Made by a program: the position numbers and the translations under genes
Shown here: one piece after another, positions 1-64,000 of the stretch
How the letters are laid out: the number at the start of each line of letters is the position of its first letter
Numbering within the stretch: position 1 is the first letter of the stretch
Virus record (IMG/VR): IMGVR_UViG_3300046787_000286
Coordinates: 1-64,000 of that record
DNA length: 64,000 nucleotides
Direction: 5' to 3' (one strand)
The notes under the pieces: generated by a model
The model's database searches: none
Seen by the model: the letters and a program-made list of their open reading frames with translations, nothing else
What the model was told of the DNA's origin: nothing

Positions 1-1237
1 TACAGACGGTAGCACATACACTGTAAGTTCGCGAGCACTTGAATATTTCTTTGGTTCTGTCTTGCAAAACCGTTTCTTCTTTTACGGTGCTGAACAAGTA
101 TATGATAGCAGAACTGGCACAGTGATTAAAGATTTTGTTAACGTGTTAAAGACAAACAGCAAGCCTGATAGTGCTTTGCCATTAGCAGAAGATATTAAAC
201 TTGATATTGTTGATCAACCTGTTCTTAGCGATGGGTTTGTTGATGACTTCCAAGTGCTAGTAAGTTTTAAAGATAGTGATGCCGACGGGGTTCCGGATAA
301 TCCCGACTTCTTCAACGACATTGTTGCACCAAGCGTAGATCCAACAACAAAGTTAGTTTTCTTAGAAAAGACAGTTGATTTTGATAATCTAGAAAGATAC
401 CTATTGGTAGAAAGCGGTCGTGTAAATTCTGAGTACAGCACACAAGATTCTATTGAGCTTGTTAAAGAACAATATGCAAACGGTCAAGTGTTTTATGCTA
501 CTACTGAAAAAGAATTTTATGAATTAGCAGTAAGTGTTGTTACTGGTATTAGAACATTGTCTAATGTTAGCGAAAGTTGGATAGCTCGCACTGGTAGACA
601 AAACTTATCGTTCCAGTATAGACACAACAGTCCGTTGACATCTAGAATCGATCCGGGTACAACTAACATTATTGATTTATATGTTGTAACCTCTCAGTAT
701 TATACAGCTTACCAAAATTATATTCGTGATGTAACTGGTACAGTCCCTGAGCCGACTCAACCAACAATCAACGAGCTAACAACAGCTTACCAAGGTCTAC
801 AAGATTTCAAGATGATCTCTGATACTGTAATTTTAAATTCAGTTGAGTTTAAACCATTGTTTGGCGAAAAAGCCGACCAAAGTTTGAGAGCAACTATCAA
901 AGTTATCAAGGCGTCTAACAGTACAGCAAGTGTTAGTGAAATTAAAAATTTAGTAGTTACATATATGAATGAATACTTTAGTATTGACAAATGGGATTTT
1001 GGAAACACATTCTACTTCTCGGAACTGGCTGCATATCTACACGATAACTTAGCAGGCGTAGTTAGCTCAATAGTGTTAGTGCCGCTAGACTCTCAGAAGA
1101 GTTTTGGTGATTTATACGAGATTAGATCGACACCGAGCCAAATCTTCGTGAATGCAGCGACAGTAAATAACATTGATGTGATTGAAGCCCTCACAAGTAC
1201 GAACCTTCGTACAGCACCGGGCAGTGGAGTAATATAA
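1..1237 (+). CDS. Baseplate wedge subunit (T4 gp6-like), 5'-partial
   Basis: Frame is open from position 2 (TDGSTYTVSSRALEYFF...). The C-terminus 'WDFGNTFYFSELAAYLH...SIVLVP' resembles the gp6/baseplate-J C-terminal region. Directly precedes the giant structural gene. Confidence 0.65.
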   Translation, partial: TDGSTYTVSSRALEYFFGSVLQNRFFFYGAEQVYDSRTGTVIKDFVNVLKTNSKPDSALPLAEDIKLDIVDQPVLSDGFVDDFQVLVSFKDSDADGVPDNPDFFNDIVAPSVDPTTKLVFLEKTVDFDNLERYLLVESGRVNSEYSTQDSIELVKEQYANGQVFYATTEKEFYELAVSVVTGIRTLSNVSESWIARTGRQNLSFQYRHNSPLTSRIDPGTTNIIDLYVVTSQYYTAYQNYIRDVTGTVPEPTQPTINELTTAYQGLQDFKMISDTVILNSVEFKPLFGEKADQSLRATIKVIKASNSTASVSEIKNLVVTYMNEYFSIDKWDFGNTFYFSELAAYLHDNLAGVVSSIVLVPLDSQKSFGDLYEIRSTPSQIFVNAATVNNIDVIEALTSTNLRTAPGSGVI

Positions 1238-1238
1238 G

Positions 1239-4200
1239 ATGGCACGAGTTAGAACAGTAGAATTTTTACCTGAGATTTTTCAAACTTCCACAAATAAACA
1301 ATTTCTTGCAGCAACGTTAGATCAACTAGTACAAGAACCAGCGTTTACTAAAATACAAGGGTTTGTTGGTCGTCGGGTTGGACCTGGAGTTAATCCCAGC
1401 GACGAATACATCAAGGAAGAAACTGATGTAAGAACAAATTATCAACTTGAGCCTGGTGTTGTAATCAAGAAGTACGACACAAACGAAGTCAGGGATGTTA
1501 TTACATATCCTGGTATCACTGACGCTATGGGGCTAGCAGGCGGTTTCACAGACAACTCAGATAGATTATACACCAGCGACTATTATACTTGGGATCCGTT
1601 TATTGATCTTGACAAGTTTTCGAACTTTAGTCAATACTATTGGATTCCAGCTGGCCCTAACTCAGTGGATGTTTTTGCAGGCCAGCTGCCATTAACTGAC
1701 ACATTTGATGTTGTTAGAGAAAACGGTGTTTATACATTTGGCGGCATAAGTGGAGACAACCCAGTTATTCGCTTGGTGCGCGGTGGCTCATACAATTTTA
1801 ATGTAGCACAAAATTCTAAAGAAACAGTTAACTATCGTGTAACCAATGATGGTATATCTTCTTTTGTAATTGATTATCAAAATAACCCAACACTGACATT
1901 AGTCAGAGGCAATACCTATGTATTCAATCTAACAAGAAATGAATATGCGTTTTATATCAAAACAGATGATACGTTAGGTACAACAAATCAATATACCAGT
2001 GGAGTAACAAACAACGGTTCTGTCAATGGACGAGTTACATTTACTGTGCCGCAAGACGCTCCAGATACATTGTATTACTGCAATGACGTTCAACGAAATC
2101 TCAAAGGTACGTTAAACATTGTCGACGCAGTTCCAGGAACAGGACCAGGATTCTGGATTCAAGTTGACCCAGGAGTTGATGGTAAATTAATTTCTACACC
2201 TAACATTAGCAGCAGGGATGTGTTTGGTGTTGTTAACAACGGCGAAGACCTAGGCACTGTAACTTTTAATGTGCCGCTAGCAACTGATCAAAATTTCTAT
2301 TACAGTTTAACTAATATTAACAGTAGTCTAACAACCAACGGTGTTGACCTAGTTACTTCTTTAAAGTTTAACCAAATTAACAATGTTTTTGTTGATCAGT
2401 TCTTAATTCAGAACCCAACAGGCATCGATGGCATTACAAACTTAGACGGCAAAACAGTTATATTCTTAGAACAACAATCTGACGCCGAGGCCGGTGGCTG
2501 GGAAGTTACTACACAATTTGATCCACTAGTTGAATCTTCAGACAACAACGGTCGTCTAGGATCATACGATACAACATTGTTTGATCAGACTACAATTATC
2601 AATCCGGCACAACGTTATAGTGTGTGGCAAATAAGCTATGTTACTACCGAAGGCGGCAACAAATATCTTAAATTGAATCCTGTAATTGCAGTAAACAATC
2701 TCGAAAAGTTTTCAATTTTATCTGGGACTGCATACTCAAGCACTGAGTGGTTTAAAAATTCAGTTGGCGTGTTTGAGCAAGTTCCACTACTAACTGCGGT
2801 TAAAACAACCTTGTACTATCAAGACGCCACAGATCCAGAAATTTTTGGTAGAATTCAAATTGTTGACGAGCAAAATGCAGGAACGTTGGATGTTAACGAA
2901 ATCATTGGCAAGAAAAATTATACTAGCCCAAATGGTGTAGTGTTCACCAACGGATTAAAAATTACTTTCATTGGTAATGTTGAGCCGGCAAGCTATCAAA
3001 ACAACAGCTATTACATCGAAGGTGTTGGTACAGCAATTAAACTGCTACCAGTTGGAAATTTTGTAACTCCAGAAACATATACACAAAGCGCAACTATTCC
3101 TTACGATAGCAGTGCATACGATGTTGGTAACTTTGATGCAAGTTTAAACCAGCCGTTGGTCCCAGACTATCTTACTATCAATAGAGCAAGCCTTGATCTT
3201 AACCCGTGGACACGATCTAACCGTTGGTTCCACATTGATGTTATTAATGCGTCTGCAGAATACAACAATACTGTTCCGGTCCTGGATAATAATTTTAGAG
3301 CAAAACGCCCTATTATTGAATTCCGCGCTGGCACACGATTATTTGATTTCGGCACAGAAGGTAAAGAACCAGTTGACATTATTGATTTTGCTGCTACAGA
3401 TGCGTTAAGCACAATTAACGGTAGTGTGGGTTATAGTATCGACGGGTATTCGTTTATCAATGGCTCTAGAGTTATTTTTGCAGCAGATGCTGACCCAGCA
3501 GTTCGTAATAAAATTTACGTAGTTGAATTTATTACGCCAGACACAGTTGCACCTCTAATTGCAGAGCCAATTATCAATCTTGTGCCAGCGTCTGACGCAG
3601 ACATTAAAGCAGAACAAACTGTAGTATGTTTGTCTGGCATTATTCAACAAGGTAAGAGTTTCTACTTTGATGGCGTTGAGTGGTTAGAATCACAACAAAA
3701 GACTCAAACCAACCAGGCACCGTTGTTTAATGTGTATGACATTAACGGTGTTAGTCTCGGTGACCGTATTACATATCCATCAACTAACTTTGTTGGTAGT
3801 AGACTATTCTCGTACGCAGTAGGCACCGGCACAGATGATACTGTGTTAGGTTTCCCGCTAAAGTATTTGAGCTTGAGTAACGTTGGAGATATTGTATTTG
3901 ATAACAACTTATACTCGGACCAGTTCACCTACACCAAAGACAGTGTGTCAAATACTGAGTTTATTAGTCAAGGTAGCGTAAGAGAATACAGCACAAGAAT
4001 AGCGTATGTAAAAGAAATTGGCTGGCAACCGGCCGCAGCAAAAAGTGCAGCTAGACAACAGTTTAGCTTTACATATGACGGCAGTCCGTTAGTGTTAGAC
4101 ATTCCAGTTGATACAACTTCTGTGTTCCCGGCACTTCAAATTTATGTAAGCGGTATTTTTATTGACCCTAACGATTATACCTACACTGTGACCAACGATA

Positions 4201-7200
4201 CTACAACTATTGTAATCAATACTGTTGACGAGTTTGGTGGCATCGGTAGTAACATTGAAGTTGATGCATTAAGCAATCTAACAAGCAAATATGGATTCTA
4301 TCAAGTCCCTGTTAACTTAGAAAACAACCCATTAAACGGGAACAGTAAAACATTCACACTAGGTACAGTTAGATCTCACTATGAGTCTATTGGCGAAAAC
4401 CTTAAAGGGCTGACAGGCAAGATCAACGGTGCTAACAACAGCCGTGACCTAGGCAATATTATTCCCTACGGCGAAAATATCTTGCAACAAAGTTCGCCAA
4501 TGACTTTAGCTGGCTATTTTATGCGTAGCCAAGAATATAATATTTTTGCCTCGCTCGAATACAACAGCCGCGAATATGAAAAATTTAAAGCACAGTTGTT
4601 AGATACTGTAACTCGTAACGATTACACGAACTACACTATTCCTAACATGCTTACAGCAGCAATCAATGACATTAATACTGGCAAGATTGAAACATCGCCA
4701 TTTTACTGGTCAGACATGTTGCCAGCTAGTTCTATCTACAGCCAGAATGTTGTAAAAATTACTCCTATCAGTACAAATGTGTTTGATTTGTCGACCACTT
4801 ACGACTTTACAAGTTCGAATTACAAAGGATTGTTAGTTTACTTGAACGATACGCTGCTAACGATCGACAAAGATTACACTGTATCTTCGGATAGTCCTCA
4901 ATTAACTATCACAGCTACATTAGCTGTTGGTAATACTGTTACTATTAGAGAGTATCCTACTACCAATGGTAATTTTGTTCCAAACACTCCGACGAAAATG
5001 GGATTGTATCCTGCGTACAGACCACGCATTTATGTAGACACAAACTACGTAAATCCTCAAACAATGATTCTAGGACACGACGGCAGTCTAACTGTTGCGT
5101 TTGGTGATTTCCGTGACGAACTGTTGTTGGAGTTCGAAACTCGTATTTTTAATAACTTAAAAGTCCATAGTAAGATTCCAGTAACCGCAGTTGATGTTAT
5201 TCCTGGACAATTTAGAACAACTGATTATACACTAAACGAAATTAATACTATCTTGTCAACTGACTTCTTGAGTTGGATTGGCTGGAACAAACTTAACTAC
5301 CAGTCACAAGATTACGTTTCAACAAATGAGTTTACATGGAATTATAGTGCATGCGGTAACAAATTAACTGGACCGAATGAAGTTCCTGTGCCAGTTGGCG
5401 CATGGAGAGGGTTGTATCAATTCTTCTACGATACCACTAGCCCAAACACTACACCTTGGGAAATGCTTGGATTCAGTATTGAGCCAACATGGTGGGAAGA
5501 CGTATATGGTGCAGCACCATACACTAGCGACAACTTAGTTCTATGGGATGACCTTGCAGCCGGTAAAGTTGCAGATCCTTCTGGCGAGTATTACTTGCCG
5601 CAGTATGCTCGCCCACGTTTAACTGAAGTTATCCCAACTGGAACCGAGGGCGAATTGTTAAGCCCGTTCGACAGTGTAGTCGGCACTTATGATTCAAGTC
5701 AATTCCAAAAATCTTGGGCAGTTGGCGACGAAGGTCCAGTTGAGTACTCATGGAGAAGAAGTTCTAGCTATCCATTTGCAGTAATGCGTTTGTTGGCACT
5801 AACTCGTCCTGCAGAATTCTTCTCATTGTTTGCTGACAGAGATCTTTATAAGTTTGATACTGATTACAACCAGTATCTTTATAATGGACGTTATAGACTT
5901 GATGCTAACGGTGTTCAGGTATATGGCCTGGGTACAAGTAAAGCTAGTTTTATTAACTGGATTGTTGACTATAACCAGCAAACAGGAGTACACACTTCTG
6001 AAAATTTAACAAAAGATCTTGCAAGCCTTGACGTTCGCTTGTGCTATCGTGTTGGTGCGTTTACTGATAAACAATACTTAAAGATTTACACAGAGAAGTC
6101 TAGTCCGAATAGTTTGAATTCTAGCTTGTTGCTGCCAGACGAAAGTTATAGCTTGATGCTATACAAAAATCAACCGTTTGAACGCATAATATACAGTTCT
6201 GTTATTTTCCAAATGGTAGAAAATGGTTATGCAGTTTACGGTTATAGCATTACTGCGCCATATTTTAATACATTGGTTAGTAAAACTTACGGCACAAAAA
6301 CTACAATTAGTGCAGGCGGCCAAAGTATAACTGTTCCTACTCAGTACACAGATGAAGTTGTGCAGGTGCCGTACGGATATGTGTTTACTAACAAAACTGT
6401 AGTGATTGACTTCTTGTTAAGTTACGGTGCGTTACTCGAACAACAAGGTGTAGTGTTCAGCGACAGAGAAAATGGATACACTCTCAACTGGAATCAGATG
6501 GCTCAGGAATTTTTATATTGGGCTAATCAAGGATGGGAGCCAGGCGCAGTTATTAACCTTAATCCAACTGCATTTAGCTTAACTGCTATTCAGCCACAAG
6601 CTATTATTGATAGCATTGTGGCACAAACTCCTGAGAACAGTATACTTGACCAAAATAGATCTACTGTGCCTGTGCGCAACTTAGTAGTAGATCGTAACGA
6701 AAATGTCTTCAAGGTGTCGACATTAAATGAACAAACTATTAGCTATCTAGATCTTAAATTTACAAATTACGAAAGTATTGTTGTATTAGATAATATTAGT
6801 GTCTTCAATGATTTAATTTACGAACCTGTAACAGGCGCACGCCAAAGCAGAATTAACGTCACTGCTATTATTAATTCTGACTGGAACGGTCAATTAGATG
6901 CACAAGGATTTATTTTCAATAACAGTGCAACCATTGAGCCATGGTCTTCGTTGAAAAAATATGCCAAGGGCGAAATTGTTACCTATAAGAACAACTACTG
7001 GGCAGCGCAAACTATTGTGCAACCTAAGTTAGAATTTGATTACAGCGATTGGGTCAAGAGCGACTATACAAAAATTCAAAAGGGATTGCTGCAAAACTTA
7101 CCGAACCTAAGTGATCAATTGGCCAATTCTTATAACACAAATAGTGCTAACTTGGAAACAGATCAAGATTTAGTATCATTTGGGTTGATTGGATTCCGTC

Positions 7201-10200
7201 CTAGAGAATACATGTCTGCACTGAACCTTGACGACGTTAGTCAAGTTAACGTGTACAAACAATTCCTTAAGGATAAAGGAACAATTCGAAGCATACAACT
7301 GATTGGCAACGCCAAGGCAGACAAAGAAGTTGCAGAATACAGCCTTTACGAAAACTGGGCAATCCTTCGCGGAGCATACGGTGCCACTGCAAATAAGAGC
7401 TTCATTGAGTTAAGACTAAACGAAGCATTATTGTTAGCAGATCCTGCAACAATTCAAATTGTTAATGTTGGACAAGAAAGCCAGGCAGACCAGCAAATTT
7501 TATTAAGCGATTTGTGGAGACAAAGTTACAAGATCCCAACAACGGATGTATTCCCAACAACCACAACACCAATACAAGATTCTTCATTGCCTACTGCCGG
7601 CTATGTTAATCTTGACGACGTTGACATTACGGTGTTCTCGTTGGATGCTAATTTAGCATTAGCACCAGGTGTATTAAATTCTATTGGAGCAGGTACAACC
7701 ATCTGGGCTGCAAAAATTAATGCATATGATTGGGGGGTGTACCGTTGTATGCCAGTTCCTGGATCAGTGCAACAAGTAACTTCTAATTTGAATTCTACTG
7801 CGATTGTTACATTCACTGGTAAACACAATTTAGCATTAAATGATATTATTGTGATTCAAAACTTTGCTAGCAGCGTTGACGGAGTTCATCGAGTGTTATC
7901 AGTGCCATCTGCTAATACAGTAGTAATTGAAGCACCGATAACAAGAAATGTTATAGGCAGCGGCGTTGCAGTTGTTCTTAGAACCATGCGTGTTTCTCAA
8001 GCCAGTGACGTTATTAATTTAAGTTATGCCAATGAGCTTACTGCTGGTGCTAAAGCATGGGTAGACGACAACGGCAGTGGCTTATGGCAAGTGCTCGAAA
8101 AGCAAACCCCGTTCTCTCAGACAACAGTTGATTCTCTTCCATTGGATACACCTGTATACGGCGCACAATTTGGTAGTTCCGTGGCACAGGGTAATCAGAA
8201 TATTATTGCTGCTGTGGGCGCACCTGGGTATAGAACTCCTTACGAAGAGTCAACCCCAATTGGTGCAGTGTATCCTTATCTAAGAGATAATTCAAATAGA
8301 TATGCTGAGAATACTATACTTAATTTAGGAACAACTGGCACTCTTGGTTACGGCAATGCAGTTGACATTGGTTATCAAAGTTGGCTGGCAGCAGGCGCAA
8401 GTGCATCTAACAATAATATGGGGTATGCTTCGGCAGTATACCGAGCAGAAGATAGCAATTCGTTTGAACAACGACAGCTTCTAGTTGCTCCAGACCAGGA
8501 TTTTGGTAGCGGTGAATTTGGTTACTCTGTATCAGTTAGCAAAGACGAGCAATGGATGTATGTTGGCGCTCCGGGCAACAACAAAGTTTATGCATTTGCA
8601 CGTCGGGATGTAGAATTACAAGTATCTCGTCACACTACTAATGGAGTTACAAAAATTTATTCATTCACTAACGAAATTGTTATTGATCCTGAATATCCTG
8701 AACAACTTTCTGTAGTTTATAACAACAAATTGTTAACATATGGTGTTGACTATTCTGTAACTGGAACTAGTGTTGTATTGACTACATTACCTCCAGCTGA
8801 TCAGCTAGTTATTATTCAACGTAAACAAGGTCAGATACTAGATACTCAAACGTATTATGATTTAAGTCAAGATAGCACATCAGGTGCTGGTACCGGCGCA
8901 GTGTTTACAATTACAAACACACGAGGAGAATATTTTGTAACAATTTCTTCCCTAGGTGAAGACTATGTTGTCAGCGATACTGTAACATTTGATGGATCAA
9001 CCCTGGGAACAGAAAATTCTTTACCTAGTACTCCAACTACTCCTGCAAACGATTTAGTGTTAACAGTAACTGGTGTCGACGACAACGGTGGAATTACTGC
9101 ATTTACTATTAGCGGAAACGGTATAACAAACAATTATATTTTCCCTATTAATCCATATCTATATGGAATTGAAAATATTTGGTCAATGTCTGTAACAGTC
9201 AACGGAATTTTACAAAGACCGTTTATTGACTACGACTTTAATACCGACAGTGCAGAGGCGTTCGACATTGTGTTTAACACCGTGCCAGCCGCTGGTACAA
9301 ATATCGCAGTTACAGCAAAGACGCAATTTACATTTGTTGATACACTTTCTGTAACAGGGCTATCTCCGATAGATAGATTTGGTACAAGTCTCGCACAAAC
9401 AGACGGCGGAAGATTTGTTGTTGTTGGAGCATCCGATGCAAACACTACTGCTAATAAGAGCGGTGCTAGCTATGTGTTCAGCCGAGGATTTATCAAGTAC
9501 ATTATTGATGATGCGTCTCAAACAACATTTGAATTGCCAGCAGCGTTTAACAGTCCTGCGGCAGTGATCCTCAACGGACAGTATCTAACTAATTCTGCAC
9601 AGTATATCAACGGACAATATTCAATTGTTGGAACAGATGTAATCCTTAACAGTTCTGTAGTATTGAATGTTGGTGATGTGATTGAGATAGAAAATAATAT
9701 TTTCCATCTAATTCAAACTGTAGCAGCTGGGACTCCATCTGACAATGCTAAGTTTGGTAGCTCATTGGATATTTGCCCAACTAATTGTAGTCTTTACATC
9801 GGATCGCCAACTGATAGCTCAGTGCAAGCTCGAGCAGGATCAGTAGATCGATATGTAAACCAATCTAGATTATACGGAGTGATAACATCTACTAATGAGT
9901 ATCCAACCCTAGTACCAGGCGGGACTATTCTTGTTAGCGGCTTTGAAGTTACATTATCAACTCCCGAGACATGGGACTCGCTAGTAGAATACGCAAAAGG
10001 TGATTTTGTTATTACCAATGGTGATATTTACGAAGCTATTCGAACTGTTCCTGTCCCTACACAAATCACTAATACAGATTACTGGAAAGCAAGTAGTTGG
10101 ATTGAGCTACTATCGTCAGACATTAATTCTGCAAGTTTGCCAAATATTACATCGTCGGTTAGAAACGGTCTAATGACAATCAGTGTTATTAACTCAGACG

Positions 10201-13200
10201 CTGCAACAGAATTTAATAAACTATCAGTGCTACCGGGCATTACGTCTACACTGTTTGATGATGTAGGGTTCGACGTTTATGTACATACACAAACAATCAC
10301 AAGCCCTTATCCATCTGTGAATGCAAATTTTGGCACATCTTTGGCAATATCATCTGATGCATTGACATTGATTGTAGGTGCACCGGGCGGTAACACTTAT
10401 GAGCCTGTTACATTTGACGACAACACTACTGTATTCGATGATAGAAGTACAGCGTTCTTCTCATCAGTAATTGAAGGCGGTGTAGTGTATTCATATGATA
10501 TGTTACAGAGTGCAAACTCGAGCATTGCAAATCCTGTTAAATTTGTGTTTGGACAACAAATTTATAACAGCGGAGTAGAGCCACTTGACCAATGGGGCAC
10601 TGCGGTTAGTTATGTTAGCGGTAGATTGTTAGTGGGCGCACCGGGCAGTGACCTTGGCGATAGCTCAGTGAACTACGGCAAGGTAGGTGTATTTGAAAAT
10701 ACAACAAATCGACCAGCATGGTATCCTATACATGTTCAAGAGCCCACAGCAGATGTGACGTTGTTTAACAATGTCTACATGTATAATAAGCTGCAATCAA
10801 GTAAGACATACTTCCTTGATTATATCAATCCGTTACAAGGTAAAATTCTTGGAGCCGCAAGACAGAACATTGATTTTATCGGATCAGACGACCCTGCAAA
10901 ATATAATGCAGGTCCAATGAATAACAATGGTAATTTCTGGGCAGAAGAAAATGTAGGAAAAATTTGGTGGGATATTAGATCTGCTAGATTCATTGATCCA
11001 AGTCAGAATGACATTGTCTATACAAGCCGTCGATGGGGCCAACTATTCCCAGGAAGCACAGTTGACATTTATCAATGGGTTGAAAGTGCTGTTCCTCCAG
11101 CATCATATTCTGGACAAGGTACTCCATTAAATGTCACTAGTTATACAGTTAGAACAAACTTGAACCAACAAGGTGTGTTTGTCACTAGCTATTACTTCTG
11201 GGTGTCAGGTATTGATATCATTAATACCAACGCCGGTAAAACATTAAGCACAACAGGCATCGCAAGATATATTGAAAATCCTCGTAGCTCAGGAATCTCT
11301 TACATTGCACCAATTAATTCTAGCACAATCGCTTTGTATAATTCGATAGAATACCTAAGCGCATCAGATACTATTATTAACATTGGGTTTGATAGGGAAC
11401 GTAACGATGATAATATTCATACTGAATATGAATTGATTGCACAGGATAGTCCAGATAGCTTCTTGAGTGATAATTTGTATAAAAAGTTGCAAGATAGTTT
11501 CTGTGGAGTGAATGCTGCCGGTGCCCTTGTGCCAGACGTTACGTTGAGCCCAGCCGAACGTTATGGTGTTCAGTTCCGTCCTCGACAAAGCATGTTTGTG
11601 GACAGATTTAATGCTCTTAACAATTACCTAACATATTCTAACTCAGTGTTAGCGAAGTTCCCAATTACTGAAACTCGCTCATTCATCTTGTTGAATAGTT
11701 TGGAACCTGAGCCGACTGCTGCTAGCGGAGAATGGAATAAGAGATTAAACAACATTCAAGAATTGTCATATCAAAACTTGTCAGAAGTTAACATCGGTTA
11801 CAAATATCTAATAGATTCAGACAGTAGTAACGGCGGCTTATGGACTATCTACACAGTGGTCCAGGGTACTGACTTAATTGGCGCACCTCGTTATACTCAA
11901 CTATCAAGAGTGCAAAACTATGATACAAGAAAATATTGGAGTTATATCAATTGGTTCGAAACTGGATACAACAATACACAAGTTTTAGTCGCCGAAGTTC
12001 CAATTTACGCAGACTTGGTTACAATAGAATTAACCACCCCAGTTGGCGCTAGCGTAAAAGTTACTGCCAACGCACAAAACAAGTGGGAGATCTATCAACG
12101 AATTGTTGACGGATGGACTCGTGTTGGTTTAGAAGATGGCACAATTGCGTTTAGTGATGTGTTATGGGATTATGCTGCTGGACGATTTGGATTTGACGTT
12201 GAAGTTTTTGATGTGCAATACTTTGACTCGGAGCCAGTTATTGAAACTAGAAAAATCATCCAAGCAATTAACGAAGAATTGTTCATTGACGATTTAGCAA
12301 TTTATCGTAACAAAGCATTGATCTTGGCATTTAACTACATGCTGAGTGAGTTTGAAGCACCTGAGTGGTTAACTAAGACCAGTCTGATCGATGTAAATCA
12401 CAAGATTCGTGAGTTGTTGCCGTTCCAAATCTTCCGACAAGATAACCAAGACTTTGTGCTTGATTACATTCAAGAAGTTAAACCTTACCATGTACAAATT
12501 AGAGAATTTAATTTAACATACAATGGCCAGGACTTATATGATGGGCAAATGACTGACTTTGATGTGCCTGCATATTATGATCGCTTGCTTGATATTCCTC
12601 GTTACATTAGTCCAGTATTATTGCCATACACAAAGAGTGGCGCAGTAGGAACAGGAACTCCAAACGGGGATTCTGATGCATATAGCGACGCTGAAGTTTG
12701 GACACGTTGGCCTTGGAGTCAATGGTATACAAATTATCTGTTAAGCATTGAAAGTGTTAACATGATTGCCGGCGGCACAGGATACACAGAACCACCGTTA
12801 GTTACTGTGACTGGTGAGTGCGAGGTACCGGCTGAGCTGGAAGCAGTGATTAACAGTGCCGGAGCAGTTGTTGCAATCAATGTCATCGAACCGGGTGTTG
12901 GTTATTCAACTACAGCAGTGATTACCATTACTGAAGGTAACGGAGTCGGTGCAAGAGCTTATGCAGTTATGGGCAACCAACTGGTAAGATCTATTAAGAC
13001 TACTATCAAATATGATCGTTGCGAGTATACTTCGACTATTGTTAACTGGGAAGCGAACACAACTTATGCTGCCGGTAGTTTAGTACGTTACGAAGACCAA
13101 GTTTGGGAAGCAGATTCTAGTATTACAACCGCAACATTTGATCCAGATTTTTGGACACAAGTCCCGGCTAATATATTAGGTGCAGCTGATCGTGTACAAG

Positions 13201-15566
13201 GTTACTATGCGCCTACTGTTAATCAGCCAGGTGTGCAACTTCCATTAGTAATCGACGGAGTAGAATATCCTGGGGTGCAAGTTACAGGTCCAGACTTTAA
13301 TCAGAATACTGGTTTTGACATTGGAAACTTTGACATCAACCCATACGATAACTTGTCATACGGTCCAGAAGGACGCCCTACATATGATCCTGCTATCCTT
13401 GATGCAATTTATGAAAGTCCATACTTAGACCCGTTCCTTGGCACTCGTGCTACAGACGTTAATGTTGACGGCGGAGCATACGTTGATACATTCTCGAGCT
13501 TTGCTCCTGAAGAATTAGTTCCTGGCGCAGAGTTTGATACGCTTGATATGCGCATCTACACACGCCCTGGCTCAGATTGGGCAGCGGACGGACACGGGTT
13601 TAATTCGTATTCGTTTGCAATTGAAGTAAGTGAGCTTCCGCAGACTTACAATTTTGAATCGTGGTACACTTATGTTCCGTATCTAGTAACTGGGTTGTTA
13701 ACAAACCAAACAACCGGGGTTGAAATGCTACAAGGCATTAACTTTACTGTTAACTGGGGTGCAAAAGAGTTTACTATCACTTCAGGTTGTAATGTTGGCG
13801 ACTCACTAGTTGGCACAGCATACAGCGCAGGCGGCGGCAATCAATTGTACCGTAACAATTATGTTGGCAACGAGATTGTTTCTAACACAGTTAATGTTCC
13901 AGTATTGTTTACACAAATTCAAGAAGTTGATGTGTGGGTAAACGGTGCACCTTACACTAATGTAACTTACACCGCAGGTACAAATAATACAACTAATGTA
14001 TCGTTTGGGAACACGTTTACTAGCAGCGACTCAGTGGTTGTATATGTGCTAGGACCAACAACGCTTAACGGCACTCAGGTAAACTACAGTTGGAGTGCTC
14101 CTGTAACACAATATATTGTGGCTAACGGATCATCGTTGATATTTGATCTTGACAACAGTACAGATTATACAAACCCTGCTAACATGGTTGTTACTGTAAA
14201 TGGTGTTAGAGCAAGAACTGCCGGCGGAGTTGAATATTATGCTGACGGTAGTTCTGCATACTTGCTACCTGAACGATTGGGATTTAGCGATTCGATGGTT
14301 GCTGACAACGAAGTATTAGTTTATATCAATGATATTCCTCAAACACTTGGGTCTGACTTTATTGTAGAACCATACACTGGTGATCATCGACATGTTGTGT
14401 TTAACACAGCACCAGCCGACGGTGAGAGAATTTTGATTGCAGTTACAACAAATACTCAGGCACGTATTGACAGCGGTACTAACTTGTATTTTGATCCATC
14501 GCAAGGATTGATTCCAGTTGCGGGCGATATAATTACAGTTACTACCTGGAATGACACTCGTCAGCAAGACATTGTTACTACTGTATATGTTGGGCCAGTG
14601 CAATCGGGAGCTACTGTAACAGAAGGTTTTGACACTACAGATTATTCTCCAGCTACATTGAATAGTACTCCGGGAAGTTTTGATTACACTGCTGGTATTA
14701 TTGTTACTAACAACGAGCTATATCTGCCACGACCTGTTACAAACCCAGATCGTTTGTGGGTATCGTTAAACGGTAGAATATTGTTCTTTGGTGAAGATTA
14801 TACTATTGTAAACGACGAGATTATTTTAGCTAGAGGTGTTATTAATACCAATGACGTTGTAATGATTACTGAGTTTACAAATAGTATCAGCCCAGATGCT
14901 ATTGCGTTCCGTATATTCCAGGACATGCGTGGCGTCCAAGTAACTTTCAAAATTACACCTAACTCTACTACTGCGTTGGCGCAGACCCTCGGGGAGAATG
15001 ATGATGTGATTTATGTTGATGATGCGTCAGCTTTAGACGAACCAGAAATTACATCTAATATCTGGGGAGTATTGACTATCGGTGGCGAAAGAATTATGTA
15101 CCGAAATAGAGATATTGTTAATAACACTGTTAGCAGCCTACGTCGTGGCACTGCTGGCACTGCTATTACATCACATGAAGCAAGCACAGTTGTGTATGCA
15201 ATGGGTCGTGGTGAGGCTATGCCTACTGAATTCCAGAACTATATTGACAGCAACTACTTCTTGGGCAACGGGTCTACTGTGTCATTTGAAGCAACTAATA
15301 TTACATTCAGCGATACTGATAGTACATTAGAAGTTGATGCAGTTGAAGTTTGGGTAGGAGGTTCTAGAGTAACAAGTGGGTACACTATTACGGGGTCTAA
15401 CCCAGTTGGTGTCGAATTTGATATTGCACCCGCAGCCGGTACCGGGATTACTATTTTGGTACGTCGCGGTGTAAATTGGTATCAACCTGGTGTGAATACC
15501 CCAAGTGATGGTGTTGCGTTGCAAGATACTAACACTCCTGCGGCAAGGTTCTTACGCGGGCTGTAA
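1239..15566 (+). CDS. Giant (4775 aa) baseplate/tail-associated structural protein with FG-GAP-like blades, CBM5/12-like and Ig-like repeats
   Basis: N-terminus 'RTVEFLPEIFQT..NKQFLAATLDQL' is typical of wedge (gp7-like) proteins. Seven 'FG.S.A...L.VGAPG'-type motifs and three 'W....Y..G..V...G..W.A' motifs. Thr/Val/Asn-rich beta composition. Confidence 0.75.
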   Translation: MARVRTVEFLPEIFQTSTNKQFLAATLDQLVQEPAFTKIQGFVGRRVGPGVNPSDEYIKEETDVRTNYQLEPGVVIKKYDTNEVRDVITYPGITDAMGLAGGFTDNSDRLYTSDYYTWDPFIDLDKFSNFSQYYWIPAGPNSVDVFAGQLPLTDTFDVVRENGVYTFGGISGDNPVIRLVRGGSYNFNVAQNSKETVNYRVTNDGISSFVIDYQNNPTLTLVRGNTYVFNLTRNEYAFYIKTDDTLGTTNQYTSGVTNNGSVNGRVTFTVPQDAPDTLYYCNDVQRNLKGTLNIVDAVPGTGPGFWIQVDPGVDGKLISTPNISSRDVFGVVNNGEDLGTVTFNVPLATDQNFYYSLTNINSSLTTNGVDLVTSLKFNQINNVFVDQFLIQNPTGIDGITNLDGKTVIFLEQQSDAEAGGWEVTTQFDPLVESSDNNGRLGSYDTTLFDQTTIINPAQRYSVWQISYVTTEGGNKYLKLNPVIAVNNLEKFSILSGTAYSSTEWFKNSVGVFEQVPLLTAVKTTLYYQDATDPEIFGRIQIVDEQNAGTLDVNEIIGKKNYTSPNGVVFTNGLKITFIGNVEPASYQNNSYYIEGVGTAIKLLPVGNFVTPETYTQSATIPYDSSAYDVGNFDASLNQPLVPDYLTINRASLDLNPWTRSNRWFHIDVINASAEYNNTVPVLDNNFRAKRPIIEFRAGTRLFDFGTEGKEPVDIIDFAATDALSTINGSVGYSIDGYSFINGSRVIFAADADPAVRNKIYVVEFITPDTVAPLIAEPIINLVPASDADIKAEQTVVCLSGIIQQGKSFYFDGVEWLESQQKTQTNQAPLFNVYDINGVSLGDRITYPSTNFVGSRLFSYAVGTGTDDTVLGFPLKYLSLSNVGDIVFDNNLYSDQFTYTKDSVSNTEFISQGSVREYSTRIAYVKEIGWQPAAAKSAARQQFSFTYDGSPLVLDIPVDTTSVFPALQIYVSGIFIDPNDYTYTVTNDTTTIVINTVDEFGGIGSNIEVDALSNLTSKYGFYQVPVNLENNPLNGNSKTFTLGTVRSHYESIGENLKGLTGKINGANNSRDLGNIIPYGENILQQSSPMTLAGYFMRSQEYNIFASLEYNSREYEKFKAQLLDTVTRNDYTNYTIPNMLTAAINDINTGKIETSPFYWSDMLPASSIYSQNVVKITPISTNVFDLSTTYDFTSSNYKGLLVYLNDTLLTIDKDYTVSSDSPQLTITATLAVGNTVTIREYPTTNGNFVPNTPTKMGLYPAYRPRIYVDTNYVNPQTMILGHDGSLTVAFGDFRDELLLEFETRIFNNLKVHSKIPVTAVDVIPGQFRTTDYTLNEINTILSTDFLSWIGWNKLNYQSQDYVSTNEFTWNYSACGNKLTGPNEVPVPVGAWRGLYQFFYDTTSPNTTPWEMLGFSIEPTWWEDVYGAAPYTSDNLVLWDDLAAGKVADPSGEYYLPQYARPRLTEVIPTGTEGELLSPFDSVVGTYDSSQFQKSWAVGDEGPVEYSWRRSSSYPFAVMRLLALTRPAEFFSLFADRDLYKFDTDYNQYLYNGRYRLDANGVQVYGLGTSKASFINWIVDYNQQTGVHTSENLTKDLASLDVRLCYRVGAFTDKQYLKIYTEKSSPNSLNSSLLLPDESYSLMLYKNQPFERIIYSSVIFQMVENGYAVYGYSITAPYFNTLVSKTYGTKTTISAGGQSITVPTQYTDEVVQVPYGYVFTNKTVVIDFLLSYGALLEQQGVVFSDRENGYTLNWNQMAQEFLYWANQGWEPGAVINLNPTAFSLTAIQPQAIIDSIVAQTPENSILDQNRSTVPVRNLVVDRNENVFKVSTLNEQTISYLDLKFTNYESIVVLDNISVFNDLIYEPVTGARQSRINVTAIINSDWNGQLDAQGFIFNNSATIEPWSSLKKYAKGEIVTYKNNYWAAQTIVQPKLEFDYSDWVKSDYTKIQKGLLQNLPNLSDQLANSYNTNSANLETDQDLVSFGLIGFRPREYMSALNLDDVSQVNVYKQFLKDKGTIRSIQLIGNAKADKEVAEYSLYENWAILRGAYGATANKSFIELRLNEALLLADPATIQIVNVGQESQADQQILLSDLWRQSYKIPTTDVFPTTTTPIQDSSLPTAGYVNLDDVDITVFSLDANLALAPGVLNSIGAGTTIWAAKINAYDWGVYRCMPVPGSVQQVTSNLNSTAIVTFTGKHNLALNDIIVIQNFASSVDGVHRVLSVPSANTVVIEAPITRNVIGSGVAVVLRTMRVSQASDVINLSYANELTAGAKAWVDDNGSGLWQVLEKQTPFSQTTVDSLPLDTPVYGAQFGSSVAQGNQNIIAAVGAPGYRTPYEESTPIGAVYPYLRDNSNRYAENTILNLGTTGTLGYGNAVDIGYQSWLAAGASASNNNMGYASAVYRAEDSNSFEQRQLLVAPDQDFGSGEFGYSVSVSKDEQWMYVGAPGNNKVYAFARRDVELQVSRHTTNGVTKIYSFTNEIVIDPEYPEQLSVVYNNKLLTYGVDYSVTGTSVVLTTLPPADQLVIIQRKQGQILDTQTYYDLSQDSTSGAGTGAVFTITNTRGEYFVTISSLGEDYVVSDTVTFDGSTLGTENSLPSTPTTPANDLVLTVTGVDDNGGITAFTISGNGITNNYIFPINPYLYGIENIWSMSVTVNGILQRPFIDYDFNTDSAEAFDIVFNTVPAAGTNIAVTAKTQFTFVDTLSVTGLSPIDRFGTSLAQTDGGRFVVVGASDANTTANKSGASYVFSRGFIKYIIDDASQTTFELPAAFNSPAAVILNGQYLTNSAQYINGQYSIVGTDVILNSSVVLNVGDVIEIENNIFHLIQTVAAGTPSDNAKFGSSLDICPTNCSLYIGSPTDSSVQARAGSVDRYVNQSRLYGVITSTNEYPTLVPGGTILVSGFEVTLSTPETWDSLVEYAKGDFVITNGDIYEAIRTVPVPTQITNTDYWKASSWIELLSSDINSASLPNITSSVRNGLMTISVINSDAATEFNKLSVLPGITSTLFDDVGFDVYVHTQTITSPYPSVNANFGTSLAISSDALTLIVGAPGGNTYEPVTFDDNTTVFDDRSTAFFSSVIEGGVVYSYDMLQSANSSIANPVKFVFGQQIYNSGVEPLDQWGTAVSYVSGRLLVGAPGSDLGDSSVNYGKVGVFENTTNRPAWYPIHVQEPTADVTLFNNVYMYNKLQSSKTYFLDYINPLQGKILGAARQNIDFIGSDDPAKYNAGPMNNNGNFWAEENVGKIWWDIRSARFIDPSQNDIVYTSRRWGQLFPGSTVDIYQWVESAVPPASYSGQGTPLNVTSYTVRTNLNQQGVFVTSYYFWVSGIDIINTNAGKTLSTTGIARYIENPRSSGISYIAPINSSTIALYNSIEYLSASDTIINIGFDRERNDDNIHTEYELIAQDSPDSFLSDNLYKKLQDSFCGVNAAGALVPDVTLSPAERYGVQFRPRQSMFVDRFNALNNYLTYSNSVLAKFPITETRSFILLNSLEPEPTAASGEWNKRLNNIQELSYQNLSEVNIGYKYLIDSDSSNGGLWTIYTVVQGTDLIGAPRYTQLSRVQNYDTRKYWSYINWFETGYNNTQVLVAEVPIYADLVTIELTTPVGASVKVTANAQNKWEIYQRIVDGWTRVGLEDGTIAFSDVLWDYAAGRFGFDVEVFDVQYFDSEPVIETRKIIQAINEELFIDDLAIYRNKALILAFNYMLSEFEAPEWLTKTSLIDVNHKIRELLPFQIFRQDNQDFVLDYIQEVKPYHVQIREFNLTYNGQDLYDGQMTDFDVPAYYDRLLDIPRYISPVLLPYTKSGAVGTGTPNGDSDAYSDAEVWTRWPWSQWYTNYLLSIESVNMIAGGTGYTEPPLVTVTGECEVPAELEAVINSAGAVVAINVIEPGVGYSTTAVITITEGNGVGARAYAVMGNQLVRSIKTTIKYDRCEYTSTIVNWEANTTYAAGSLVRYEDQVWEADSSITTATFDPDFWTQVPANILGAADRVQGYYAPTVNQPGVQLPLVIDGVEYPGVQVTGPDFNQNTGFDIGNFDINPYDNLSYGPEGRPTYDPAILDAIYESPYLDPFLGTRATDVNVDGGAYVDTFSSFAPEELVPGAEFDTLDMRIYTRPGSDWAADGHGFNSYSFAIEVSELPQTYNFESWYTYVPYLVTGLLTNQTTGVEMLQGINFTVNWGAKEFTITSGCNVGDSLVGTAYSAGGGNQLYRNNYVGNEIVSNTVNVPVLFTQIQEVDVWVNGAPYTNVTYTAGTNNTTNVSFGNTFTSSDSVVVYVLGPTTLNGTQVNYSWSAPVTQYIVANGSSLIFDLDNSTDYTNPANMVVTVNGVRARTAGGVEYYADGSSAYLLPERLGFSDSMVADNEVLVYINDIPQTLGSDFIVEPYTGDHRHVVFNTAPADGERILIAVTTNTQARIDSGTNLYFDPSQGLIPVAGDIITVTTWNDTRQQDIVTTVYVGPVQSGATVTEGFDTTDYSPATLNSTPGSFDYTAGIIVTNNELYLPRPVTNPDRLWVSLNGRILFFGEDYTIVNDEIILARGVINTNDVVMITEFTNSISPDAIAFRIFQDMRGVQVTFKITPNSTTALAQTLGENDDVIYVDDASALDEPEITSNIWGVLTIGGERIMYRNRDIVNNTVSSLRRGTAGTAITSHEASTVVYAMGRGEAMPTEFQNYIDSNYFLGNGSTVSFEATNITFSDTDSTLEVDAVEVWVGGSRVTSGYTITGSNPVGVEFDIAPAAGTGITILVRRGVNWYQPGVNTPSDGVALQDTNTPAARFLRGL

Positions 15567-15573
15567 AACTAGG

Positions 15574-15579
15574 TAAATA
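15574..15579 (+). promoter_or_regulatory. Putative late promoter core TAAATA
   Basis: TAAATA lies 4 nt before ATG 15584; the same core precedes several other genes (T4-like late consensus TATAAATA). Confidence 0.55.
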
Positions 15580-15583
15580 GTTC

Positions 15584-15742
15584 ATGGATCAAAAAGATAG
15601 CAATGCACAACAACCCAAGGAGACTGTGGAACAGCAGTCTCCTAAAAAGCGCCCAAATGAAACTGGGAGTATTAGTGTTGAAGGCTTTGTAAGTATTTTT
15701 GATCCAAATACAAAAGAAAAATTTGTGGAGAAACGAGCATGA
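15584..15742 (+). CDS. 52-aa protein (missed by ORF track), paralogous to the N-terminus of the next gene
   Basis: MDQKDSNAQQPKETVEQQSPKKRPNETGSISVEGFVSIFDPNTKEKFVEKRA*; ATGA overlap with 15739. Confidence 0.7.
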   Translation: MDQKDSNAQQPKETVEQQSPKKRPNETGSISVEGFVSIFDPNTKEKFVEKRA

Positions 15743-16344
15743 TTCAGCCTGGTTTGGCTAAAATTGAAGGGTTTGTAAAAATTCACGACCCTGTTAGCAA
15801 AGAAGTATTTGTTGACAAAAAGAACGCTATTCATTACGAAAACATTAGTATTGCAATGGCTCAGACTTTGAGCAATAGAGATCTGGGCTGGATATACACT
15901 ATGGCGTTTGGTAATGGCGGAAGTTCAGTTGACCCAACTGGAGTTATTACGTATTTGCCACCGAACACTACTGGCCAGAACGCTGATTTGTATAACGAAA
16001 CGTATGCAAAAGTAGTTGATGATAATTCAAGCGCAAACACTGATGCCACCAACAACAAAATGACAGTACTACATACAACTGGTAAAGTTTATACTGATAT
16101 TCTTGTAACATGTTTGTTAGATTACGGCGAGCCACCAGGGCAACAAGCGTTTGATAATTCAACAAACTTCAACGGTGAATATGTATTTGACGAATTAGGA
16201 CTAAAGTGCTGGAATGGTGCAGTAGACAATCTAAGATTGATTACACACGTAATTTTTCACCCAGTACAAAAGAGTTTGAACCGTCAGATTCAAATTGATT
16301 ATACATTACGAATCCAAACTTTGACTAATTTAAGTCAAGCGTAA
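15739..16344 (+). CDS. Virion structural protein (baseplate/tail-fibre attachment-like)
   Basis: 201 aa within the structural block. 'AFGNGG...L..ETY.K' and 'FDELGL' motifs resemble phage tail-collar/gp53-H-type N-terminal proteins. Confidence 0.55.
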   Translation: MIQPGLAKIEGFVKIHDPVSKEVFVDKKNAIHYENISIAMAQTLSNRDLGWIYTMAFGNGGSSVDPTGVITYLPPNTTGQNADLYNETYAKVVDDNSSANTDATNNKMTVLHTTGKVYTDILVTCLLDYGEPPGQQAFDNSTNFNGEYVFDELGLKCWNGAVDNLRLITHVIFHPVQKSLNRQIQIDYTLRIQTLTNLSQA

Positions 16345-16361
16345 TATGTATAGATTATCGG

Positions 16362-16371
16362 TAAATAAATA
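16362..16371 (+). promoter_or_regulatory. Putative late promoter (tandem TAAATAAATA)
   Basis: Intergenic, upstream of RBS GGAG and ATG 16396. Confidence 0.55.
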
Positions 16372-16395
16372 AATTAAGGACACGGAGTAACCCAA

Positions 16396-17685
16396 ATGGC
16401 ATATACAATCAATCTAACTGATGGCGCAATCTTTGCTACTATTGCAGACGGCACTATCAACACATCTAGTTCAATGATTTTAGTAGGTAAGAACTACGCT
16501 GGCTACGGCGAGTTTATAGACGAAAACTTCATCCACTTGCTAGAAAATTCATCAAACACAACAGCCCCGGGCGCACCACTAACTGGTCAGATCTGGTGGG
16601 ATTCCGGCAATGGAATTTTAAACGTTTACAACGGCTCTGCCTGGAAACGTATCGGTGGTGCAACTGCAAGCGCAAGTGCTCCGAGTGGCGCAACAAGCGA
16701 GCAGGGCGACTTGTGGTATGATTCAACCAACGCACAGTTGAAAGTTTATACTGGAGCTGCTTGGTTATTAGTTGGCCCAGCGTTTACTGCTGGCACTGGA
16801 ACCACAGGCGCGATTGTTGACACTATTGTTGATAACGTTGCTGTTAGCCACGTTGTTATTAAATTCTATGTTGAAGATAGCGTTGTAGCAATTATGAGCA
16901 AAGATGCTACCTTTACTCCACAGTCGTCTATTACAGGATTTACAACAGTTCGTCCAGGCATGACAATGGCAACAACAGTTGGCGGCCAAACTCCATTGTT
17001 CCAAGGAACTGCAACAGATTCACAATTGCTCGACGGTATTGATTCTACAGGCTTTTTGAGCGCAACTAGTAACGATACTACAACTGGTACACTAGGTATC
17101 TTGAATGATTCTGGTCTATCAGTTGGTCAAGATAGCGATGCTAAGTTGAGCGTTTCTGGCGCAGGTGTTGTTACACTTGCTAACCAAACAAGCGGCCAAA
17201 ATATGACATTCTCTGTTAACGTTGGCGGAACCCCAACTACTGCATTGACAATCTACGGTGCAAACGGTACAGTAAGTGGTAATCAAATTAATGCTAACTA
17301 TGCCGACGTTGCAGAACGTTTTGCAGCAGACGAAGTATACGAAGCAGGTACTGTTGTTGAGCTCGGTGGCGCTAATGAAATTACAAGAGTTACTTCGGAC
17401 CTAAGCGATAAAGTATTTGGTGTCATAAGTACTAGAGCAGCTTATCTAATGAACAGCGCCGCTGGTAATGATGAAACTCATCCTCCAGTTGCTATGACCG
17501 GTCGTGTTCCAGTTAAAGTCATTGGACAAATTAACAAAGGTGATCGTTTAGTATCAGCAGGTAACGGTATTGCAAGAGCTGCACAACCAGGCGAAGCAAC
17601 AGCTTTCAACGTTATCGGTCGTAGCCTAACTGCCAAGGCAGACTCAAGTCTAGGCACAGTTGAAGCGATTGTAACGATCAAATAA
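16396..17685 (+). CDS. Tail fibre protein with C-terminal intramolecular chaperone (peptidase G2/S74-like)
   Basis: N-terminal 'GKNYAGYGE...ENF.HLLEN...P...GQIWWD' fibre anchor. C-terminal 'YADVAERF...YEAGTVV..GG..EIT...GVIS...P.AMTGRVPVKV' autocleavage chaperone pattern. Confidence 0.75.
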   Translation: MAYTINLTDGAIFATIADGTINTSSSMILVGKNYAGYGEFIDENFIHLLENSSNTTAPGAPLTGQIWWDSGNGILNVYNGSAWKRIGGATASASAPSGATSEQGDLWYDSTNAQLKVYTGAAWLLVGPAFTAGTGTTGAIVDTIVDNVAVSHVVIKFYVEDSVVAIMSKDATFTPQSSITGFTTVRPGMTMATTVGGQTPLFQGTATDSQLLDGIDSTGFLSATSNDTTTGTLGILNDSGLSVGQDSDAKLSVSGAGVVTLANQTSGQNMTFSVNVGGTPTTALTIYGANGTVSGNQINANYADVAERFAADEVYEAGTVVELGGANEITRVTSDLSDKVFGVISTRAAYLMNSAAGNDETHPPVAMTGRVPVKVIGQINKGDRLVSAGNGIARAAQPGEATAFNVIGRSLTAKADSSLGTVEAIVTIK

Positions 17686-17698
17686 TTAGGAATCAATA

Positions 17699-18673
17699 AT
17701 GACTTATTCAGTAGGTGGATTAATACAAGCAACAGATTATAACGGGTTTGCTAGCACTACCGCTAGCGGCAACGTTAATAGTATTTGGGGAACAGGTGCT
17801 GGTACTTACGGTTACGGTCAGTCAACCACTTTGTCAACAGTAGCAGCTGGTGGTACTGTAACCGCAACACAATGGGCCGACTTGGTTAATAGAATTAGTT
17901 CTATTGCAAGTCACCAAGGCACAACAATAACTGCACGTACCGCACCAGTGGCTGGTAATACAATTGCAATTCTAAATGCAGTTGCAACTGACTTGTCTAC
18001 TTGTTTTACTAACCGTAACAATGCAGTTAGCTCGGGCAGTACTATTACCCCGGCTACTGGAACTTGGTGGCAGGCGACAAATACTCCAAACGCTGCTTGG
18101 ACAATCACAACAACCCATACAATTACATTCGCTAACGCAGCAGCGGCACGTTATTTCTTTAACTCCGGTGGCTTGATTAAATGGGACGTTGCAAAAACAT
18201 CTACTGGTACAGAAGCTGATACAGAATGGAACGATCTAGCGCAAACGCTAGTAGGGGACATTTACCTCAGCGGCGCTAACACTTCGCATACAATTAATGG
18301 TACTGCATACACTGGAACTACCAAGTCGGGCGGAACAGGAACTCCTACTACGTTAAACACCACAGTTGGGTTCTACAACTTAACCACTGTGGCAACTACT
18401 TTGTACGACCAATTTGCAGATAGTTCTCCTTACACCAGTGACCATATTAGAATACAAGGCACAGTTAACGATAATACAAATCCAACAGTATTGACTTTAA
18501 CTACAGCATGGATCAACGCTAGTTCAGCTACACCAGGTTCTACTGAAATTATTACAGGCGGCGCTGCTGGTACTGGACCAACTACAGTTGTTAACTATAT
18601 TGCACCTGAAACAACTTATATCGCTAACACTTGGGGCGCAATTAGTATTTCTGCTACTACCGGAGTAGCGTAA
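17699..18673 (+). CDS. Tail fibre-like / virion structural protein
   Basis: 324 aa, Thr/Ala/Gly-rich; 'GYGQ...TVTATQW..L' and 'ARYFFNSGG' motifs; follows the tail fibre gene. Confidence 0.6.
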   Translation: MTYSVGGLIQATDYNGFASTTASGNVNSIWGTGAGTYGYGQSTTLSTVAAGGTVTATQWADLVNRISSIASHQGTTITARTAPVAGNTIAILNAVATDLSTCFTNRNNAVSSGSTITPATGTWWQATNTPNAAWTITTTHTITFANAAAARYFFNSGGLIKWDVAKTSTGTEADTEWNDLAQTLVGDIYLSGANTSHTINGTAYTGTTKSGGTGTPTTLNTTVGFYNLTTVATTLYDQFADSSPYTSDHIRIQGTVNDNTNPTVLTLTTAWINASSATPGSTEIITGGAAGTGPTTVVNYIAPETTYIANTWGAISISATTGVA

Positions 18674-18711
18674 CCTAATTTAGGTTAACCAAAAGGGCCT
18701 TAGGGCCCTTT
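18671..18711 (+). terminator. Intrinsic terminator region (two hairpins)
   Basis: TAACCT-AATTT-AGGTTA, then AAGGGCC-TTAG-GGCCCTT followed by a T-rich tract, at the end of the structural operon. Confidence 0.65.
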
Positions 18712-18737
18712 ACTTTTATTCATCCTTCCTGTATACT
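18709..18737 (+). promoter_or_regulatory. sigma70-like promoter TTTACT-17-TATACT
   Basis: Correct 17-nt spacing, immediately before ATG 18744, at the head of the glycan island. Confidence 0.55.
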
Positions 18738-18743
18738 GTTTAA

Positions 18744-19049
18744 ATGAATACTGAAAACATTGTTGCACACGCACGAGCTCGGTTTGATCACGAGAGTGCA
18801 AAACGAGTACTTAAAGAAAAATACCAGGCCAAACTGATATTTGCCCACAACGGCGGCATGTTTAGAGCAACTCCTGAACTGCTTGCATTTGTGCAAAGCT
18901 GGCCTATTGCCGAACTGTATATTGCAGACTTGTATAACAACCCAATTGAAGTAGACAAACAAGTATTCCTAGTAAAGTTGCAGCAACACTACCATGAACA
19001 AATGAATGCTTGGCATGTAGAGTATACAGAAATGAGCAACAAACGATGA
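18744..19049 (+). CDS. Hypothetical protein (possible fibre assembly chaperone)
   Basis: 101 aa helical protein; ATGA-coupled to the next gene. Confidence 0.6.
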   Translation: MNTENIVAHARARFDHESAKRVLKEKYQAKLIFAHNGGMFRATPELLAFVQSWPIAELYIADLYNNPIEVDKQVFLVKLQQHYHEQMNAWHVEYTEMSNKR

Positions 19050-19855
19050 CCACAGGCGCACTGATATTTGCGTTCAACAATGAAAAAACTGATTACGTTA
19101 AGATGGCCACTTGGTGTGCTAAAAGGATTCGTGCGCACCTCGACATTCCGGTTGCAATCGTCACAGATAACACAAACAGTGGATTACATCAACAATTTGA
19201 TCATGTCATTAACGCAGGAGCGCAAACCGGGGGTTCTAGATACTTTGAAGATTATGCAGACTCTGTGTCGTGGCACAACGCCGGAAGAACTGACGCTTAT
19301 AACTTATCTCCATTTGAGCAAACCCTTGTACTCGATTCCGATTACGTGGTCTGCGGTGATCAATTACAGCAAGTCTTAAACGCTCCGCAGGACTTTCTAG
19401 CACATAGAGCAGCATTTAATGTTGCTCGCCCCGAAGAACCTTTTTTAGACACATTCGGGCGCAACAAATTTCCCATGTGGTGGGCCACAGTAATGATGTT
19501 TCGTAAAAGCCCTACAGCACAATACATTTTTGATTGTATGGAAATGATCAAACACAATTGGCAGCACTACAGAAACTTATACGGAATAACAGAACACCAT
19601 TACCGTAACGACTATGCACTAAGCATTGCATTGGGTATTGTGAGTGGGCACACACTAAAAGTAGATTCGATTCCTTGGCCATTGATGAGTGCTATGCCTG
19701 ATACAGAATTAACAAGAGACACGTATGGCAGTGCCGAAGCCTGGATCATGAAGTATGCAGGCCGTGACGGAAAGCCTAAAAGTGTTAGCATTGCAGGGCA
19801 AGACTTTCATGCAATGGGTAAAAAGTATTTGGAGGCAATAATTGACGCCAGTTGA
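19046..19855 (+). CDS. GT-A fold glycosyltransferase-like (GT8-like)
   Basis: Start reassigned to ATG 19046 (ATGA overlap). 'TLVLDSDYVV' DxD motif, 'WWATVMMF', 'RNDYALSIA'. Confidence 0.65.
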   Translation: MTTGALIFAFNNEKTDYVKMATWCAKRIRAHLDIPVAIVTDNTNSGLHQQFDHVINAGAQTGGSRYFEDYADSVSWHNAGRTDAYNLSPFEQTLVLDSDYVVCGDQLQQVLNAPQDFLAHRAAFNVARPEEPFLDTFGRNKFPMWWATVMMFRKSPTAQYIFDCMEMIKHNWQHYRNLYGITEHHYRNDYALSIALGIVSGHTLKVDSIPWPLMSAMPDTELTRDTYGSAEAWIMKYAGRDGKPKSVSIAGQDFHAMGKKYLEAIIDAS

Positions 19856-20618
19856 AGAACGCGGATACATTATCCCTGCATTTAATGTTGGTAAGATTGA
19901 CTATGTTGACTGTGCTAGATCGTTAGCAAAAACGCTGTTGCTGCATCATCCTGATGCTAGAATCTGTTTGTTAACCAACGACAAGTCGGCGACTGATCAT
20001 CACTTGTTTGCTTACACGCACATAGTAGAAGACATTGATACTGCGAACCCTTATGCGAATGACACACTGGTGTTTAGTCACACACCGTTTAGGCAAACAA
20101 TTAAACTAGAAGCAGACATGATGGTTGCTAGTGCAGTTGACCATTGGTGGACACTGTTTGAACATCGTGATGTTGTTGTTAGTCGAGGCAGTAGGGACTT
20201 TTACGATCAACCTGCTACAAGTAGAAAGTATCGCAAACTGTTTGATAACAACAACTTGCCCGATGTGTACAACGCTATAACATATTGGCGAGTAAGCAAA
20301 ACTGCCACAGATTTCTTTAAACTTGTAAGGAAAATCTTTACAAATTGGGAAAGCTACAAGATTTTATTAAAGTTTCCCGAGGAAGTACCGTCCACTGATG
20401 TAGTGTATGCAATGGCTGCACAAATATTGGGACCAGAACAAGTGACATTACCTCCAGGGCTAGGTCCACAGATTGTGCATATGAAGACTGGTATGAGTCC
20501 GTTCTCTGCGCCACATTGGACTGATGAATTAGTTTGGGAAATGAATCCGCTACGTATCCAAACTGTGGCGCAATGGGGCTTCGTGCATTTACATGTAAAG
20601 GATCGTATAGATGAATGA
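19842..20618 (+). CDS. GT-A fold glycosyltransferase-like, paralogue of the previous gene
   Basis: TTG start with GGAGG RBS. 'TPFRQTIKLEADM' (ExD in place of DxD), 'PDVYNAITYW', 'TDVVYAMA'. Confidence 0.6.
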   Translation: MTPVEERGYIIPAFNVGKIDYVDCARSLAKTLLLHHPDARICLLTNDKSATDHHLFAYTHIVEDIDTANPYANDTLVFSHTPFRQTIKLEADMMVASAVDHWWTLFEHRDVVVSRGSRDFYDQPATSRKYRKLFDNNNLPDVYNAITYWRVSKTATDFFKLVRKIFTNWESYKILLKFPEEVPSTDVVYAMAAQILGPEQVTLPPGLGPQIVHMKTGMSPFSAPHWTDELVWEMNPLRIQTVAQWGFVHLHVKDRIDE

Positions 20619-20958
20619 AACTACACAAAACTTACTGGATGTATTTGCCAACTTAGCGCCCTGGCAACCGCCTGTTGTATTTTGGAGATTGCATTACGGT
20701 GAAGTAGGAGAGCCATTGTTTTACACCCAGGAAGATAAACCAGGTAATTACATTGATGTAACGCCTGAGCAATACCAACGTGCTAGCATGCAAGTTAAGG
20801 TAGTTAACAGGAAGTTAGTAGAGCTGTCAACTAAACGTACACGCAAGTTGATGCCTAGTACAACAGGAACTCCTTGCTATCTCTCTGATGTTAGCATTGT
20901 TGTTCCAACAACTGAACAGCACCAGTGCTGGAGATTAAAAACAAATGAAACAAATTGA
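20611..20958 (+). CDS. Hypothetical protein
   Basis: 115 aa; overlaps both neighbours as in an operon. Confidence 0.65.
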   Translation: MNETTQNLLDVFANLAPWQPPVVFWRLHYGEVGEPLFYTQEDKPGNYIDVTPEQYQRASMQVKVVNRKLVELSTKRTRKLMPSTTGTPCYLSDVSIVVPTTEQHQCWRLKTNETN

Positions 20959-21871
20959 CATCGCAGACTTAGACTGCATTTACCTATCGTATGATGAACC
21001 ACAAAAAGAAGAGCATTGGGTCAAGATTAAGAACATGGTGCCTTGGGCACGAAGGGTCGATGGCGTTAAGGGCAGCGATGCTGCTCACAAAGCAGCGGCA
21101 CAGGCCAGTAACACTGATAGATTCATTCTCATTGATGGCGACAATCTCCCCGACCCGTCGTTTTTTAATCAAACGCTTGTTCTTCCTACAGAAGAATACG
21201 AGAACGCTGTTTTCCGCTGGCGGGCACGTAACAATATCAATGGACTAATGTATGGCAATGGTGGTTTATCTTCGTGGACCAAGGAGTTTGTCCATAATAT
21301 GCAGACTCATGAAGCTTCCGACGGACGCACCGAAACCCAGGTCGAGTTCTGTTTCGATCCCCTTTATTGGGCTATGCACGATTGTTATTCTACCACCTAT
21401 CCCAATGGGAGTGCGTTCCATGCCTGGCGTGCAGGATTTCGCGAGGGTGTTAAAATGTGTCTTAACCGGGGTGCAAAGCCATCTGTTGCGGAGTTCCAAA
21501 GCCGTGTTCACAGCAAGAACTTGGATAACTTAACTATCTGGCACAACGTGGGTGCAGATGTAGAATACGGTGAGTGGGCAATTGCAGGGTCACGTATGGG
21601 CACTTATATGACTATGTTAACAGCATGGGATTATACTGCGGTACAGAACTTTGACGAGTTAGAGAAGTTATGGGACACTGTTAAAGATGATAATCCAAGA
21701 CATGTTGCGCTTAGAATCGCTACAGAGTTAAACGCACAACTAGACTTACCAATGATTATTTTAGAATCTGAACAAAGTGCTTTCTTTAAGAAACACTACC
21801 TTTCTAACTGGCACAACCGTGGCATAATGGTTAGAGAGATTGATGTTATTAGACAACAAGAAGGCTGGTAA
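20945..21871 (+). CDS. Glycosyltransferase-like (GT-A) protein
   Basis: 'DCIYLSYDEP', 'RVDGVKGSDAAHKAAA', 'FILIDGDN' DxD motif, 'AWRAGFREGVK'. Confidence 0.6.
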   Translation: MKQIDIADLDCIYLSYDEPQKEEHWVKIKNMVPWARRVDGVKGSDAAHKAAAQASNTDRFILIDGDNLPDPSFFNQTLVLPTEEYENAVFRWRARNNINGLMYGNGGLSSWTKEFVHNMQTHEASDGRTETQVEFCFDPLYWAMHDCYSTTYPNGSAFHAWRAGFREGVKMCLNRGAKPSVAEFQSRVHSKNLDNLTIWHNVGADVEYGEWAIAGSRMGTYMTMLTAWDYTAVQNFDELEKLWDTVKDDNPRHVALRIATELNAQLDLPMIILESEQSAFFKKHYLSNWHNRGIMVREIDVIRQQEGW

Positions 21872-21877
21872 CAGTTA

Positions 21878-23269
21878 ATGACCAAAAGCGTTTTTCAAAG
21901 CTCAGCAGATGAAATGCAAAGCAAGTTAGGTCCTGCAATGTGCCTTGCTAAATGGCAACAAACCAGTTTACACTTAACTACAGGGCACACCAATTCATGC
22001 TATCATCCTCCGTTGCACAAAATTGAACTGAGTGACATAGAAAATAATCCGTCTGGATTGCATAACACTGAGCATAAAAAACAGCAACGTGTGATAATGC
22101 TAAAGAACGAACGCCCTTCAGAATGTTCCTACTGCTGGAACATGGAAGACCTGGGCAAAACAAGCGATAGGCACTACAGATCAGGCGAACCTTGGGCAGC
22201 AGAACACTATGACACAATCAAAAACTCAACTGGACTCGAACGGGACGTTACACCTTCATACGTGGAGGTTAACTTTAATAATGCTTGCAATCTACGTTGC
22301 TCTTATTGCTCTCCTCAGTATAGTTCTAGCTGGGCCGATGAGTCCAATAGGCACGGCGCATATCCTACTAGCGTACCTCATAACGCACCTGAATATTTTA
22401 GTGGCAGTAGGAGACCTATCCCGTCTAGGGAAGCTAATCCATACGTTGATGCGTTTTGGGAGTGGTGGCCGGAGCTTTACCCTAATCTAAAACATTTTAG
22501 AATGACTGGCGGCGAGCCACTAATGGATAAGAATACACACCGTGTATTAGATTACGTTATAGCTAACCCCAGCCCGCAACTGCACTTGAACGTAACTTCA
22601 AACTTTTCAGTAGAAGAAGTACTGTGGCAAAAGTATCTAGACAAAGTCAAGCGCATTTGCGACGGCCGCATCGAACACTTTATGCAGTATGTGAGTTTAG
22701 ATGGCTTTGGATCGCAAGCAGAATACATTAGACACGGGCTTGACTTTAGATTACTGTGGGACAGAGTAAATCAATTCTTAACAGAAGTTCCTGAGTATTC
22801 TAGTTTGACATTTATTGTAACAATGAATAATCTAAGCGTGAATTCATTCAGCAGCTTGATGTCGGGCATATTTGGGTTGCGTCAGATATATTCTAAAACG
22901 TATCAACGTGTGTGGTTCGACACCCCTGTGCTTCGCGATCCTGCGTGGCAAAGTTTACAAATACTACCTGAAAGCTATGCTGACCGTTTGGAAACAACCT
23001 GGGCATGGATGGTAAATCCCTGTAAAGATGTGTCTGAGCCTAATCCGCTGCATGTGTTCAAGGACTATGAGCTTGCTAGATTAGATCGTGACATAGCGTG
23101 GATGCGTGAAGGGCAGAAAATGGACCCTGTGGAATTAAACAAGCGCAAAGCAGACTTCTATCGTTTCTTTTCGGAGCACGATCGACGTCGCGGCACAGAC
23201 TTCAATTTAATATTCCCTGAAATGAAATCATTCTGGCAGGAATGTGAGTACCATGCCAAAAACTCCTAA
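21878..23269 (+). CDS. Radical SAM protein 1 (N-terminal twitch/SPASM-like)
   Basis: CNLRCSYC (CxxxCxxC), 'MTGGEP', N-terminal CLAKW..CYH and CSYCW. Confidence 0.9.
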   Translation: MTKSVFQSSADEMQSKLGPAMCLAKWQQTSLHLTTGHTNSCYHPPLHKIELSDIENNPSGLHNTEHKKQQRVIMLKNERPSECSYCWNMEDLGKTSDRHYRSGEPWAAEHYDTIKNSTGLERDVTPSYVEVNFNNACNLRCSYCSPQYSSSWADESNRHGAYPTSVPHNAPEYFSGSRRPIPSREANPYVDAFWEWWPELYPNLKHFRMTGGEPLMDKNTHRVLDYVIANPSPQLHLNVTSNFSVEEVLWQKYLDKVKRICDGRIEHFMQYVSLDGFGSQAEYIRHGLDFRLLWDRVNQFLTEVPEYSSLTFIVTMNNLSVNSFSSLMSGIFGLRQIYSKTYQRVWFDTPVLRDPAWQSLQILPESYADRLETTWAWMVNPCKDVSEPNPLHVFKDYELARLDRDIAWMREGQKMDPVELNKRKADFYRFFSEHDRRRGTDFNLIFPEMKSFWQECEYHAKNS

Positions 23270-24329
23270 GCTAGTGTTAGACACATTCTCAGAAGTATAC
23301 AATCTACTAAAGCCTTATGCTGATGACGAATTCTGGGATTTGTCACAGCACGATATTATCCCGGGCGCCACGTATGTTGTAGGGCGCAAGCAATGTATAG
23401 ATCATCGCGAGCGTTTACTAGAGTTAGCAAATAACAACACTATACAGCTAGTTATAAGCAACCCGCACGAAGGTTCGCAAACACTAGCAGGGCAAATGAC
23501 ACGTCTGGGGTTCAAGAACGCCAACATCAAGCTAATAGGCGGGGGCAACATGCCTGCAGACTGGGACTACATACTCTACGATAAGTTCCTGCCCGAAATA
23601 CTGGACTACGAAGAAAACTTGATAGCAGCAGACTCTACTCTTGCAATATACAACAAAACATCTAAGCCATACCAGTTTCTTTTTCTAAATGGCAGAGCTC
23701 GCCCACATAGGGCAGACTTAATTCGCAAGCTCGCTACCAGATCATTGCTAAACAACAGCTTGTGGACCAATCTAGACTCAGGAAATGGTGCTGTGCAAAC
23801 ACTGCACCCAGCTTACGAAGTTCCTCGCTATAGAAACAATGCCACAACTGATCACTATGTCAAGTTCGAATTGTTTAATAATGAATGGGGAGAAATCTAT
23901 TTAGAACCTGCGCCTTATATTGATACCTATTTTAGTTTGATAACAGAAACAGTATTTGATATTCCTTATAGTTTCCGCACAGAAAAGATTTGGAAACCCA
24001 TTGTTATGGGTCATCCTTGGATAGCAGTGGCCAACGCAGGCTTTTATAGAGACATGCGCAACCTAGGCTTCCAAACATACTCGCATCTAATAGACGAATC
24101 CTTTGACAGTATTGAAAATAATACAGACAGATTGGATAGAATAGTCGATATAGTAAAAGATTTATGCAGTCAAGACCTTGCGGCTTTCTTGCAAGAGTGC
24201 TATAATACTAGTAAATACAATCAGCAACATCACAGGGAAATGGCCGCAAAGGTCCGAAAAGAATTTCCCGAACGCTTTTTCCAATTTATCAATGAACGAT
24301 CTAGAATACCGCCAGCAAGTACTGGATAA
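23253..24329 (+). CDS. GT10-like (GT-B) glycosyltransferase-like protein
   Basis: 'YFSLITET...RTEKIWKPIVMGHPW...LGFQTY...DESFD' resembles the alpha-1,3-fucosyltransferase C-terminal motif; start probably ATG 23253. Confidence 0.6.
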   Translation: MPKTPKLVLDTFSEVYNLLKPYADDEFWDLSQHDIIPGATYVVGRKQCIDHRERLLELANNNTIQLVISNPHEGSQTLAGQMTRLGFKNANIKLIGGGNMPADWDYILYDKFLPEILDYEENLIAADSTLAIYNKTSKPYQFLFLNGRARPHRADLIRKLATRSLLNNSLWTNLDSGNGAVQTLHPAYEVPRYRNNATTDHYVKFELFNNEWGEIYLEPAPYIDTYFSLITETVFDIPYSFRTEKIWKPIVMGHPWIAVANAGFYRDMRNLGFQTYSHLIDESFDSIENNTDRLDRIVDIVKDLCSQDLAAFLQECYNTSKYNQQHHREMAAKVRKEFPERFFQFINERSRIPPASTG

Positions 24330-25620
24330 ACTTTCACCTAGCTTTTGTGCTGCCAAATGGTACAATGCTACTATATGGCTGGGCTCAGGGCAAACAACCA
24401 GTTGCCATCACCCTCCTGCACATGCCATAGATGCAGAAGCAGTTAAAACAAACCCTGCTGCATTGCACAATACCAAACAAAAGAAAATTGATCGTTTAAT
24501 GATGCAAAATGGGGAAAGACCCTCAGGTTGCGAATACTGTTGGAAAATTGAAGACATGGGAGTAGATGCAGTTAGCGATCGTGTGTACAAATCCAAGATA
24601 TATCCCATAAAGGCTTTAAATGACGCATACTCGACACCTGCTGCACATGACGTGGATCTCCGTACTTTGGAGATTGCTTTTGATCGTACTTGTCAGTTTG
24701 CTTGTAGCTATTGCAACCCAGCATTTAGTTCTACATGGGTTAATGATATTAAACGTAACGGACCCTACACTAACTTGGTTAGCGATGGTAGGAATCACTT
24801 CACTCATACTCATGAGTCTAGTCAGCTATATCGCTACGGGGAAACCAATCCGTATGTTGAGGCATTTTTTGACTGGTGGGAATCGAGCTTACATAGAACA
24901 CTTCAAGAGCTACGAATCACAGGAGGAGAGCCCCTCATGTCCGCCCACACATGGAAGCTCATTGATTGGTTCAAAACAAATTCGGGCAAGAGTAATACAC
25001 GCTTGGCTATCAATAGTAACCTCGGGACTGAGGTCGACGTCACACGTTTACTGGAATCCACGCAGGGTCTAGACGTAGAAATATACACTAGCATGGAAGC
25101 TGTAGGTGCGCAAGCTGAATACATTCGCGACGGACTTGTATATGCAGACTGGCAAGCAAACGTAGATAAGCTGTTAAACGCAGGTGTTACAGTACACTTT
25201 ATGGCAACCATTAATGCTCTTTGTTTGGAAACTCTAACAGATCATTTAAATTACTTGCTGACCTTGAAAGAATTATACGGGCGTGATCGTGTTAATTTTA
25301 CATTAAATATTCTACGCTTTCCGTCATTTCAAAGTGCTCTAGTACTGGATCCAGATGATCGCACCTATTTTAAATTGGCGTTGCAGTCATGGCTAAACGC
25401 CAACGGCAACAGCCCTTTATTGCACGAACACGAAGTTAATCACACACAACGATTAATTGATTACTTGGACATTGTTAAAACACCGCACTCGGATACGTTT
25501 GACATGCCCAAGTTACTGAATGACTTTAAACATTTCTACGAGCAATACGACCTGCGTAGGAAAAAGAATTTAAAAGAAACATTCCCTATTATTGGATATT
25601 GGTATAATTTATGTCTATAA
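24292..25620 (+). CDS. Radical SAM protein 2
   Basis: CQFACSYC, 'ITGGEP', N-terminal CAAKW..CHH and CEYCW; start probably ATG 24292. Confidence 0.9.
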   Translation: MNDLEYRQQVLDKLSPSFCAAKWYNATIWLGSGQTTSCHHPPAHAIDAEAVKTNPAALHNTKQKKIDRLMMQNGERPSGCEYCWKIEDMGVDAVSDRVYKSKIYPIKALNDAYSTPAAHDVDLRTLEIAFDRTCQFACSYCNPAFSSTWVNDIKRNGPYTNLVSDGRNHFTHTHESSQLYRYGETNPYVEAFFDWWESSLHRTLQELRITGGEPLMSAHTWKLIDWFKTNSGKSNTRLAINSNLGTEVDVTRLLESTQGLDVEIYTSMEAVGAQAEYIRDGLVYADWQANVDKLLNAGVTVHFMATINALCLETLTDHLNYLLTLKELYGRDRVNFTLNILRFPSFQSALVLDPDDRTYFKLALQSWLNANGNSPLLHEHEVNHTQRLIDYLDIVKTPHSDTFDMPKLLNDFKHFYEQYDLRRKKNLKETFPIIGYWYNLCL

Positions 25621-27314
25621 CCCAGACTTTAACAACATTGCGTGAACAATACAATGTGCTAGCAGTGGTCGATTTAGACCAAACTGCTAGCATGAGTTAT
25701 TCAGACATGCAAGATTGGCTGCGTAATCAGTGTCAATCCTTGTATGCGCCAGAGTTCAACCCAGGCGACAAAATTATTTTTACTTACTCAACAGACACGT
25801 ATGTAAATGATGATAAGATTGGGTTATTGATTCGCAATTTACAAATATCCATACTTGCAGTTGATATTAGTACTGCATTTATCACAGTGGTTAGCACAAA
25901 CCCAACGTTGCTAGCAGAACTAAAGCTAGTGCAAGCAATGAGTGAACTAGATATAGCAATTGACGGTGTAGTAGTTGATGCGCCTTGGAACAAAAAAATT
26001 GTCAACAAGTACCCTAGCTCTATTAGGGAGTTGTACGATTATGATTCTGTTAACCCATTAAAGATGTCAATTAATGATTTAAGTGATCGCGAGAGGTCAT
26101 TGCTTACCAAAAGTAAAGTATTTTGCATATACCCTTGGACACATTTAAATGCAGGTCCAGACGGACAGGCGTACCCGTGCTGCATGACTGATTTTAAATG
26201 TTCTGTGGGGGACACTAAAAAAGATACTCTGGCTACTATATGGAACAATGACCCAATGAAGCAGGTGCGCTTAGACATGCTAAACGAAACGCCCATTGAA
26301 GGATGTAGCCGCTGTTACGAACAAGAAAAGTCGGGCTTTGTTTCTGGCAGAATCAGTGCAAACAAGCACCACGGACATCATATTAGCAAGGTACTAGAAA
26401 CCAACCCCGACGGTAGCCTGGACCAATTTAAAATGGTGTACTGGGATATTCGATTTAGTAACTTGTGTAATTTACGGTGCCGTAGCTGTGGGCACATTTA
26501 CAGTAGTCAATGGTATCAAGATCAGGCCAAGCTAGCAGGGCCCGCCTGGGCAATTAACAATCAAGTGTTGAATTATGCAGGGCGCACCGAAACAGATATG
26601 TGGGAACAATTAGAACCCCATTTAGAGTACGTGGAGCAGATTTATTTCGCGGGCGGTGAGCCATTACTAATGGAAGAACACTATAACATTCTTGAAGAAT
26701 TACTCAAGCGTGGCCGCACAGATGTTCGATTGATATACAATACAAACTTTACGCACACTAAGTTAAAGGACAAGTATGTGTTTGAATACTGGAAAAAGTT
26801 TGATAGTGTTAGCGTAGGTGCAAGTTTAGACGCAATGGGCCCACGTGGCGAGTATATTAGAAAAGGCACAAACTGGGCGCAAGTTGAACGCAACAGAGAA
26901 AAGATGCTTGAAATTTGCCCGGGTGTTGATTTTTATATTAGTGCAACCCTGAGCATTCTAAATGCCAAACACCTGCCGGACTTTCATAAAAACTGGGTGG
27001 AGCGTGGACTTATTAAAACTCAGGACTTTAACGTAAACATTCTATTAGATCCTTCGTACTATCGAATTGACATTGCATCAGAACAGTACAAAGAAGAAAT
27101 AGCTGCACTGTATCGCGAACACTTGTTCTGGATTGAACAACACGGTGATCATCTTGGCCGTGCTACTACAGGATTTGAATCAGCTATTAAGTTAATGAAT
27201 GCAACGGACAACAGCACGTTAATTCCCAAGTTCTGGGAAAAGACTGAGCAGTTGGATGCTTTAAGAAATGAAACATGCTTGGATATCATACCTGAATTAA
27301 AGGCGCTAAAATGA
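25611..27314 (+). CDS. Radical SAM protein 3 with ~170-aa extra N-terminal domain
   Basis: CNLRCRSC, 'FAGGEP', FCIYPW..YPCC and CSRCY. Confidence 0.9.
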   Translation: MSITQTLTTLREQYNVLAVVDLDQTASMSYSDMQDWLRNQCQSLYAPEFNPGDKIIFTYSTDTYVNDDKIGLLIRNLQISILAVDISTAFITVVSTNPTLLAELKLVQAMSELDIAIDGVVVDAPWNKKIVNKYPSSIRELYDYDSVNPLKMSINDLSDRERSLLTKSKVFCIYPWTHLNAGPDGQAYPCCMTDFKCSVGDTKKDTLATIWNNDPMKQVRLDMLNETPIEGCSRCYEQEKSGFVSGRISANKHHGHHISKVLETNPDGSLDQFKMVYWDIRFSNLCNLRCRSCGHIYSSQWYQDQAKLAGPAWAINNQVLNYAGRTETDMWEQLEPHLEYVEQIYFAGGEPLLMEEHYNILEELLKRGRTDVRLIYNTNFTHTKLKDKYVFEYWKKFDSVSVGASLDAMGPRGEYIRKGTNWAQVERNREKMLEICPGVDFYISATLSILNAKHLPDFHKNWVERGLIKTQDFNVNILLDPSYYRIDIASEQYKEEIAALYREHLFWIEQHGDHLGRATTGFESAIKLMNATDNSTLIPKFWEKTEQLDALRNETCLDIIPELKALK

Positions 27315-28696
27315 GCGCCTGGGCAGAGTTTTACAACAGTATTCGCGATCCTTCATGGCCGGATTGTAACAGTGAAACTGACTTTAAAACCTTGCCGCAG
27401 CACATACAGCAAGAGTGTTGTGAAGTATTTGGCTATGAGCCTGGCCACTTTGCAACCCACAGTAAGTTGCCCAATCGAGTATTTCCTATAAAGACTGAAA
27501 CTGCTTGCCAATTAAAATGGAATTGGAGTACTGTGTTCTTAACGTCTGAAGAAACTGCCAGTTGTCACAGAACAAATCATCACAAGTTTGACACAGGCTT
27601 GTTTGATTTTCACAATACTCCTTCCAAGCTGGATGATCGTGAACAAATGCTGCAAGGTAAATGGCCCCAGGCAGGCTGTGACTACTGTAAGAATATAGAA
27701 GACGCAGGCGGCGCCAGTGATCGTATTACCAATTTAGATTTCCCGGGCATGCATGCACCTGTTGAATTAGATCAAGACCCTACTGCTGTTAATGTAACGC
27801 CCAGGATACTAGAAGTGTATTTTGACAATACCTGCAACTTAAAATGCTTGTATTGCGGCCCGCACTTTAGTAGTTTGTGGGACGCTGAAAACGTACGAGC
27901 AGGTATCCCAGCATTCAATAAAAGTGCAAACATTGAACAAAATAAACAAAAGCTGTTTGACTGGCTAAAGTTAAACCGACAGCATCTCGGTGTGTTTAAT
28001 ATACTAGGCGGTGAACCATTGTATCAGCGCGAGTTGGAGCAGTGTTTAGACTTGTTTGAACAATACCCTGCGCCGGACCTAAAGCTACAAATCTTTACCA
28101 ATCTAAATGCCAAATTGTTACATGTACAAAAGATAGTAGAACGTGTAAACTCGCTAATAGATAGCGGGTGTATTAGGGAGTTTGAAGTTACTGCTAGTCT
28201 TGACTGTTGGGGAGAGCAGCAGGAGTATGTGAGATACCCATTAGACTTAGCAGTTTGGGAACGTAATTTTGAATACCTGCTGAGTCAACGCTGGATCAAT
28301 TTAATTGTTAGCTCAACAGTTACTCCTTTAACTATTAAAACTCTACCTGAGCTGCTGTTAAAAATTCAAACATGGAACAAGACTAGGCCTGTGTATCATT
28401 ATCAGAACTCTGTAAACAGCCCTAGCTATTTGTTCATTGATATATTTGGGGATATATTTAGAAATGATTTTGATCGTGCTGTTGCACTAAAACCCGCAAC
28501 TACCCCCGAAGAAGTTGCTAGTAAGAATTATCTACAAGGCATTGCAGCACAGTCTGCACACGCAGGTGCAAACATAAAAGAAATCAGCAAGTTGTTTAAT
28601 TTTTTAAATACTATAGACCAAAGAAGAAATACCAATTGGTCAACCACATTCCCCTGGCTTGTTAATGAGTTTAACAAATACGGATTAATTAAATGA
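27311..28696 (+). CDS. Radical SAM protein 4
   Basis: CNLKCLYC, 'LGGEP', CQLKW..CHR and CDYCK; N-terminal 'RDPSWPDC' module. Confidence 0.9.
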   Translation: MSAWAEFYNSIRDPSWPDCNSETDFKTLPQHIQQECCEVFGYEPGHFATHSKLPNRVFPIKTETACQLKWNWSTVFLTSEETASCHRTNHHKFDTGLFDFHNTPSKLDDREQMLQGKWPQAGCDYCKNIEDAGGASDRITNLDFPGMHAPVELDQDPTAVNVTPRILEVYFDNTCNLKCLYCGPHFSSLWDAENVRAGIPAFNKSANIEQNKQKLFDWLKLNRQHLGVFNILGGEPLYQRELEQCLDLFEQYPAPDLKLQIFTNLNAKLLHVQKIVERVNSLIDSGCIREFEVTASLDCWGEQQEYVRYPLDLAVWERNFEYLLSQRWINLIVSSTVTPLTIKTLPELLLKIQTWNKTRPVYHYQNSVNSPSYLFIDIFGDIFRNDFDRAVALKPATTPEEVASKNYLQGIAAQSAHAGANIKEISKLFNFLNTIDQRRNTNWSTTFPWLVNEFNKYGLIK

Positions 28697-29901
28697 ATAT
28701 TCCACACGATAAATTTTGCGTACTACCTTGGATCAGCTTAGAAGCATCACCCATTGGTACTGTGCGCCCATGCTGTTTGGCAAAATATGAACTGTACGAC
28801 AATGATGGCAGCAAGTTTAATCTAGCCACAGCTAAGTTTACTGGCATACAGAACTCTACAGAAATGCGCTCGTTGCGCGAACAGTTCCTAGAAGGCACAA
28901 AGCCTGCCACATGCGAAAAGTGCTGGGCCGAAGAAGATGCCGGACGTACATCAAAGCGTATGCACACACTAGATAGACTAAAGCACATGGGCATTACAGG
29001 GGACTGGACTACAGATGCCAAGCCTTTAATGTTCTTGGACCTAAAGCTGGGCAACATCTGTAACCTAAAGTGCCGTATATGCGGGTCATGGTCAAGCTCA
29101 CAGTTTGCGTCAGAAGAACTAAAGTTTGTGTCTGACAAAAAGAATTCATTCCATTATCAAATGCTTCGAGACGGTGCATGGCCCAGGGAAAACGAATCAT
29201 TTTGGACAGAAATAGATAATGCATTAACAGATATTCGTTACATTGAATTCACTGGTGGGGAGCCATTTCTAATACAAGAACACTTTGATATGCTGCAAGG
29301 CATTGTGGATCGTGGTATTGCGCACAATGTAGAAATACATTACAATACAAATGGCACTCAATACCCTGAGCAAGCCGAGCAGATCTGGAAGCACTTTAAA
29401 ACCGTGGAAATTGCATTTTCAATTGATGATCTAGACACACGCTTTGAATACCAACGCTCTAACGCTGTGTGGGCAGAAGTATGTGCTAACCTAGATCGAT
29501 TCCGCGACTTAAAAGAAACACATGCCAATATCAAGCTACAGATATGCACCACTGTAAATGTGTTTAATGTGTACTATATAGATCAAGTTGCAGATTGGAT
29601 TGCTAACAATAGAGAATCCTTTGATTTTGTATACTGGAATATGTTACACGAAATTTGGTACTTCTCTATCAGTCGATTGCCCCACACAGTAAAAACAGTG
29701 CTAGAAACACATTTAAACTCCTGTGCTATTCCCACTGAGTTTGTGGGAGAGTTTAAAAAGATTATTGATTTTATGAACAACGGCGAATCATCAGATGGCT
29801 CTGCTATGTTAGCAGCAATGAAACAATTGGATCAACGTAGAAATCAGAACTTATCACACGTAATGCCAGAGCTGGCAGGATTAATTGGTTATGACATTTA
29901 A
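28693..29901 (+). CDS. Radical SAM protein 5
   Basis: CNLKCRIC, 'FTGGEP', FCVLPW..RPCC and CEKCW. Confidence 0.9.
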   Translation: MNIPHDKFCVLPWISLEASPIGTVRPCCLAKYELYDNDGSKFNLATAKFTGIQNSTEMRSLREQFLEGTKPATCEKCWAEEDAGRTSKRMHTLDRLKHMGITGDWTTDAKPLMFLDLKLGNICNLKCRICGSWSSSQFASEELKFVSDKKNSFHYQMLRDGAWPRENESFWTEIDNALTDIRYIEFTGGEPFLIQEHFDMLQGIVDRGIAHNVEIHYNTNGTQYPEQAEQIWKHFKTVEIAFSIDDLDTRFEYQRSNAVWAEVCANLDRFRDLKETHANIKLQICTTVNVFNVYYIDQVADWIANNRESFDFVYWNMLHEIWYFSISRLPHTVKTVLETHLNSCAIPTEFVGEFKKIIDFMNNGESSDGSAMLAAMKQLDQRRNQNLSHVMPELAGLIGYDI

Positions 29902-30997
29902 ATGTAAACTACCCTGGCAGGCTCTGCACATTGTAACAGGTATGATCGCTCCTTGTTGCAATTTTTCAAGGGTAGGTCCACCGCCAGCTAGTCTTGACGA
30001 ATATATCAACAGCGCAGAACTAAAGTCTATTAGACAGCAACTGTCGCAAGGGGTAGCTCCTCGGGAGTGCAAGAACTGTGTTCACGAAGAAAAGATTTCT
30101 GGACACAGTCATAGAACTCTTTCAAATCGATTTGAAAATAATGATCCTGTGTATGAATTTGAAAATGTGTCTATTGTTACTAGCAATACATGCAATCTAA
30201 AATGCACTAGCTGCACGGGTAATAGCAGTTTTGTTCGTGGCTTAGAATTAACAAAAATGGGTCTAGCCGCCAAGTCACCAGGACATTTTACTCATACATT
30301 AGATATTGATGCGCTAATAAATTACCCCATTAAATCATTAACAATATCTGGTGGCGAGCCATTTGTTGATAGTACTAGAGAAGTGCTGGACAAACTTGTG
30401 CATGCGGGCCGCAGCACTGTGATTGATCTAAGACTAAATTCAAACTGCACAATGATAACACGTGACTGGTTAGAGTATCTTAACAGTAACTTTAAATCAA
30501 CCATGATCAAGGCCAGCTTGGATGGAGTAGGCGCAGTTAATGATTATTTGCGTTACCCCAGTAACTGGGATGAAATTGCAGCAAACTTAGCAATGCTCAA
30601 AGAATACCCACGCATTACTGCTGTGTTAGTAACCAGCGTATTGAGTAATCTAAGCGTGATTAGATTTCATGATCTTATCAATTGGTGTGTTGATAACAAC
30701 ATTGAAGATCTAGTGGTATTAACACTTCGTAACCCTGTACACATGCAACCACATGTGCTACCTGCAGAGCTAAAGCAACAACTGTTATTGACATATACTG
30801 AATTGAGAGAAAAACACAAACACGCTGGAGATCGCATTGTGGAATGTATTGATACATGTATAGGGATTTGTAGCAATCAAACCTCCACTGCTGATGAATT
30901 CACTCGCGCACTAGAATGGTATCAAGCACATGATCGCCATCGCGGCAATAACATATTTGATGTATTCCCAGAATTAAAACCATATGAACAAACCTGA
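29891..30997 (+). CDS. Radical SAM protein 6
   Basis: CNLKCTSC, 'SGGEP', CKLPW..APCC and CKNCV. Confidence 0.9.
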   Translation: MTFKCKLPWQALHIVTGMIAPCCNFSRVGPPPASLDEYINSAELKSIRQQLSQGVAPRECKNCVHEEKISGHSHRTLSNRFENNDPVYEFENVSIVTSNTCNLKCTSCTGNSSFVRGLELTKMGLAAKSPGHFTHTLDIDALINYPIKSLTISGGEPFVDSTREVLDKLVHAGRSTVIDLRLNSNCTMITRDWLEYLNSNFKSTMIKASLDGVGAVNDYLRYPSNWDEIAANLAMLKEYPRITAVLVTSVLSNLSVIRFHDLINWCVDNNIEDLVVLTLRNPVHMQPHVLPAELKQQLLLTYTELREKHKHAGDRIVECIDTCIGICSNQTSTADEFTRALEWYQAHDRHRGNNIFDVFPELKPYEQT

Positions 30998-32279
30998 CAC
31001 AATGTGTTTAGCGCCGTGGGTGCATACATATCTAAGCCCGCAAACAGAGCGTAGAATGTGCTGTGCGAGTCGCGAACCTGCACAGAACTTTACCCAGTAT
31101 ATAGACACTGGCGCCGGTACCGGGAAATACATTCCTTTAACACTGGAGCAGCACTGGAATAGTGACCACATGAAGAGTGTGCGTAAAAGAATGATGAACG
31201 GGGAAACTCTCCCAGAATGTGAAGTATGCAATGACCGACTCCTTAACACTTCAGTATACCGCACCTACTTCGATCATTTATTTCAGCACAAACTCCCCGA
31301 AGTTTACGCTACAACGCTGGAGGATGGTTTCACGACTATGGCTCCTGTATCGTGGGATTATAGGTTCAGTAACTTATGTAACTTCAAGTGCAGGACCTGC
31401 GGAGATATGCTATCATCAGCCTGGGAATCAGAGCAGAAGACTCATAGCATGGTTAATTGGCACGACAGCAAAAACAATTGGATGGTACCCGAAATTCGCA
31501 AAGAGATATCACAATTTCAGGATGGTGAGATTGAGGCCGAATTTAGTGCGGCTGTAGAAAATCATTCAGTAGAAGAAATATACTGGGTAGGTGGAGAACC
31601 GCTGATGTACGAACAGCATTGGCGCTATATGAAAAGAATTGTGGAGCTGGGTGATGGACCTAAACTATACGCTAGATACAATACTAATTTGTCTAGAATT
31701 AGCTATCGGGGTATATCTCTTTATAGGGATATCCTCGCTCATGTACGGGATTGGCAGATATGTGCTAGCTTGGATGGAACTAACGAAATCGGTGAATATA
31801 TTCGTACAGGACTGGATTACAAACAGTTCTTTGATAATTTTGAATACGGATTACAACATGCAAAGCACCGCAGACAAATGCGTATTGACTTTACCCTCAC
31901 ACTACCCGGGATGTTCGAGACTGGTGCGATACAACGCCTGGCTCAGTACTGGGGCGTGGAACTACTAAGCAAGGTAATCTTTAGCTTTAGTCCAGATATC
32001 ATAATGAGTCCGCTGGCTCTGCCCCGGCACATACTGCATCCTTGGCTAGATGAATTGATTGCAGAATGTACTCAAGACAGCATGCGTGATGTATTAACAC
32101 AGCTAAAGAACCGCCCTACGTTTGATGAACAATGGCCAAATGAGTACCAAGCAGCTCTTGCTCGAGGCCGGGCTCGTGTGTTAAAATTAGAACAAATACG
32201 CACACAAAAAGTAACCATGACTGACATATTGAGTCAGCGTAAAGATGTATTAGAATGGTGGATGAACATTGAAACTTGA
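30984..32279 (+). CDS. Radical SAM protein 7
   Basis: CNFKCRTC, 'VGGEP', CLAPW..RMCC and CEVCN. Confidence 0.9.
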   Translation: MNKPDTMCLAPWVHTYLSPQTERRMCCASREPAQNFTQYIDTGAGTGKYIPLTLEQHWNSDHMKSVRKRMMNGETLPECEVCNDRLLNTSVYRTYFDHLFQHKLPEVYATTLEDGFTTMAPVSWDYRFSNLCNFKCRTCGDMLSSAWESEQKTHSMVNWHDSKNNWMVPEIRKEISQFQDGEIEAEFSAAVENHSVEEIYWVGGEPLMYEQHWRYMKRIVELGDGPKLYARYNTNLSRISYRGISLYRDILAHVRDWQICASLDGTNEIGEYIRTGLDYKQFFDNFEYGLQHAKHRRQMRIDFTLTLPGMFETGAIQRLAQYWGVELLSKVIFSFSPDIIMSPLALPRHILHPWLDELIAECTQDSMRDVLTQLKNRPTFDEQWPNEYQAALARGRARVLKLEQIRTQKVTMTDILSQRKDVLEWWMNIET

Positions 32280-33309
32280 TGAAATTGAAATCACCCTGCG
32301 TGGCAAAGACAGTGAGTTAACTGTTTACATAGACATAGATAACAACAGTCTAAGCCGTAAATGGCTGGGTGCATTAAATCATTTAATTGCAAATGATTAT
32401 CATTTAGAAAAGAATTACTGCTGGCTAGGGTGGACAGGGACAGAAAGATCAGTTGATTTATTGTGTCAAAACATTAACCGTAGTGTTGAGCATATTAACC
32501 GCAGCGCATTAGACTATTACATAGCTACAGATCCATTTACCTCTGCTAATGTAGTAGATGAAAAGCTAGGTGTAAACCACGAGCGCATGAATCTGCTGCA
32601 TCGTTGGTTTGAAGACCTGCAAGGATGGTCTGGCAGTATCTCAAACCACTATAACAGTGCAGACACAGAAACACGCTGGCATATACGTCAATTAAATCTC
32701 CTGTGCCACGAGCTAGAAAGCCTTGTGTTAAGCATACGCAAAGACTCAACAGCACCAGAATGGAAGCGCCCTAGTCAATTAATGTGTTGGCTAAATGCTC
32801 CACGTTATGAATTAGAGGAAGAAGATTATGAGCTCTTTGGGGTTGATACTATTAATCGTAGTCTCGGTGGTGTGTATGTGGGAGTTAATAAAGCAGTGGG
32901 CAAACATCATTGGGAAGTGTTCTGTGACGAAGGCAGAGATAGTAGAATTGGTGAGCTGGTTACTAGTTCCTTACGTTCGCAAACTCAAGCCGCTGGGGAC
33001 TTTGATATTGAATGGGCCCGTGACCCTGGAGCGTTTCACTGGCAGATCAAACAACTGGGTGAGTTTAAAGAGTGGCTTACAAATAACGGGTTCGACCCAG
33101 ACGATAAGCACCTTACAATCGGGCACCCGCAAGTGGGACAAGTGGATCTCAACAGGTCGTTTGGGTCAACTGACTATCGAGAGATATGGCGCCAGCTATC
33201 CACTAAGCTGGATGTGTATAAAATACGCACATCATCTGCTGAAGCTATATATGATTACAGATGGTCGGATATCGATTATGCTAAACAACAACAAAGGTAT
33301 TTAAAATGA
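32269..33309 (+). CDS. Hypothetical protein in the radical SAM island
   Basis: 346-aa ORF overlapping both neighbours; no motif recognised. Confidence 0.75.
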   Translation: MKLDEIEITLRGKDSELTVYIDIDNNSLSRKWLGALNHLIANDYHLEKNYCWLGWTGTERSVDLLCQNINRSVEHINRSALDYYIATDPFTSANVVDEKLGVNHERMNLLHRWFEDLQGWSGSISNHYNSADTETRWHIRQLNLLCHELESLVLSIRKDSTAPEWKRPSQLMCWLNAPRYELEEEDYELFGVDTINRSLGGVYVGVNKAVGKHHWEVFCDEGRDSRIGELVTSSLRSQTQAAGDFDIEWARDPGAFHWQIKQLGEFKEWLTNNGFDPDDKHLTIGHPQVGQVDLNRSFGSTDYREIWRQLSTKLDVYKIRTSSAEAIYDYRWSDIDYAKQQQRYLK

Positions 33310-33407
33310 AATGGATTAAAAATCTATGGGCAAGGATCACGTTAGAAATACGTTATCGTAAAAAACTAAAAGAACTACGTAAACGCGACCCATTTATCTA
33401 CAAATGA
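33306..33407 (+). CDS. 33-aa basic peptide (missed by ORF track)
   Basis: MKWIKNLWARITLEIRYRKKLKELRKRDPFIYK*; ATGA overlaps at both ends. Confidence 0.7.
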   Translation: MKWIKNLWARITLEIRYRKKLKELRKRDPFIYK

Positions 33408-34885
33408 ATACACTAGGCATATCAGCAGGGTTTCATGATGCAGCAGCGTCTGTAATTGACCGCGACGGTAACATACTGTTTGCCAGTCATTCTGAACGTT
33501 ATAGTAAACAAAAGAGTGACTCAGATATTTCGTTAGAAATGTTAAACGAAATAGATATGAGTACTGTAGATACCATTGCGTACTACGAGCGTCCTTTAGT
33601 TAAACAACTACGTCAATTTTATTCCGGACAAGGGATTGAGTGGGATAAGCTAACTACTCGACAAGTATTAGAACAACAGTTGGGCTACAACAGAATTGGC
33701 AATCGCAAGCTAAAAAGCTACAATCATCACTTGTGTCATGCAGCCGCAGGCTTTCAAACCAGCTCGTTTGATCGTGCTACTGTAGTTGTGATTGATGCAG
33801 TAGGCGAGTTTGAAACCATTACTATATGGGGAGCAGAATATGATAAACACGGTCGTGCAAAGTATAAGAAACTTTGGCAACAACATTACCCACATTCAAT
33901 TGGACTCTTTTACACTGGAGTTACTCAGCGGGTTGGCCTACGCCCACTAGACGAAGAATACATTCTAATGGGAATGGCAGCATACGGCAGTAACGACGTT
34001 AGTAATCGCATGCGTTATGATCTAATAGACGACGAATGGGAAATACGTTTCAAGGAGAACTTGCATCTAGGACTGTCAGTTAAATATCTAAGCGATTATT
34101 CAGACTTTGATATTGCTGCCGGCGCACAAGACTTGGTAGAAGACCTGATACTCAACGTTATGGTTCGAGCAAGAAAGTTCAAGTGGAGCAGTAATTTAGT
34201 CTACATGGGCGGTGTTGCTCTTAATTGCTCTGCTAATAGGAGAATTGGAAATTATTTCGATAATATATGGATTATGCCTAATCCTGGCGATGCTGGCAGT
34301 AGTCTTGGCGCTGCCGCTTTGGCTCATGGGCGTAAAATTAACTGGAGCAACGCTTATCTCGGGCATGATATTCCTGGTGCTTATCCTGTTAACGACATAC
34401 TTGATGAGCTACTTGTTCGGAAGATTGTGGGAGTGGCTTCCGGGAGAGCCGAGTTCGGTCCAAGAGCACTTGGAAACAGAAGCCTGCTTGCAGATCCTAG
34501 AGGCAGCGAGATTAAGGAGAAAGTAAATGACATTAAACGTAGACAACAATTCAGACCATTTGCGCCCGTTATTTTGGAGGAACTGGCTGATACTTACTTT
34601 GATATGCCTCGTGGCTTCAGTAATAGTAGGTATATGCAGTCAGTCGCTCGTTGTAGGGTACCTGAGTTATTTCCTGCTATCGTTCACGCTGACGGCACTA
34701 GTCGTGTTCAGACAGTGCCGAAAGATGGATCAGGCATTAGAGAACTGCTTGAAAAATGGTACGTAATGACTGACTGCCCCATGTTGCTTAACACAAGTTT
34801 AAACATACGTGGGGAGCCTATGGTTAACGATCGAGCAGACGCTGACCGCTTTGAACGAGAGTATGGGGTTAGAGTATGTTCTTAA
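33404..34885 (+). CDS. Carbamoyltransferase (NodU/CmcH family)
   Basis: 'GISAGFHDAAA', 'HHLCHAAA', 'GGVALNC', 'GRAEFGPRALGNRS', 'RQQFRPFAP', 'LLNTSLNIRGEP'. Confidence 0.95.
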   Translation: MNTLGISAGFHDAAASVIDRDGNILFASHSERYSKQKSDSDISLEMLNEIDMSTVDTIAYYERPLVKQLRQFYSGQGIEWDKLTTRQVLEQQLGYNRIGNRKLKSYNHHLCHAAAGFQTSSFDRATVVVIDAVGEFETITIWGAEYDKHGRAKYKKLWQQHYPHSIGLFYTGVTQRVGLRPLDEEYILMGMAAYGSNDVSNRMRYDLIDDEWEIRFKENLHLGLSVKYLSDYSDFDIAAGAQDLVEDLILNVMVRARKFKWSSNLVYMGGVALNCSANRRIGNYFDNIWIMPNPGDAGSSLGAAALAHGRKINWSNAYLGHDIPGAYPVNDILDELLVRKIVGVASGRAEFGPRALGNRSLLADPRGSEIKEKVNDIKRRQQFRPFAPVILEELADTYFDMPRGFSNSRYMQSVARCRVPELFPAIVHADGTSRVQTVPKDGSGIRELLEKWYVMTDCPMLLNTSLNIRGEPMVNDRADADRFEREYGVRVCS

Positions 34886-36059
34886 CCAGCTCTGCTAGCT
34901 TTAGTTTCTTATCCAAGCTGCTGAGATATAGCTGACGATTATACTGCATATCTTCCCACATACTCATATACCAGGCGTGCATGTCCAGGTTTTTTATTTT
35001 CTTTACAGCTTCCACACATAGTTTAAAACGCTCAGTGTTATCTTCCACTTCGTCATAACTGTTGTCAATTGCATAGTCATAGGTTCTGTACCCTAATTTA
35101 CGCAAAGTCTTTAATGTATGTGGAGTACCGAATACCACAAATGGTTGTCCGTGACGAATAGGTTTAAACACCTTTTCACTAATGAAACAACCGTTGCTGC
35201 CGTCTGCATCAAAGAACGTTTCTAGTACTAAATGACAATAGCTATCAGCATAGTGCTCAGGTACAAACATCCAGTGACTGTTATGTTCTGTGGCGTTTTG
35301 TTCGTCGCACTTGTAAGGCCCTGCTGCTAAAAACTCAGCCATGCTGGTATCTAGCCTGGCAAATTGATGCACTTGAATTGGGTTGTCTTCGTAACGATCG
35401 CCAATGTCCACATTGCCGTAACTCCAGTAGCTATTGCCCAGCAACTGATTATTATACAAATGACTCACAATAGTTGAGCGCCACCATTTGTGTACACGAC
35501 TTAATAGTGTAAACTCTCTATTGCGCTTGAACAGGTGAGGCTCACACCCAATTTGCGGAATATCATTCCATACTACACTATTGCGCCAGTAAAACAATTC
35601 GTGATCAGCAAAGTAAACAAAGTTATCTATACTGTCTGCTTCTGTGTTACCGGATATAAAGCGATAGCAGTCTACTGGCAAGTTATGCTCCGCACACAGT
35701 TGATCTAGTCGTGCTTTTTCGTGATGCGGATTGTCGCCTTCGTGATAATAGAATAACGCACGTAATTTGCCACTACGCAGATAGCTTCTAACTTGCTCGC
35801 TCATTAGGCCAAAGAAGTCTAGTGAAAAGTCAAACCAACTGATACCAATAGGGTAGAACGCATTGGGCGGCAATGACTCGTTGATGTAGCTGATGTTAAT
35901 AGGAAAGCCGTGATCCGCTGCATAGTAGAATATGCGTATGGGACAAATAAATGGATACTCGTCACCTATGTCACTGTATCCTGTGCGTGTGTCTGTCCAG
36001 GGTGCTAGATTAGGGTAAGGCCCTGCAGAGCCTGTTCGATCATAAACGAGATTCAGCAT
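34869..36059 (-). CDS. GT10-like glycosyltransferase-like protein
   Basis: 'CHLVLETF...FISEKVFKPIRHGQPF...LRKLGYRTY...DNSYD'; paralogue of 23253. Confidence 0.6.
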   Translation of the reverse strand: MLNLVYDRTGSAGPYPNLAPWTDTRTGYSDIGDEYPFICPIRIFYYAADHGFPINISYINESLPPNAFYPIGISWFDFSLDFFGLMSEQVRSYLRSGKLRALFYYHEGDNPHHEKARLDQLCAEHNLPVDCYRFISGNTEADSIDNFVYFADHELFYWRNSVVWNDIPQIGCEPHLFKRNREFTLLSRVHKWWRSTIVSHLYNNQLLGNSYWSYGNVDIGDRYEDNPIQVHQFARLDTSMAEFLAAGPYKCDEQNATEHNSHWMFVPEHYADSYCHLVLETFFDADGSNGCFISEKVFKPIRHGQPFVVFGTPHTLKTLRKLGYRTYDYAIDNSYDEVEDNTERFKLCVEAVKKIKNLDMHAWYMSMWEDMQYNRQLYLSSLDKKLKLAELVKNIL

Positions 36060-37185
36060 GAATATCCTTTAACATAGATTGTAGCTCGTCCCACAGAATC
36101 TCTTCAAAACCACCATTATAGAAGTGTTTCCAATTATGCTCGACCGTCTCACGACAAAGGTGGAATAGTGCAATTCTTTCTTCAACGGAAAGGTCACAAA
36201 GAGTTTTAAGCAAGCTGGCAATCGCTGCGATACGCTCATGAGGATCCGCAATTGTGTCGTAGGTCTCATCCCATATATGCCCAAAAGTCTTAAATCCATA
36301 ACTACGCAAATACTCCAAACTGCCTTGTGTTGCTACTAGCACAAACGGCATACCTAATGCAATAGGTTTAAATGTTTTCTCTGTTAAATGATGTCTGCGA
36401 CCATCTGCAACAGTTTCGGTTACTAAGTATAGCAGACTATCTGCTGCTTGGTCAAACAAACTGAGCCAGCATGAATGCATGGGGTGATCAGTTTCGTTCT
36501 CAAAGTTAATAGGCAACTGCTGTGCAGCAAACACATCCTGTATATCTGGGTAGATTCCTAACAATGGCTCAGCAGCATCTACTATGCTTATGTTCTCAGC
36601 AGGGCACACAGCAGGGCACGAAATGTGATTGTCTGTTAGATTGTTCTTGAATATGTGATAAAGCATTTCCAATCTGTGTTTGCGTTCGCCTGCAATAATA
36701 CGGTTAGGTGCTATAAACGTTCGAGTAGGAGCACGTTTAGCAATAGGTGTAATTAGGAATGTTTTATTATATCCTCTATACCAGTCTAGTGCTGCCCAAC
36801 CGTGAAAGAAATAGTAATAACTGCGCCAGCCAAAAGATGCACACAATTCATCCACAGCATCGCTATCACGTTCACTGGTTACAATGCTACCGGGCCACTT
36901 TTTGTAACCTTCAAATTTGGGTAAATTCTCAGCGTTCCAGTGAATGTCGTAATTGTGGTAATCTCTAACTCGATCAAACGTAGGTAAGTGTATACCCAAA
37001 TGAATTGGCTCTTGATCAAAAAATAGTGTATAATTATACTCGGGTATGTCATTTAGTCCATAATTAAGTATACTATCAGGATCGCTTCTACCGAATGGAT
37101 CGCAAAATTGTATTCTATGGCCTGGTAAATTTTTCTTAAACCACGGCCAAAATGTATTTTGATATATTTCGTCTATTCTAAACAT
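36040..37185 (-). CDS. GT10-like glycosyltransferase-like protein
   Basis: 'LYLVTETV...LTEKTFKPIALGMPF...LRSYGFKTF...DETYD'. Confidence 0.6.
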   Translation of the reverse strand: MFRIDEIYQNTFWPWFKKNLPGHRIQFCDPFGRSDPDSILNYGLNDIPEYNYTLFFDQEPIHLGIHLPTFDRVRDYHNYDIHWNAENLPKFEGYKKWPGSIVTSERDSDAVDELCASFGWRSYYYFFHGWAALDWYRGYNKTFLITPIAKRAPTRTFIAPNRIIAGERKHRLEMLYHIFKNNLTDNHISCPAVCPAENISIVDAAEPLLGIYPDIQDVFAAQQLPINFENETDHPMHSCWLSLFDQAADSLLYLVTETVADGRRHHLTEKTFKPIALGMPFVLVATQGSLEYLRSYGFKTFGHIWDETYDTIADPHERIAAIASLLKTLCDLSVEERIALFHLCRETVEHNWKHFYNGGFEEILWDELQSMLKDIHAESRL

Positions 37186-38989
37186 GTTTGATATTTTTTA
37201 TATTGGCCAGAAGCCAAATCTTTTTGCCCACGAGCAGCCAGTTGATAGCATAAAGCAAGCACAAGAACTCAGCAGAACTAGATATTGTTGGGTAATAAAT
37301 TACTTAGCGGATCTGGGCAGTTGGGATTTTCTTTGGGAACCAAGTCCGTGGCAAAGTCACTTTAGACATGCATGGCCCAGCCAACATCAAAAAGACGCAG
37401 GCGTATATCTTGTTCCCAAGACCTGGAATGGAACTGACACACACTACCATACTAGCCCTGCTGTAACTAGACTATCAGGTGTCGACAACTGGAGCGGTGT
37501 TAATTATAACTTTGACTATTCGTGGCACCCAGACTACAGTGAGCCACCGTACATTTATCAGTTTGGTACACAGCACCAACGCACAGGTGGCCCACAATAT
37601 ATTATTCCGGGCGCAACAGAAATCAAGTTTGTAGACCAATACAAGGTCAAAGTTGATAGGGTTGCTACAGCTATTGTAGAAATTGATCACTTGGACGGTA
37701 ATGCAGGACACATACCCGGTGCTACTGATAGAGCAAGATACTTTGACAACTACAGAGATACGCTGATTCGTATTGCAAAAAAATTAAACGGGCAACACGA
37801 ATTTGCTTGGATATGTTCTAGCATCTGCGACTACGAAGGGTTTGACTTTTCGTGGCACCCAGAGCAGTGGCAAGCAACAATGCTTCATGTATTCCCCAGC
37901 AATGATCAAAAGTTTGGCGATACATTCTTTATGCATGTGCCTACCTTTGCGTATCGAGCAGAACAGTTTAAATTACTAGACTGGTATGATGTAAACTTTA
38001 TTGATACAGTAGTACCTAGACGTCGATTACCTGTGATAGAACACACCAGTGACAGTCAAGCAGAAGCAATCAAAAGCACCGACTGGGCAGGGCCATTGGC
38101 ATTGTTTACAGTGGACGGATTGCCAATGACTATCCCCGCAGTGTCTTTATGGAGACAAGAAACAAAAACAATCATGCCGTTGAGTAAGGGCGCAAGTTCT
38201 GTAATTGTTCCTAAAACAGCAGTGCCATATATCAAAACACAGCTATACGATTACCCTTACATAGATAAAACTAATACTAGGCGTGCTAGCGATCAACCTC
38301 TAGACATTGTGTTTATCAGCAACGGTGAATCAAATGCAGAAGACAACTGGATGATGTTGGAAAACAGGATCTTGTTGTTGGAACCAAACAAACTACACAG
38401 AGTAGATAGAGTCAACGGTCGAGCTGCTGCTTATCATGCCGCTGCTAGAGCAAGTACTACACCTTGGTTCTTTGCAGTGTTTGGCAAGTTAGCAATCGAT
38501 TTAAGATTTGATTGGGAGTGGCAACCTGATCGCATGCAGGAAGCCAAGCACTACATCTTCCACGCTCGTAATCCTGTTAATGGATTAGAGTATGGCCATC
38601 AGGCAATGATTGCTTACAACAAGCAATTGGTATTAAACAATCCTGGGGTAGGACTAGACTTCACACTAGATAGCCCACACGAGGTTGTTCCTATCCTTAC
38701 AGGCACAGCCTATTATAATGATAGTGCGTGGCAGTGCTGGCGCACAGCGTTTCGCGAAGTTCTAAAGCTCAAAGCAAGTCTTCCTGATGTAGAAGCAGAG
38801 TATCGTATTAGTCGCTGGCTACTCCCTAACTTTGGAGATATTGATAAGTGGAGCCAGTTGGGCGCACAAGATGCAGTTGAGTACTACGATGAAGTGGACG
38901 GAGACTTCGATGCTCTTAAAAAGAGCTATGAATGGGAATGGCTAGCAAGCTATGCGTTCGTTAAACGCAGTCTAGTACCTGGTCAATAA
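37184..38989 (+). CDS. Multi-domain glycosyltransferase-like protein
   Basis: 601 aa with an internal repeat ('FDYSWHP' / 'FDFSWHP'). The C-terminal domain is paralogous to 20945 ('DIVFIS', 'AAAYHAAA', 'WRTAFREVLK'). Confidence 0.6.
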   Translation: MFDIFYIGQKPNLFAHEQPVDSIKQAQELSRTRYCWVINYLADLGSWDFLWEPSPWQSHFRHAWPSQHQKDAGVYLVPKTWNGTDTHYHTSPAVTRLSGVDNWSGVNYNFDYSWHPDYSEPPYIYQFGTQHQRTGGPQYIIPGATEIKFVDQYKVKVDRVATAIVEIDHLDGNAGHIPGATDRARYFDNYRDTLIRIAKKLNGQHEFAWICSSICDYEGFDFSWHPEQWQATMLHVFPSNDQKFGDTFFMHVPTFAYRAEQFKLLDWYDVNFIDTVVPRRRLPVIEHTSDSQAEAIKSTDWAGPLALFTVDGLPMTIPAVSLWRQETKTIMPLSKGASSVIVPKTAVPYIKTQLYDYPYIDKTNTRRASDQPLDIVFISNGESNAEDNWMMLENRILLLEPNKLHRVDRVNGRAAAYHAAARASTTPWFFAVFGKLAIDLRFDWEWQPDRMQEAKHYIFHARNPVNGLEYGHQAMIAYNKQLVLNNPGVGLDFTLDSPHEVVPILTGTAYYNDSAWQCWRTAFREVLKLKASLPDVEAEYRISRWLLPNFGDIDKWSQLGAQDAVEYYDEVDGDFDALKKSYEWEWLASYAFVKRSLVPGQ

Positions 38990-40049
38990 CATATTCAACT
39001 TCTGAATCTGTTAGCTCAGGATAGATAGGCAAGCTCAAACAACGTCTGCTTAGAGCTTCTGCGCCACTAAAGAAACGTTCGCTGTGGTAGCAATTACTAT
39101 ATGCTGGTAAACTCCACAAAGGCTCTGTGTAATGCACTTTTGTTTCAATGCCACGTTCTTTAAGTTTAGCGGCCACTTGATCTCGGTTGTCTAGTGCAAT
39201 AACAAACTTGTGATAGCAATGCTTGTCAAAGTTTGTTTTATCTATTAAACTACGCACAGGGCTATTTTCTAAACGAGTCATCCAGTCTTGTGCAATAACT
39301 CGTCTACGATGTTGCCAGTAATCAATAGCGCGAGTCTTGACCATCATTTGGGCACAGTCTATTTCACTCATGCGAGAGTTAGATCCTGCCATGTGATGTT
39401 TGTGATGTTTTCCGTGTGTGGTCCAGTCTCTAGCAAACGAAGCCAGTAACGAATCATCTGTTACAATAGCGCCGCCGTTGCCATAGTTTGCTAGATTCTT
39501 TGTGGGATCGAAACTAATAGCAGTGGCTTTACTGCGACGTCTACATTTATCTGCAAGCCAATGCTGGGCACCATCCTCGATTACGTAGTCTGAATAGTAA
39601 TACGCAGTATCATCAGCAAGTGCCTGTCCGTATAACCCAACTACGCATACGGCTTGACGACTACGACTGCGATCGATCTTGTTGTAGTCTATTTGTCCGT
39701 AAGCATCTGTGTCAATAAGATCTATTTCCCAACCTGCACGACTCCATGCGTTGGCAGTAGCAGGGAATGTTAGTGCAGGGAGTATCACACGCGGAGGGTG
39801 TATACTTTGTTCTTCGGCATAATACGCAGCAATAATTTCTAATGCTTGTGTGCCAGAGTGGCAGGTTACTGCATGTCGTTGACGATTCTTGTTAGCAAGC
39901 CATTCTTCGAACAGTGTAGTTTGTTCCCCGCTCATGAGGTTACCTGAACGCAACACTCGATCAGTTGCATCCAGGATTTCTTCTCTGAGATTGTTATACT
40001 GCCTTTGGATTCCAGTAAACGGAATTGTTAAGCCATTTGTAGTATTCAT
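38961..40049 (-). CDS. DegT/DnrJ/EryC1/StrS PLP-dependent sugar aminotransferase
   Basis: 'SGTQAL', 'IEDGAQ', 'SFDPTKNL..YGNGGA' (catalytic Lys), 'NSRMSEI', 'LSLPIYPEL'. Confidence 0.92.
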   Translation of the reverse strand: MNTTNGLTIPFTGIQRQYNNLREEILDATDRVLRSGNLMSGEQTTLFEEWLANKNRQRHAVTCHSGTQALEIIAAYYAEEQSIHPPRVILPALTFPATANAWSRAGWEIDLIDTDAYGQIDYNKIDRSRSRQAVCVVGLYGQALADDTAYYYSDYVIEDGAQHWLADKCRRRSKATAISFDPTKNLANYGNGGAIVTDDSLLASFARDWTTHGKHHKHHMAGSNSRMSEIDCAQMMVKTRAIDYWQHRRRVIAQDWMTRLENSPVRSLIDKTNFDKHCYHKFVIALDNRDQVAAKLKERGIETKVHYTEPLWSLPAYSNCYHSERFFSGAEALSRRCLSLPIYPELTDSEVEYVIDQVLDCV

Positions 40050-40962
40050 GGAATCCTTGTTCTACGTCAATCTTGGGGTCAAAACCTAGTTTAGCTCTAG
40101 CCTTGTCAATGTTTAGTGCGCCACGACTTGGAAAGTCTGCGTCTTTGTCTTTTACTTCTATTGAGCCTTTGCCCACAATACTAACCACCATTTGGGCGGC
40201 TTGGAGGAGTGAGACTGAATGAGATTTAGTAATGTTGTAAGTATCGTTCGCAGCACCCACTTCCAGTGCAGCCGCCACAATTCCATCCGCAGCGTCATCG
40301 ACATAGGTAAAGTCCAGTGTCTCCGACGCTCCGTTAACCTTAAGGGTTTCACCACGCATGGCTGTAAGCATAAACTTTGCAACAACTCTATCTTCCACGT
40401 CCAGAGGCCCGTATACTGCCGATGGACGTATGATAACATACTCCATTCCTGTTCGTCGTGCGTAATCTTTGACAAGCCATTCTCCTGCAAGTTTCATAAT
40501 GCCGTATTGTCCCTGTGGGTTGCATACTGCATCTTCTGTGACTTGATCTTGAAAGTCACCATACACCATTGAACTGGAGATATAAACAAAACGTCTAACT
40601 CCGTGTGCTTTAGCACTTTCTAGCAAGTTGATCAAGCCACGCATCATTACATCCGCACCTGCTTGTGGGTTTGCGTTTACAACTTTCTGTCTAGGAAAGC
40701 TGGCCATGTGTATCAACACTTCTGGCTTGGTAGATTTTACAACAAAATCAATATTGTCTTTGTCTGCAATATTAGTACTGTAATGCAAGTGGTACCCAAT
40801 CTTATCACCACGTTGATGCATTAAGTAATCAATTTCGCTTTGCGGAATGATGCCGTAGGTTGTTTTGTTGTCGACAATACTTGTGTGATGTTTTAAATCT
40901 TTCAAGCGTTTGATAACGTTGTGACCGATTAGGCCGTACCCGCCTGTTACTAATATTTTCAT
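39994..40962 (-). CDS. NAD-dependent NDP-sugar epimerase/dehydratase (extended SDR)
   Basis: 'ILVTGGYGLIG', 'ISSSMVYG', 'YGIMK' (YxxxK), 'RPSAVYGP', 'LDFTYVDD'. Confidence 0.92.
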   Translation of the reverse strand: MKILVTGGYGLIGHNVIKRLKDLKHHTSIVDNKTTYGIIPQSEIDYLMHQRGDKIGYHLHYSTNIADKDNIDFVVKSTKPEVLIHMASFPRQKVVNANPQAGADVMMRGLINLLESAKAHGVRRFVYISSSMVYGDFQDQVTEDAVCNPQGQYGIMKLAGEWLVKDYARRTGMEYVIIRPSAVYGPLDVEDRVVAKFMLTAMRGETLKVNGASETLDFTYVDDAADGIVAAALEVGAANDTYNITKSHSVSLLQAAQMVVSIVGKGSIEVKDKDADFPSRGALNIDKARAKLGFDPKIDVEQGFHEYYKWLNNSVYWNPKAV

Positions 40963-41240
40963 TTATTCATCCATTTCATTTGATACCATGTGTAGACTTT
41001 TTCGTCCATTACTGTAAAGTCTCCACCTATGCTATACTGCCAGTATCTTCCGTTTTTATAAACGCCCGGCCATCCATATGTTTCTTTTAGCCATTGTATT
41101 TGATCACTAGTTGGAATGCCCTTGCTTTTGTGTAACGTCATTGGGATAAATGTTTTTGTATCGTTATCCCAAACTTGTTTCTTTACTGGAGGCGGAAGTG
41201 TGACTTCTACATCAATGTATTCTATTTTTTGTTCCCACAT
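40959..41240 (-). CDS. Small hypothetical protein (F-x-L-[KR]-W-like C-terminus)
   Basis: 93 aa, ends 'DEKVYTWYQMKWMNK'. Confidence 0.65.
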   Translation of the reverse strand: MWEQKIEYIDVEVTLPPPVKKQVWDNDTKTFIPMTLHKSKGIPTSDQIQWLKETYGWPGVYKNGRYWQYSIGGDFTVMDEKVYTWYQMKWMNK

Positions 41241-41554
41241 AGCAGCCTCCAGAATGTTTCGTTTTGTTCACTAAGGCGGGCCATTATTTGATACTTGGTG
41301 CCCCAGCTATTGTAGTCCATGCCACTGATCCAGTAAGGTTTTTCTTCGGCATGCTCCATTACAAACTTGCCAGCTTCGGTCTGCTGCCAATCGTAAATTG
41401 GACTAGCGACCCACAAGTCTGGATCTTCTACATCACCCATTGTTATTTCATGCACACATACATCGCGAAAACGCACTGCCTTCCCGTCTATTACTTTTGT
41501 AAATTCAGGTTGCCAGTGCTTGTATTCGGCTTGTTCGTTTCGTGTTATTGCCAT
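41222..41554 (-). CDS. Hypothetical protein
   Basis: 110 aa, directly behind a sigma70 promoter. Confidence 0.7.
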   Translation of the reverse strand: MAITRNEQAEYKHWQPEFTKVIDGKAVRFRDVCVHEITMGDVEDPDLWVASPIYDWQQTEAGKFVMEHAEEKPYWISGMDYNSWGTKYQIMARLSEQNETFWRLLCGNKK

Positions 41555-41559
41555 ATATT

Positions 41560-41588
41560 AGTATAGCATACCTGCTAGTACTAATCAA
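41560..41588 (-). promoter_or_regulatory. sigma70-like promoter TTGATT-17-TATACT
   Basis: 17-nt spacing; -10 lies about 5 nt from ATG 41554. Confidence 0.6.
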
Positions 41589-41591
41589 CTA

Positions 41592-42491
41592 CTACACAGC
41601 CATTTTGGCTTTGATTGAGTCCATTGGTGCATAGTTTTCTAGACGCATACTATCCATTGTAAATTTATCAATTTCGTGTATGTTAGCATCTAGCCAAAGC
41701 TGCGGAAGCTCTGTTGGTGTGCGTGTTAACTGTTCTTTAACTTGCTCGATATGATCTTGATAGATATGTGTGTCGCCTGTAGAGATAACAAGCTCTCCTA
41801 CCTTTAAGTCGCACACTTGAGCGATCAGGTGTGTTAACAATGCGTAACTAGCAATGTTAAACGGCAACCCCAAGAACACATCAACACTTCGTTGGTACAT
41901 GTGGCAACTGAGTTCACGGTTCTTGTTTACATAGAACTGACTCATAACATGACAAGGTGGCAAGCCCATTTGATCCAGTTCGCCTACATTCCATGCACTT
42001 AGAATGTGTCTACGCCCGTTTGGATCTGACTTTAATCCTGCAATAAGATTTGCAAGTTGATCAACTTCAATTTGATCTACAGCTAGTCTTGTTCCGCCTT
42101 TATGTGCAGCACCCAGATCTTTTTCAACACGATACTTGTTCCAGTGTCTCCACTGCACACCATATACTCTACCCAAGTCACCATCAAACTGTGCTCGTGG
42201 TTTCCAATAAGGCGCTTGAGCATTGGGGGTCCAAATTGTGACTTTTCCTTCTGCGGTACCGTGTGTAATTTCTGCAAGTCTGCGCTCATCGTTGCTTCCT
42301 TCGATGAACCAAAGTAGCTCACCACTACAGGCTTTCCAAGCTAGCTTCTTTGTAGTCACAGCAGGAAAGCCCTTACGCAAATCAAAACGAAGACTACGGC
42401 CAAATACACTAATAGTGCCGGTGCCAGTTCTATCGTCCTTGGCCTCGCCATTGTCTAATATATCTTGCAGTAGGTCTAAGTATTGTTTCAT
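41592..42491 (-). CDS. thyA: Thymidylate synthase
   Basis: 'DRTGTGT', 'ELLWF', 'LPPCH', 'YQRSVDVFLGLPFNIASY', 'GDTHIY'. Confidence 0.97.
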   Translation of the reverse strand: MKQYLDLLQDILDNGEAKDDRTGTGTISVFGRSLRFDLRKGFPAVTTKKLAWKACSGELLWFIEGSNDERRLAEITHGTAEGKVTIWTPNAQAPYWKPRAQFDGDLGRVYGVQWRHWNKYRVEKDLGAAHKGGTRLAVDQIEVDQLANLIAGLKSDPNGRRHILSAWNVGELDQMGLPPCHVMSQFYVNKNRELSCHMYQRSVDVFLGLPFNIASYALLTHLIAQVCDLKVGELVISTGDTHIYQDHIEQVKEQLTRTPTELPQLWLDANIHEIDKFTMDSMRLENYAPMDSIKAKMAV

Positions 42492-42793
42492 GATAATTTT
42501 TGTAGTAGTTCGTCTGTTTTGGGCTGGAGCATTTCTGCTACCATTGCAGCGTCAATCACATATTCGAGATCGCGGACTTGATCGCCGTAATCACCGATAG
42601 TGCGAATTACCGCTGTTTCGATTTCGTCAAAGTCGAGACCTTGACGTTTGAGATTATGTAGATTAATTGTGCGTTGCTTGCCACCTTTAAGTTTTATTAG
42701 AACTTTTTTAATACATTCTAATGGAACTTCGGTGGCAGTTACTTCGCTAATTAATCTTTCCCAGTGTTGCAGTGTTCGATTATCAAGCGGCAT
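42488..42793 (-). CDS. Hypothetical protein
   Basis: 101 aa; ATGA-coupled to thyA. Confidence 0.7.
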   Translation of the reverse strand: MPLDNRTLQHWERLISEVTATEVPLECIKKVLIKLKGGKQRTINLHNLKRQGLDFDEIETAVIRTIGDYGDQVRDLEYVIDAAMVAEMLQPKTDELLQKLS

Positions 42794-43511
42794 TAGTAGC
42801 AGTAACCTTGCTAGCGTTAGAAGGGCGACCGCGCTTTGGCTTTACTGACTCTTTAGAAGTTAGCGGAACATTAGTAGGAATTGGAGCAGGTGCAACAACA
42901 GTTGGATCCATGCGCTCCGCATCCTTTTTCATTCTAGCAGCTTCGGCAATTAAACCTTTGGCCTCTGCTTCCATTCGGGTAGCCTGAGTAAGCATGTTTT
43001 GCGCAATTGCACGATCACTTAGTGCATCGTCACTTGACTGAACAGGTGCCTGCGGGTTCTGACTATTTTTGTACGCAGCTTCGGCAGCACGTTTAATTTC
43101 TGGTGCAACCATGCCACGGGCAGCATCGTTTTGTGCCATGCGTCGAATAGCTTCTTCGCCAGTCTTCATCTCGTTTAACATGTTGTTGAGTTCGTCTAGA
43201 CGAATTGAACTATCAGGCCGAGGTGTAACTAACACATCGGCAGTTCGAACTTTCTTGATCATGTTCTCTTTATGGAGAGTTTCAAGGATCACGCGACCGT
43301 CGGGTAATAGGCTGCGATGTAATGCGTCGGCAAAGTTTTCTGCTTGCTGCCCCATGTCGCTTTCGATTACCTTCATGATAGCCGATTCCCAAGGTGCTGG
43401 TAGTGTGTCTGGATAAATGACCAAGCACATGTGACCTTCTTGCGGCACCTCACGGAATAGCACAGCTACTTTGCGATCACCGTGGCGACCAATATGTTTC
43501 ATAATTTTCAT
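42783..43511 (-). CDS. Hypothetical protein with C-terminal coiled coil and basic tail
   Basis: Start ATG 43511 with GGAG RBS; 'MKIMKHIGRHGDRKVAVLFRE'. Confidence 0.75.
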   Translation of the reverse strand: MKIMKHIGRHGDRKVAVLFREVPQEGHMCLVIYPDTLPAPWESAIMKVIESDMGQQAENFADALHRSLLPDGRVILETLHKENMIKKVRTADVLVTPRPDSSIRLDELNNMLNEMKTGEEAIRRMAQNDAARGMVAPEIKRAAEAAYKNSQNPQAPVQSSDDALSDRAIAQNMLTQATRMEAEAKGLIAEAARMKKDAERMDPTVVAPAPIPTNVPLTSKESVKPKRGRPSNASKVTATNAA

Positions 43512-43512
43512 T

Positions 43513-43719
43513 TTATTCTCCTTGGGGTTGTTCAGCATCATCTGCTGATTGTTCTTGCGCTTGTGACTGTGCAATAACGGCTTCTAAGAAGTTTGACAGC
43601 TTGGTATAGACTGTTCCTACTTCTAACATTTCTTCTGCTTTATACGCACCGCGTTCTGCGGCTAGGTTAATAACATTGCGAATGCTAACAAGATCGCTGA
43701 TTGAGATATTTGTTTCCAT
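43513..43719 (-). CDS. Small hypothetical protein
   Basis: METNISISDL...; ATG lies 5 nt after a TAAATA. Confidence 0.7.
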   Translation of the reverse strand: METNISISDLVSIRNVINLAAERGAYKAEEMLEVGTVYTKLSNFLEAVIAQSQAQEQSADDAEQPQGE

Positions 43720-43724
43720 GACAA

Positions 43725-43730
43725 TATTTA
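43725..43730 (-). promoter_or_regulatory. Putative late promoter TAAATA
   Basis: TATTTA on the + strand, just upstream of CAT 43717-43719. Confidence 0.55.
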
Positions 43731-43765
43731 ATGTTGTATTGTTCACGGGAATAGTTTTTGAACGT

Positions 43766-43791
43766 AAAAAATACCCCTTTACGGGGTATTT
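43766..43791 (-). terminator. Intrinsic terminator
   Basis: Minus strand AATACCCC-GTAAA-GGGGTATT followed by a T run. Confidence 0.75.
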
Positions 43792-43803
43792 CGGTAAGAT
43801 TGA

Positions 43804-44052
43804 TTAGCTGTTTTTCTGCTTGAGAAGATACATTGTGACTTCTGCGCCACTAACTTTAACTAATTCAGTTGGATACTTGTTGCAAGATCCCCAGCTTCTG
43901 GCACCCACCGCTTTAACACCAACCATCTTGGGATTGAGTTTGACTACTGTGCCCACGTGCATCATGTTGGAACGAGGGTACACAATACAATCGCCTATTT
44001 CAAGTGGTTGCCCAAACAGATCGTTATGTTTGATAGGTTCTTTTACAGCCAT
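43804..44052 (-). CDS. Small SH3/KOW-like hypothetical protein
   Basis: 82 aa; 'D.FGQPLEIGDCIVY...GTVVKL'. Confidence 0.7.
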   Translation of the reverse strand: MAVKEPIKHNDLFGQPLEIGDCIVYPRSNMMHVGTVVKLNPKMVGVKAVGARSWGSCNKYPTELVKVSGAEVTMYLLKQKNS

Positions 44053-44357
44053 GAATGAGCGCTCCAGTTGTTGAGATAACGCATACTACCTTTGCCAGCT
44101 GCGCCGAAATGTTTGATCATAAAATTGTTATAAGTCACACGCCACTTCTTTTGAATAGGCTCCGGTGAGTGGCAAGCGAGGTGGTGTAAGCGACTGTGAA
44201 TACTGCCGATGGTGCGCTTATTAACTCCCCAGCCTGCTAGAAACCATTTGGCACGAGTTGGAAAGTTGTAGTTAATCCATGCGTTATCGTAGCCCATGCG
44301 GCGCAACTTAATAGTTGCCTTCTTGCTTGATTCCATTGGGCGAAACATTTTATTCAT
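44043..44357 (-). CDS. Hypothetical protein
   Basis: 104 aa, in an overlapping gene run. Confidence 0.6.
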   Translation of the reverse strand: MNKMFRPMESSKKATIKLRRMGYDNAWINYNFPTRAKWFLAGWGVNKRTIGSIHSRLHHLACHSPEPIQKKWRVTYNNFMIKHFGAAGKGSMRYLNNWSAHSWL

Positions 44358-44593
44358 TTGTATGCCTTGATGTCTTTGTGTTTAACAACAATAATATTAT
44401 GGATGTTACCTTGATACTTAATAGGCAGGTCTAAGTGTATGGTAACTTCAGGACCGTCGCGATCATTGAGCTGACGATCATTGCCTACACTTCCTACAAA
44501 CGGAATCTTGTTCCACTTGCCAGTTACACGATCGCCGATGTTCCATTTGCTATGATAACGATTAGCCTCAAAGTAATTTGCTACATTGCTCAT
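44354..44593 (-). CDS. Hypothetical protein (SH3-like)
   Basis: 79 aa, ATGA overlaps. Confidence 0.7.
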   Translation of the reverse strand: MSNVANYFEANRYHSKWNIGDRVTGKWNKIPFVGSVGNDRQLNDRDGPEVTIHLDLPIKYQGNIHNIIVVKHKDIKAYK

Positions 44594-44796
44594 ACTTCCA
44601 AGCTCTTGATATAGTCGTTGGCACGTTGAGTGGCTTCTTCAATAGACTCCGCTAACAAAGTAATAAACGCATGGTCTCCGAGTATCTCCATGTCATATGG
44701 CACACTTCCGTTAAATTGGAAACGCTTGGGCATGGTAACTTGAACTTCGAACTCTTGAAGTTTGCCAATGCGATTAATTACTTGTTTCGCGTCCAT
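44590..44796 (-). CDS. Hypothetical protein
   Basis: 68 aa, ATGA overlap. Confidence 0.65.
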   Translation of the reverse strand: MDAKQVINRIGKLQEFEVQVTMPKRFQFNGSVPYDMEILGDHAFITLLAESIEEATQRANDYIKSLEV

Positions 44797-45016
44797 TGTC
44801 TACTCCAAAATGTTGTTTGATCAATGCTTGATAGTTTGCCATTGCGTATGCAAGATCAGTTTCTCCCATTTCGAGATACCTGTCTTCTTCTTGTTCCGCT
44901 AACTGGATACATTTATCAACAATCAATTTTGCAAATGCTTCCTGCATGTTGGGATTGATACTGGGGTAGTGGCTACCGCCTGCTTGGAGACTAAAGTTCT
45001 TTAGTATTGGATTCAT
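44774..45016 (-). CDS. Hypothetical protein
   Basis: Start ATG 45016 (MNPILKNFSLQAGG; 'FAKLIVDKC'). Confidence 0.65.
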   Translation of the reverse strand: MNPILKNFSLQAGGSHYPSINPNMQEAFAKLIVDKCIQLAEQEEDRYLEMGETDLAYAMANYQALIKQHFGVDNGRETSN

Positions 45017-45200
45017 TAAATTGTCTTTCTGCACACATGATTTCAAATGTGCCCCACAGTTGATTAAACTTGTGTTCGTAGTAGGTACTTAGTGCGTTGA
45101 GACTATCGGTGCTGGCATTTTGTTTTGCCATCATTGTGATGTCTTCTGTTACTTTCCAACACTCTAGTATCTGTTGCTCTAAATCAAATCGATTAGTCAT
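44991..45200 (-). CDS. Hypothetical protein
   Basis: MTNRFDLEQQILECW...; TAATG coupling at 45200. Confidence 0.7.
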   Translation of the reverse strand: MTNRFDLEQQILECWKVTEDITMMAKQNASTDSLNALSTYYEHKFNQLWGTFEIMCAERQFNESNTKEL

Positions 45201-45328
45201 TACCATTCATCCTTTGCTTTACGTGCTTCGCTTACAATCTTCTTGATTATAGTCCAAATAGGATGCCATAGATATCCTGCTACAAATCCCCAGGCAAACA
45301 TTTCAACTGCTTCTTTAAAGCTAGTCAT
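45200..45328 (-). CDS. 42-aa membrane peptide (missed by ORF track)
   Basis: MTSFKEAVEMFAWGFVAGYLWHPIWTIIKKIVSEARKAKDEW*; overlaps neighbours at start and stop. Confidence 0.6.
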   Translation of the reverse strand: MTSFKEAVEMFAWGFVAGYLWHPIWTIIKKIVSEARKAKDEW

Positions 45329-45507
45329 GGGTTCAATCCAAATCCAGATGCGTCAAGAGCATCCATCTCGCGGGTCCAACGTTCAAGTAACTTGCGAAAC
45401 TCTTTGCGGTTGTCTTCGTCGTGGAATACGTCTCCACTAAACACAGCCGCATCTACTGCGTCGAGGTGCTCGTCGTCTAGACGTTTGTATGCTTGTTCGT
45501 ATGTCAT
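45325..45507 (-). CDS. Hypothetical protein
   Basis: 60 aa, acidic; ATGA overlaps. Confidence 0.65.
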   Translation of the reverse strand: MTYEQAYKRLDDEHLDAVDAAVFSGDVFHDEDNRKEFRKLLERWTREMDALDASGFGLNP

Positions 45508-45614
45508 TTTTCTGTTTCCTTGCTAGCTTTGCCTGCACGATAACCTGTGTAGATTAGACTACCAACAACAGCTACAATGCCTACTGCCATTAAAAATTCT
45601 ACTAGCACAATCAT
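45504..45614 (-). CDS. 36-aa membrane peptide (missed by ORF track)
   Basis: MIVLVEFLMAVGIVAVVGSLIYTGYRAGKASKETEK*; ATGA overlaps. Confidence 0.6.
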   Translation of the reverse strand: MIVLVEFLMAVGIVAVVGSLIYTGYRAGKASKETEK

Positions 45615-45751
45615 TTTAAGTCCTCTACATTAAAACGTTTGCGAAGTTTAGTTGCAAAATAACCTTTAAGGATGACTTCATCAAACATAAAGAACAGCCC
45701 AATCAACATTACAAACGTCATTGTAATCATAAAAAGGTCAGCAAAAAACAT
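45611..45751 (-). CDS. 46-aa membrane peptide (missed by ORF track)
   Basis: MFFADLFMITMTFVMLIGLFFMFDEVILKGYFATKLRKRFNVEDLK*. Confidence 0.6.
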   Translation of the reverse strand: MFFADLFMITMTFVMLIGLFFMFDEVILKGYFATKLRKRFNVEDLK

Positions 45752-45753
45752 AA

Positions 45754-46875
45754 TTAATCCCAGCTAGATGAGCTTGATGAAGAACTGTCGCTTGAGCTAG
45801 AGCCACTGTCCCAGCTACTTGAGCTAGATGAGCTATCTGAACTGCTACTCCAACTAGAGCTTGACTTGCTTGAACTAGAGCTGTCGTCGTCCCAGCTAGA
45901 GCTACGTGAGCTAGACTTAGCAGGAGCATCGTCCCAGGAGCTGTCTCGACTTGGGGCAGGTACTTCACGTACAGTTTCACGAACCACAGTGCGCTCAGTA
46001 TCGTGCGAGTGGTGCGACCCACTCAACATGTTACCAATCAACACACCAGTCAGCATGTCGTTGCTACCTGAGTTAGTATGCACTACAGTCTGAGTTGGCT
46101 GCACTGCTTGTGCCGAAGTGCGGTACATTCGTGCGCTGGCTTCTGCGGCATCTGCACGGGCTTGTGCTTCACGGCGCTCTTGTGCTTCAAGGAACAGGCG
46201 TTGCTTTTCTGCCGCTTCTTCTTTAACCTGCTTAACCGATTTCAACTTGTCAGGATTCTCTGGATCGAAACGTTCGTGTCCGTAGTTCTTATGAGCTTTG
46301 AGAGCAGCTTCAGCAGCCAGTTCAGCTTTGCGTTCGGCATCTTGTTTGGCAAGCATGTCCATATGTTCCTGCTTACGCTTTGCATCACGTTCTGCGCGGA
46401 TGCGATCCAATTCTGCTTCACGTTCTGCTTCTGCTTTTGCTTCGGCTTCTTGTTCTTTACGCATATACAGCATGAATGCAAAACCAATTGCACTTGCTAG
46501 GATCAACGCCATAATAGTGTTGCGCCAAAAGTGCGTTTCCTCGATGCTCTCAATCTTTGAAACTTGCGGAGTAATTGCATCCTTTAAACTTTGCACACTT
46601 GATGCAGGTGCAAAGTCCAACGTCGGGTTCAACCCTGTTGCAATGTTAAGAGCTTTTTGTGCTTTTTCCAAGTTACCCATGCCCGCTTGTGCTTGTGCCA
46701 TTGCATAAAATGCTTTGGCTGACTTGGGATGGTTTTGGATAATTGTTTCCAACCCACTTGCGGCAGCTTGGTATTGATGTTGTTGGATCAGTGTTTGGAT
46801 CTGATCAAATGACGCTTCAGCTTGTGCGGCAATTGCCATCAAACCAAACGCTACTGCTACTAGAAACTTTTTCAT
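45754..46875 (-). CDS. Membrane protein: signal peptide, TPR, TM helix, coiled coil, Ser/Trp/Asp-rich tail
   Basis: 'AKAFYAMAQAQAGMGNLEKA' TPR; hydrophobic 'TIMALILASAIGFAFML'; SSSWD repeats. Confidence 0.8.
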   Translation of the reverse strand: MKKFLVAVAFGLMAIAAQAEASFDQIQTLIQQHQYQAAASGLETIIQNHPKSAKAFYAMAQAQAGMGNLEKAQKALNIATGLNPTLDFAPASSVQSLKDAITPQVSKIESIEETHFWRNTIMALILASAIGFAFMLYMRKEQEAEAKAEAEREAELDRIRAERDAKRKQEHMDMLAKQDAERKAELAAEAALKAHKNYGHERFDPENPDKLKSVKQVKEEAAEKQRLFLEAQERREAQARADAAEASARMYRTSAQAVQPTQTVVHTNSGSNDMLTGVLIGNMLSGSHHSHDTERTVVRETVREVPAPSRDSSWDDAPAKSSSRSSSWDDDSSSSSKSSSSWSSSSDSSSSSSSWDSGSSSSDSSSSSSSSWD

Positions 46876-46883
46876 ACTTGTCC

Positions 46884-47126
46884 TTACTTAGGTGAATACT
46901 CTTTGCCGTCAATGATAACCGAAGTAGTTCCGGATTTGTCACTTTGACGAACTGCGGTTGTGCTGTTTGGGCATCGTGCCACTGTAATGCTTGCACCATC
47001 TCCGTCTGTTAAACGAAAGAACTTGCAGTCCTTTAATTCGTCGGGTAGAACTGGATAGTTTTTAACTCGTGCATCAGGACTGCATCCAGCTAGCACCAAC
47101 AGTCCGATAATAAACAAATGCTTCAT
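46884..47126 (-). CDS. Small lipoprotein
   Basis: Lipobox 'LVLAGC' after a hydrophobic signal. Confidence 0.7.
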   Translation of the reverse strand: MKHLFIIGLLVLAGCSPDARVKNYPVLPDELKDCKFFRLTDGDGASITVARCPNSTTAVRQSDKSGTTSVIIDGKEYSPK

Positions 47127-47155
47127 AGTGTCCTTTTGATGCTGTCTATGTGTAT

Positions 47156-47184
47156 ATTATAGCAAATCAATAGTTTTTAGTCAA
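47156..47184 (-). promoter_or_regulatory. sigma70 promoter TTGACT-17-TATAAT
   Basis: Near-consensus, with TGC before the -10. Confidence 0.8.
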
Positions 47185-47188
47185 CTAA

Positions 47189-47482
47189 TTAGCGTACCTT
47201 AAAGAATTGGAACTCTTGGAACAGGACTGTAAAAGCAACGCCTTTGACAGCTGGATTAGTGCTCTTGCGCACGCCAAACATCTTGGCGCCTTTAGCCAAG
47301 TCCATCTCCCAACCCACAAGGGTCATGCCAGCCATGAACAAGATAGCAAGGATGCTCAAGGGCCACAGGACGCCCAGCAAGAACACAACGCTTACATCTT
47401 CGTGCGGTACACGAGCGGCAAATGCACCAACGAGTAGGATAACGCCTGTTGCGTAGATTGCGTATGCTGTAAGAAAGTCCAT
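47189..47482 (-). CDS. Small membrane protein
   Basis: 97 aa, two hydrophobic segments, AGGAG RBS. Confidence 0.7.
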   Translation of the reverse strand: MDFLTAYAIYATGVILLVGAFAARVPHEDVSVVFLLGVLWPLSILAILFMAGMTLVGWEMDLAKGAKMFGVRKSTNPAVKGVAFTVLFQEFQFFKVR

Positions 47483-47515
47483 GTTCTACTCCTGTTTGTT
47501 GCTGTCTATGTGTAT

Positions 47516-47544
47516 ATTATAGCAAATCGGGCATTATTGGTCAA
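47516..47544 (-). promoter_or_regulatory. sigma70 promoter TTGACC-17-TATAAT
   Basis: Part of a 52-bp exact repeat shared with 50636-50687. Confidence 0.8.
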
Positions 47545-47550
47545 CCGTGA

Positions 47551-47580
47551 AAAAAGGTAACACTTTCGTATTACCTTTTG
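47551..47580 (-). terminator. Intrinsic terminator with GAAA loop
   Basis: Minus strand AAGGTAATAC-GAAA-GTGTTACCTT-TTT. Confidence 0.75.
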
Positions 47581-47596
47581 TAGGGGCTAGTTTTTG

Positions 47597-48445
47597 TTAT
47601 TTGCTTACGTTAATAAACGGGACATTGTTGCCAAGCACAGTGTTGGGCAGTTGACCGTTCCACTTTTCGATTGCTTGCAATTGTACGTATGCCGCGCCGC
47701 CTTGATGTTGAATGGCACTTGCTTGGATCGCAATAGCTTCGGCTTCACCTTTAGCTTGTGCAATACGGCTCTTAGCTTCAACTTGAATACGTTCGTAGTC
47801 TTGATCAGCTCGCAATTTGGCCTGTGTAGCAATAACCTTTTGCTCAATAGCATCTTGATATGCTTTGCTGAATCCAAAGTTAACCAAGCTCACGTTGTTC
47901 ACAACAATGTTGAATGGTGCCAACTTTTCGCTCAGTCGAGCCATAATGTCTAAGTTAACTGCATCGCGTTTGGTGATCAGTTCTTCACTGGTATAGTGAC
48001 CAACTGCTGACTTAAACGATTCGTTAATAGCCGGTCCTAGCACCTTTGTGTCTACGTCCAGTCCAAACTCTTTGTAGATGTGCGGCACTTTGTTTGGCGT
48101 CAAGCGATAGTTGATAACAATATCAGTATGCACTTGTTGAATATCTTTGGTGCCGGCACTTGCGTTATTCAAGTTAGCACGAGCAAGTCGAACGTCAACA
48201 TACTTGACATTACTAATTGGATTAACAAACTGAGCGCCTTCGGTTAGCACAGTTTGATTAACTTCGCCCATTGTAATCTGCACACCCACGTGACCAGCAG
48301 GCACAATAGTGAATGAGCTATAGATTACACCAATAGCAAAGATTACAATACCTGCTACATTAGCCAGCACTTTTTGCTGGAGGAAAACTGCAATAGCCGC
48401 AGATGCAACTACTGCAAGAATAAAGAAAAATACAATTGTAAACAT
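47597..48445 (-). CDS. SPFH/prohibitin (band 7) family membrane protein
   Basis: 'IVPAGHVGV', 'GTKDIQQV', 'EELITKRD', 'VSLVNFGFSKAY..AIEQK', 'IEKWNGQLP'; start ATG 48445. Confidence 0.9.
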   Translation of the reverse strand: MFTIVFFFILAVVASAAIAVFLQQKVLANVAGIVIFAIGVIYSSFTIVPAGHVGVQITMGEVNQTVLTEGAQFVNPISNVKYVDVRLARANLNNASAGTKDIQQVHTDIVINYRLTPNKVPHIYKEFGLDVDTKVLGPAINESFKSAVGHYTSEELITKRDAVNLDIMARLSEKLAPFNIVVNNVSLVNFGFSKAYQDAIEQKVIATQAKLRADQDYERIQVEAKSRIAQAKGEAEAIAIQASAIQHQGGAAYVQLQAIEKWNGQLPNTVLGNNVPFINVSK

Positions 48446-48603
48446 TATTTGATCCCACAAGCCGTTTTGATTTTGTCTGCTTCGACGCCGGCTTTGATAG
48501 CCTCGATGCGACATTGATTGTTACCGTATTCGATGATCACCAAGGGTGAAAACATTATTACGATAAACCCCATGAACATACCAACGATCCACTTATCACT
48601 CAT
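48445..48603 (-). CDS. 52-aa membrane peptide (missed by ORF track)
   Basis: MSDKWIVGMFMGFIVIMFSPLVIIEYGNNQCRIEAIKAGVEADKIKTACGIK*; TAATG coupling to the SPFH gene. Confidence 0.65.
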   Translation of the reverse strand: MSDKWIVGMFMGFIVIMFSPLVIIEYGNNQCRIEAIKAGVEADKIKTACGIK

Positions 48604-48841
48604 TTGTTACCTCCGGAACGTCTTTCCAGGCACTCCACTGCATGTTAGCAGTTTTTGCAAGACTTTCATTGTCCCACATGCCTGCAGCCGCAGCACGAAT
48701 TGTAACGTCAACCATTTGACGATACTGTAGCTTCTGCTTAACCACTGTGTGTTTGTCAAACTCCTTACCAAATTGGATTTCGTGCGCAGGAGGAACAATG
48801 TATTCTTCCTCCTCCCGGGCTAGCCACCGCATCTCTATCAT
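48596..48841 (-). CDS. Hypothetical protein
   Basis: 81 aa; 'MIEMRW...LQYRQ...WKDVPEV'. Confidence 0.65.
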   Translation of the reverse strand: MIEMRWLAREEEEYIVPPAHEIQFGKEFDKHTVVKQKLQYRQMVDVTIRAAAAGMWDNESLAKTANMQWSAWKDVPEVTNE

Positions 48842-50149
48842 TTAGCGACCTTTCTTTTCTTCGTCGTAGTAGGCGTATTGTCCCCATGGTGGAACAATGG
48901 TAGTAGTTCCGTGCAAGATAAACACTGTGTCAGTGTAGTTCTCGTCGCCCCAGCTACCAAATGGGTAACCGTCAGTAAACATAATCAAACGCTTGGGTTC
49001 AATTTCTTCTGCCTTCAAGTAGTTGTAAACACAGTCAAAGTCTGTGCCACCGCCACCTTTGACTTCGTAGTCACAGATTGAATCTAAGTTTTCTGAATCG
49101 TACTGAGCAGGATTGTATGCTTCAGTATCAAACGTCACAACGTGAATCTTGTAAGCAGGGAACGAGTCCATGATGCCTTGGATCTCACTCAAGAAGTCCT
49201 TTAGCATGCTTTCTGAAATAGAACCAGATGCGTCCAATGCCACAGCAATGTCAATCATTGGGTCCAGTTTCATGCCAGGCATAACTGCATCCATGTGCCA
49301 GCCTTTGCGGCTTGAGCGCATCCATGTGTAGTCGGACTTGATAGTAGATTCCAATTGCATACGCAACAGTTCACGCCAGTTCATCTTTGGCTCAGTCAAG
49401 TCATTGATCATGCGTTTGACGCCAGCTGGGATATTGCCTGCATCTTGTGTGGCACTTGCCGCTGCCAACATAGCTTCTTTGATCTCGTCCTTGATAGCGT
49501 CGCGATCAGCCTGGCTCAACTTTGGACGACCTTTGCCTTCTTGGTCGCCGTCGCCGTCGCCGTCACCTTCGCCATCCAAATGCTCGTCGATCATTTTGTC
49601 CAACAAGTCACTCATGTTGATCTTTTGAGCGTTTTGCATCAAGTCGTCATAAACTTCTTCTGAGCTCATGCCTTCGTATTTTTTGTCATACAAGCAAGGC
49701 ACAGTAGTAATCATTTCGCCCACGTTGTGCTTTTTCAAGTCTGCGTTAACACAGAAGTCGTTGGCAAAGTTCCAGATTTTTGGATCACGATCGCCACGGC
49801 GACCAAAGTGATCATAAACGCAGTGTAACACTTCGTGTCCAAACAAGAATTCAATTTCCTTTGGACGAAGCATTTCAACGAAACGAGTGTTGTAATAAAA
49901 ATTACGGCCGTCAGTTGCCGCAGTACCGCACCATTCATCGGCATTGATCAACTTCAAACGAGTGGCCAAGTTACCAAAGAAGCTGGCTTTCAACAGCAAG
50001 CCCACGCGGGCAGTGATCAGTTTTTCGCGAACTTTGCGATCCAGTGCTGGGTCTGTAGGGCCGATAAGATCTTTAAACTTAGCTGACTCTTTGCTGTCGG
50101 CAGTAGTGCCAGCAGTAGCATGCAGTACGTCTGGGTTAAAATATTGCAT
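48842..50149 (-). CDS. Putative metallopeptidase + vWA domain protein (DUF2201-like), MoxR partner
   Basis: 'TAATDG', 'HEVLH' (HExxH), 'DFCVN', vWA MIDAS 'LDASGSI', 'GGGGTDF', 'MFTDG'. Confidence 0.9.
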   Translation of the reverse strand: MQYFNPDVLHATAGTTADSKESAKFKDLIGPTDPALDRKVREKLITARVGLLLKASFFGNLATRLKLINADEWCGTAATDGRNFYYNTRFVEMLRPKEIEFLFGHEVLHCVYDHFGRRGDRDPKIWNFANDFCVNADLKKHNVGEMITTVPCLYDKKYEGMSSEEVYDDLMQNAQKINMSDLLDKMIDEHLDGEGDGDGDGDQEGKGRPKLSQADRDAIKDEIKEAMLAAASATQDAGNIPAGVKRMINDLTEPKMNWRELLRMQLESTIKSDYTWMRSSRKGWHMDAVMPGMKLDPMIDIAVALDASGSISESMLKDFLSEIQGIMDSFPAYKIHVVTFDTEAYNPAQYDSENLDSICDYEVKGGGGTDFDCVYNYLKAEEIEPKRLIMFTDGYPFGSWGDENYTDTVFILHGTTTIVPPWGQYAYYDEEKKGR

Positions 50150-50175
50150 AGGTATCCTTTGTTGTGTTATGTGTT

Positions 50176-50204
50176 AGTATAGCAGATCACAATTTACTGG
50201 TCAA
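50176..50204 (-). promoter_or_regulatory. sigma70 promoter TTGACC-17-TATACT
   Basis: 17-nt spacing, upstream of the vWA gene. Confidence 0.75.
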
Positions 50205-50208
50205 CGTA

Positions 50209-50622
50209 TTACTTGACTAATGCGTAGGGTTTATCCCAGCGGCCAATGTTGATGTCAATGTAGTGCGAGCGATGAAAGTAATCTGTTTGGATGTCGCTGT
50301 GATCAAAGTAGTCTGGGCCTTTCATTGCCGCAACAATCTCAGTCAAAAACGTTTTAGCAACACCGCTGAAGTGCTCGTGATACCAGTATGTGTTGACATC
50401 GATAGAGTTAGTAGCAGGTTGAAATGGCAAGTGTTCTGGGCGAGATTTTGCACCGCATACTTGGTTGTAATTGCCAATGAAGTCGATGCCACCTTGCTGG
50501 ATGTTAAGCACAAGGCTGGAGTGATGACGAACTGCAAGGCTAGCTTTGACACCGTACTTTTTGCAGATTGCTTTGATAGCTGGTGCCAATTTTGCTTTCA
50601 TTTCCTGGGATACAAATGCCAT
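50209..50622 (-). CDS. Hypothetical protein
   Basis: 137 aa with GGAG RBS; 'DHSDIQTDYFH..YIDINIG.WDKPY'. Confidence 0.75.
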   Translation of the reverse strand: MAFVSQEMKAKLAPAIKAICKKYGVKASLAVRHHSSLVLNIQQGGIDFIGNYNQVCGAKSRPEHLPFQPATNSIDVNTYWYHEHFSGVAKTFLTEIVAAMKGPDYFDHSDIQTDYFHRSHYIDINIGRWDKPYALVK

Positions 50623-50656
50623 CTCAAACTCCTGTTTTGTTGCTGTCTATGTGTAT

Positions 50657-50685
50657 ATTATAGCAAATCGGGCATTATTGGTCAA
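50657..50685 (-). promoter_or_regulatory. sigma70 promoter TTGACC-17-TATAAT
   Basis: Identical to 47516-47544. Confidence 0.8.
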
Positions 50686-50720
50686 CCAAAAAGTGTAACT
50701 TAAAAAGTAGTACTAGAGTA

Positions 50721-51008
50721 TTACAAATTCAAGTACTTTAGCTGGAACCAGCTTTGTGCTTTGTCGTCAAAGAAATCTAGATGTACTTGGTCTTCGTAGT
50801 GCATGTTGGTACCATTATTAGTCTTGTGTTCGTTTGGTACGAGCCCTTGGTGGTAGCGATATGTAAACCCAAGCTCACGTTTCATTCGCGGTCGCACTGC
50901 CATGCCCATGCCAAAGTCCCGGAGGATGCTTGCATAGATGTCTGACCACTCTCCAGGATTGTGAAAGATGATTAGATGTTTTTTAACAGTGACTTTGCTC
51001 ACGACCAT
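50721..51008 (-). CDS. Small protein, F-x-L-[KR]-W paralogue family
   Basis: Ends 'LDFFDDKAQSWFQLKYLNL'. Confidence 0.7.
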   Translation of the reverse strand: MVVSKVTVKKHLIIFHNPGEWSDIYASILRDFGMGMAVRPRMKRELGFTYRYHQGLVPNEHKTNNGTNMHYEDQVHLDFFDDKAQSWFQLKYLNL

Positions 51009-51370
51009 CCACCGCCTAGCCGTTTCCAGGCCAGCCGTTGTTCCATTATTAATTTGAACTTACGTGCTTCATCTTCTTTGATAAATTTGCAGCCAATAAC
51101 CACATGATGATCTGATACGTATCGCGCGGCGCCTTCTTGATCTTGGAACCATGCAGCTTCGTTGAGATACATAGTTTCAAATTGGTCCGGCTTGTTGTAT
51201 TCATGCACGCCGAGTATGGCCTCAACAACACCAATGTCATCAAACAAGATTGCCAACAAGTTTTTGGCTTTGTTTGCATTGTTTACAACAACCATTTCAA
51301 ATCCAGGCCAGCTCACTGACCAGTGATTATCAGGCAAGTCTTTTAAAACAAAACGTTCTGTTACTTCCAT
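50999..51370 (-). CDS. Small protein, same family (divergent)
   Basis: Ends 'KFIKEDEARKFKLIMEQRLAWKR'. Confidence 0.65.
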   Translation of the reverse strand: MEVTERFVLKDLPDNHWSVSWPGFEMVVVNNANKAKNLLAILFDDIGVVEAILGVHEYNKPDQFETMYLNEAAWFQDQEGAARYVSDHHVVIGCKFIKEDEARKFKLIMEQRLAWKRLGGGWS

Positions 51371-51669
51371 TTTAACATCAACATGGTGTAAAGTTTTTCG
51401 TGCATGTCAAACACATTGAAGTGCATGTACCACTGCTTATCTATATGCTCGTGTCTGTGCCACATGTCGGGATCTTGTTCTTGCACCCAGCCACTAACTA
51501 GGCTAGGCTTACATTGTACTGTATACCAGGTTTCTCCGTCAACTTGGGCTTGATCCAAAATGCGAATTGCTGGCGGGTTCGCTATGTCCATGTATGTGCT
51601 TTTGCCCGTTTGTTGAGCAGCCATTAGTGTAGTAATTTGGCCTTTACGCCATCCTGTTGCTGTGGTCAT
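51361..51669 (-). CDS. Small protein, same family
   Basis: Ends 'FDMHEKLYTMLMLKWK'. Confidence 0.65.
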   Translation of the reverse strand: MTTATGWRKGQITTLMAAQQTGKSTYMDIANPPAIRILDQAQVDGETWYTVQCKPSLVSGWVQEQDPDMWHRHEHIDKQWYMHFNVFDMHEKLYTMLMLKWK

Positions 51670-51871
51670 CTAATAAGATTTCAAAAAGTGTTGCGTATTG
51701 TGTTTCGGGTTCCATGTGAAACCCTGAACCCCAAACTATCCATACCTTACGCTTATATGCCTGCTGCCAGCCAATACGTTGTCCTGTAATTGTCTTGCGT
51801 GGCCACATAACAAATGTCTTGGTCCAAGGATAACAATCTGCTCCATCGGTAATAATTTGTTTTATTTCCAT
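51644..51871 (-). CDS. Small hypothetical protein
   Basis: MEIKQIITDGADCYPW..FVMWPRKTITGQRIGW; start ATG 51871. Confidence 0.6.
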   Translation of the reverse strand: MEIKQIITDGADCYPWTKTFVMWPRKTITGQRIGWQQAYKRKVWIVWGSGFHMEPETQYATLFEILLDDHSNRMA

Positions 51872-52122
51872 CGTAACAAAAACCAATCACGGTCTGCTTC
51901 ATTTCTAAACCAAAACTTAGCATTGTTTACATACCAACGACAGCTAGGTGTAAACACACCATCTTTAGGAGTGGGACCAAATGTTTCTACACACCACGCA
52001 ACCATGTTATTCCAAGTGTCAATCCCGCCCCAGTCACCGGCTGGATCCCAGTTGGGCACTGGCTTCACAGTCCAGTACCTTGCACCAAATACTCGACCTT
52101 CGTTGATCTCAAATTGTCTCAT
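51862..52122 (-). CDS. Small protein, same family
   Basis: 'MVAWCVETFG', ends 'FWFRNEADRDWFLLRWK'. Confidence 0.75.
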   Translation of the reverse strand: MRQFEINEGRVFGARYWTVKPVPNWDPAGDWGGIDTWNNMVAWCVETFGPTPKDGVFTPSCRWYVNNAKFWFRNEADRDWFLLRWK

Positions 52123-52337
52123 GAAAACTTCAGCGCAAATATTGTAGCATCCTCGTCGTCTTCAAACTCAACAAATTTGCCAGCCCAATCGGGTGCCATA
52201 TAGGACGGCGCCTGGCAATTCTGTTTGCACCAGTAATGAATTTCGCCCCAGTTATATTTGGGGTTGTAAGTTGCTCTGTGCAATTTTGGCACTTTAAAAG
52301 TTGGATGTTCTTTCCAAGGGTAAGTGTATGTAATCAT
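52119..52337 (-). CDS. Small protein, same family
   Basis: Start ATG 52337; 'IHYWCKQNC', ends 'VEFEDDEDATIFALKFS'. Confidence 0.75.
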   Translation of the reverse strand: MITYTYPWKEHPTFKVPKLHRATYNPKYNWGEIHYWCKQNCQAPSYMAPDWAGKFVEFEDDEDATIFALKFS

Positions 52338-52573
52338 GCTGTTCCAAATTTTAATGCAAACATTATAGCAGGCTGTTCCCACTCGAACTGATATGTGACA
52401 TATCCATTGTCAAACTCTCTAGTGTCTAAGTACCAACGCTGAAAGTAGCCTGTACCAGTTACTGGGTACGCTTCACACCATTCATATGCGCCTTCACAAG
52501 CATCACGGCGCAGCCGCACCTTGTAGCGAAAGTCTGGGTTTGATCGGCCGCCGCCACCGTAGAACTTTTCCAT
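52334..52573 (-). CDS. Small protein, same family
   Basis: Start ATG 52573; 'AYEWCEAY', ends 'YQFEWEQPAIMFALKFGTA'. Confidence 0.75.
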   Translation of the reverse strand: MEKFYGGGGRSNPDFRYKVRLRRDACEGAYEWCEAYPVTGTGYFQRWYLDTREFDNGYVTYQFEWEQPAIMFALKFGTA

Positions 52574-52782
52574 TAACTCCACCTCAAACAAAATGCAGTC
52601 AGAGTTGACGTATTGGGGAATACCACAGTCATTCCAACAAATGCAGAACCGTTGTCCCAGCACCAGTTTCGCAATTCAGTTTCATGATCTGCCCAGTAAT
52701 GGAAGTCTGACAGTATAACCATTTGTTCGGCGTCAGTTAACACGCAAGGGACGACAATGAATCTCTCTTGAGTTGAAACCAT
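52573..52782 (-). CDS. Small protein, same family
   Basis: 'LRNWCWDN', ends 'VVFPNTSTLTAFCLRWS'. Confidence 0.7.
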   Translation of the reverse strand: MVSTQERFIVVPCVLTDAEQMVILSDFHYWADHETELRNWCWDNGSAFVGMTVVFPNTSTLTAFCLRWS

Positions 52783-53021
52783 GTTGCATCCTTGTGTGCT
52801 TTAAAGTATATGTCGCACCATTTGCGTTTAATAACAGCAGGAGCAGAGTCAAGCCATTCATATCGTGTCCGATGAAACCATGTGCCTTTTCTAGTGCCAC
52901 CTTTGCCAAATAAATTTTGTGCAAGTATTAGAGCATTAAACACATGCTCGTCATAATCTTTACGAGTCCACCATCCGTTGCCTTGTTCTTCTGCTAGTAC
53001 ACTAATTCTTGTAGACTTCAA
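52737..53021 (-). CDS. Small protein, same family
   Basis: Ends 'IYFKAHKDATWFQLKR...'. Confidence 0.65.
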   Translation of the reverse strand: MKSTRISVLAEEQGNGWWTRKDYDEHVFNALILAQNLFGKGGTRKGTWFHRTRYEWLDSAPAVIKRKWCDIYFKAHKDATWFQLKRDSLSSLAC

Positions 53022-53025
53022 TTGA

Positions 53026-53268
53026 TCAACCCCACTTTAATTTAAAGATCATAGCGTCCGAACTTTTTTCAAATGCAAATTTACGCATTGCAAAACTTCC
53101 AACCCAATGTCCACTACACCGGCTATTGCACCAAATAGTGAGTCCCATCCAACTTGTTGCCGCAGTATGTTCGTCTCCAGGCTCTAGCACAGTCCAGCCA
53201 CGTTTGACAGCACCGCGCACACTCCGGGGATTTGACACTTTGTATGGTAAATGATATCCTCTAGACAT
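53026..53268 (-). CDS. Small protein, same family
   Basis: 'LTIWCNSRC', ends 'FAFEKSSDAMIFKLKWG'. Confidence 0.75.
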   Translation of the reverse strand: MSRGYHLPYKVSNPRSVRGAVKRGWTVLEPGDEHTAATSWMGLTIWCNSRCSGHWVGSFAMRKFAFEKSSDAMIFKLKWG

Positions 53269-53605
53269 TTGTTATATCAATTGGGTGAGACAACTGGAAC
53301 CAACCAAGTTCTTTTTCACTGGCCAAGTAGATTCGATAGTCATTGTATTGCACAGAGTAAGCCCAATGCTGGTTGATGTCTTCATCTTGTACCACAGTAT
53401 TAATTGGATCCATTCTGCGTTGTAACAAGTTGGAACGAGTCTCCACGTCTTGTGACCAACCCCAATTAGTAGTCATCCAACGTCTAGAACGATCAAAGTC
53501 TAATACGCCAGTGCCTTTCCAGGTGCTTTTAGAAAACTCTAGCATATAAGCAAATTGAGCACACCAGCTATGTCGACGATCTAATTTAGTTACTTCGTAT
53601 CTCAT
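53261..53605 (-). CDS. Small protein, same family
   Basis: Start ATG 53605; 'RRWMTTNWG', ends 'IYLASEKELGWFQLSHP...'. Confidence 0.7.
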   Translation of the reverse strand: MRYEVTKLDRRHSWCAQFAYMLEFSKSTWKGTGVLDFDRSRRWMTTNWGWSQDVETRSNLLQRRMDPINTVVQDEDINQHWAYSVQYNDYRIYLASEKELGWFQLSHPIDITNV

Positions 53606-53610
53606 AATAA

Positions 53611-53640
53611 AGAAAAAGGCTGTGGGGGACACAGCCTGTG
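53611..53640 (-). terminator. Intrinsic terminator
   Basis: Minus strand AGGCTGTG-TCCCC-CACAGCCT-TTTTCTT after the ATPase stop. Confidence 0.75.
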
Positions 53641-53661
53641 CAACCCCCACTGCCTTCTAGT

Positions 53662-54753
53662 TTAGGCCGAAGCCTGCAAAATGTACTTGCCGTACTTGTC
53701 GTGGAACTGATCAAAGTTCTTCAACTTGGTAGGCTGGAATGGCAAGTTGTATGTGGTAAGCGCAATACGAGCACCCATCACAACCAACTCAGTTTCAAAG
53801 TTCTTCATCATGTATGAGAAGAAGTTATCTGCCATTTCGTGGAACTTCTTAGAATCCACTTTTGCTTCCACTGCACCCTTCAATTCGTAGCACATGGAAA
53901 TCACCAGTGAGTACATCGCTGACACTTCCTTGACATTCAAGTCCATGACCTTGCCTGACAAAATGTCTTCTGGCTTGGGCATGCGACCTGCAATCTTACG
54001 GTGAGCCATAAACTTCACAGCAAGACCTTCGCCAACAGTACCTGCAATCAAGTTGGTTGCTGTTTCGTCATCTACAGTTTCGTCATCCAACAGCTGGCTC
54101 ACAAAGGTCCATGAACGTGGAGTAGCGAACGCCCGGCTTGCAGATTTTGCATCAAAGTCATACAAGTCTTGCTTGGCAAAGCTCAAGTAACCCACAACGT
54201 CTTTGTTGATGTTGGCGTTAACGGCCCATTCTTGCCAGCTTGGGAAGTCAACACGCATTTCTTGGTGAACAAAACGGTTGCTCAACGGAGTTGGCATACG
54301 ATATGTCACACCTTTGTCTGACTCACGGTTACCTGCGGCAACCATAACCACGTTGTCTGGCAACATATACTTGCCAATACGACGGTTCAAAATCAACTGA
54401 TAAGCCGCAGATTGCACAGAAGGTGCAGCCGAGTTCATTTCGTCCAAGAACAACACCACAACTGGGTATTGTGCGGCAGTTTCTGCGTCGGGCAAGTCAA
54501 CTGGAGCTGCCCAGTCCATTTTGCCATTGTCTTTGTTGTAGAATGGGATACCACGAATGTCTGTGGGCTCCATCTGACCTAAACGCAAGTCATACATGAT
54601 ACCACCGAGGTCCTTGGTAATACCTTCAACAAGCTCTGACTTACCGATACCAGGAGGGCCCCACAAGAAGATTGGGCGTTTAACTTTGAAAGCCTGCAAA
54701 ATGGATTTACGGGCTTGGACTGCGGTAACGGTACGTGCATCTGATACTGACAT
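53662..54753 (-). CDS. MoxR-like AAA+ ATPase
   Basis: Walker A 'GPPGIGKS', 'DIRGIP', Walker B 'LFLDEMN', 'AAGN', 'LSNRF', 'TPRSW'. Confidence 0.92.
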   Translation of the reverse strand: MSVSDARTVTAVQARKSILQAFKVKRPIFLWGPPGIGKSELVEGITKDLGGIMYDLRLGQMEPTDIRGIPFYNKDNGKMDWAAPVDLPDAETAAQYPVVVLFLDEMNSAAPSVQSAAYQLILNRRIGKYMLPDNVVMVAAGNRESDKGVTYRMPTPLSNRFVHQEMRVDFPSWQEWAVNANINKDVVGYLSFAKQDLYDFDAKSASRAFATPRSWTFVSQLLDDETVDDETATNLIAGTVGEGLAVKFMAHRKIAGRMPKPEDILSGKVMDLNVKEVSAMYSLVISMCYELKGAVEAKVDSKKFHEMADNFFSYMMKNFETELVVMGARIALTTYNLPFQPTKLKNFDQFHDKYGKYILQASA

Positions 54754-54794
54754 GGGCTGTGCCTTTCTGTTTAAAAATTAACTACTGAAACTCT

Positions 54795-54823
54795 ATTATA
54801 GCAAAAGTTGATTTATTGGTCAA
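54795..54823 (-). promoter_or_regulatory. sigma70 promoter TTGACC-17-TATAAT
   Basis: Upstream of the MoxR gene. Confidence 0.8.
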
Positions 54824-54826
54824 CTA

Positions 54827-54991
54827 TTAGCTGTTGATTGTTGCAAACGGACTGTTGTTTTCATGCAACTGTTCTTGCTCTTCGAAGATCCAAGAAATTG
54901 GAATATCAAGCGCATAAGCAATGTCAACTGGTTCTTCGCCACGCTCAAGGCGCTCTTGGATCATTATTGATAAATCACTCATCTTGCTCAT
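54827..54991 (-). CDS. 54-aa hypothetical protein
   Basis: MSKMSDLSIMIQERLERGEEPVDIAYALDIPISW (HTH-like); AGGAG RBS. Confidence 0.7.
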   Translation of the reverse strand: MSKMSDLSIMIQERLERGEEPVDIAYALDIPISWIFEEQEQLHENNSPFATINS

Positions 54992-55021
54992 TTGCAACTC
55001 CTTGTTTCTTACTATGTACAT

Positions 55022-55050
55022 AGTATAGCAAAAACAGAATTAATGGTCAA
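55022..55050 (-). promoter_or_regulatory. sigma70 promoter TTGACC-17-TATACT
   Basis: 17-nt spacing; the -10/TSS overlaps a 14-bp palindrome ACTATGTACATAGT (55011-55024). Confidence 0.75.
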
Positions 55051-55051
55051 T

Positions 55052-55080
55052 AAAAAACCCTACACAGTGTAGGGTTTAAA
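55052..55080 (-). terminator. Intrinsic terminator
   Basis: Minus strand AAACCCTAC-ACTGT-GTAGGGTTT-TTT. Confidence 0.75.
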
Positions 55081-55096
55081 AAGTAGTACTTGAGTA

Positions 55097-56233
55097 TTAC
55101 ACACTAGCAACTTTATACAACGGGCTTAGATGCCCTTTTAATCCTTCGTTGACTGTGTTGTTATTGAACCATTTTTTGCCGCATTGGCGTTCTAGTTCCC
55201 ACAGGCTACCTTCCCACTTGAGTCTCGCTTCTAACTGCCCATCCAAAAACCACTTGGACAGTTCGTTGTAGATAGCACCAGTTGGCTTTTTAATCTGCCA
55301 TGTGTTATGATTCCAGTCTGCATAGATACTGAAGTTTACTTCTTTGTAATAACTTTCGTCGTGGAAGCTAGCAACATTACTCATGTGTTTGATTAGATTG
55401 AGTTTGTTGTTGGCACGAAGCCAGTTTACAACCACATGACTTTGCTTGATTGCTAGTTCGGGCATGTTCGGAGACCAATAAAAGTACTCGTCGTTCTCCC
55501 AGTACTCGCCAAGTATGTCATTAGTTGGCAAGGTGCCAGTGGTCATAATAACATCTAAAAATGCAAAGTAGATGTTATTGTCATCACGAAGCAGTCTTGG
55601 CTTATCTACCCCGTAAACAAACCCAACACGTTTTCCGCGATGCACTAACTCGTTGTGCTCTCGGAATACTTTGTGAAACTTGCTACGAACCATGCAAGTA
55701 GGATCGAATCTAACTCCGGCTGACCAAATCCAATCAGGGTCGTTAGCAGCTTCTACTATGTGCTTGGTCCAATCAAACACGTTAACTTTGATTTTTTTAT
55801 CCGCTACAAGTTTTTTAAGAGCGGGCAGGGCCTGTTGAATTTCTCTAGTGTAGTAACCGGGGTCACGACCAAATCCCAATCGAGAGTATTCTTTCTCTTC
55901 GGCTTCGAATGCACCGAACATGTAGATCTCATCTATGCGGATATTATTTTTAATAAACGCATTGAGGATATTCCAACTATCAACTCCGCCTGAATAGAAC
56001 AACACTAAATGGTCATATGCTTCGCGAAGTTGTAATGCTCGCTGTTTGTATAGCTCTTCTAGCTCTACAGTTGGTTCGAGATCCCACTTGTGCGCTCCGA
56101 AGATAGCGTCGTGATAGTCCCACTCAATCCACGAACCTGGATTAGCGTTGACTTCTAATATGGCTTCTAGTTTGTTTAAAAAAGGTTTACCGTTTGCACA
56201 GTAAATCCCTTTATTATGATACAGATATGTCAT
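55097..56233 (-). CDS. PP-loop (N-type ATP pyrophosphatase / adenine nucleotide alpha hydrolase-like) protein
   Basis: 'LVLFYSGGVDSWNIL' SGGxDS motif; 'GVDKPRL'; substrate unknown. Confidence 0.7.
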   Translation of the reverse strand: MTYLYHNKGIYCANGKPFLNKLEAILEVNANPGSWIEWDYHDAIFGAHKWDLEPTVELEELYKQRALQLREAYDHLVLFYSGGVDSWNILNAFIKNNIRIDEIYMFGAFEAEEKEYSRLGFGRDPGYYTREIQQALPALKKLVADKKIKVNVFDWTKHIVEAANDPDWIWSAGVRFDPTCMVRSKFHKVFREHNELVHRGKRVGFVYGVDKPRLLRDDNNIYFAFLDVIMTTGTLPTNDILGEYWENDEYFYWSPNMPELAIKQSHVVVNWLRANNKLNLIKHMSNVASFHDESYYKEVNFSIYADWNHNTWQIKKPTGAIYNELSKWFLDGQLEARLKWEGSLWELERQCGKKWFNNNTVNEGLKGHLSPLYKVASV

Positions 56234-57123
56234 TGGCGAGCGTTATTAATTTGTTGCTTAAATTGTTCTTGTTTGATTCTAACAGTGTTCATAGATGTTG
56301 CATAAAACTCTTCTACAGTAACATTATCAAACACTGGAGGTCTAACAGCAGATAGCTTGTAGATTTCTTCTGGTCCTACGAATTTTGTGGCATTGTTCAA
56401 GATAATACCAATAGCTTTCCTGCGAGTTTCGTTCATGCTTTTAGAAGCAACGATAATATTAAAAACATATGGTGCGTCCATACCAAGTTCTTTAAGAGTT
56501 TTTACTTTGGGCTCTTGCGGCAAACGAGTTTGACAACTTGCTGCTACCATTTTTAAATTTGAATTTTTTGTCTTTAGAGCTGCATAGGATTCGTAACGAT
56601 CGATAACAAACTCAACACCATTATTGCCGGCCATGTTGATTAACGCATCATTATTAGATTTGAACACAATATAACGAGTTTTAAACTTATACTTTTCTGC
56701 AAGCATTAGACCGGTTAGATGTGAAGCATTGCCGTATCCTACTCCCCCGAGTGTAAACTCAGTTTGATTTTTAAAATCCTTGTTAGTCACAACAGCCCAA
56801 CATGCATTTCCTAATGCATACACTGGCACGTAGTTTTCTTCTTTAAGTTTGCCAGTAGCAATATTATCAACATACGCCGGTGCTATAATAGCTAGACTAT
56901 TTTCTGTAGTTAGTGATGTTACTGCAATTGTTTGATTACCACCTGGTTTAAACTCTAGTATAAAGGTATAGGCGGTTTGAGATGAATTTGCTGCATCAAT
57001 GATTTTATACAAGGCAGGCGTTGCACTATGGCTTGGTGAATACGGCGAATAAATTTTGATAACTTCGCTAGCGTTAACAACTGCCGAGCCAAGAAGTAAT
57101 AATGTAAAAAAAAGTTTTTTCAA
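56230..57123 (-). CDS. TctC/Bug-like periplasmic solute-binding protein
   Basis: TTG start with AGGAG RBS; signal peptide; 'IYSPYSPSH', 'EFKPGGNQTIA', 'GGVGYGNASHL', 'IVFKSNNDALINMAG', 'PKVKTLKELG'. Confidence 0.75.
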   Translation of the reverse strand: MKKLFFTLLLLGSAVVNASEVIKIYSPYSPSHSATPALYKIIDAANSSQTAYTFILEFKPGGNQTIAVTSLTTENSLAIIAPAYVDNIATGKLKEENYVPVYALGNACWAVVTNKDFKNQTEFTLGGVGYGNASHLTGLMLAEKYKFKTRYIVFKSNNDALINMAGNNGVEFVIDRYESYAALKTKNSNLKMVAASCQTRLPQEPKVKTLKELGMDAPYVFNIIVASKSMNETRRKAIGIILNNATKFVGPEEIYKLSAVRPPVFDNVTVEEFYATSMNTVRIKQEQFKQQINNARQ

Positions 57124-57274
57124 TTTTAAATCTCCTAAATAAGAATAACTTAAGAGCTAGTAGAAGACCTCTACTCACGGACGGCGTTATAGGCATATTA
57201 TGCTAGTAAAAGAGTAAAGTACTCTAGGCGTCGATTTGATTCCGACGTCGGAAAGAACTCCGGCGTTGCAATAT
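57124..57274 (-). ncRNA. Candidate structured 5' leader (cis-regulatory RNA)
   Basis: ~150 nt between a TAAATA and the RBS, containing palindrome TTCCGACGTCGGAA, hairpins AGAGTA/TACTCT, GCATA/TATGC and AGTAGA/TCTACT, and three ACGCC repeats. Confidence 0.45.
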
Positions 57275-57280
57275 TATTTA
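57275..57280 (-). promoter_or_regulatory. Putative late promoter TAAATA
   Basis: TATTTA on the + strand at the 5' edge of the leader. Confidence 0.5.
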
Positions 57281-57301
57281 TTATCTGATACCCGAAGAAA
57301 A

Positions 57302-57607
57302 TTATTCTTCAGGTGTAATACCGTTTGAGTGCTTGTCTGTCTGCCGTTCCACATCTTGCATCAGTCTGCGTTCTTGCGTTGTTAACCGTTCTTTCTTAGT
57401 CCAGGCATTTCTACGAGGGTTGCCGCAAAGTGTGCATCCTGGTGTACCACAATCCATAGCATGGCGCTTGGCTAGACGATGTGGTTCCTTGTCTAGTTTT
57501 GTGTTATGGCTGCTGCTTTGTTTGGCAATTTTAAGTTGTCTTGCAATAAACACATCTGTCTTATGACGACGGCGGGAATTTAAGAATTTTGCTGTTTCGT
57601 TGCTCAT
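57302..57607 (-). CDS. Basic protein with putative Zn-binding Cys motif
   Basis: 'HAMDCGTPGCTLCGNPRR'; ATG lies 5 nt after a TAAATA. Confidence 0.75.
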   Translation of the reverse strand: MSNETAKFLNSRRRHKTDVFIARQLKIAKQSSSHNTKLDKEPHRLAKRHAMDCGTPGCTLCGNPRRNAWTKKERLTTQERRLMQDVERQTDKHSNGITPEE

Positions 57608-57612
57608 ACAGT

Positions 57613-57618
57613 TATTTA
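57613..57618 (-). promoter_or_regulatory. Putative late promoter TAAATA
   Basis: Immediately upstream of ATG 57607. Confidence 0.55.
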
Positions 57619-57658
57619 AGTTGGGTAGAACTAATTATAAAAGTTCTACCCCTTAAAA

Positions 57659-58174
57659 TCAACTGTTTAGAACACGAGCAACACTAGTGATTACACTAGC
57701 AATCCGCCCGATATCGCGCAACTGCTCAACTGTGTAACCTTCTTGTTTTAAAGTCTCGTAGTGAGCCTTTACACAAAAATGGCACTTGCCTACAATACTC
57801 GCTGCCAAGCTGTATGCTTCGAATCGAGCTTTAGTTGTGCCGCCATGTGAACTAATAGCGTTCATGCGTAACTGGGCCGGCAAACCTTTTAAGTTCTCGT
57901 CATCGGCCATTTCGACATAGGGGTACCAGATGTTGTTTTGTGCCATGATCGAGCCGGCTGTTAGTGCAGCATCACGCTCTTTTGTGTCAACAATGCTGCT
58001 ACTAATAAAAGTAATCAGTTTGCCGTTACCTGTTGCAAAGGCCGCAGCCAGTGCAATTGCTTCTGCTTCCTCTGGTGCCAAGGTACTGCGTTTGATCACA
58101 GCGTCAAGATTTAACTTGGTGTCCTTAGCATACTCAGGAAGACCTTCTTTAAGTTGGTCTACCCATGCAGTCAT
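57659..58174 (-). CDS. ahpD: Alkyl hydroperoxidase AhpD
   Basis: 'YAKDTKLNL', 'MAQNNIWY', 'KCHFCVKAH' CxxC; TAATG-coupled to ahpC. Confidence 0.9.
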   Translation of the reverse strand: MTAWVDQLKEGLPEYAKDTKLNLDAVIKRSTLAPEEAEAIALAAAFATGNGKLITFISSSIVDTKERDAALTAGSIMAQNNIWYPYVEMADDENLKGLPAQLRMNAISSHGGTTKARFEAYSLAASIVGKCHFCVKAHYETLKQEGYTVEQLRDIGRIASVITSVARVLNS

Positions 58175-58713
58175 TACAGAGTCTCCCCGCCTACTGTACG
58201 GTTACAAGCGCAAAGTTCGCCAGTCTGCAATGCGTCAAGAATACGCAGAGTTTCTTCTGGGCTACGGCCAACGTCCAAGTTGTTGACAGTAACGTGTTGG
58301 ATAACGTTGTCCGGGTCAACGATGAATGTTGCGCGAAGTGCCGCACCTGCTGGCGCATAGAACACACCTAGTTGTTCGACCAAGCTCAACTCACCACGCT
58401 GTGTATCAGCAAACTGAGTGTGAGTAATTTTCTTCAAATCACTGTGTGCCATTTGCCATGCTGTCTTACAGAACTCGTTGTCTGTTGAACCTGTTAGCAA
58501 TACTGCATCGCGATCAGCAAAGTCACCAGTCAACTTATCGTAGGCCACAATTTCAGTTGGGCAAACGAATGTGAAGTCTTTTGGATAGAACACGATTACT
58601 TTCCATTTGCCTTCGAAGCTTTGGTCTGTAATTGTGAAGTATGCGTCTTCTGGTTGGCCTGGCTTAACTCCTGTGACTGCGAACGCTGTTAGTTTATCAC
58701 CGATTGTTTTCAT
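58174..58713 (-). CDS. ahpC: Peroxiredoxin AhpC
   Basis: 'FYPKDFTFVCPTE' peroxidatic Cys, 'RATFIVDP', 'GELCACNR'. Confidence 0.95.
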   Translation of the reverse strand: MKTIGDKLTAFAVTGVKPGQPEDAYFTITDQSFEGKWKVIVFYPKDFTFVCPTEIVAYDKLTGDFADRDAVLLTGSTDNEFCKTAWQMAHSDLKKITHTQFADTQRGELSLVEQLGVFYAPAGAALRATFIVDPDNVIQHVTVNNLDVGRSPEETLRILDALQTGELCACNRTVGGETL

Positions 58714-58763
58714 TGGGTTCTCCTATTAAAAAATGAAAGTATATGTCTTGTTGACATGTTGTT

Positions 58764-58792
58764 ATTATAATAGTATATAGCAATGAAGTCTA
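58764..58792 (-). promoter_or_regulatory. sigma70-like promoter TAGACT-17-TATAAT
   Basis: Upstream of the ahpC RBS AGGAG. Confidence 0.6.
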
Positions 58793-58817
58793 CGAAAAAA
58801 TAGGTTTTTCCTATTGT

Positions 58818-59057
58818 TTATCGCAATGTCGACAATATAGATTTTCTATAGTGCTTGGTGTAGATTTTGGGATAGGGAGCTTCCGGTTGCCACGCTGTCT
58901 CGGCGGCAGGAAAGTAATGTTGCACAAATGCAGGTGCTGTCTTTTGCGGAAAGCTATCTGTGAACTCTGTGATGCAAGTGTAGGTTGCAGGATTGTATGG
59001 CAACCCACTTGTGGTTGCACGAAGTAGTTGTAGATTTTCTTCGTCGTGGTCTGACAT
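58818..59057 (-). CDS. 79-aa hypothetical protein
   Basis: ATG lies 4 nt after TAAATA (59062-59067), just 3' of tRNA-Leu. Confidence 0.5.
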   Translation of the reverse strand: MSDHDEENLQLLRATTSGLPYNPATYTCITEFTDSFPQKTAPAFVQHYFPAAETAWQPEAPYPKIYTKHYRKSILSTLR

Positions 59058-59068
59058 ACTTTATTTAT

Positions 59069-59152
59069 TGGTGCCCAGGGCGAGACTCGAACTCGCACGG
59101 ATTTCTCCACTACCACCTCAAGATAGCGTGGCTACCATTACACCACCTGGGC
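59069..59152 (-). tRNA. tRNA-Leu(GAG)
   Basis: GCCCAGG/CCTGGGC acceptor, CTATC-TTGAGGT-GGTAG anticodon arm, long variable arm, TTCGAGT, CCA. Confidence 0.93.
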
Positions 59153-59527
59153 TTATCTTATTGCTTTTGCTCTAGCGTGAATAACATCATCAACATTGCC
59201 TTTAACAATGACATTGGTGTAGGTGTCTACAAATTCGCTAGCATGATCTACCACACGATTGTCAGGTTCGTGGTAGGTCCTAACTCGCTCGCTACCTGCT
59301 AGGTTGCGTTCCTTGTCTTTGTGGAAGTGTGCCTGAATGCGTGACAAGCAGGTAATGTAGGCTGCACGTTTGTTATCTTCGCGGCTACGGCTGTTAGTGC
59401 CGTTCGCTTGAATGCCAGTGGGCTCATGAATGCATCGGCAACAATTTTGATGCTTGTTACGATGTTGCCCACCTTTGCCTGTTCCAGAGAACCACTCGTA
59501 ACGAAATTGATCTTCTGTAATTTTCAT
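59153..59527 (-). CDS. Truncated class-I peptide release factor (GGQ domain; ArfB/PrfH-like)
   Basis: 'WFSGTGKGGQHRNK...IHEPTGI...SRSREDNK..A' plus RF-like 'ERVRTYHEPDNRVVDH'; start ATG 59527 with AGGAG RBS. Confidence 0.85.
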   Translation of the reverse strand: MKITEDQFRYEWFSGTGKGGQHRNKHQNCCRCIHEPTGIQANGTNSRSREDNKRAAYITCLSRIQAHFHKDKERNLAGSERVRTYHEPDNRVVDHASEFVDTYTNVIVKGNVDDVIHARAKAIR

Positions 59528-59541
59528 TGCAGTCTCCTGAT

Positions 59542-59616
59542 TGGTGCGCGATGAGAGATTCGAACTCCCGACATCTGTCGAGTCAGAACAGCGCTCTACC
59601 ACTGAGCTAATCGCGC
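59542..59616 (-). tRNA. tRNA-Val(GAC), atypical U37
   Basis: GCGCGAT/ATCGCGC acceptor, canonical D and T arms, CTGTT-CTGACTC-GACAG anticodon arm, A73, CCA. Confidence 0.85.
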
Positions 59617-59794
59617 AAAAAAAGCAGTAGGGTTACTGCAAACAGAATGAACTGAGTGGCTTGCCCTACTGCGGATGTTGTGTGCATACTACTTGTCTCA
59701 TTATACTCCGCATGCAAGGGAGAGGCTTCTAACAGTAGGCGTTTAGAGTTCGGCGTTAGCGGAAACATCTAACCGTTTTGTCCTACTGTGTTAT

Positions 59795-59877
59795 TGGTGC
59801 GGACGGTGAGACTCGAACTCACACGCACTAGGCACTGGCTTCTAAGACCAGCGTGGCTACCATTACACCACGTCCGC
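59795..59877 (-). tRNA. tRNA-Leu(TAG)
   Basis: GCGGACG/CGTCCGC acceptor, CTGGT-CTTAGAA-GCCAG, long variable arm, CCA. Confidence 0.93.
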
Positions 59878-59883
59878 AATTTT

Positions 59884-60111
59884 TTATCTAACTTTTTTAA
59901 GATACTCTGGACCGACTTTGCCGGCTTGCACTTCAAGTAATGCAGTAACTGAAGCATTCAACTGACCAGGATTTTCTGATCGTTTATGCCTGACAATAAG
60001 TTCACGCACTCTAGCAGATGCTGCGATTACTAAATCGAATCTGTTGCCAATTTGTTCAACACAAGCGTCTGTATCAATTTGAGTTCCGCGACTTTCAGTG
60101 AGAATTTTCAT
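59884..60111 (-). CDS. rpoZ: RNA polymerase omega subunit homologue
   Basis: 'CVEQIGNRFDLVIAASARVREL...TALLEVQAGKV' matches the omega pattern (NRF.LV..A..RAR.L...AL.EI..GK). Confidence 0.8.
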   Translation of the reverse strand: MKILTESRGTQIDTDACVEQIGNRFDLVIAASARVRELIVRHKRSENPGQLNASVTALLEVQAGKVGPEYLKKVR

Positions 60112-60131
60112 AAAATATCTAAGTTAGTTGT

Positions 60132-60205
60132 TGGATGCGGGAGACAGATTCGAACTGCCGATGCACCTGGCTTATGAGACCGGTGTGGTGGCCACCCTTC
60201 CCGCG
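60132..60205 (-). tRNA. tRNA-Met(CAT), initiator-like but atypical
   Basis: C1:A72 mismatch, CTCATAA loop, GGCAG-TTCGAAT-CTGTC T arm, CCA; reduced D arm and U73. Confidence 0.75.
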
Positions 60206-60212
60206 TAATTAC

Positions 60213-60779
60213 TTATACCAATTGTTCTGCTTGGAGCAAAGCAACTGTGTCGGCATCCAATTCGATTTCGGTGCGAACGTTGAGTTCTAACACTTTGTCA
60301 TTGATGCTTTGCTTTTCTTTCTTGAGGCTTCGCATGTCGGCTTTGTAGGCTTCGATTTGAAGGTTGTCTAACACGCCAGTGTCGACGTTGTCGTTGTAAC
60401 CGTAAACACGGTTCTTGTTGTCTGTGTTGCGAAGTTTTTCTAACTTGCCGTTGAGAACAACGTAAGACTCAGCAGCCTTGCTCTCTGTCAGGCCTTTCAG
60501 GTGTCCTAGACGCTTGTCAACAAACGCAGCTTCAGCAAGCAAATCGCTTACGCCACTTTCTACGTTAGCACGACCAACACGGGCACGGATGCCATACAAC
60601 ACCTTGGTCAACTTTGCACGACGAAGGTCGCTTTCAACTAATGCACCACGTGCAACAGCGATCTCACCTTCAACGGTCTGGAACTCGTTTAGGGAGATCG
60701 ATGTTTTTACATCAATGGTTTTGATGTGATCCTGAATTGTGTTTTGCAGGGCGTTTGCTTTGCGAAGTGTAATCTTCAT
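60213..60779 (-). CDS. Coiled-coil hypothetical protein
   Basis: 188 aa 'MKITLRKANALQ...'; AAGGAA RBS. Confidence 0.8.
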   Translation of the reverse strand: MKITLRKANALQNTIQDHIKTIDVKTSISLNEFQTVEGEIAVARGALVESDLRRAKLTKVLYGIRARVGRANVESGVSDLLAEAAFVDKRLGHLKGLTESKAAESYVVLNGKLEKLRNTDNKNRVYGYNDNVDTGVLDNLQIEAYKADMRSLKKEKQSINDKVLELNVRTEIELDADTVALLQAEQLV

Positions 60780-60789
60780 ATTCGAGTTC

Positions 60790-61084
60790 CTTTCTATTTG
60801 AATTAGTAGCAGTGAGCGTATGGCAAGTCAATCGCCGGACAATGTGCAAGAGACATTAGCGAATGATAATTTTTCAGGTTATCACTTTACTAAAGCAAAA
60901 TACAAGAGACAGAGGATACCAATATTTCCGAGCATCAACAAACAGCGACTATAACAGCCAGTATAATCTCGGATCACTGGATCACGATTGGTAATTCCAG
61001 TAAGCATTTCAAGTGCTAACTAGAGGTGCAATCTCTCATCTCCATACACATCACAGTCCTGTTTTAAGAAACAGGCAAAAACTT
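60790..61084 (-). ncRNA. Candidate structured leader/ncRNA
   Basis: ~295 nt with no ORF in the track; hairpins CCTGTTT/AAACAGG, ACTGGA/TCCAGT, TCCGAG/CTCGGA and TGATAA/TTATCA; TGTCTCTTG occurs twice. Confidence 0.4.
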
Positions 61085-61162
61085 TGGAGTCCCGGGTAGG
61101 ATTCAAACCTACGAATCGATGGATTTGCAATCCACGCCATTAAGTCGCTCTGGTACCGAGAC
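61085..61162 (-). tRNA. tRNA-Cys(GCA)
   Basis: GTCTCGG/CCGGGAC acceptor, GTGGA-TTGCAAA-TCCAT, U73, CCA; T loop TTTGAAT. Confidence 0.9.
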
Positions 61163-61167
61163 ATATT

Positions 61168-61250
61168 CTTTATATGTAAACACACTAAAACGCGACCTTA
61201 GTTTCCCAGTTACGGTATTGTCAGTTGGTATAATGTGTTTGCATATAAAG
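61168..61250 (-). ncRNA. 83-nt element closed by a 17-bp stem
   Basis: CTTTATATGCAAACACA ... TGTGTTTACATATAAAG (one G-U pair). Confidence 0.45.
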
Positions 61251-62158
61251 TGGCGGACTGAGAATACATCCTAACCTAGTAACACCTCGGACATTATTAC
61301 AAACCTTGCGAGTCTGCTTTCTTCCGACTTCCACTAAAACCATATTGCTATGTATTCTAGTCTGTTACCAGTATCGCCGTTTTTAAAGACAGGCAGTAGT
61401 CTTGTCGTCACATGCTACTCTACACCATCTATCCCGTTGACCTTTAGAGCCATTCACTGTCGCTAAACAGCTACGAAACTTCCAGTATAAACAGATTTCA
61501 CCTTGCGAGTTACGTCTGACTGTATTGCCTTGCGGCTACAGCATTAGATACTTTTCACACATGACCGAGTCAGTCTTTGCATTTTAATCGTTAGCGGGAG
61601 TTGAACCCGCAGTCGACTCCTTAACAGGGAGTTGGCCTACCATTAGCCTATAACAACCTACTGCGATGTGCTGACTCAGTTGCTTCATACTCTTTTGGAA
61701 TACAAAATACAACACACCACGTTCCTTTTGTCTTGCGAACTACTCAGACGTCTTTTGCGATATGTGTCGGGTCTCGGCTTTCGCGTACCTCCACTTACCA
61801 CTCAAACTGCATACGAGCCCTAGGGTGCAACCCCTCGGACAAATACACTACCCTTTCTCATACCAATTAACTGGACTGGTTTCGTTGTGAAGTCAGCACC
61901 ACCTGTTACTTTCCATCTACTCAAGTTCCCCTTGATGCAATCTCAGGCTTGTAAGCAAACGTTCTTTCCACAACATCCAGCGTCATTGTTACAACCACCG
62001 GTCTTATCAGTGATCGCTCCCTTGCAGGAGTGAGCAGGCTTGCCTAAGTGAACTATTTTTAGTAGCGGAGTTATGTAGGCATACCTCCTTTGGCTGTGTC
62101 ACCACAGTTATTCTTCACTAGATAGCAAGCTACCTAGTAGGACATTAAGCTGCCCTTA
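61251..62158 (-). ncRNA. Large ornate ncRNA, GOLLD-like
   Basis: ~900 nt ORF-free, behind a perfect sigma70 promoter, next to tRNAs; many GNRA (GCAA/GAAA)-capped hairpins; embedded tRNA in a helix tip; boundaries approximate. Confidence 0.7.
61586..61657 (-). tRNA. tRNA-Asn(GTT) embedded in the large ncRNA, no encoded CCA
   Basis: GTTGTTA/TAACGAT acceptor, GGCT-AATGGTA-GGCC D arm, ACTCC-CTGTTAA-GGAGT, GCGGG-TTCAACT-CCCGC. Confidence 0.8.
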
Positions 62159-62164
62159 TATTCT

Positions 62165-62193
62165 ATTATAACATTGATTGCTGCACTTGTCAA
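62165..62193 (-). promoter_or_regulatory. Consensus sigma70 promoter TTGACA-17-TATAAT
   Basis: Perfect consensus; points into the large ncRNA/tRNA array. Confidence 0.88.
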
Positions 62194-62210
62194 CCATCAA
62201 CATTACCAAA

Positions 62211-62325
62211 TCTGTAAACAACTGCACACTTACAGGACTCGAACCTGACGACCAGGGCAATAGCCCTAGCTATGAATCCAACCATATCAGCGTGGCCTAC
62301 GCCTTTATGTGCATGTGTTTAAAGA
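62211..62325 (-). ncRNA. 115-nt tRNA-like small RNA without CCA
   Basis: Ends pair (TCTTTAAACA..TGCACA / TGTGCA..TGTTTACAGA); internal hairpins GCGT/ACGC and CTAGGGC/GCCCTGG; T arm CAGG-TTCGAGT-CCTG; has its own promoter. Confidence 0.55.
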
Positions 62326-62347
62326 CTTTGTTACTGTCTAAGTATCT

Positions 62348-62376
62348 ATTATAGCAAATTACGATATACTTGTCAA
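62348..62376 (-). promoter_or_regulatory. Consensus sigma70 promoter TTGACA-17-TATAAT
   Basis: Perfect consensus with TGC extension; drives the 115-nt element. Confidence 0.88.
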
Positions 62377-62406
62377 CTACTTTTTTGCATTTTGGGTAAA
62401 GTGTTA

Positions 62407-62414
62407 TATAAATA
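62407..62414 (+). promoter_or_regulatory. T4-type late promoter TATAAATA
   Basis: Exact T4 late consensus, 7 nt before ATG 62422. Confidence 0.7.
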
Positions 62415-62421
62415 TTCCACT

Positions 62422-63600
62422 ATGAATAAATCTAAAACTTTTTGTATAGCCACTCATGTTTGTATGGCAGTACAAAACGAAGTTGACTACTGTTGTTGCA
62501 ACGCCAACAAAGAAAGTTGGAAAACAAATGACCACCAAGTCATGCGTGTAAACGAACACTCTCCCAAACAAGCCTGGAACAGCTATTCTCGTAAAATAAT
62601 AAGAGAAGTATTAGATAATGGGCAACAACATCATTCGTGCCAGAAGTGTTGGGACATTGAGGCTGCTGGTAGCATAAGTCAACGTATGACATTGAATAAT
62701 ATGTTTGTTGATGTTGAGTTACTCAACGACCAACCGCAGATTATAATTATAAAACCCGGAAATACTTGTAATTTTGCATGCCGAATGTGCAATCCTGAAA
62801 CTAGCTCAAGCTGGTATTCGGATGCATACAAATTAGAAAAATCTACTTTGCCCTTTTCCGAATACACTCGTAAGTTTGAAACTATACGAAACAGTTTTAA
62901 CCGTGATAATGAAAATTTTTGGAATACCTTCAAACAGTGGTTGCCAACTATAAAGTACATTGACATTTACGGCGGAGAACCATTCTTAGCTCCTGCATTG
63001 TTTGATCTACTAGAGCACGGAGTTAACATAGGTGCTGCAAAAGAAGTTTCTTTGCAACTGCATACAAATGCATCAATCATGAATCAACATTATCTTGATA
63101 TTTTAAGTCAGTACAAAAAAGTTACCTGTAAAGTAAGTATTGATTCAAGTGATCCGAAGAAAAACGATTACATACGGCATCAAGGAAACTTTGATAAAAC
63201 AATAGCTAATGCAAAATTATTCAAAACATTTTTTGATCAACATAAAAATTTAAATTTTGGAGTAACATACACACTTACGCCGTTGAATGTGTTCCATGTG
63301 GATCAAGATAAAGAACTTATTAGCGAACTATTAGAATTACCTAAAATAGATGTAAACATAGTAACTACACCAGAATACGACATACGTCACTTACCGATTC
63401 CAGTTAAGGACTTTCTAATTAATAATATTAACGATAGCTCGGTGAACAATTTTCTAAAACAAACTATACCAGGTTGCGACATTGAGTGGCCAAAATTCTG
63501 TAAAGTAACTGATGAGTTAGATGCCATACGCAACCAAAGTTTTGCCGAAACATTCCCCGAATGGTGGGAAATGCTCAAACCATACTGGGTGTCTCAATGA
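62422..63600 (+). CDS. Radical SAM protein 8 (same family as the island paralogues)
   Basis: CNFACRMC, 'YGGEP', FCIATH..YCCC and CQKCW; start ATG 62422. Confidence 0.9.
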   Translation: MNKSKTFCIATHVCMAVQNEVDYCCCNANKESWKTNDHQVMRVNEHSPKQAWNSYSRKIIREVLDNGQQHHSCQKCWDIEAAGSISQRMTLNNMFVDVELLNDQPQIIIIKPGNTCNFACRMCNPETSSSWYSDAYKLEKSTLPFSEYTRKFETIRNSFNRDNENFWNTFKQWLPTIKYIDIYGGEPFLAPALFDLLEHGVNIGAAKEVSLQLHTNASIMNQHYLDILSQYKKVTCKVSIDSSDPKKNDYIRHQGNFDKTIANAKLFKTFFDQHKNLNFGVTYTLTPLNVFHVDQDKELISELLELPKIDVNIVTTPEYDIRHLPIPVKDFLINNINDSSVNNFLKQTIPGCDIEWPKFCKVTDELDAIRNQSFAETFPEWWEMLKPYWVSQ

Positions 63601-64000
63601 AACTATTACTAGGACTTAGGGGCACAGCAGAATGTAATGATGTTTGTGTTGAGGTTTTTGTAAATCAAAAATTAATTGCTCAACGCACATCTCAACTTGA
63701 CGAATTTATAACCGAACTAGTATTGCCAGAAAACCCTGCTGCTCATGTGGTAGAGATCTGCATATCTGGGAAAACAGAAAAACATACAGAAGTCGATGCA
63801 CAGGGCAACATTGTATCTGATGTAGCATTTATAATAGAAACGCTACAAATCGAAGACATAGACATGAAGCCAGTGTTCTGCCAAGGCAGACAGTGCTACT
63901 ATCACTCATCGAACATTCCCAATGGGCCAATAATTCAAGATGAGTTATACGATTATATAGGGTTTAACGGAAAAGTTCAACTCGAATTCTTTACACCTAT
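63597..64000 (+). CDS. Hypothetical protein, 3'-partial (missed by ORF track)
   Basis: ATGA overlap; open to the window end (MKLLLGLRGTAECNDVCVEVFVNQ...GFNGKVQLEFFTP). Confidence 0.7.
   Translation, partial: MKLLLGLRGTAECNDVCVEVFVNQKLIAQRTSQLDEFITELVLPENPAAHVVEICISGKTEKHTEVDAQGNIVSDVAFIIETLQIEDIDMKPVFCQGRQCYYHSSNIPNGPIIQDELYDYIGFNGKVQLEFFTP

What the first reader, a model, noticed from the sequence alone, without database searches (positions are those of the whole stretch)
55097..57123. Coupled gene pair: secreted Bug/TctC-type binding protein plus cytoplasmic PP-loop adenylating enzyme, with no transporter
Seen: ATGA overlap at 56230-56233; signal peptide and TctC-like motifs in one gene, SGGVDS PP-loop in the other; no TctA/TctB genes nearby; a terminator closes the pair. 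Established: PP-loop enzymes adenylate substrates (QueC, TilS, AsnB, NAD synthetase), and Bug/TctC proteins are expanded in Betaproteobacteria. Inference: an uncharacterised phage module that scavenges or senses a small carboxylate and activates it, possibly feeding the tRNA or glycan modification chemistry; the TctC gene also hints at a betaproteobacterial host.
Basis: partly seen in the sequence, partly recalled or inferred. Interest (0 to 1): 0.65.

Follow-up and report, generated by a model that had tools for sequence, protein, structure and literature searches.

The report
Phage orphan binding protein plus PP-loop enzyme
A huge uncultured phage carries a secreted TctC/Bug-type solute receptor whose gene overlaps that of a cytoplasmic ATP-using (PP-loop) enzyme from a large unnamed phage family; the two gene kinds sit side by side in many distantly related phages, which suggests an import-and-activate module that borrows the host's membrane transporter.

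Summary
Two minus-strand genes overlap in ATGA. A Shine-Dalgarno site precedes the first and an intrinsic terminator follows the second.

Gene 1 (297 aa) has a signal peptide and is a divergent TctC/Bug receptor. Its model has pLDDT 93, and the top 14 PDB matches are all TTT receptors. The family's carboxylate 'pincer' motif is altered.

Gene 2 (378 aa) has an invariant SGGxDS PP-loop and matches no Pfam, PHROG, NCBIfam or PADLOC model. Its fold is closest to the synthetase domain of asparagine synthetase B and beta-lactam synthetase (Z 9.5 to 7.2). It lacks a glutaminase domain. It belongs to a large, almost wholly viral family of 1,570 clusters at 50% identity.

The pairing is not chance. 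A TctC-type gene lies within 6 kb in 17 of 26 loci that carry the enzyme. This covers at least six enzyme lineages under 30% identical to each other, with the receptor in different positions and orientations.

No TctA or TctB is found in this contig or in two near-complete relatives, so the receptor is an orphan.

Most likely the receptor feeds a host TTT permease and the enzyme adenylates the imported acid. The substrate is unknown. The proposed links to tRNA or glycan chemistry and to a betaproteobacterial host are unsupported.

The parts
57132..57136 (-). Shine-Dalgarno AGGAG, 9 nt before the TTG start of the receptor gene
   Evidence: Read directly from the sequence.
56230..57123 (-). Gene 1: secreted TctC/Bug-type (TTT family) solute-binding protein, 297 aa
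   Evidence: ORF. Pfam TctC 27.1 bits. PDB phmmer finds 4x9t at E 3e-6 and BugD at 4.5e-3. The AlphaFold model has pLDDT 93. The top 14 Foldseek matches are all TTT receptors, TM 0.59-0.75. 612 homologues were found, several named TctC by JGI.
57070..57123 (-). Signal peptide, residues 1-18, with predicted cleavage after VNA
   Evidence: Sequence features. N-termini of the same kind occur in 119 of 120 relatives. The model's first strand starts at residue 20.
57019..57045 (-). Domain-1 'pincer' loop, residues 27-35: P-Y-S-P-S-H-S-A-T in place of the TTT signature P-F-x-A-G-G-x-x-D
   Evidence: Alignment A3. The signature is taken from review PMC5812351.
56719..56748 (-). Domain-2 ligand loop GGVGYGNASH, residues 126-135. 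It aligns with BugD's loop.
   Evidence: HMMER alignment to 2f5x and 4x9t. G126 is nearly invariant in A3.
56230..56233 (-). ATGA overlap of stop and start codons, a translational coupling signal
   Evidence: The same 4-nt overlap is seen in L005, L007-L009, L031 (13324-13327) and L034.
55097..56233 (-). Gene 2: cytoplasmic PP-loop ATP pyrophosphatase-fold enzyme, 378 aa, with an AsnB-like synthetase fold and no glutaminase domain
   Evidence: ORF. No Pfam, PHROG, NCBIfam or PADLOC hit. Model pLDDT 76.6. Foldseek finds LarE, GMP synthetase, NAD synthetase and beta-lactam synthetase. VIA finds AsnB at Z 9.5 over 265 aa, beta-lactam synthetase at 8.1, CarA at 7.2 and TsnB9 at 6.6. The family has 1,570 representatives.
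55976..55993 (-). PP-loop motif SGGVDS, residues 81-86
   Evidence: Read from the sequence. Invariant in A1. G83 and D85 are invariant, and S81, G82 and S86 at least 90% conserved, in A2. The motif lies between strand 75-79 and helix 84-95 of the model.
55055..55077 (-). Intrinsic terminator-like hairpin with a T-run that closes the pair
   Evidence: sequence.

Best explanation
The pair is a conserved two-gene 'import and activate' module of a clade of huge aquatic phages.

Shown:
- Gene 1 encodes a Sec-exported, orphan TTT-family (TctC/Bug) solute receptor.
- Gene 2, translationally coupled to it, encodes a cytoplasmic stand-alone PP-loop enzyme. Its fold is that of the synthetase domain of asparagine synthetase B, beta-lactam synthetase and carbapenam synthetase.
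- The two gene families travel together in many deeply diverged phage lineages.

Inferred mechanism:
- During infection the receptor is secreted to the host periplasm and captures a small anionic metabolite.
- It delivers that metabolite to the host's own TctAB-type permease. Cyanophage PstS uses the host Pst system in the same way, and orphan Bug proteins share a few TctAB permeases.
- In the cytoplasm the PP-loop enzyme adenylates the acid group (acyl-AMP plus PPi) and passes it to a nitrogen nucleophile. With no glutaminase domain or partner, that would be free ammonia or an amine. This traps or converts the metabolite for phage use.

The substrate is unknown. The receptor's altered pincer loop (Gly-Gly changed to Ser/Gly-His, Asp changed to Thr) suggests it is not one of the known Bug ligands.
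For: Identity of the parts:
- Receptor.
- Enzyme.

Linkage:
- In 11 close loci the receptor lies directly upstream of the enzyme in 7.
- Custom HMMs find a TctC-type gene within 6 kb in 17 of 26 enzyme loci. It is by far the commonest neighbour; MoxR is next with 9.
- At least six enzyme lineages under 30% identical to one another each have an adjacent receptor. These receptors are under 25% identical to one another.
- The receptor may be upstream and overlapping, downstream, convergent, or between enzyme paralogues.
- The receptor has been replaced in place. In L011 the enzyme is 72% identical to the window's but the receptor only 21%. L037 and L038 have enzymes 61% identical but receptors 20% identical and on opposite sides.
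- Background frequency is low: 2-3 TctC genes per 320-354 kb genome.

Other neighbours in place of the receptor are also membrane or transport proteins: DUF2061 directly next to the enzyme in 6 loci, and an MFS transporter in L023/L024.

Orphan status: no TctA or TctB in the contig, and no TctA in five relatives, two of them 93-100% complete.

No glutaminase. No fused longer forms occur among the top 150 family representatives, which are 230-461 aa long.

Precedent: orphan TTT receptors next to enzymes that use the imported acid (PMC5812351).
Against: - No substrate, binding or activity has been measured.
- The receptor and the enzyme act in different compartments, so adjacency is the only link.
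- Nine of 26 enzyme loci have no receptor nearby, including close relatives L002/L003, L006 and L012.
- Receptors of the same clade also occur away from any enzyme gene: L013 among radical-SAM genes, L015 next to tail-collar-type genes, and a second copy in G002.
- Many of the loci are related phages, so part of the co-occurrence is shared ancestry.
- The host, and whether it has TctAB, is unknown.
- The AsnB likeness is by fold only. Profile comparison with E. coli AsnB aligns just the 11-residue PP-loop. Z 9.5 is only moderately above the aligner's usual noise of 7-8.
- The enzyme model has a disordered stretch at 226-255.
Confidence: 0.45

Rival explanations
1. Neighbours without a shared pathway. 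The receptor is a stand-alone nutrient-scavenging auxiliary gene, like phage PstS. The PP-loop enzyme works on an endogenous cytoplasmic substrate such as a metabolite, nucleotide or macromolecule. They lie together only because both sit in a variable 'auxiliary' region that the phage clade inherited.
For: - The enzyme is far better conserved than the receptor: 70-91% against 43-76% identity within the clade.
- The enzyme keeps its place upstream of the MoxR ATPase in 11 of 11 close loci whether or not the receptor is there.
- Nine of 26 loci lack the receptor.
- Receptors occur elsewhere without the enzyme.
- The receptor gene has lower GC than its surroundings, 36.4% against 42.1%. This is what a separately acquired gene might show.
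Against: - Adjacency recurs in at least six lineages that share under 30% enzyme identity, with different receptor lineages and orientations. This includes replacement of the receptor at the same spot.
- 4-nt overlaps tie the two reading frames together in several lineages.
- Where the receptor is absent, another membrane or transport gene often takes its place.
Confidence: 0.3
2. Biosynthetic reading. The PP-loop family, often in 2-4 tandem paralogues, belongs to a phage pathway that builds or decorates a small molecule or peptide, together with radical-SAM/SPASM enzymes, a PurD-like ATP-grasp ligase and a GNAT acetyltransferase. The secreted receptor, DUF2061 and the MFS protein would handle export, retention or sensing of the product rather than import of a precursor.
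For: - Tandem paralogues occur in L036 (2), L037 (4), L039 (3) and L040 (3).
- Neighbours include radical-SAM/SPASM, GARS_A ATP-grasp, acetyltransferase, a 2OG-oxygenase-like protein and an FMN oxidoreductase.
- L021 holds receptor, DctP, GNAT, ATP-grasp and a distant family member in one same-strand cluster.
- AsnB-fold enzymes include lactam and macrolactam formers. This is from my own knowledge and was not tested here.
Against: - The window itself has none of these partners. Its neighbours are AhpC/AhpD, a MoxR ATPase and small ORFs.
- No precursor peptide or carrier protein was found.
- TTT receptors are known as uptake or sensing receptors, not as export components.
Confidence: 0.12
3. 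Sulfur-activation reading. The PP-loop enzyme acts like a CysD or PAPS-reductase-type enzyme on sulfate, a sulfonate or a related anion delivered by the receptor, and works with DUF2061 and an APS-kinase-like protein.
For: - DUF2061 lies directly next to the enzyme in 6 loci.
- In the window's own genome DUF2061 overlaps an APS-kinase-like gene at about 141 kb.
- CysD, APS reductase and PAPS reductase appear among the fold matches at Z 5.3-5.9.
- One distant member weakly hits the PAPS-reductase PHROG.
- The receptor's pincer loop has lost the carboxylate signature.
Against: - The AsnB-type matches are clearly better and longer: Z 9.5 over 265 residues, against 5.9 over 156.
- No CysN-like GTPase partner was seen.
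- The APS-kinase/DUF2061 pair lies 85 kb from the enzyme in this genome.
Confidence: 0.05

Closest known systems
Orphan Bug/TctC receptors of the tripartite tricarboxylate transporter (TTT) family: BugD, BugE, Bug27, TphC, AdpC, MatC
   Same: - Sec signal peptide.
- About 300 aa, type II periplasmic-binding-protein fold. All of the best 14 PDB matches are TTT receptors.
- The PG(G/A) motif after strand 2 and the domain-2 loop G-x-G-x-x-S-H are kept.
- It is encoded without TctA or TctB, like most Bug genes, and next to an enzyme gene.
   Different: - It is phage-encoded.
- It is only 14-19% identical to solved members and barely reaches the Pfam threshold.
- The near-ubiquitous domain-1 signature P-F-x-A-G-G-x-x-D reads P-Y-S-P-S-H-S-A-T, and this holds across the clade.
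- The ligand is unknown.
Synthetase (C-terminal) domain of class II amidotransferase-type enzymes: asparagine synthetase B, beta-lactam synthetase, carbapenam synthetase, TsnB9
   Same: - SGGxDS PP-loop at the start of a Rossmann-like domain, followed by a helical C-terminal domain.
- These are the best fold matches and the longest alignments: Z 9.5 to 6.6 over 246-267 residues.
- Atlas and BFVD neighbours carry Asn_synthase labels.
   Different: - No N-terminal glutaminase domain, and no glutaminase anywhere in the contig.
- No Pfam PF00733 match in any of 48 family members.
- Profile comparison with E. coli AsnB aligns only the PP-loop.
- It has its own conserved 55-residue N-terminal segment.
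Other PP-loop ATP pyrophosphatases: LarE, GMP synthetase ATPPase, NAD/NMN synthetase, TilS, QueC, TtuA/NcsA, PAPS reductase/CysD
   Same: PP-loop motif and core fold. Foldseek gives E about 1e-3 with probability 1.0, and VIA gives Z 5.3-6.2.
   Different: Only the roughly 150-residue core aligns. No sequence-level family match was found. No 4-Cys or Fe-S signature was noticed; this was not tested systematically.
Cyanophage PstS, a phage-encoded periplasmic phosphate-binding protein that works with the host Pst transporter (own knowledge, not tested here)
   Same: The concept is the same: a phage supplies only the soluble receptor and relies on the host's membrane components.
   Different: It belongs to a different receptor family and transporter class. 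PstS is not coupled to a cytoplasmic activating enzyme.

Membership tests
TTT solute-binding proteins (TctC/Bug, Pfam PF03401) | Sequence match to the family model at or above the curated threshold | tested here: met
   27.1 bits against a cut-off of 27.0, so marginal. Receptors next to the enzyme in other lineages score 38-121 bits.
TTT solute-binding proteins (TctC/Bug, Pfam PF03401) | Two-lobed type II periplasmic-binding fold that is closest to solved TTT receptors | tested here: met
   Model pLDDT 93.1. Foldseek ranks 1-17 are all TTT receptors, E 1e-14 to 1e-11, TM 0.59-0.75. Other binding-protein families start at E 1e-8.
TTT solute-binding proteins (TctC/Bug, Pfam PF03401) | N-terminal export signal | tested here: met
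   Judged by sequence features only, with no dedicated predictor. The N-terminus has KK, a hydrophobic core and VNA|SE. 119 of 120 relatives look alike.
TTT solute-binding proteins (TctC/Bug, Pfam PF03401) | Domain-1 pincer signature P-F-x-A-G-G-x-x-D that holds the two waters binding the ligand's carboxylate | tested here: not met
   The window has P-Y-S-P-S-H-S-A-T at residues 27-35; its clade has P-Y-S-P-G/S-H-S-A/G-T. Receptors of other phage lineages (L031a, L043, L045, L037, L040) keep P-G-G-x-x-D. The signature is from PMC5812351, which also notes that hydroxyl side chains can stand in for the waters.
TTT solute-binding proteins (TctC/Bug, Pfam PF03401) | Works with TctA/TctB membrane subunits | not testable with these tools
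   None is encoded in the contig or in five related phage genomes. The host is unknown.
Asparagine synthase family (Pfam PF00733; AsnB, beta-lactam synthetase, CarA) | Sequence match to the family model | tested here: not met
   No hit for the protein or for any of 48 family members. hhalign against E. coli AsnB aligns 11 columns, probability 2.6%.
Asparagine synthase family (Pfam PF00733; AsnB, beta-lactam synthetase, CarA) | Synthetase-domain fold, meaning the PP-loop domain plus the helical C-terminal domain | tested here: met
   1ct9 Z 9.5 over 265 aa, 9b6c 8.5, 1jgt 8.1, 1q15 7.2, 7ylz 6.6. The next families score 6.2 or less over about 155 aa. Z is moderate.
Asparagine synthase family (Pfam PF00733; AsnB, beta-lactam synthetase, CarA) | N-terminal Ntn glutaminase domain, active or vestigial | tested here: not met
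   Only 55 residues precede the PP-loop domain. No GATase_7 or GATase hit occurs in the 214-kb contig.
PP-loop ATP pyrophosphatase superfamily | SGGxDS motif in a strand-loop-helix at the start of a Rossmann-like domain | tested here: met
   S81-G-G-V-D-S86 lies between strand 75-79 and helix 84-95. It is conserved across the family. Core fold matches to LarE, GMPS, NadE and TilS.
PP-loop ATP pyrophosphatase superfamily | Substrate-dependent cleavage of ATP to AMP and PPi | not testable with these tools
   Needs an enzyme assay.
QueC (Pfam PF06508) | Sequence match to the family model | tested here: not met
   No hit. Only 13-14% of members of some neighbouring Atlas clusters carry a QueC label.

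The most novel reading that the evidence does not exclude
Huge phages run their own 'hijack the permease' supply lines. They carry several orphan Bug-type receptors, 2-3 per genome. Each redirects the host's TTT permease to a metabolite that a dedicated phage PP-loop enzyme then amidates or otherwise activates.

One concrete version that the data do not exclude is uptake of a pyridine carboxylate. Bug27 and Bug69 bind nicotinate and quinolinate (PMC11452294). An NMN/NAD-synthetase-like amidation would follow, rebuilding NAD+ during infection.

Either way this would be a new, widespread class of phage auxiliary pathway built on an unnamed enzyme family of more than 1,500 sequence clusters.
Probability: 0.15. 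Interest if true: 0.8.

Novelty: new variant of a known kind. Interest (0 to 1): 0.55.

Why it matters
Both folds are known. What appears undescribed:
- A large, almost purely viral PP-loop family with no entry in Pfam, PHROGs, NCBIfam or PADLOC.
- Its recurrent pairing with orphan TTT receptors in huge phages.

I found no paper on phage TctC receptors or on this enzyme family in the searchable library.

If the import-and-activate reading is right:
- It extends the cyanophage PstS idea, where a phage supplies a receptor for a host transporter, to a second transporter class.
- It couples that receptor to a committed cytoplasmic step.
- It gives a direct route to the ligand of an otherwise opaque enzyme family: find what the receptor binds, then test the enzyme on it.

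It would also name a family that is now 'hypothetical protein' in hundreds of aquatic phage genomes.

Tried and rejected
Searches that found nothing:
- Cultured-phage collection: blastn of the region, and tblastn of both proteins and of a distant family member.
- Sequence and profile searches of the enzyme against the PDB gave only noise.
- Family scans of the enzyme found nothing in Pfam, PHROGs, NCBIfam or PADLOC.
- hhalign of the family profile against E. coli AsnB aligned only the PP-loop.
- A riboswitch or structured leader upstream of the pair could have named the ligand. There was no Rfam match, and the leader fold has z -0.4.
- A glutaminase partner in the contig: none.
- TctA and TctB in this and related phage genomes: none.

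- A scan of viral contigs with the diverse alignment A2 failed because no block was conserved enough. Single divergent members were used instead.
- Several look-ups of distant family members returned contigs too short to show context.

Host inference from the receptor was rejected. The one 'genome' hit at 56% identity is a Haliscomenobacter MAG. Other contigs of that MAG carry phage-type genes, namely enzyme-family paralogues, TctC, AhpC and a MoxR ATPase, so contamination of the bin by phage DNA is likely. The next genome hit, a betaproteobacterial MAG, is only 24% identical.

Complex prediction was not used. The two proteins are expected in different compartments and no binding is claimed.

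Only genetic code 11 was used. 
Full report
**Setting.** The window is the first 64 kb of a 214-kb IMG/VR virus contig, estimated 62% complete. Its MoxR-type ATPase is about 50% identical to those of PA5oct-like jumbo Pseudomonas phages. No cultured phage matches the flagged region at DNA or protein level. Both genes lie on the minus strand. Upstream are an AhpC-AhpD pair and a 101-aa ORF. Downstream are a 64-aa ORF with its own promoter-like site, a MoxR ATPase, a run of small ORFs and a DUF2201/VWA protein.

**Observation.**
- The 297-aa ORF (57123..56230) starts at TTG, 9 nt after AGGAG. It ends in the TGA that overlaps the ATG of the 378-aa ORF (56233..55097), giving ATGA at 56230-56233.
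- The first protein has a classical signal peptide.
- The second has SGGVDS at residues 81-86.
- A 10-bp hairpin with a T-run follows 20 nt after its stop codon.
- TctA and TctB are absent from the whole contig.

**Gene 1.**
- Pfam TctC is reached only marginally, 27.1 against 27.0 bits. phmmer against the PDB finds only TTT receptors.
- With an alignment of 29 relatives the model is confident, pLDDT 93.1.
- Its 14 best PDB matches are all TTT receptors: TphC, BugD, BugE, Bug27, MatC, AdpC and 4x9t. E is 1e-14 to 1e-11 and TM 0.59-0.75. Other binding-protein families are about 1,000-fold weaker.
- It is therefore a Bug/TctC-type receptor, but a divergent one. The signature loop that holds the ligand's carboxylate through two waters, P-F-x-A-G-G-x-x-D (PMC5812351), reads P-Y-S-P-S-H-S-A-T here. 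Its whole clade reads P-Y-S-P-G/S-H-S-A/G-T. TctC genes next to the enzyme in other phage lineages keep P-G-G-x-x-D. The second ligand loop (GGVGYGNASH) is conserved.
- The family is large: 612 hits, all with signal-peptide-like N-termini.

**Gene 2.**
- No model in Pfam, PHROGs, NCBIfam or PADLOC matches. Sequence and profile searches of the PDB give nothing.
- The word search found 284 relatives; the 120 best listed are 64-99% identical, metagenomic, and unnamed apart from 'hypothetical protein'.
- Because the family scans left the protein open, I used the one large profile search. It returned 1,570 representatives at E <= 1e-3 and 549 at E <= 1e-30. The top 150 are 230-461 aa long, so none is fused to a glutaminase domain.
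- None of 48 diverse members hits a Pfam family.
- The model (pLDDT 76.6, with a disordered stretch at 226-255) places the PP-loop between strand 75-79 and helix 84-95.
- Foldseek finds PP-loop enzymes only: LarE, GMP synthetase, NAD synthetase, TtuA and beta-lactam synthetase.
- The exhaustive aligner puts AsnB (Z 9.5, 265 residues), human ASNS (8.5), beta-lactam synthetase (8.1), carbapenam synthetase (7.2) and TsnB9 (6.6) ahead of all other PP-loop families, which score 6.2 or less over about 155 residues.
- Atlas and BFVD neighbours are uncharacterised viral proteins. After them come proteins labelled asparagine synthase or QueC.
- Against membership of the AsnB family: no PF00733 match, only the PP-loop aligns with E. 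coli AsnB, and there is no glutaminase domain or gene.
- I therefore file it as a new family of the PP-loop superfamily with an AsnB-like synthetase fold.
- It is acidic (pI 6.3), which does not suggest a nucleic-acid substrate.

**Is the pairing real?**
- In 11 close loci from viral contigs the enzyme is always present, at 72-80% identity, and is always followed by the MoxR ATPase. The receptor lies directly upstream in 7 of them.
- I then fetched loci of divergent family members and scanned all ORFs with HMMs built from both families.
- A TctC-type gene lies within 6 kb of the enzyme in 17 of 26 non-redundant loci. It is the commonest neighbour family by a wide margin.
- The adjacency occurs in at least six enzyme lineages that share under 30% identity. 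Their receptors are under 25% identical to one another.
- Four layouts occur: upstream with a 4-nt overlap, directly downstream, convergent, and between enzyme paralogues.
- Two cases show the receptor exchanged while the enzyme stayed. In L011 the enzyme is 72% identical and the receptor 21%. L037 and L038 have enzymes 61% identical but receptors 20% identical and on opposite sides.
- Complete relatives carry only 2-3 TctC genes per 320-354 kb, so chance adjacency is about 1% per gene. This is my estimate.
- The link is not obligatory. Nine loci lack the receptor, and receptors also occur elsewhere.
- Where the receptor is missing, the gene next to the enzyme is often another membrane or transport protein. 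DUF2061 takes that place in L003, L006 and L012, and also flanks the enzyme in L037, L039 and L040. In L023/L024 an MFS transporter with a methyltransferase does.

**Mechanism.**
- What is shown: an exported orphan TTT receptor; a cytoplasmic PP-loop enzyme of AsnB-like fold; translational coupling; and long-term linkage across phage lineages.
- What is inferred: the receptor loads a host TTT permease with a small anion, and the enzyme adenylates it and transfers it to ammonia or an amine.
- Orphan Bug receptors that share a few TctAB permeases, and orphan receptors encoded next to enzymes that use the imported acid, are documented in bacteria (PMC5812351). Phage PstS is a conceptual precedent (own knowledge).
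- I give this 0.45.
- The main rival, at 0.30, is co-location without a shared pathway.
- A biosynthetic reading gets 0.12. It rests on tandem paralogues and on neighbours such as radical-SAM/SPASM, ATP-grasp, GNAT and oxidoreductase genes.
- A sulfur-activation reading gets 0.05. It rests on DUF2061 lying next to an APS-kinase-like gene in this genome.
- The remainder is left for readings not considered here.

- Nothing connects the pair to tRNA or glycan chemistry.
- The tRNA cluster at 59-62 kb is separated from it by the AhpCD genes, and no riboswitch or structured leader precedes the pair.
- The betaproteobacterial-host hint is not supported. TTT receptors are widespread and the phage receptors are too diverged to point to a donor.
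- The only 'genome' hit at 56% identity lies in a MAG that also holds contigs with phage-type genes.

**Novelty and score.** Both folds are known, so this is not a new kind of system. The enzyme family is unnamed and large, and its pairing with orphan TTT receptors in huge phages is not described in the literature I could search. It is a new variant of a known kind. Interest is 0.55: moderately surprising, and directly testable because the receptor offers a handle on the enzyme's substrate.

**Limits.** The host is unknown and no residue-level active-site comparison was possible. Many loci are related phages, so the counts overstate independence. The lineage argument is the stronger evidence.

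Noticed in passing
window 50721-53650 (minus strand): About ten short back-to-back or overlapping ORFs (69-129 aa) lie between the MoxR ATPase and the DUF2201/VWA gene. Nine of eleven end in a similar C-terminal motif: an aromatic residue, any residue, L, K/R, then W/F, often preceded by D/E-x-A-x-x. BLAST finds no similarity among them at E <= 0.01. They may be a fast-evolving family of small paralogues.
   Followed up: partly
window 57659-58713 (minus strand): A peroxiredoxin AhpC (179 aa) and an AhpD/CMD-family protein (171 aa) overlap by one base. An AhpC gene also directly follows the second receptor-enzyme pair in L031. Peroxide defence genes thus travel in the same region.
   Followed up: partly
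window 59069-62312: A cluster of six tRNA calls (Leu x2, Val, Cys, Asn, and one odd call with a two-base anticodon at 62224-62312). It is interleaved with an RF-1-domain (GGQ) protein at 59153-59602, whose listed GTG start overlaps tRNA-Val, and with an RNA polymerase omega/Rpb6-like ORF at 59884-60111.
   Followed up: no
G000:C1:139543-142698 (L051), outside the window: An APS-kinase-like P-loop gene (143 aa) overlaps a DUF2061 membrane-protein gene (82 aa). In sister phages DUF2061 sits directly next to the PP-loop enzyme instead.
   Followed up: partly
G000:C1:82435-82527 (L048), outside the window: A second, unrelated PP-loop-like match lies in a 290-aa open frame. Only Asn_synthase model positions 23-53 match, at 15 bits.
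   Followed up: no
L013:8858-11334 and L037:3850-5190: Radical-SAM enzymes whose SPASM Fe-S domain lies N-terminal to the radical-SAM core, the reverse of the usual order. There are several per locus, and they sit next to TctC-type receptors or PP-loop paralogues.
   Followed up: no
L019-L021 (NCBI metagenome assemblies): A receptor 68% identical to the window's sits in a same-strand cluster. The cluster also holds a DctP (TRAP) receptor, GNAT, fatty-acid desaturase, PurD-like ATP-grasp, Rieske oxygenase, AMP-binding enzyme, SDR, BKACE, radical-SAM genes and a 421-aa distant member of the PP-loop family.
   Followed up: partly
L015-L018: A receptor 64% identical to the window's lies inside a run of large same-strand genes that begins with a phage tail-collar-domain protein. 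It has no PP-loop gene nearby. The MoxR and DUF2201 genes lie 6-8 kb away on the other strand.
   Followed up: no
G001 (MAG titled Haliscomenobacter sp.), contigs C90, C57, C31 and ctg3: The MAG holds four PP-loop family genes, three TctC-type genes, and AhpC, MoxR and a DNA ligase in phage-like gene runs. Huge-phage contigs have probably been binned with the bacterium, or the phage was inside those cells.
   Followed up: partly
window 56230-57123: The receptor gene has 36.4% GC. The window and the enzyme gene have 42.1%, and the MoxR and AhpC genes have 47%. This fits the receptor's faster turnover or later acquisition.
   Followed up: no

Follow-up and report, generated by a model that had tools for sequence, protein, structure and literature searches.

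A conserved, structured leader RNA that is inferred to head late transcripts of nutrient-uptake genes in freshwater jumbo phages

Introduction

Does the long intergenic stretch upstream of a TctC-like binding-protein gene in a jumbo-phage genome encode a functional RNA, and if so, of what kind? The DNA analysed here (referred to as the window) comprises positions 1 to 64,000 of the 214-kb IMG/VR virus record IMGVR_UViG_3300046787_000286, which is estimated to be 62% complete. Genes around the locus run on the minus strand in the order of an AhpC-like gene (58174-58713), a CMD-family gene (57659-58174), a 101-aa ORF (57302-57607), a gap of 178 nt, the TctC-like gene (56230-57123) and a gene for a 378-aa protein (55097-56233). 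A preliminary description, made from the sequence alone, noted a TAAATA element and a dense set of hairpins in this gap. It proposed a late promoter followed by a new cis-acting RNA or riboswitch, with ligand- or protein-responsive control of the solute-binding gene. We found that the 115-nt stretch is one copy of a previously uncatalogued, strongly conserved family of folded RNAs. What it binds is unknown, and a riboswitch is possible but unproven.

Results

The elements of the leader and its appearance as a single sequence

To examine the leader, we first located its elements on the minus strand, and the observation held, with every listed element present. The TAAATA lies at 57275-57280, a palindrome, TTCCGACGTCGGAA, at 57240-57253, AGAGTA-CTT-TACTCT at 57211-57225, GCATA-A-TATGC within 57190-57205, and AGTAGA-GGTCT-TCTACT at 57159-57175. 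The motif (A/G)ACGCC occurs three times (57262-57267, 57227-57232 and 57183-57188), AGGAG is at 57132-57136, and the TTG start codon is at 57121-57123. As a single sequence, however, the stretch is not more structured than chance. The minimum free energy was -37.1 kcal/mol, as compared with -36.0 +/- 4.2 for dinucleotide shuffles (z = -0.26), and the gap ranks only about 30th of 280 intergenic gaps in the genome. The evidence that the hairpins are real comes only from the comparison with homologues. A consensus terminator and promoter scan found only a terminator-like hairpin on the plus strand, which is the P1 hairpin (see below) read antisense. This reading was rejected because of the strand bias described below and the gene orientation. 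A small ORF (57074-57196, 40 aa) was also rejected as a leader peptide, because it starts inside the variable P3 stem and is not conserved.

The preliminary description further stated that most other TAAATA sites in the window lie within about 7 nt of an ATG, and this was overstated, since only 5 of 17 other sites do so. Genome-wide, 30 of 93 sites lie within 40 nt upstream of an ORF start, at distances of 1-37 nt. The underlying point still holds. TAAATA is depleted in this genome as a whole (93 sites against about 242 expected from composition), but is enriched between genes (42 against 7.9 expected), and the distance of 151 nt from the site at 57275-57280 to its start codon is the longest of any gene-proximal site.

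Search for homologues

A scan with the Rfam 15 models (4227 models), which had been put forward beforehand as a check, gave no hit in the region at gathering thresholds, although a GOLLD RNA was found elsewhere in the window. At E <= 10, only unrelated and inconsistent chance hits were obtained for the window copy and three other family members (L015, L104 and L258). A blastn search of the region against GenBank phages also found no match. Searches of the literature by sequence string and by topic found no description of the motif, although overlap with the unnamed, uncurated candidates of the 2023 catalogue of viral structured RNAs (PMC10690425) is not excluded.

The upstream regions of homologous tctC-like genes had been named in advance as the place where a real leader should be conserved, and the lack of conservation there as grounds for rejecting it. 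Thirteen viral loci encoding TctC homologues (46-68% identity) were found, and in the twelve that include the 5' end of the gene, the gene abuts the preceding ORF and has no leader. On its own, this result would have refuted the proposal. On the other hand, a search of the whole records of relatives with the intergenic DNA found a 78%-identical stretch elsewhere in one relative, upstream of an unrelated PotF-like binding protein, where the hairpin sequences differ but still pair.

To collect further copies, a pattern built from the shared P1 region (AACGCCGG N3-12 CCGACGTCGG) was used, and it hit 88 viral stretches. Of these, 67 (59 distinct) carry the whole leader, and the rest are GC-rich coding matches. 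A second pattern, which took only the central module and left P1, Pk, P0 and P4 unconstrained, matched at least 120 stretches and, after filtering with a covariance model, added 53 copies, 45 of them distinct. Together, the two scans with the covariance-model filter gave 67 and 45 distinct copies, so that the family has more than 110 distinct members in viral contigs, and more exist. The records belong to freshwater jumbo phages of ~320-350 kb. Related records carry one copy, and rarely two adjacent ones, and reach 317-320 kb at 89-93% estimated completeness. The window copy (57156-57270) scored 114.8 bits (E 2e-24) with covariance model R1, and is the only copy in the 214-kb record. In one representative genome for each of 185,579 prokaryote species, a strict three-element pattern gave 97 matches, of which only two were true copies, both on contigs of a single Haliscomenobacter MAG and probably phage DNA.

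Structure of the RNA

To test the fold, six helices were evaluated on a structure-blind MAFFT alignment (A1) of 57 copies. In this alignment 95.6% of cells pair, against 80.4 +/- 0.6% in column shuffles and 29-53% when the partners are slid, and there are 287 double-change cells, against 96 in shuffles. In the second sequence set, aligned to the model (A6), 95.1% of cells pair, against 75.1% in shuffles, and 24 of 28 pairs show compensatory change. Over alignments A1, A3 and A6, 95-96% of cells were paired, against 75-80% in shuffles, and compensatory changes occur in every helix. At modelled pairs, G.U outnumbers A.C by 59 to 14, which places the selected RNA on the strand of the gene. These results refute the explanation that chance hairpins arose in an ordinary spacer without function, for which the single-sequence z-score and the unexceptional gap were the only support.

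The fold is a four-way junction that encloses a three-way-junction module. The junction is closed by the 2-bp stem P0, in which GC at 57268-57269 pairs with GC at 57156-57157. The G2:C pair of P0 changes to A:U in six family members and to G.U in one. Extension of P0 by a third pair (N1 with the base after AGC) gave 33 of 67 Watson-Crick pairs against about 26 expected, and was not adopted. The P1 hairpin (57245-57266) consists of ACGCCGG, the loop AGTTCTTT and CCGACGT, with an invariant C.A mismatch (C57263 opposite A57248). P1 was invariant by construction in the first set, but 6 of its 7 pairs covary in the second set, while the C.A mismatch never changes. The CGG that follows P1 (57242-57244) pairs with the CCG of the conserved CCGU (57178-57180) to form helix Pk, which encloses an A-rich linker and the module. 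The compensatory variants GGG:CCC, CGA:UCG and CAG:CUG occur in six family members, and only one low-scoring copy (L310, 49 bits) could not be fitted. The palindrome noted in the preliminary description does not act as a palindrome, since its 5' half is the 3' strand of P1 and its CGG forms Pk. The P4 hairpin (57159-57175) has covariation in all 5 pairs. A further pair, Px (column 42:97), was paired in 50 of 57 sequences of the first set with covariation, but in only 20 of 45 of the second, and is treated as weak and non-essential.

The three-way-junction module (57182-57233) is composed of C-GACGCC-U, P2 (57211-57225), UUUAC, P3 (57190-57205) and U-AACGCC-G, in which GACGC faces ACGCC with conserved A.C mismatches. 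In the family, it reads GACGCYU / P2 / CUUUAC / P3 / GAACGCC. All of the P2 and P3 pairs covary. The junction strands CYU, UUUAC and GAA, the CCGU, the C.A mismatch in P1 and the A.C mismatches in the GACGC/ACGCC helix never vary, and about 35 invariant bases sit in junctions and mismatches while the stems vary. P1 and the GACGC/ACGCC helix are near-duplicates of one element, ACGCC opposite GACG with one C.A.

The module is an independent, reusable unit and probably the functional core. Three copies of the whole leader (class I; L025, L041 and L096) carry it twice in tandem, and one copy replaces it with another insert. The second pattern also recovered a different leader (class II) in AT-rich phage contigs, in which the same three-way junction, with covarying P2 and P3 and identical junction strands, sits on a long covarying stem between a tail-fibre-like gene and an uncharacterised ORF of 325-333 aa.

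A junction-rich fold with invariant core nucleotides is also the signature of small ribozymes, and the tandem duplication is compatible with a processed unit. However, there was no match to any ribozyme family in Rfam 15, the fixed position relative to the promoter and start codon is typical of cis regulators, and no terminator delimits a separate small RNA. A self-cleaving or otherwise processed RNA, or a 5'-UTR-derived small RNA acting in trans on host mRNAs, is considered very unlikely.

Promoter and predicted 5' end

To investigate the promoter, the sequences upstream of 66 distinct copies were compared. TAAATA is present in 64 of them, while the other two have TAAGTA, and it lies 5-6 nt before G2 of the RNA in 57 of 66. 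In the window the element reads AATAAATA, with 7 of 8 matches to the T4 late consensus TATAAATA and without a -35 element. With the spacing of T4 late promoters, the start would be placed at N1 or G2 (57269-57270), and the first bases of the mRNA would then be P0. The 5' end was not mapped here, since the public runs containing this sequence are assembled contigs, which gave no transcript ends or expression evidence. These features support the late-promoter reading. T4 gp55 found homologues in three near-complete relatives, G028, G033 and G017 (E ~1e-7), and one of them matches the PHROG family "sigma factor for late transcription" (phrog_12791) at 3.8e-75. No homologue was found in the record of the window itself, which is 62% complete, so whether this phage encodes its own gp55-like factor is left undecided. 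However, G033 has both the sigma factor and the same leader-TctC-PP-loop synteny, with 77% amino-acid identity in the 378-aa protein. Several copies also carry a sigma-70-type promoter upstream of TAAATA, downstream of the leader or inside the P4 loop, and in those copies only some transcripts would carry the fold.

The position immediately after a promoter in every copy, and the presence of intrinsic terminators before many cassettes, which sit in arrays of genes, would also suit an RNA polymerase-directed element analogous to the put antiterminator RNA of phage HK022, by which the nascent leader would modify the late transcription complex to read through downstream terminators. This reading is very doubtful, because the constrained distance to the start codon points to translation or stability, there is no similarity to known antiterminator RNAs in Rfam, and no terminators were identified between the leader and the cargo gene.

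Cargo genes and cassettes

The cargo gene in the window encodes a TctC-like periplasmic solute-binding protein (297 aa, TTG start, signal-peptide-like N-terminus; Pfam TctC, E 3.6e-6), with homologues of 43-68% identity in other phage contigs. Of 98 downstream genes in the family, Pfam assigned 34 to TctC, 14 to DctP, 4 to ABC-type binding proteins, 1 to TctA, 5 to porins, 7 to TauD-like dioxygenases and 4 to DUF2061 membrane proteins, with singletons including a tryptophan halogenase, a fatty-acid desaturase, a hexapeptide transferase and an Asp/Arg hydroxylase. Many were unassigned. About 60% encode binding proteins, porins or transporter parts, and PP-loop enzymes also occur as cargo. The substrates of the cargo proteins could not be assigned, since NCBIfam gave only generic family hits, and no single ligand suggests itself. 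The porin types and the abundance of TctC-family proteins suggest a betaproteobacterial host, which is an inference.

The 378-aa protein (55097-56233) belongs to a family of paralogues of 365-410 aa that flank the leader-cargo cassettes. In 44 of 66 loci a member lies directly beside the leader or its cargo, often on both sides. The family has an invariant SGGxDS motif, and its AlphaFold model (AF2, pLDDT 83) matches PP-loop ATP pyrophosphatases (NAD synthetase, LarE and TtuA), which supports the earlier PP-loop label at fold level only. One wetland contig keeps the leader and the PP-loop gene but has 303 other letters in place of TctC, with the junction inside P4. The leader thus heads interchangeable cassettes, and precedes at least 12 protein families.

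These features, and the absence of the leader from the closest TctC homologues, would also be expected of a mainly DNA-level module, a portable late-promoter block whose conserved sequence serves as homology for swapping cargo. As the sole explanation this is very unlikely, because homology blocks do not require the compensatory changes seen in 24 of 28 pairs, and the G.U over A.C bias indicates selection on one RNA strand. This role may well coexist with an RNA function.

Output side of the leader

The RNA ends 24-37 nt before the start codon in most members. In the window, the bases directly 3' of P0 form a predicted RBS-occluding hairpin (57132-57155), in which UCUUAAGU pairs with AUUUAGGA(G) and covers the SD AGGAG at 57132-57136, with a predicted SD pairing probability of 0.82. 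The same UCUUAA..UUAGGAG arrangement occurs in about 17 of 50 family members including the window copy, and is confined to one subfamily. Family-wide, the leader-to-start regions are on average no more structured than shuffles (mean z -0.34), there is no terminator, and the hairpin does not visibly compete with the core fold. A general SD-sequestration model was not supported, and the hairpin of this subfamily does not settle whether the RNA has a riboswitch expression platform.

The lack of a universal switch element, the heterogeneous cargo, the paired first bases at the predicted transcription start, and an unstructured A-rich spacer of 15-25 nt before the SD in most members would fit a passive role, in which the compact fold protects late mRNAs from 5'-end-dependent decay or offers a ribosome standby platform without sensing any factor. 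We regard this as unlikely, though the strongest of the alternatives. A stabiliser needs only a terminal hairpin, whereas the junction and mismatch nucleotides are invariant across more than 110 copies while the stems drift, and the C.A mismatches are never repaired. In addition, each ~330-kb genome uses the leader only once or twice, although many late genes would benefit from it.

Discussion

That this is a real, selected RNA structure on the strand of the gene is, in our view, close to certain. The analysis itself establishes the family and its phage records, the four-way junction with its enclosed module, the TAAATA element 5-6 nt upstream, and the spacing to a variable cargo gene, while everything on function is inference. 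We infer that the RNA is transcribed from a gp55-type late promoter, so that its first bases are the mRNA 5' end, that it acts in cis on the late mRNA, and that its invariant junction and mismatch nucleotides form a binding site for a trans factor, either a small molecule or a phage or host protein, whose occupancy sets translation initiation and/or stability of the cargo mRNA. In the window copy the output element would probably be the RBS-occluding helix abutting P0. Invariant unpaired bases and never-repaired mismatches among drifting stems are the usual signature of a specific binding site, and we therefore favour a factor-binding regulatory leader, as somewhat more likely than not. A small molecule or ion is a tentative possibility, which fits the junction-centred conservation, the tandem arrangements and the transporter-rich context. 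A protein is held slightly less likely still, and fits the duplicated helical element, the near-absence from bacterial genomes and the tail-fibre-neighbourhood context.

The interpretation in the preliminary description was thus supported in part, strongly for a new cis-RNA and also for the late promoter, but not for the ligand-responsive control typical of a solute-binding-gene riboswitch. The covarying aptamer-like fold with conserved unpaired nucleotides and the location upstream of the gene on the same strand agree with a riboswitch, but binding was not assayed. The reading is weakened by the closest TctC homologues without a leader, the heterogeneous cargo, the restriction of the RBS-occluding hairpin to one subfamily, the near-absence from bacterial genome contigs, and the module in front of the uncharacterised gene of class II, which fits metabolite sensing poorly.

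Among known systems, the orphan phage- and metagenome-associated motifs of Weinberg et al. 2010 (Genome Biol 11:R31, PMC2864571), such as manA, wcaG and PhotoRC-II, are likewise reported to be structured motifs found by covariation, mostly or only in phage or environmental sequence, upstream of host-like auxiliary genes and without a known ligand. GOLLD reportedly comes from metagenome work of the same authors. The present RNA has no sequence or structure match to any of them, is tied to a T4-type late-promoter-like element, and has cargo dominated by TTT/TRAP binding proteins of a probable betaproteobacterial host. Three-way-junction riboswitch aptamers, for example the purine class, and tandem riboswitches resemble the ~52-nt module in its invariant junction strands, freely varying stems, reuse in two architectures, occasional duplication and position in 5' UTRs close to the RBS. 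This resemblance was not put to a test, no sequence is shared, and no loop-loop complementarity was seen. T4 late promoters share the TATAAATA-like element at a fixed distance from the first base of the RNA and the gp55-like factor found in relatives. In the promoter-position-dependent RBS occlusion of T4 genes e and soc, the late start removes an inhibitory hairpin, whereas here it would add a large conserved fold. Where sigma-70 promoters are also present, early and late transcripts would differ in their 5' structure. The PeSL cassettes of T4-type phages (Arbiol, Comeau and Krisch 2010) similarly have a conserved promoter-plus-structure block at interchangeable genes in a variable region, but are reportedly early promoters with simple stem-loops acting as recombination homology. 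The present unit has a late-type element and a multi-helix fold maintained by compensatory changes. The translational operators bound by phage proteins (T4 RegA, gp32 and gp43; MS2 coat protein) and the dimer-bound thrS operator are also cis elements next to the RBS, and the two nearly identical helical elements of the leader could be read by a dimer. The known operators are small hairpins or pseudoknots, and no candidate binding protein has been identified here.

Orphan cis-regulatory, riboswitch-candidate RNAs of phages are already known as a kind, and what is new is this family. Structured RNA classes with this much covariation and this many invariant core bases are rare finds, and many earlier examples turned out to be riboswitches, ribozymes or specific protein-binding sites. 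It is possible, though tentative, that the three-way-junction module is the aptamer of a new, apparently phage-specific riboswitch class, deployed in at least two leader architectures, which would let jumbo phages tune late expression of nutrient-uptake proteins, and in other phages a gene in a tail-fibre-like neighbourhood, to an intracellular signal of the infected cell. The invariant C.A mismatches and the reusable module are concrete targets for biochemistry and structure work. The RNA appears almost confined to phages, is tied to the inferred T4-type late transcription programme, and heads the host-derived nutrient-uptake genes (TTT, TRAP and ABC binding proteins, porins and dioxygenases) that freshwater jumbo phages shuffle among themselves. 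It therefore offers a direct experimental handle on how and when phages express auxiliary metabolic genes, and if a ligand exists, it would be a phage-borne sensor of host physiology.

Variants of the leader and of the three-way-junction module

A second leader class was found in AT-rich phage contigs, at positions 527-632 of locus L258, 2533-2643 of L259 and 11995-12117 of L281, and also in L252, L261, L278, L285, L239 and L333. In this class, the same three-way-junction module sits on a long covarying stem (GCUAUAAU..AUUAUAGC), followed by a GUUGAU..AUCAAC hairpin and an SD. It lies between a tail-fibre-like gene and an ORF of 325-333 aa. In L281, L252 and L261, the 5' strand of the stem could instead pair with an upstream AUUUAUAG, and this alternative pairing is a possible switch.

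In the leaders of L025 (positions 125-306), L041 (222-403) and L096, the three-way-junction module is tandemly duplicated within one leader, and in L041 and L096 an extra hairpin is inserted in the linker. A 'mini' variant was observed at 6053-6145 on the minus strand of L025. This variant has a terminator, TAAATA, P0, P1, Pk and P4, but a different insert takes the place of the three-way junction, and it is located 121 nt upstream of a signal-peptide protein.

The only true copies of the leader in the bacterial genome collection, L139 and L207 (NZ_JBBAKG010000090.1 and NZ_JBBAKG010000031.1), lie on two contigs of a Haliscomenobacter MAG. One of them closely resembles the phage group with the PotF-like cargo, and therefore, these are probably phage contigs that were binned with the MAG.

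Promoters and genes around the leader

A highly repeated sigma-70-type promoter block (TTGACC-N17-TATAAT followed by ATACACATA) occurs upstream of many small genes, at 46884-47600, 48842-50260 and 53662-54830 of the window and at many sites beyond it (for example, genome positions 67055, 163238, 170051 and 200181). These blocks are presumably the early promoters of this phage. At 57613-57660 on the minus strand of the window, a perfect 9-bp hairpin (GGGTAGAAC-N11-GTTCTACCC) lies directly before another TAAATA, which is only 5 nt from the ATG of the 101-aa ORF. The transcript from this site would be a near-leaderless late transcript.

Just upstream, at 57659-58713 on the minus strand, AhpC/peroxiredoxin and carboxymuconolactone-decarboxylase-family (AhpD-like) genes lie in tandem. 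These genes are very abundant, with many variants, in the freshwater sequencing runs that were compared with the region. Farther along the window, a GOLLD RNA (Rfam RF02032, 197.6 bits) was detected at 61255-61720 on the minus strand, and a tRNA-Asn (61585-61658) lies inside its span. It sits in a cluster of five more tRNA genes, and the tRNAs of this region extend over 59069-62312. One ARAGORN call, at 62224-62312, has an odd two-base anticodon. In the relative G002, an HNH-type homing-endonuclease-like ORF (330 aa; positions 336-1328 of locus L015) lies just upstream of the terminator-promoter-leader unit.

Arrays of paralogous PP-loop-fold proteins of 365-410 aa, with an invariant SGGxDS, flank the leader-cargo cassettes; they include the protein encoded at 55097-56233 of the window and occur in 44 of 66 related loci. 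No function is known for these proteins, and no Pfam, PHROG or NCBIfam family matches them. In one wetland metagenome contig (run X4), the leader (from 57170 upward) is joined to the PP-loop gene (from 56227 downward), with 303 unrelated letters in place of the TctC gene. The cargo has been swapped at the leader boundary.

What the first reader, a model, noticed from the sequence alone, without database searches (positions are those of the whole stretch)
61251..62158. ~900-nt GOLLD-like giant ncRNA with a tRNA-Asn grafted onto a helix tip
Seen: an ORF-free stretch behind a perfect TTGACA-17-TATAAT promoter. It has repeated GCAA-capped hairpins (CTCCT-GCAA-GGGAG 62017-62030, GCC-GCAA-GGC 61527-61536, ACTC-GCAA-GGT 61500-61510 and 61301-61315). 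A full tRNA-Asn(GTT) without CCA is flanked by complementary arms ACTGAGTCAG / CTGACTCGGT, so it sits at the end of a helix of the larger RNA. Established: GOLLD RNAs are large ornate phage RNAs near tRNA clusters, some containing tRNAs, with unknown function. Inference: the embedded tRNA is either cargo displayed on the RNA assembly or excised by RNase P/Z.
Basis: partly seen in the sequence, partly recalled or inferred. Interest (0 to 1): 0.8.

Follow-up and report, generated by a model that had tools for sequence, protein, structure and literature searches.

The report
GOLLD phage RNA with built-in tRNA-like domain
This is a real, highly expressed ~900-nt GOLLD RNA of a 214-kb freshwater jumbo phage; GOLLD is a known family that builds hollow RNA cages, and the 'tRNA-Asn' in its inward-facing linker looks like a permanent tRNA-shaped domain rather than a working tRNA gene.

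Summary
Window 61255-62158 (minus strand) is a GOLLD RNA. Rfam RF02032 scores 197.6 bits (cut-off 150, E 3e-54) over the 3' half. The 5' half aligns with relatives, and 63 of 120 predicted pairs show compensatory change. A perfect TTGACA-17-TATAAT promoter sits directly upstream. Contigs from four freshwater metatranscriptomes cover only this unit. One RNA contig, identical to the window, spans the whole tRNA and both junctions.

The two arms around the tRNA form a helix that covaries across about 50 GOLLDs, with or without a tRNA. It closes the known variable linker J13/15, which faces the cage interior in the published cryo-EM structure. A tRNA in this linker is already published, so this is a new member of a known kind.

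What I add concerns the insert. In this freshwater clade it is its own tRNA-like lineage:
- None of 10 embedded copies encodes CCA, against 199 of 200 free tRNAs in the same loci.
- The acceptor ends are weak or mismatched.
- The anticodon drifts on near-identical backbones (GTT, TTT, CTT, ATT, TGG, TGA, TTG, TGT).
- The D, anticodon and T stems are kept by compensatory changes.

Best reading: a tethered, non-decoding, tRNA-shaped luminal domain. Its function is still unknown.

The parts
62165..62193 (-). Sigma-70-type promoter TTGACA-17-TATAAT with a TG-extended -10 box; expected start near 62158
   Evidence: 12 of 12 matches. Close relatives keep a promoter at the same place: L081 has TTGACA..TATAAT and L034 has TTGACA..TACAAT. 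RNA contigs reach 62150 and stop there.
61255..62158 (-). Full-length GOLLD RNA, about 900 nt
   Evidence: Rfam RF02032 covers 61720-61255. The 5' part aligns from just after the -10 box. Metatranscriptome contigs cover only this unit. Homology to other phages is limited to 61232-62171.
61721..62158 (-). GOLLD 5' domain, the variable half that the Rfam model does not cover
   Evidence: RNAalifold on 7 relatives: 120 predicted pairs, 63 of them with compensatory changes. It includes the GCAA hairpin at 62017-62030.
61663..61720 (-). First conserved stem of the 3' region (Rfam model positions 1-62; probably P13/P14), with an A-rich loop CCAAAAGA and a 9-nt 3' bulge
   Evidence: cmscan alignment. 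The same hairpin appears in the thermodynamic fold.
61671..61680 (-). 5' arm ACUGAGUCAG (core GAGUCAG), lying in the bulge of the first stem
   Evidence: It pairs with 61573-61564. The helix covaries in 47 of 50 GOLLDs (sequences).
61586..61657 (-). tRNA-shaped module with anticodon GUU, no CCA, and an acceptor stem of 7 pairs that includes two G-U pairs and only one G-C pair
   Evidence: Rfam tRNA 64 bits; ARAGORN; acceptor and stem statistics.
61574..61585 (-). Conserved 3' part of the linker (AAAAUGCAAAGA, matching the family-wide AAAGCAAAAG motif), directly after the tRNA discriminator
   Evidence: cmscan alignment; invariant columns; variants listed.
61564..61573 (-). 3' arm CUGACUCGGU (core CUGACUC), closing the linker loop
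61255..61566 (-). Conserved GOLLD 3' domain: a long-range 10-bp helix, GCAA- and CGCAA-capped hairpins, and the terminal GUAUUCUCAG motif
   Evidence: cmscan alignment to RF02032 positions 130-416.

Best explanation
The locus encodes a GOLLD RNA of a 214-kb freshwater jumbo phage.

Shown:
- It is transcribed from its own strong sigma-70 promoter as a single ~900-nt RNA.
- That RNA is abundant in freshwater metatranscriptomes.
- At least part of it still contains the tRNA.

Inferred from solved GOLLD structures:
- It folds into a 5' cap domain and a conserved 3' domain.
- It self-assembles into a 10- to 14-subunit hollow cage.
- The linker between the two domains points into the lumen.

In this clade the linker is closed by a covarying 7-10-bp helix and is occupied by a tRNA-shaped module. 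That module is most likely a permanent, covalently tethered domain and not a tRNA gene that gets released. Selection keeps its D, anticodon and T stems, and hence the L-shaped core. Its 3' CCA is absent, its acceptor end is weak or mismatched, and its anticodon mutates freely. Each cage would then hold one tRNA-like body per subunit inside.

My best guess at the purpose, which is inference only, is to bind or trap a tRNA-recognising partner inside the cage.
For: Family:
- Rfam GOLLD scores 197.6 bits, E 3e-54, over the full model. Ten relatives score 181-215 bits.
- The 5' domain covaries, with 63 of 120 pairs showing compensatory change.

Expression:
- Four metatranscriptomes from four studies cover about 61278-62150 and show zero depth on 61062-61223 and 62196-62500. 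Summed depth reaches 430,000, against about 45 on the adjacent gene.
- A 127-nt RNA contig identical to the window spans 61551-61677, which is the tRNA plus both junctions (record 13).

Linker helix:
- It is 7/7 paired in 47 of 50 GOLLDs, with about 10 compensatory variants.
- The thermodynamic fold reproduces it.
- Literature: the linker is luminal, and tRNAs are sometimes present in it (PMC12286853). A tRNA-Phe in J13/15 points inward (PMC12990946).

Not a working tRNA:
- 0 of 10 embedded copies encode CCA, against 199 of 200 free tRNAs in the same loci.
- A free, CCA-bearing tRNA with the same anticodon is present in the same arrays: L081, L047/L055, L040, L034, L082.
- Each embedded copy's nearest relative is another embedded copy (0.66-0.87 identity), whatever the anticodon. 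For nine of the ten this is clearly closer than any free tRNA, none of which exceeds 0.72; for L040 the two tie at 0.66.
- Near-identical backbones carry GTT, TTT and ATT; or CTT and TTT; or TGG, TGA and TTG. There are 11 different anticodon loops among 28 variants. Three variants have lost the tRNA altogether.
- Each acceptor stem has one G-C pair, and its outer three pairs are paired in only 17 of 30 cells. Free tRNAs have no mismatch in 131 of 146 and a mean of 4.4 G-C pairs.
- The D stem is paired in 40/40 cells, the anticodon stem in 50/50 and the T stem in 47/50, each with several pair types. A larger set gives 112/112, 137/140 and 126/140.
- Precedent: a pseudo-tRNA inside the GOLLD of Mycobacterium aubagnense was not detected as a free RNA by Northern blot (PMC6582537).
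Against: - The window's own copy is the best preserved of the clade: 7 of 7 acceptor pairs (two of them G-U), a canonical 7-nt anticodon loop and 64 bits. Release by RNase P and RNase Z cannot be excluded for this particular phage.
- Absence of CCA is also what RNase Z needs in a substrate (established knowledge).
- RNA depth dips over the tRNA by 2- to 7-fold. I attribute this to sequence divergence among the pooled variants, but partial excision would look the same.
- Only assembled contigs were available, not reads. No molecule ends could be seen, and free tRNA-sized RNA would not be captured in any case.
- Cage assembly and luminal placement are transferred from structures of other GOLLDs and were not tested on this sequence.
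- No binding partner is known.
Confidence: 0.65

Rival explanations
1. The insert is a genuine tRNA-Asn gene that uses GOLLD as its transcription unit. RNase P cuts at its 5' end and RNase Z after the discriminator; lack of CCA is what allows RNase Z to act. The host CCA-adding enzyme then completes the tRNA. The two GOLLD halves stay together through the arm helix and the first stem.
For: - The tRNA score is high at 64 bits, with canonical D and T loops, U33 and A37.
- The window copy has 7 of 7 acceptor pairs.
- RNA depth is lower over the tRNA than on either side.
- Established knowledge: RNase Z requires CCA-less precursors, and phage T4 has CCA-less tRNAs that host enzymes mature.
- The arm helix could hold the two halves together.
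Against: - Relatives carry anticodons that make no decoding sense on the same backbone: ATT, and TGA on a body without a long variable arm.
- The outer acceptor pairs are mismatched in most copies.
- 199 of 200 neighbouring tRNAs encode CCA.
- A free tRNA with the same anticodon is present in the same arrays.
- An intact RNA contig spans both junctions.
- The mycobacterial GOLLD pseudo-tRNA was not detected as a free RNA.
Confidence: 0.2
2. The tRNA-like insert is a neutral passenger. A tRNA was captured once in a linker that tolerates any sequence, is now decaying, and contributes nothing to GOLLD.
For: - The linker is variable across GOLLDs, with 55-81 nt between the arms and no shared sequence.
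- Some clade members have deleted the tRNA (L133, L117, L124) or damaged its T and D loops (L026, L134, L135, L166).
- The anticodon drifts.
Against: - Across 28 distinct variants the D stem is 112/112 paired, the anticodon stem 137/140 and the T stem 126/140, each with many compensatory pair types. This indicates purifying selection on the fold rather than decay.
- The insert's position and flanking motifs (GUAGGUU on the 5' side, AAAAUGCAAAG on the 3' side) are fixed.
- 9 of 10 Rfam-tested relatives still pass the tRNA cut-off.
Confidence: 0.13
3. The region is not a structured RNA at all. It would be a chance intergenic stretch that happens to contain a tRNA gene.
For: None beyond the lack of any blastn match in isolated-phage genomes.
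Against: Rfam E 3e-54; covariation; RNA coverage restricted to the unit; more than 70 homologous loci.
Confidence: 0.01

Closest known systems
GOLLD RNA (Rfam RF02032; Weinberg et al. 2009; cryo-EM of env-38 GOLLD, Kretsch et al. 2025, PMC12286853; Streptococcus agalactiae GOLLD as reviewed in PMC12990946)
   Same: - Full-length match to the covariance model.
- Two-domain layout with a variable 5' half and a conserved 3' half, about 900 nt in total.
- Phage-encoded and set within a tRNA cluster.
- A-rich loop on the first conserved stem, and many GNRA-type GCAA caps.
- A variable linker between the domains that can hold a tRNA.
   Different: Nothing that breaks membership. This copy belongs to a freshwater jumbo-phage clade in which the linker carries a clade-specific tRNA-like lineage, with the fixed flanks GUAGGUU and AAAAUGCAAAG. 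Oligomeric state is unknown for this sequence.
GOLLD of Mycobacterium/Mycolicibacterium tRNA arrays, with a tRNA-Phe or 'pseudo-tRNA' in J13/15 (PMC6582537; Morgado 2020 as cited in PMC12990946)
   Same: A tRNA-like element inside the same linker, with GOLLD sitting inside a large tRNA array. The embedded element was called a pseudo-tRNA and was not seen as a free RNA.
   Different: Different host group (actinobacterial prophage-like arrays versus a freshwater jumbo phage), and a different anticodon. I could not compare the sequences because that paper's data were not available here.
ROOL RNA nanocages
   Same: A large phage-associated RNA near tRNA islands that forms a cage with a disordered luminal linker.
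   Different: An unrelated sequence and fold. No ROOL hit in the window, either at gathering threshold or at E<=1.
tRNA-like structures that are part of larger RNAs (plant-virus 3' TLS; the mascRNA element of MALAT1). This comparison is from my own knowledge and was not tested here.
   Same: A tRNA-shaped fold embedded in a longer transcript, kept for its shape rather than for decoding.
   Different: Viral TLS elements are 3'-terminal and are aminoacylated. mascRNA is excised by RNase P and RNase Z. Here the module is internal, CCA-less, and appears to stay in the RNA.

Membership tests
GOLLD RNA (RF02032) | Score at or above the curated gathering cut-off of the family covariance model, over the whole model | tested here: met
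   197.6 bits against a cut-off of 150, E 3.2e-54, model positions 1-416 of 416, not truncated.
GOLLD RNA (RF02032) | Helices of the conserved 3' domain supported by covariation in homologues | tested here: met
   The alignment of 12 clade members keeps all hairpins, with compensatory changes. The linker-closing helix has about 10 compensatory variants in 50 GOLLDs.
GOLLD RNA (RF02032) | A large, less conserved, structured 5' domain, giving a total length of about 800 nt or more | tested here: met
   About 440 nt lie upstream of the Rfam hit, with 120 predicted pairs of which 63 show compensatory change. Total length is about 900 nt.
GOLLD RNA (RF02032) | Phage or prophage location, usually next to tRNA genes | tested here: met
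   The window is 100% identical to part of a 214,006-bp IMG/VR viral contig. tRNA-Cys, Leu, Val and Leu lie downstream. Relatives sit in arrays of up to 32 tRNAs.
GOLLD RNA (RF02032) | Expressed as a stable, non-coding RNA | tested here: met
   RNA contigs from 4 metatranscriptomes cover only the unit, at very high depth. No ORF longer than 58 aa.
GOLLD RNA (RF02032) | Self-assembly into a 10- to 14-subunit cage with the linker inside | not testable with these tools
   Known only from cryo-EM of other members. It would need cryo-EM or native gels of this RNA.
Functional (decoding) tRNA | Cloverleaf with canonical D, anticodon and T arms | tested here: met
   Rfam tRNA 64 bits. Stems are kept by compensatory change across the clade.
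Functional (decoding) tRNA | A 3' CCA end, encoded as in the phage's other tRNAs | tested here: not met
   0 of 10 embedded copies, against 199 of 200 free tRNAs in the same loci. Post-transcriptional addition was not testable.
Functional (decoding) tRNA | A regular 7-bp acceptor stem | tested here: inconclusive
   The window copy has 7 of 7 pairs, but two are G-U and only one is G-C. In relatives the outer three pairs are paired in 17 of 30 cells.
Functional (decoding) tRNA | Anticodon conserved within an orthologous lineage | tested here: not met
   GTT, TTT, ATT, CTT, TGG, TGA, TTG and TGT occur on closely related backbones, with 11 different loops among 28 variants.
Functional (decoding) tRNA | Released from its precursor and aminoacylated | not testable with these tools
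   Only assembled RNA contigs were available. One contig spans both junctions intact.

The most novel reading that the evidence does not exclude
The cage lumen is lined with 10-14 tethered, CCA-less tRNA mimics whose job is to capture a tRNA-recognising factor during infection. Candidates are a host anticodon nuclease or another tRNA-targeting defence enzyme, a tRNA-modifying or processing enzyme, or the ribosome. GOLLD would then be an RNA-only decoy or trap that protects the phage's large tRNA array. The NUU bias of the anticodons (Asn and Lys types) would reflect the preferred targets of such nucleases. That last link comes from my memory of the PrrC and PARIS literature and was not tested here.
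Probability: 0.12. Interest if true: 0.85.

Novelty: new member of a known kind. Interest (0 to 1): 0.45.

Why it matters
GOLLD is among the largest bacterial or phage non-coding RNAs whose structure is solved but whose function is unknown. The published idea is that the cage may carry 'phage-encoded tRNAs' in its linker.

This locus and about 30 distinct relatives show that, in one abundant freshwater jumbo-phage clade, the linker insert is selected for tRNA shape. It is not selected for a CCA end, a regular acceptor stem or a fixed anticodon.

That narrows the functional question from tRNA delivery or storage to what recognises a tRNA body inside an RNA cage. It also offers a natural series of variants for experiments: intact, elbow-damaged and deleted. 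The RNA's very high level in lake metatranscriptomes shows that it is a major phage product in nature.

Tried and rejected
- blastn of the locus against 50,697 isolated-phage records found nothing. tblastn with a neighbouring 601-aa protein gave only a 27% hit to Ralstonia phage RsoM2USA. The phage has no cultured close relative, so host assignment was dropped.
- My first broad motif scan returned 119 loci, but only about 51 carried additional GOLLD motifs. The rest were treated as chance matches and ignored.
- I tried to locate the loop that kisses the linker (published as L20 with J13/15) by looking for complements to the conserved GCAAAAG segment. No convincing partner emerged, so it is left open.
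- I could not obtain Weinberg 2009 or Morgado 2020. Mapping my helices onto the published P13/P14/P15 names is therefore inferred from text only.
- I considered that the drop in RNA depth over the tRNA reflects excision. This was not adopted because contigs of variants with different tRNAs break exactly at the tRNA borders (loose ends at 61585 and 61655), and an identical contig bridges them.
- Pfam and PHROG scans of neighbouring ORFs found no CCA-adding enzyme, RNase Z or other tRNA-processing gene in the window.
- Rfam did not recognise the odd tRNA-like gene at 62224-62312, even at E<=1.

Full report
**What is there.** On the minus strand, window 62158-61255 is an ORF-free unit (no ORF longer than 58 aa). 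It lies behind a perfect TTGACA-17-TATAAT promoter at 62193-62165. The Rfam GOLLD model RF02032 matches 61720-61255 over its full length, at 197.6 bits against a cut-off of 150 and E 3.2e-54. ARAGORN and Rfam both call a tRNA with anticodon GTT at 61658/61657-61585/61586 (64 bits). In the GOLLD alignment it falls inside the insertion that corresponds to the family's variable linker. A thermodynamic fold of 61725-61543 gives the first conserved hairpin, a 10-bp arm helix, and a clean cloverleaf inside the loop that this helix closes.

**Genome context.** The window is 100% identical over 4,372 nt to IMG/VR contig UViG_3300046787_000286, which is 214,006 bp. It is therefore part of a freshwater jumbo phage. 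Related GOLLDs sit on viral contigs of 145-371 kb. No cultured phage is close. Downstream on the same strand lie tRNA-Cys, Leu(TAG), Val and Leu(GAG).

**Boundaries and expression.**
- Homology to other phages runs only from about 61232 to 62171. The multiple alignment begins to be conserved right after the -10 box.
- Public runs that hold this sequence are freshwater, riverine and estuarine metagenomes and metatranscriptomes.
- I laid the contigs of four metatranscriptomes from four different studies on 60900-62500. They cover about 61278-62150 and nothing in 61062-61223 or 62196-62500.
- Summed depth reaches about 430,000 in one run, against about 45 on the neighbouring coding gene.
- This matches the predicted start and the end of the Rfam hit. 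It also makes DNA contamination an unlikely source.
- Depth is a poor measure of expression, and it pools relatives that are at least 88% alike. Even so, the RNA is clearly a major transcript.
- One 127-nt RNA contig identical to the window spans 61551-61677, which is the whole tRNA with both junctions (record 13).
- Depth dips 2- to 7-fold over the tRNA. Contigs of variants carrying other tRNA sequences break exactly at 61585 and 61655 (loose ends). I therefore read the dip as divergence among the pooled variants.

**The 5' half.** Rfam models only the 3' domain. Seven relatives align over the 5' 440 nt. RNAalifold predicts 120 pairs there, 63 of them with compensatory double changes. This fits the literature description of GOLLD as having a less conserved 5' domain.

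**The arms.**
- In about 50 GOLLDs recovered from viral contigs, the 7 nt just 5' of the long-range helix of the 3' domain pair with 7 nt in the 3' bulge of the first conserved stem.
- The pairing is 7/7 in 47 of 50 sequences. The 5' partner lies at one fixed position, directly before the 3' strand of the outer stem.
- Examples are GAGTCAG/CTGACTC, GTGGCAG/CTGCCAC, CCTGAAG/CTTCAGG, CTCGAAG/CTTCGAG, CCCGAAG/CTTCGGG, CCACACA/TGTGTGG, GGGGCAG/CTGCCCC and TCCACTG/CAGTGGA.
- Mismatched controls reach 7/7 in only 13% of trials, and at no fixed place.
- The helix exists whether or not a tRNA is present. It is a conserved GOLLD helix that closes the linker, and it forms a pseudoknot with the outer stem.
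- From the published names J13/15 and L15 it is probably the helix called P15. That is inferred, since I could not see the figures.
- Between the arms, tRNA-less GOLLDs have 55-81 nt and tRNA-bearing ones have 96-102 nt.

**What is already known.** Kretsch et al. solved a GOLLD as a 14-subunit cage. Its variable linker is unresolved but placed in the interior. They note that phage-encoded tRNAs are sometimes present in the linker (PMC12286853). A review cites a tRNA-Phe in J13/15 of a Mycolicibacterium GOLLD, pointing inward, and 10-, 12- and 14-subunit forms (PMC12990946). In Mycobacterium aubagnense the element inside GOLLD was called a pseudo-tRNA, and no free RNA from it was detected (PMC6582537).

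**What the insert is.**
- A clade-specific pattern found 72 loci with 31 distinct linkers.
- Ten relatives tested with Rfam are all GOLLD (181-215 bits). Nine of them have a tRNA hit in the linker, at 47.7-62.5 bits. The tRNA always ends about 30 nt before the same anchor.
- CCA: in these loci 199 of 200 free-standing tRNAs encode CCA, and 0 of 10 embedded ones do.
- Redundancy: a free CCA-bearing tRNA with the same anticodon is present in the same array in L081, L047/L055, L040, L034 and L082.
- Lineage: the nearest relative of every embedded copy is another embedded copy, at 0.66-0.87 identity, whatever its anticodon. No free tRNA exceeds 0.72, and for nine of the ten copies the embedded relative is clearly the closer one; for L040 the two tie at 0.66. 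The free tRNA-Asn genes of these phages are 0.77-1.0 identical to each other but only 0.53-0.67 to embedded ones.
- Anticodon drift: near-identical backbones carry GTT (L047), TTT (L032, L172) and ATT (L008). Others carry CTT (L014) and TTT (L118); or TGG (L040), TGA (L121) and TTG (L132); or GTT (L146) and a shifted TGT loop with a pyrimidine at position 37 (L143). In all there are 11 different anticodon loops among 28 variants.
- Acceptor stem: embedded copies have one G-C pair, and their outer three pairs are paired in only 17 of 30 cells. Free tRNAs have no mismatch in 131 of 146 and a mean of 4.4 G-C pairs.
- Core stems: the D stem is 40/40 paired, the anticodon stem 50/50 and the T stem 47/50, each with several pair types per position. 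In the larger set the figures are 112/112, 137/140 and 126/140.
- Losses: some lineages have damaged D and T loops (L026, L134, L135, L166) or have deleted the module (L133, L117, L124).

Together these results point to a GOLLD-specific tRNA-like lineage. It is selected for the tRNA core fold and not for decoding.

**Mechanism, with its status.**
- Shown: a promoter-driven ~900-nt RNA; high abundance; an RNA that includes the tRNA; a conserved helix closing the linker; and selection on the tRNA core fold but not on CCA, the acceptor end or the anticodon.
- Inferred from solved relatives: cage assembly and luminal placement, giving one tethered tRNA-like body per subunit inside.
- Speculative: that the body binds or traps a tRNA-recognising factor.
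- Main rival: the window's copy, which is the best preserved in the clade, is cut out by RNase P and RNase Z, and lack of CCA serves RNase Z. I give this 0.2.
- Second rival: the insert is a neutral decaying passenger. The compensatory changes argue against it (0.13).

**Verdict.** This is a new member of a known family in a known tRNA-bearing configuration. The comparative evidence on the nature of the insert is the part a specialist might find useful.

Noticed in passing
window 62224-62312 (-), promoter 62376-62348 (-): A second perfect TTGACA-17-TATAAT promoter drives an 89-nt tRNA-like gene just upstream of GOLLD. The gene has a 7-bp acceptor stem with one mismatch, a long variable arm (Ser-like type II), a 6-nt anticodon loop UUGGAU and no CCA. 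ARAGORN calls it 'tRNA-?(Pro|Ser)(gg)'. Rfam gives no tRNA hit even at E<=1. It folds well (z -2.9). No RNA contigs covered it.
   Followed up: partly
window 59069-61162 (-): All four ordinary tRNAs of the cluster (Leu-GAG, Val-GAC, Leu-TAG, Cys-GCA) encode 3' CCA. No promoter-like site lies between the GOLLD 3' end (61255) and tRNA-Cys (61162), so tRNA-Cys may be co-transcribed with GOLLD.
   Followed up: partly
window 21878-23269, 25611-27314, 62392-63600 (+); 33404-34885 (+): There are three radical-SAM-domain ORFs and a Nol-like carbamoyltransferase (PHROG E 2e-93) in one phage window. This suggests a phage-borne modification or biosynthesis gene set.
   Followed up: no
window 1239-15566 (+): A single 4,775-aa ORF, presumably a giant virion or injected protein. 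It was not analysed.
   Followed up: no
window 47597-50149 and 53662-54753 (-); 57659-58713 (-): Host-like accessory genes are present: an SPFH/Band-7 protein, a DUF2201 metallopeptidase-VWA protein with a MoxR-like AAA ATPase, and an AhpC peroxiredoxin next to a CMD-family protein.
   Followed up: no
L133 (metagenome contig JACCDW010493889.1), linker of its GOLLD: Here the tRNA module is reduced to a 31-nt linker that joins the conserved leader GTAGGTT directly to a T-loop remnant (GGTTCAACTCC). This looks like a deletion between the two GGTTCAA-like repeats. It is a natural tRNA-less control within the clade.
   Followed up: partly
window 61935-61943 region (5' domain hairpin): The window has about 9 extra nt in one 5'-domain hairpin compared with relatives (alignment A1, columns 543-551). 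One RNA contig lacks exactly 9 nt at 61935. Length variants of this hairpin therefore coexist in nature.
   Followed up: no
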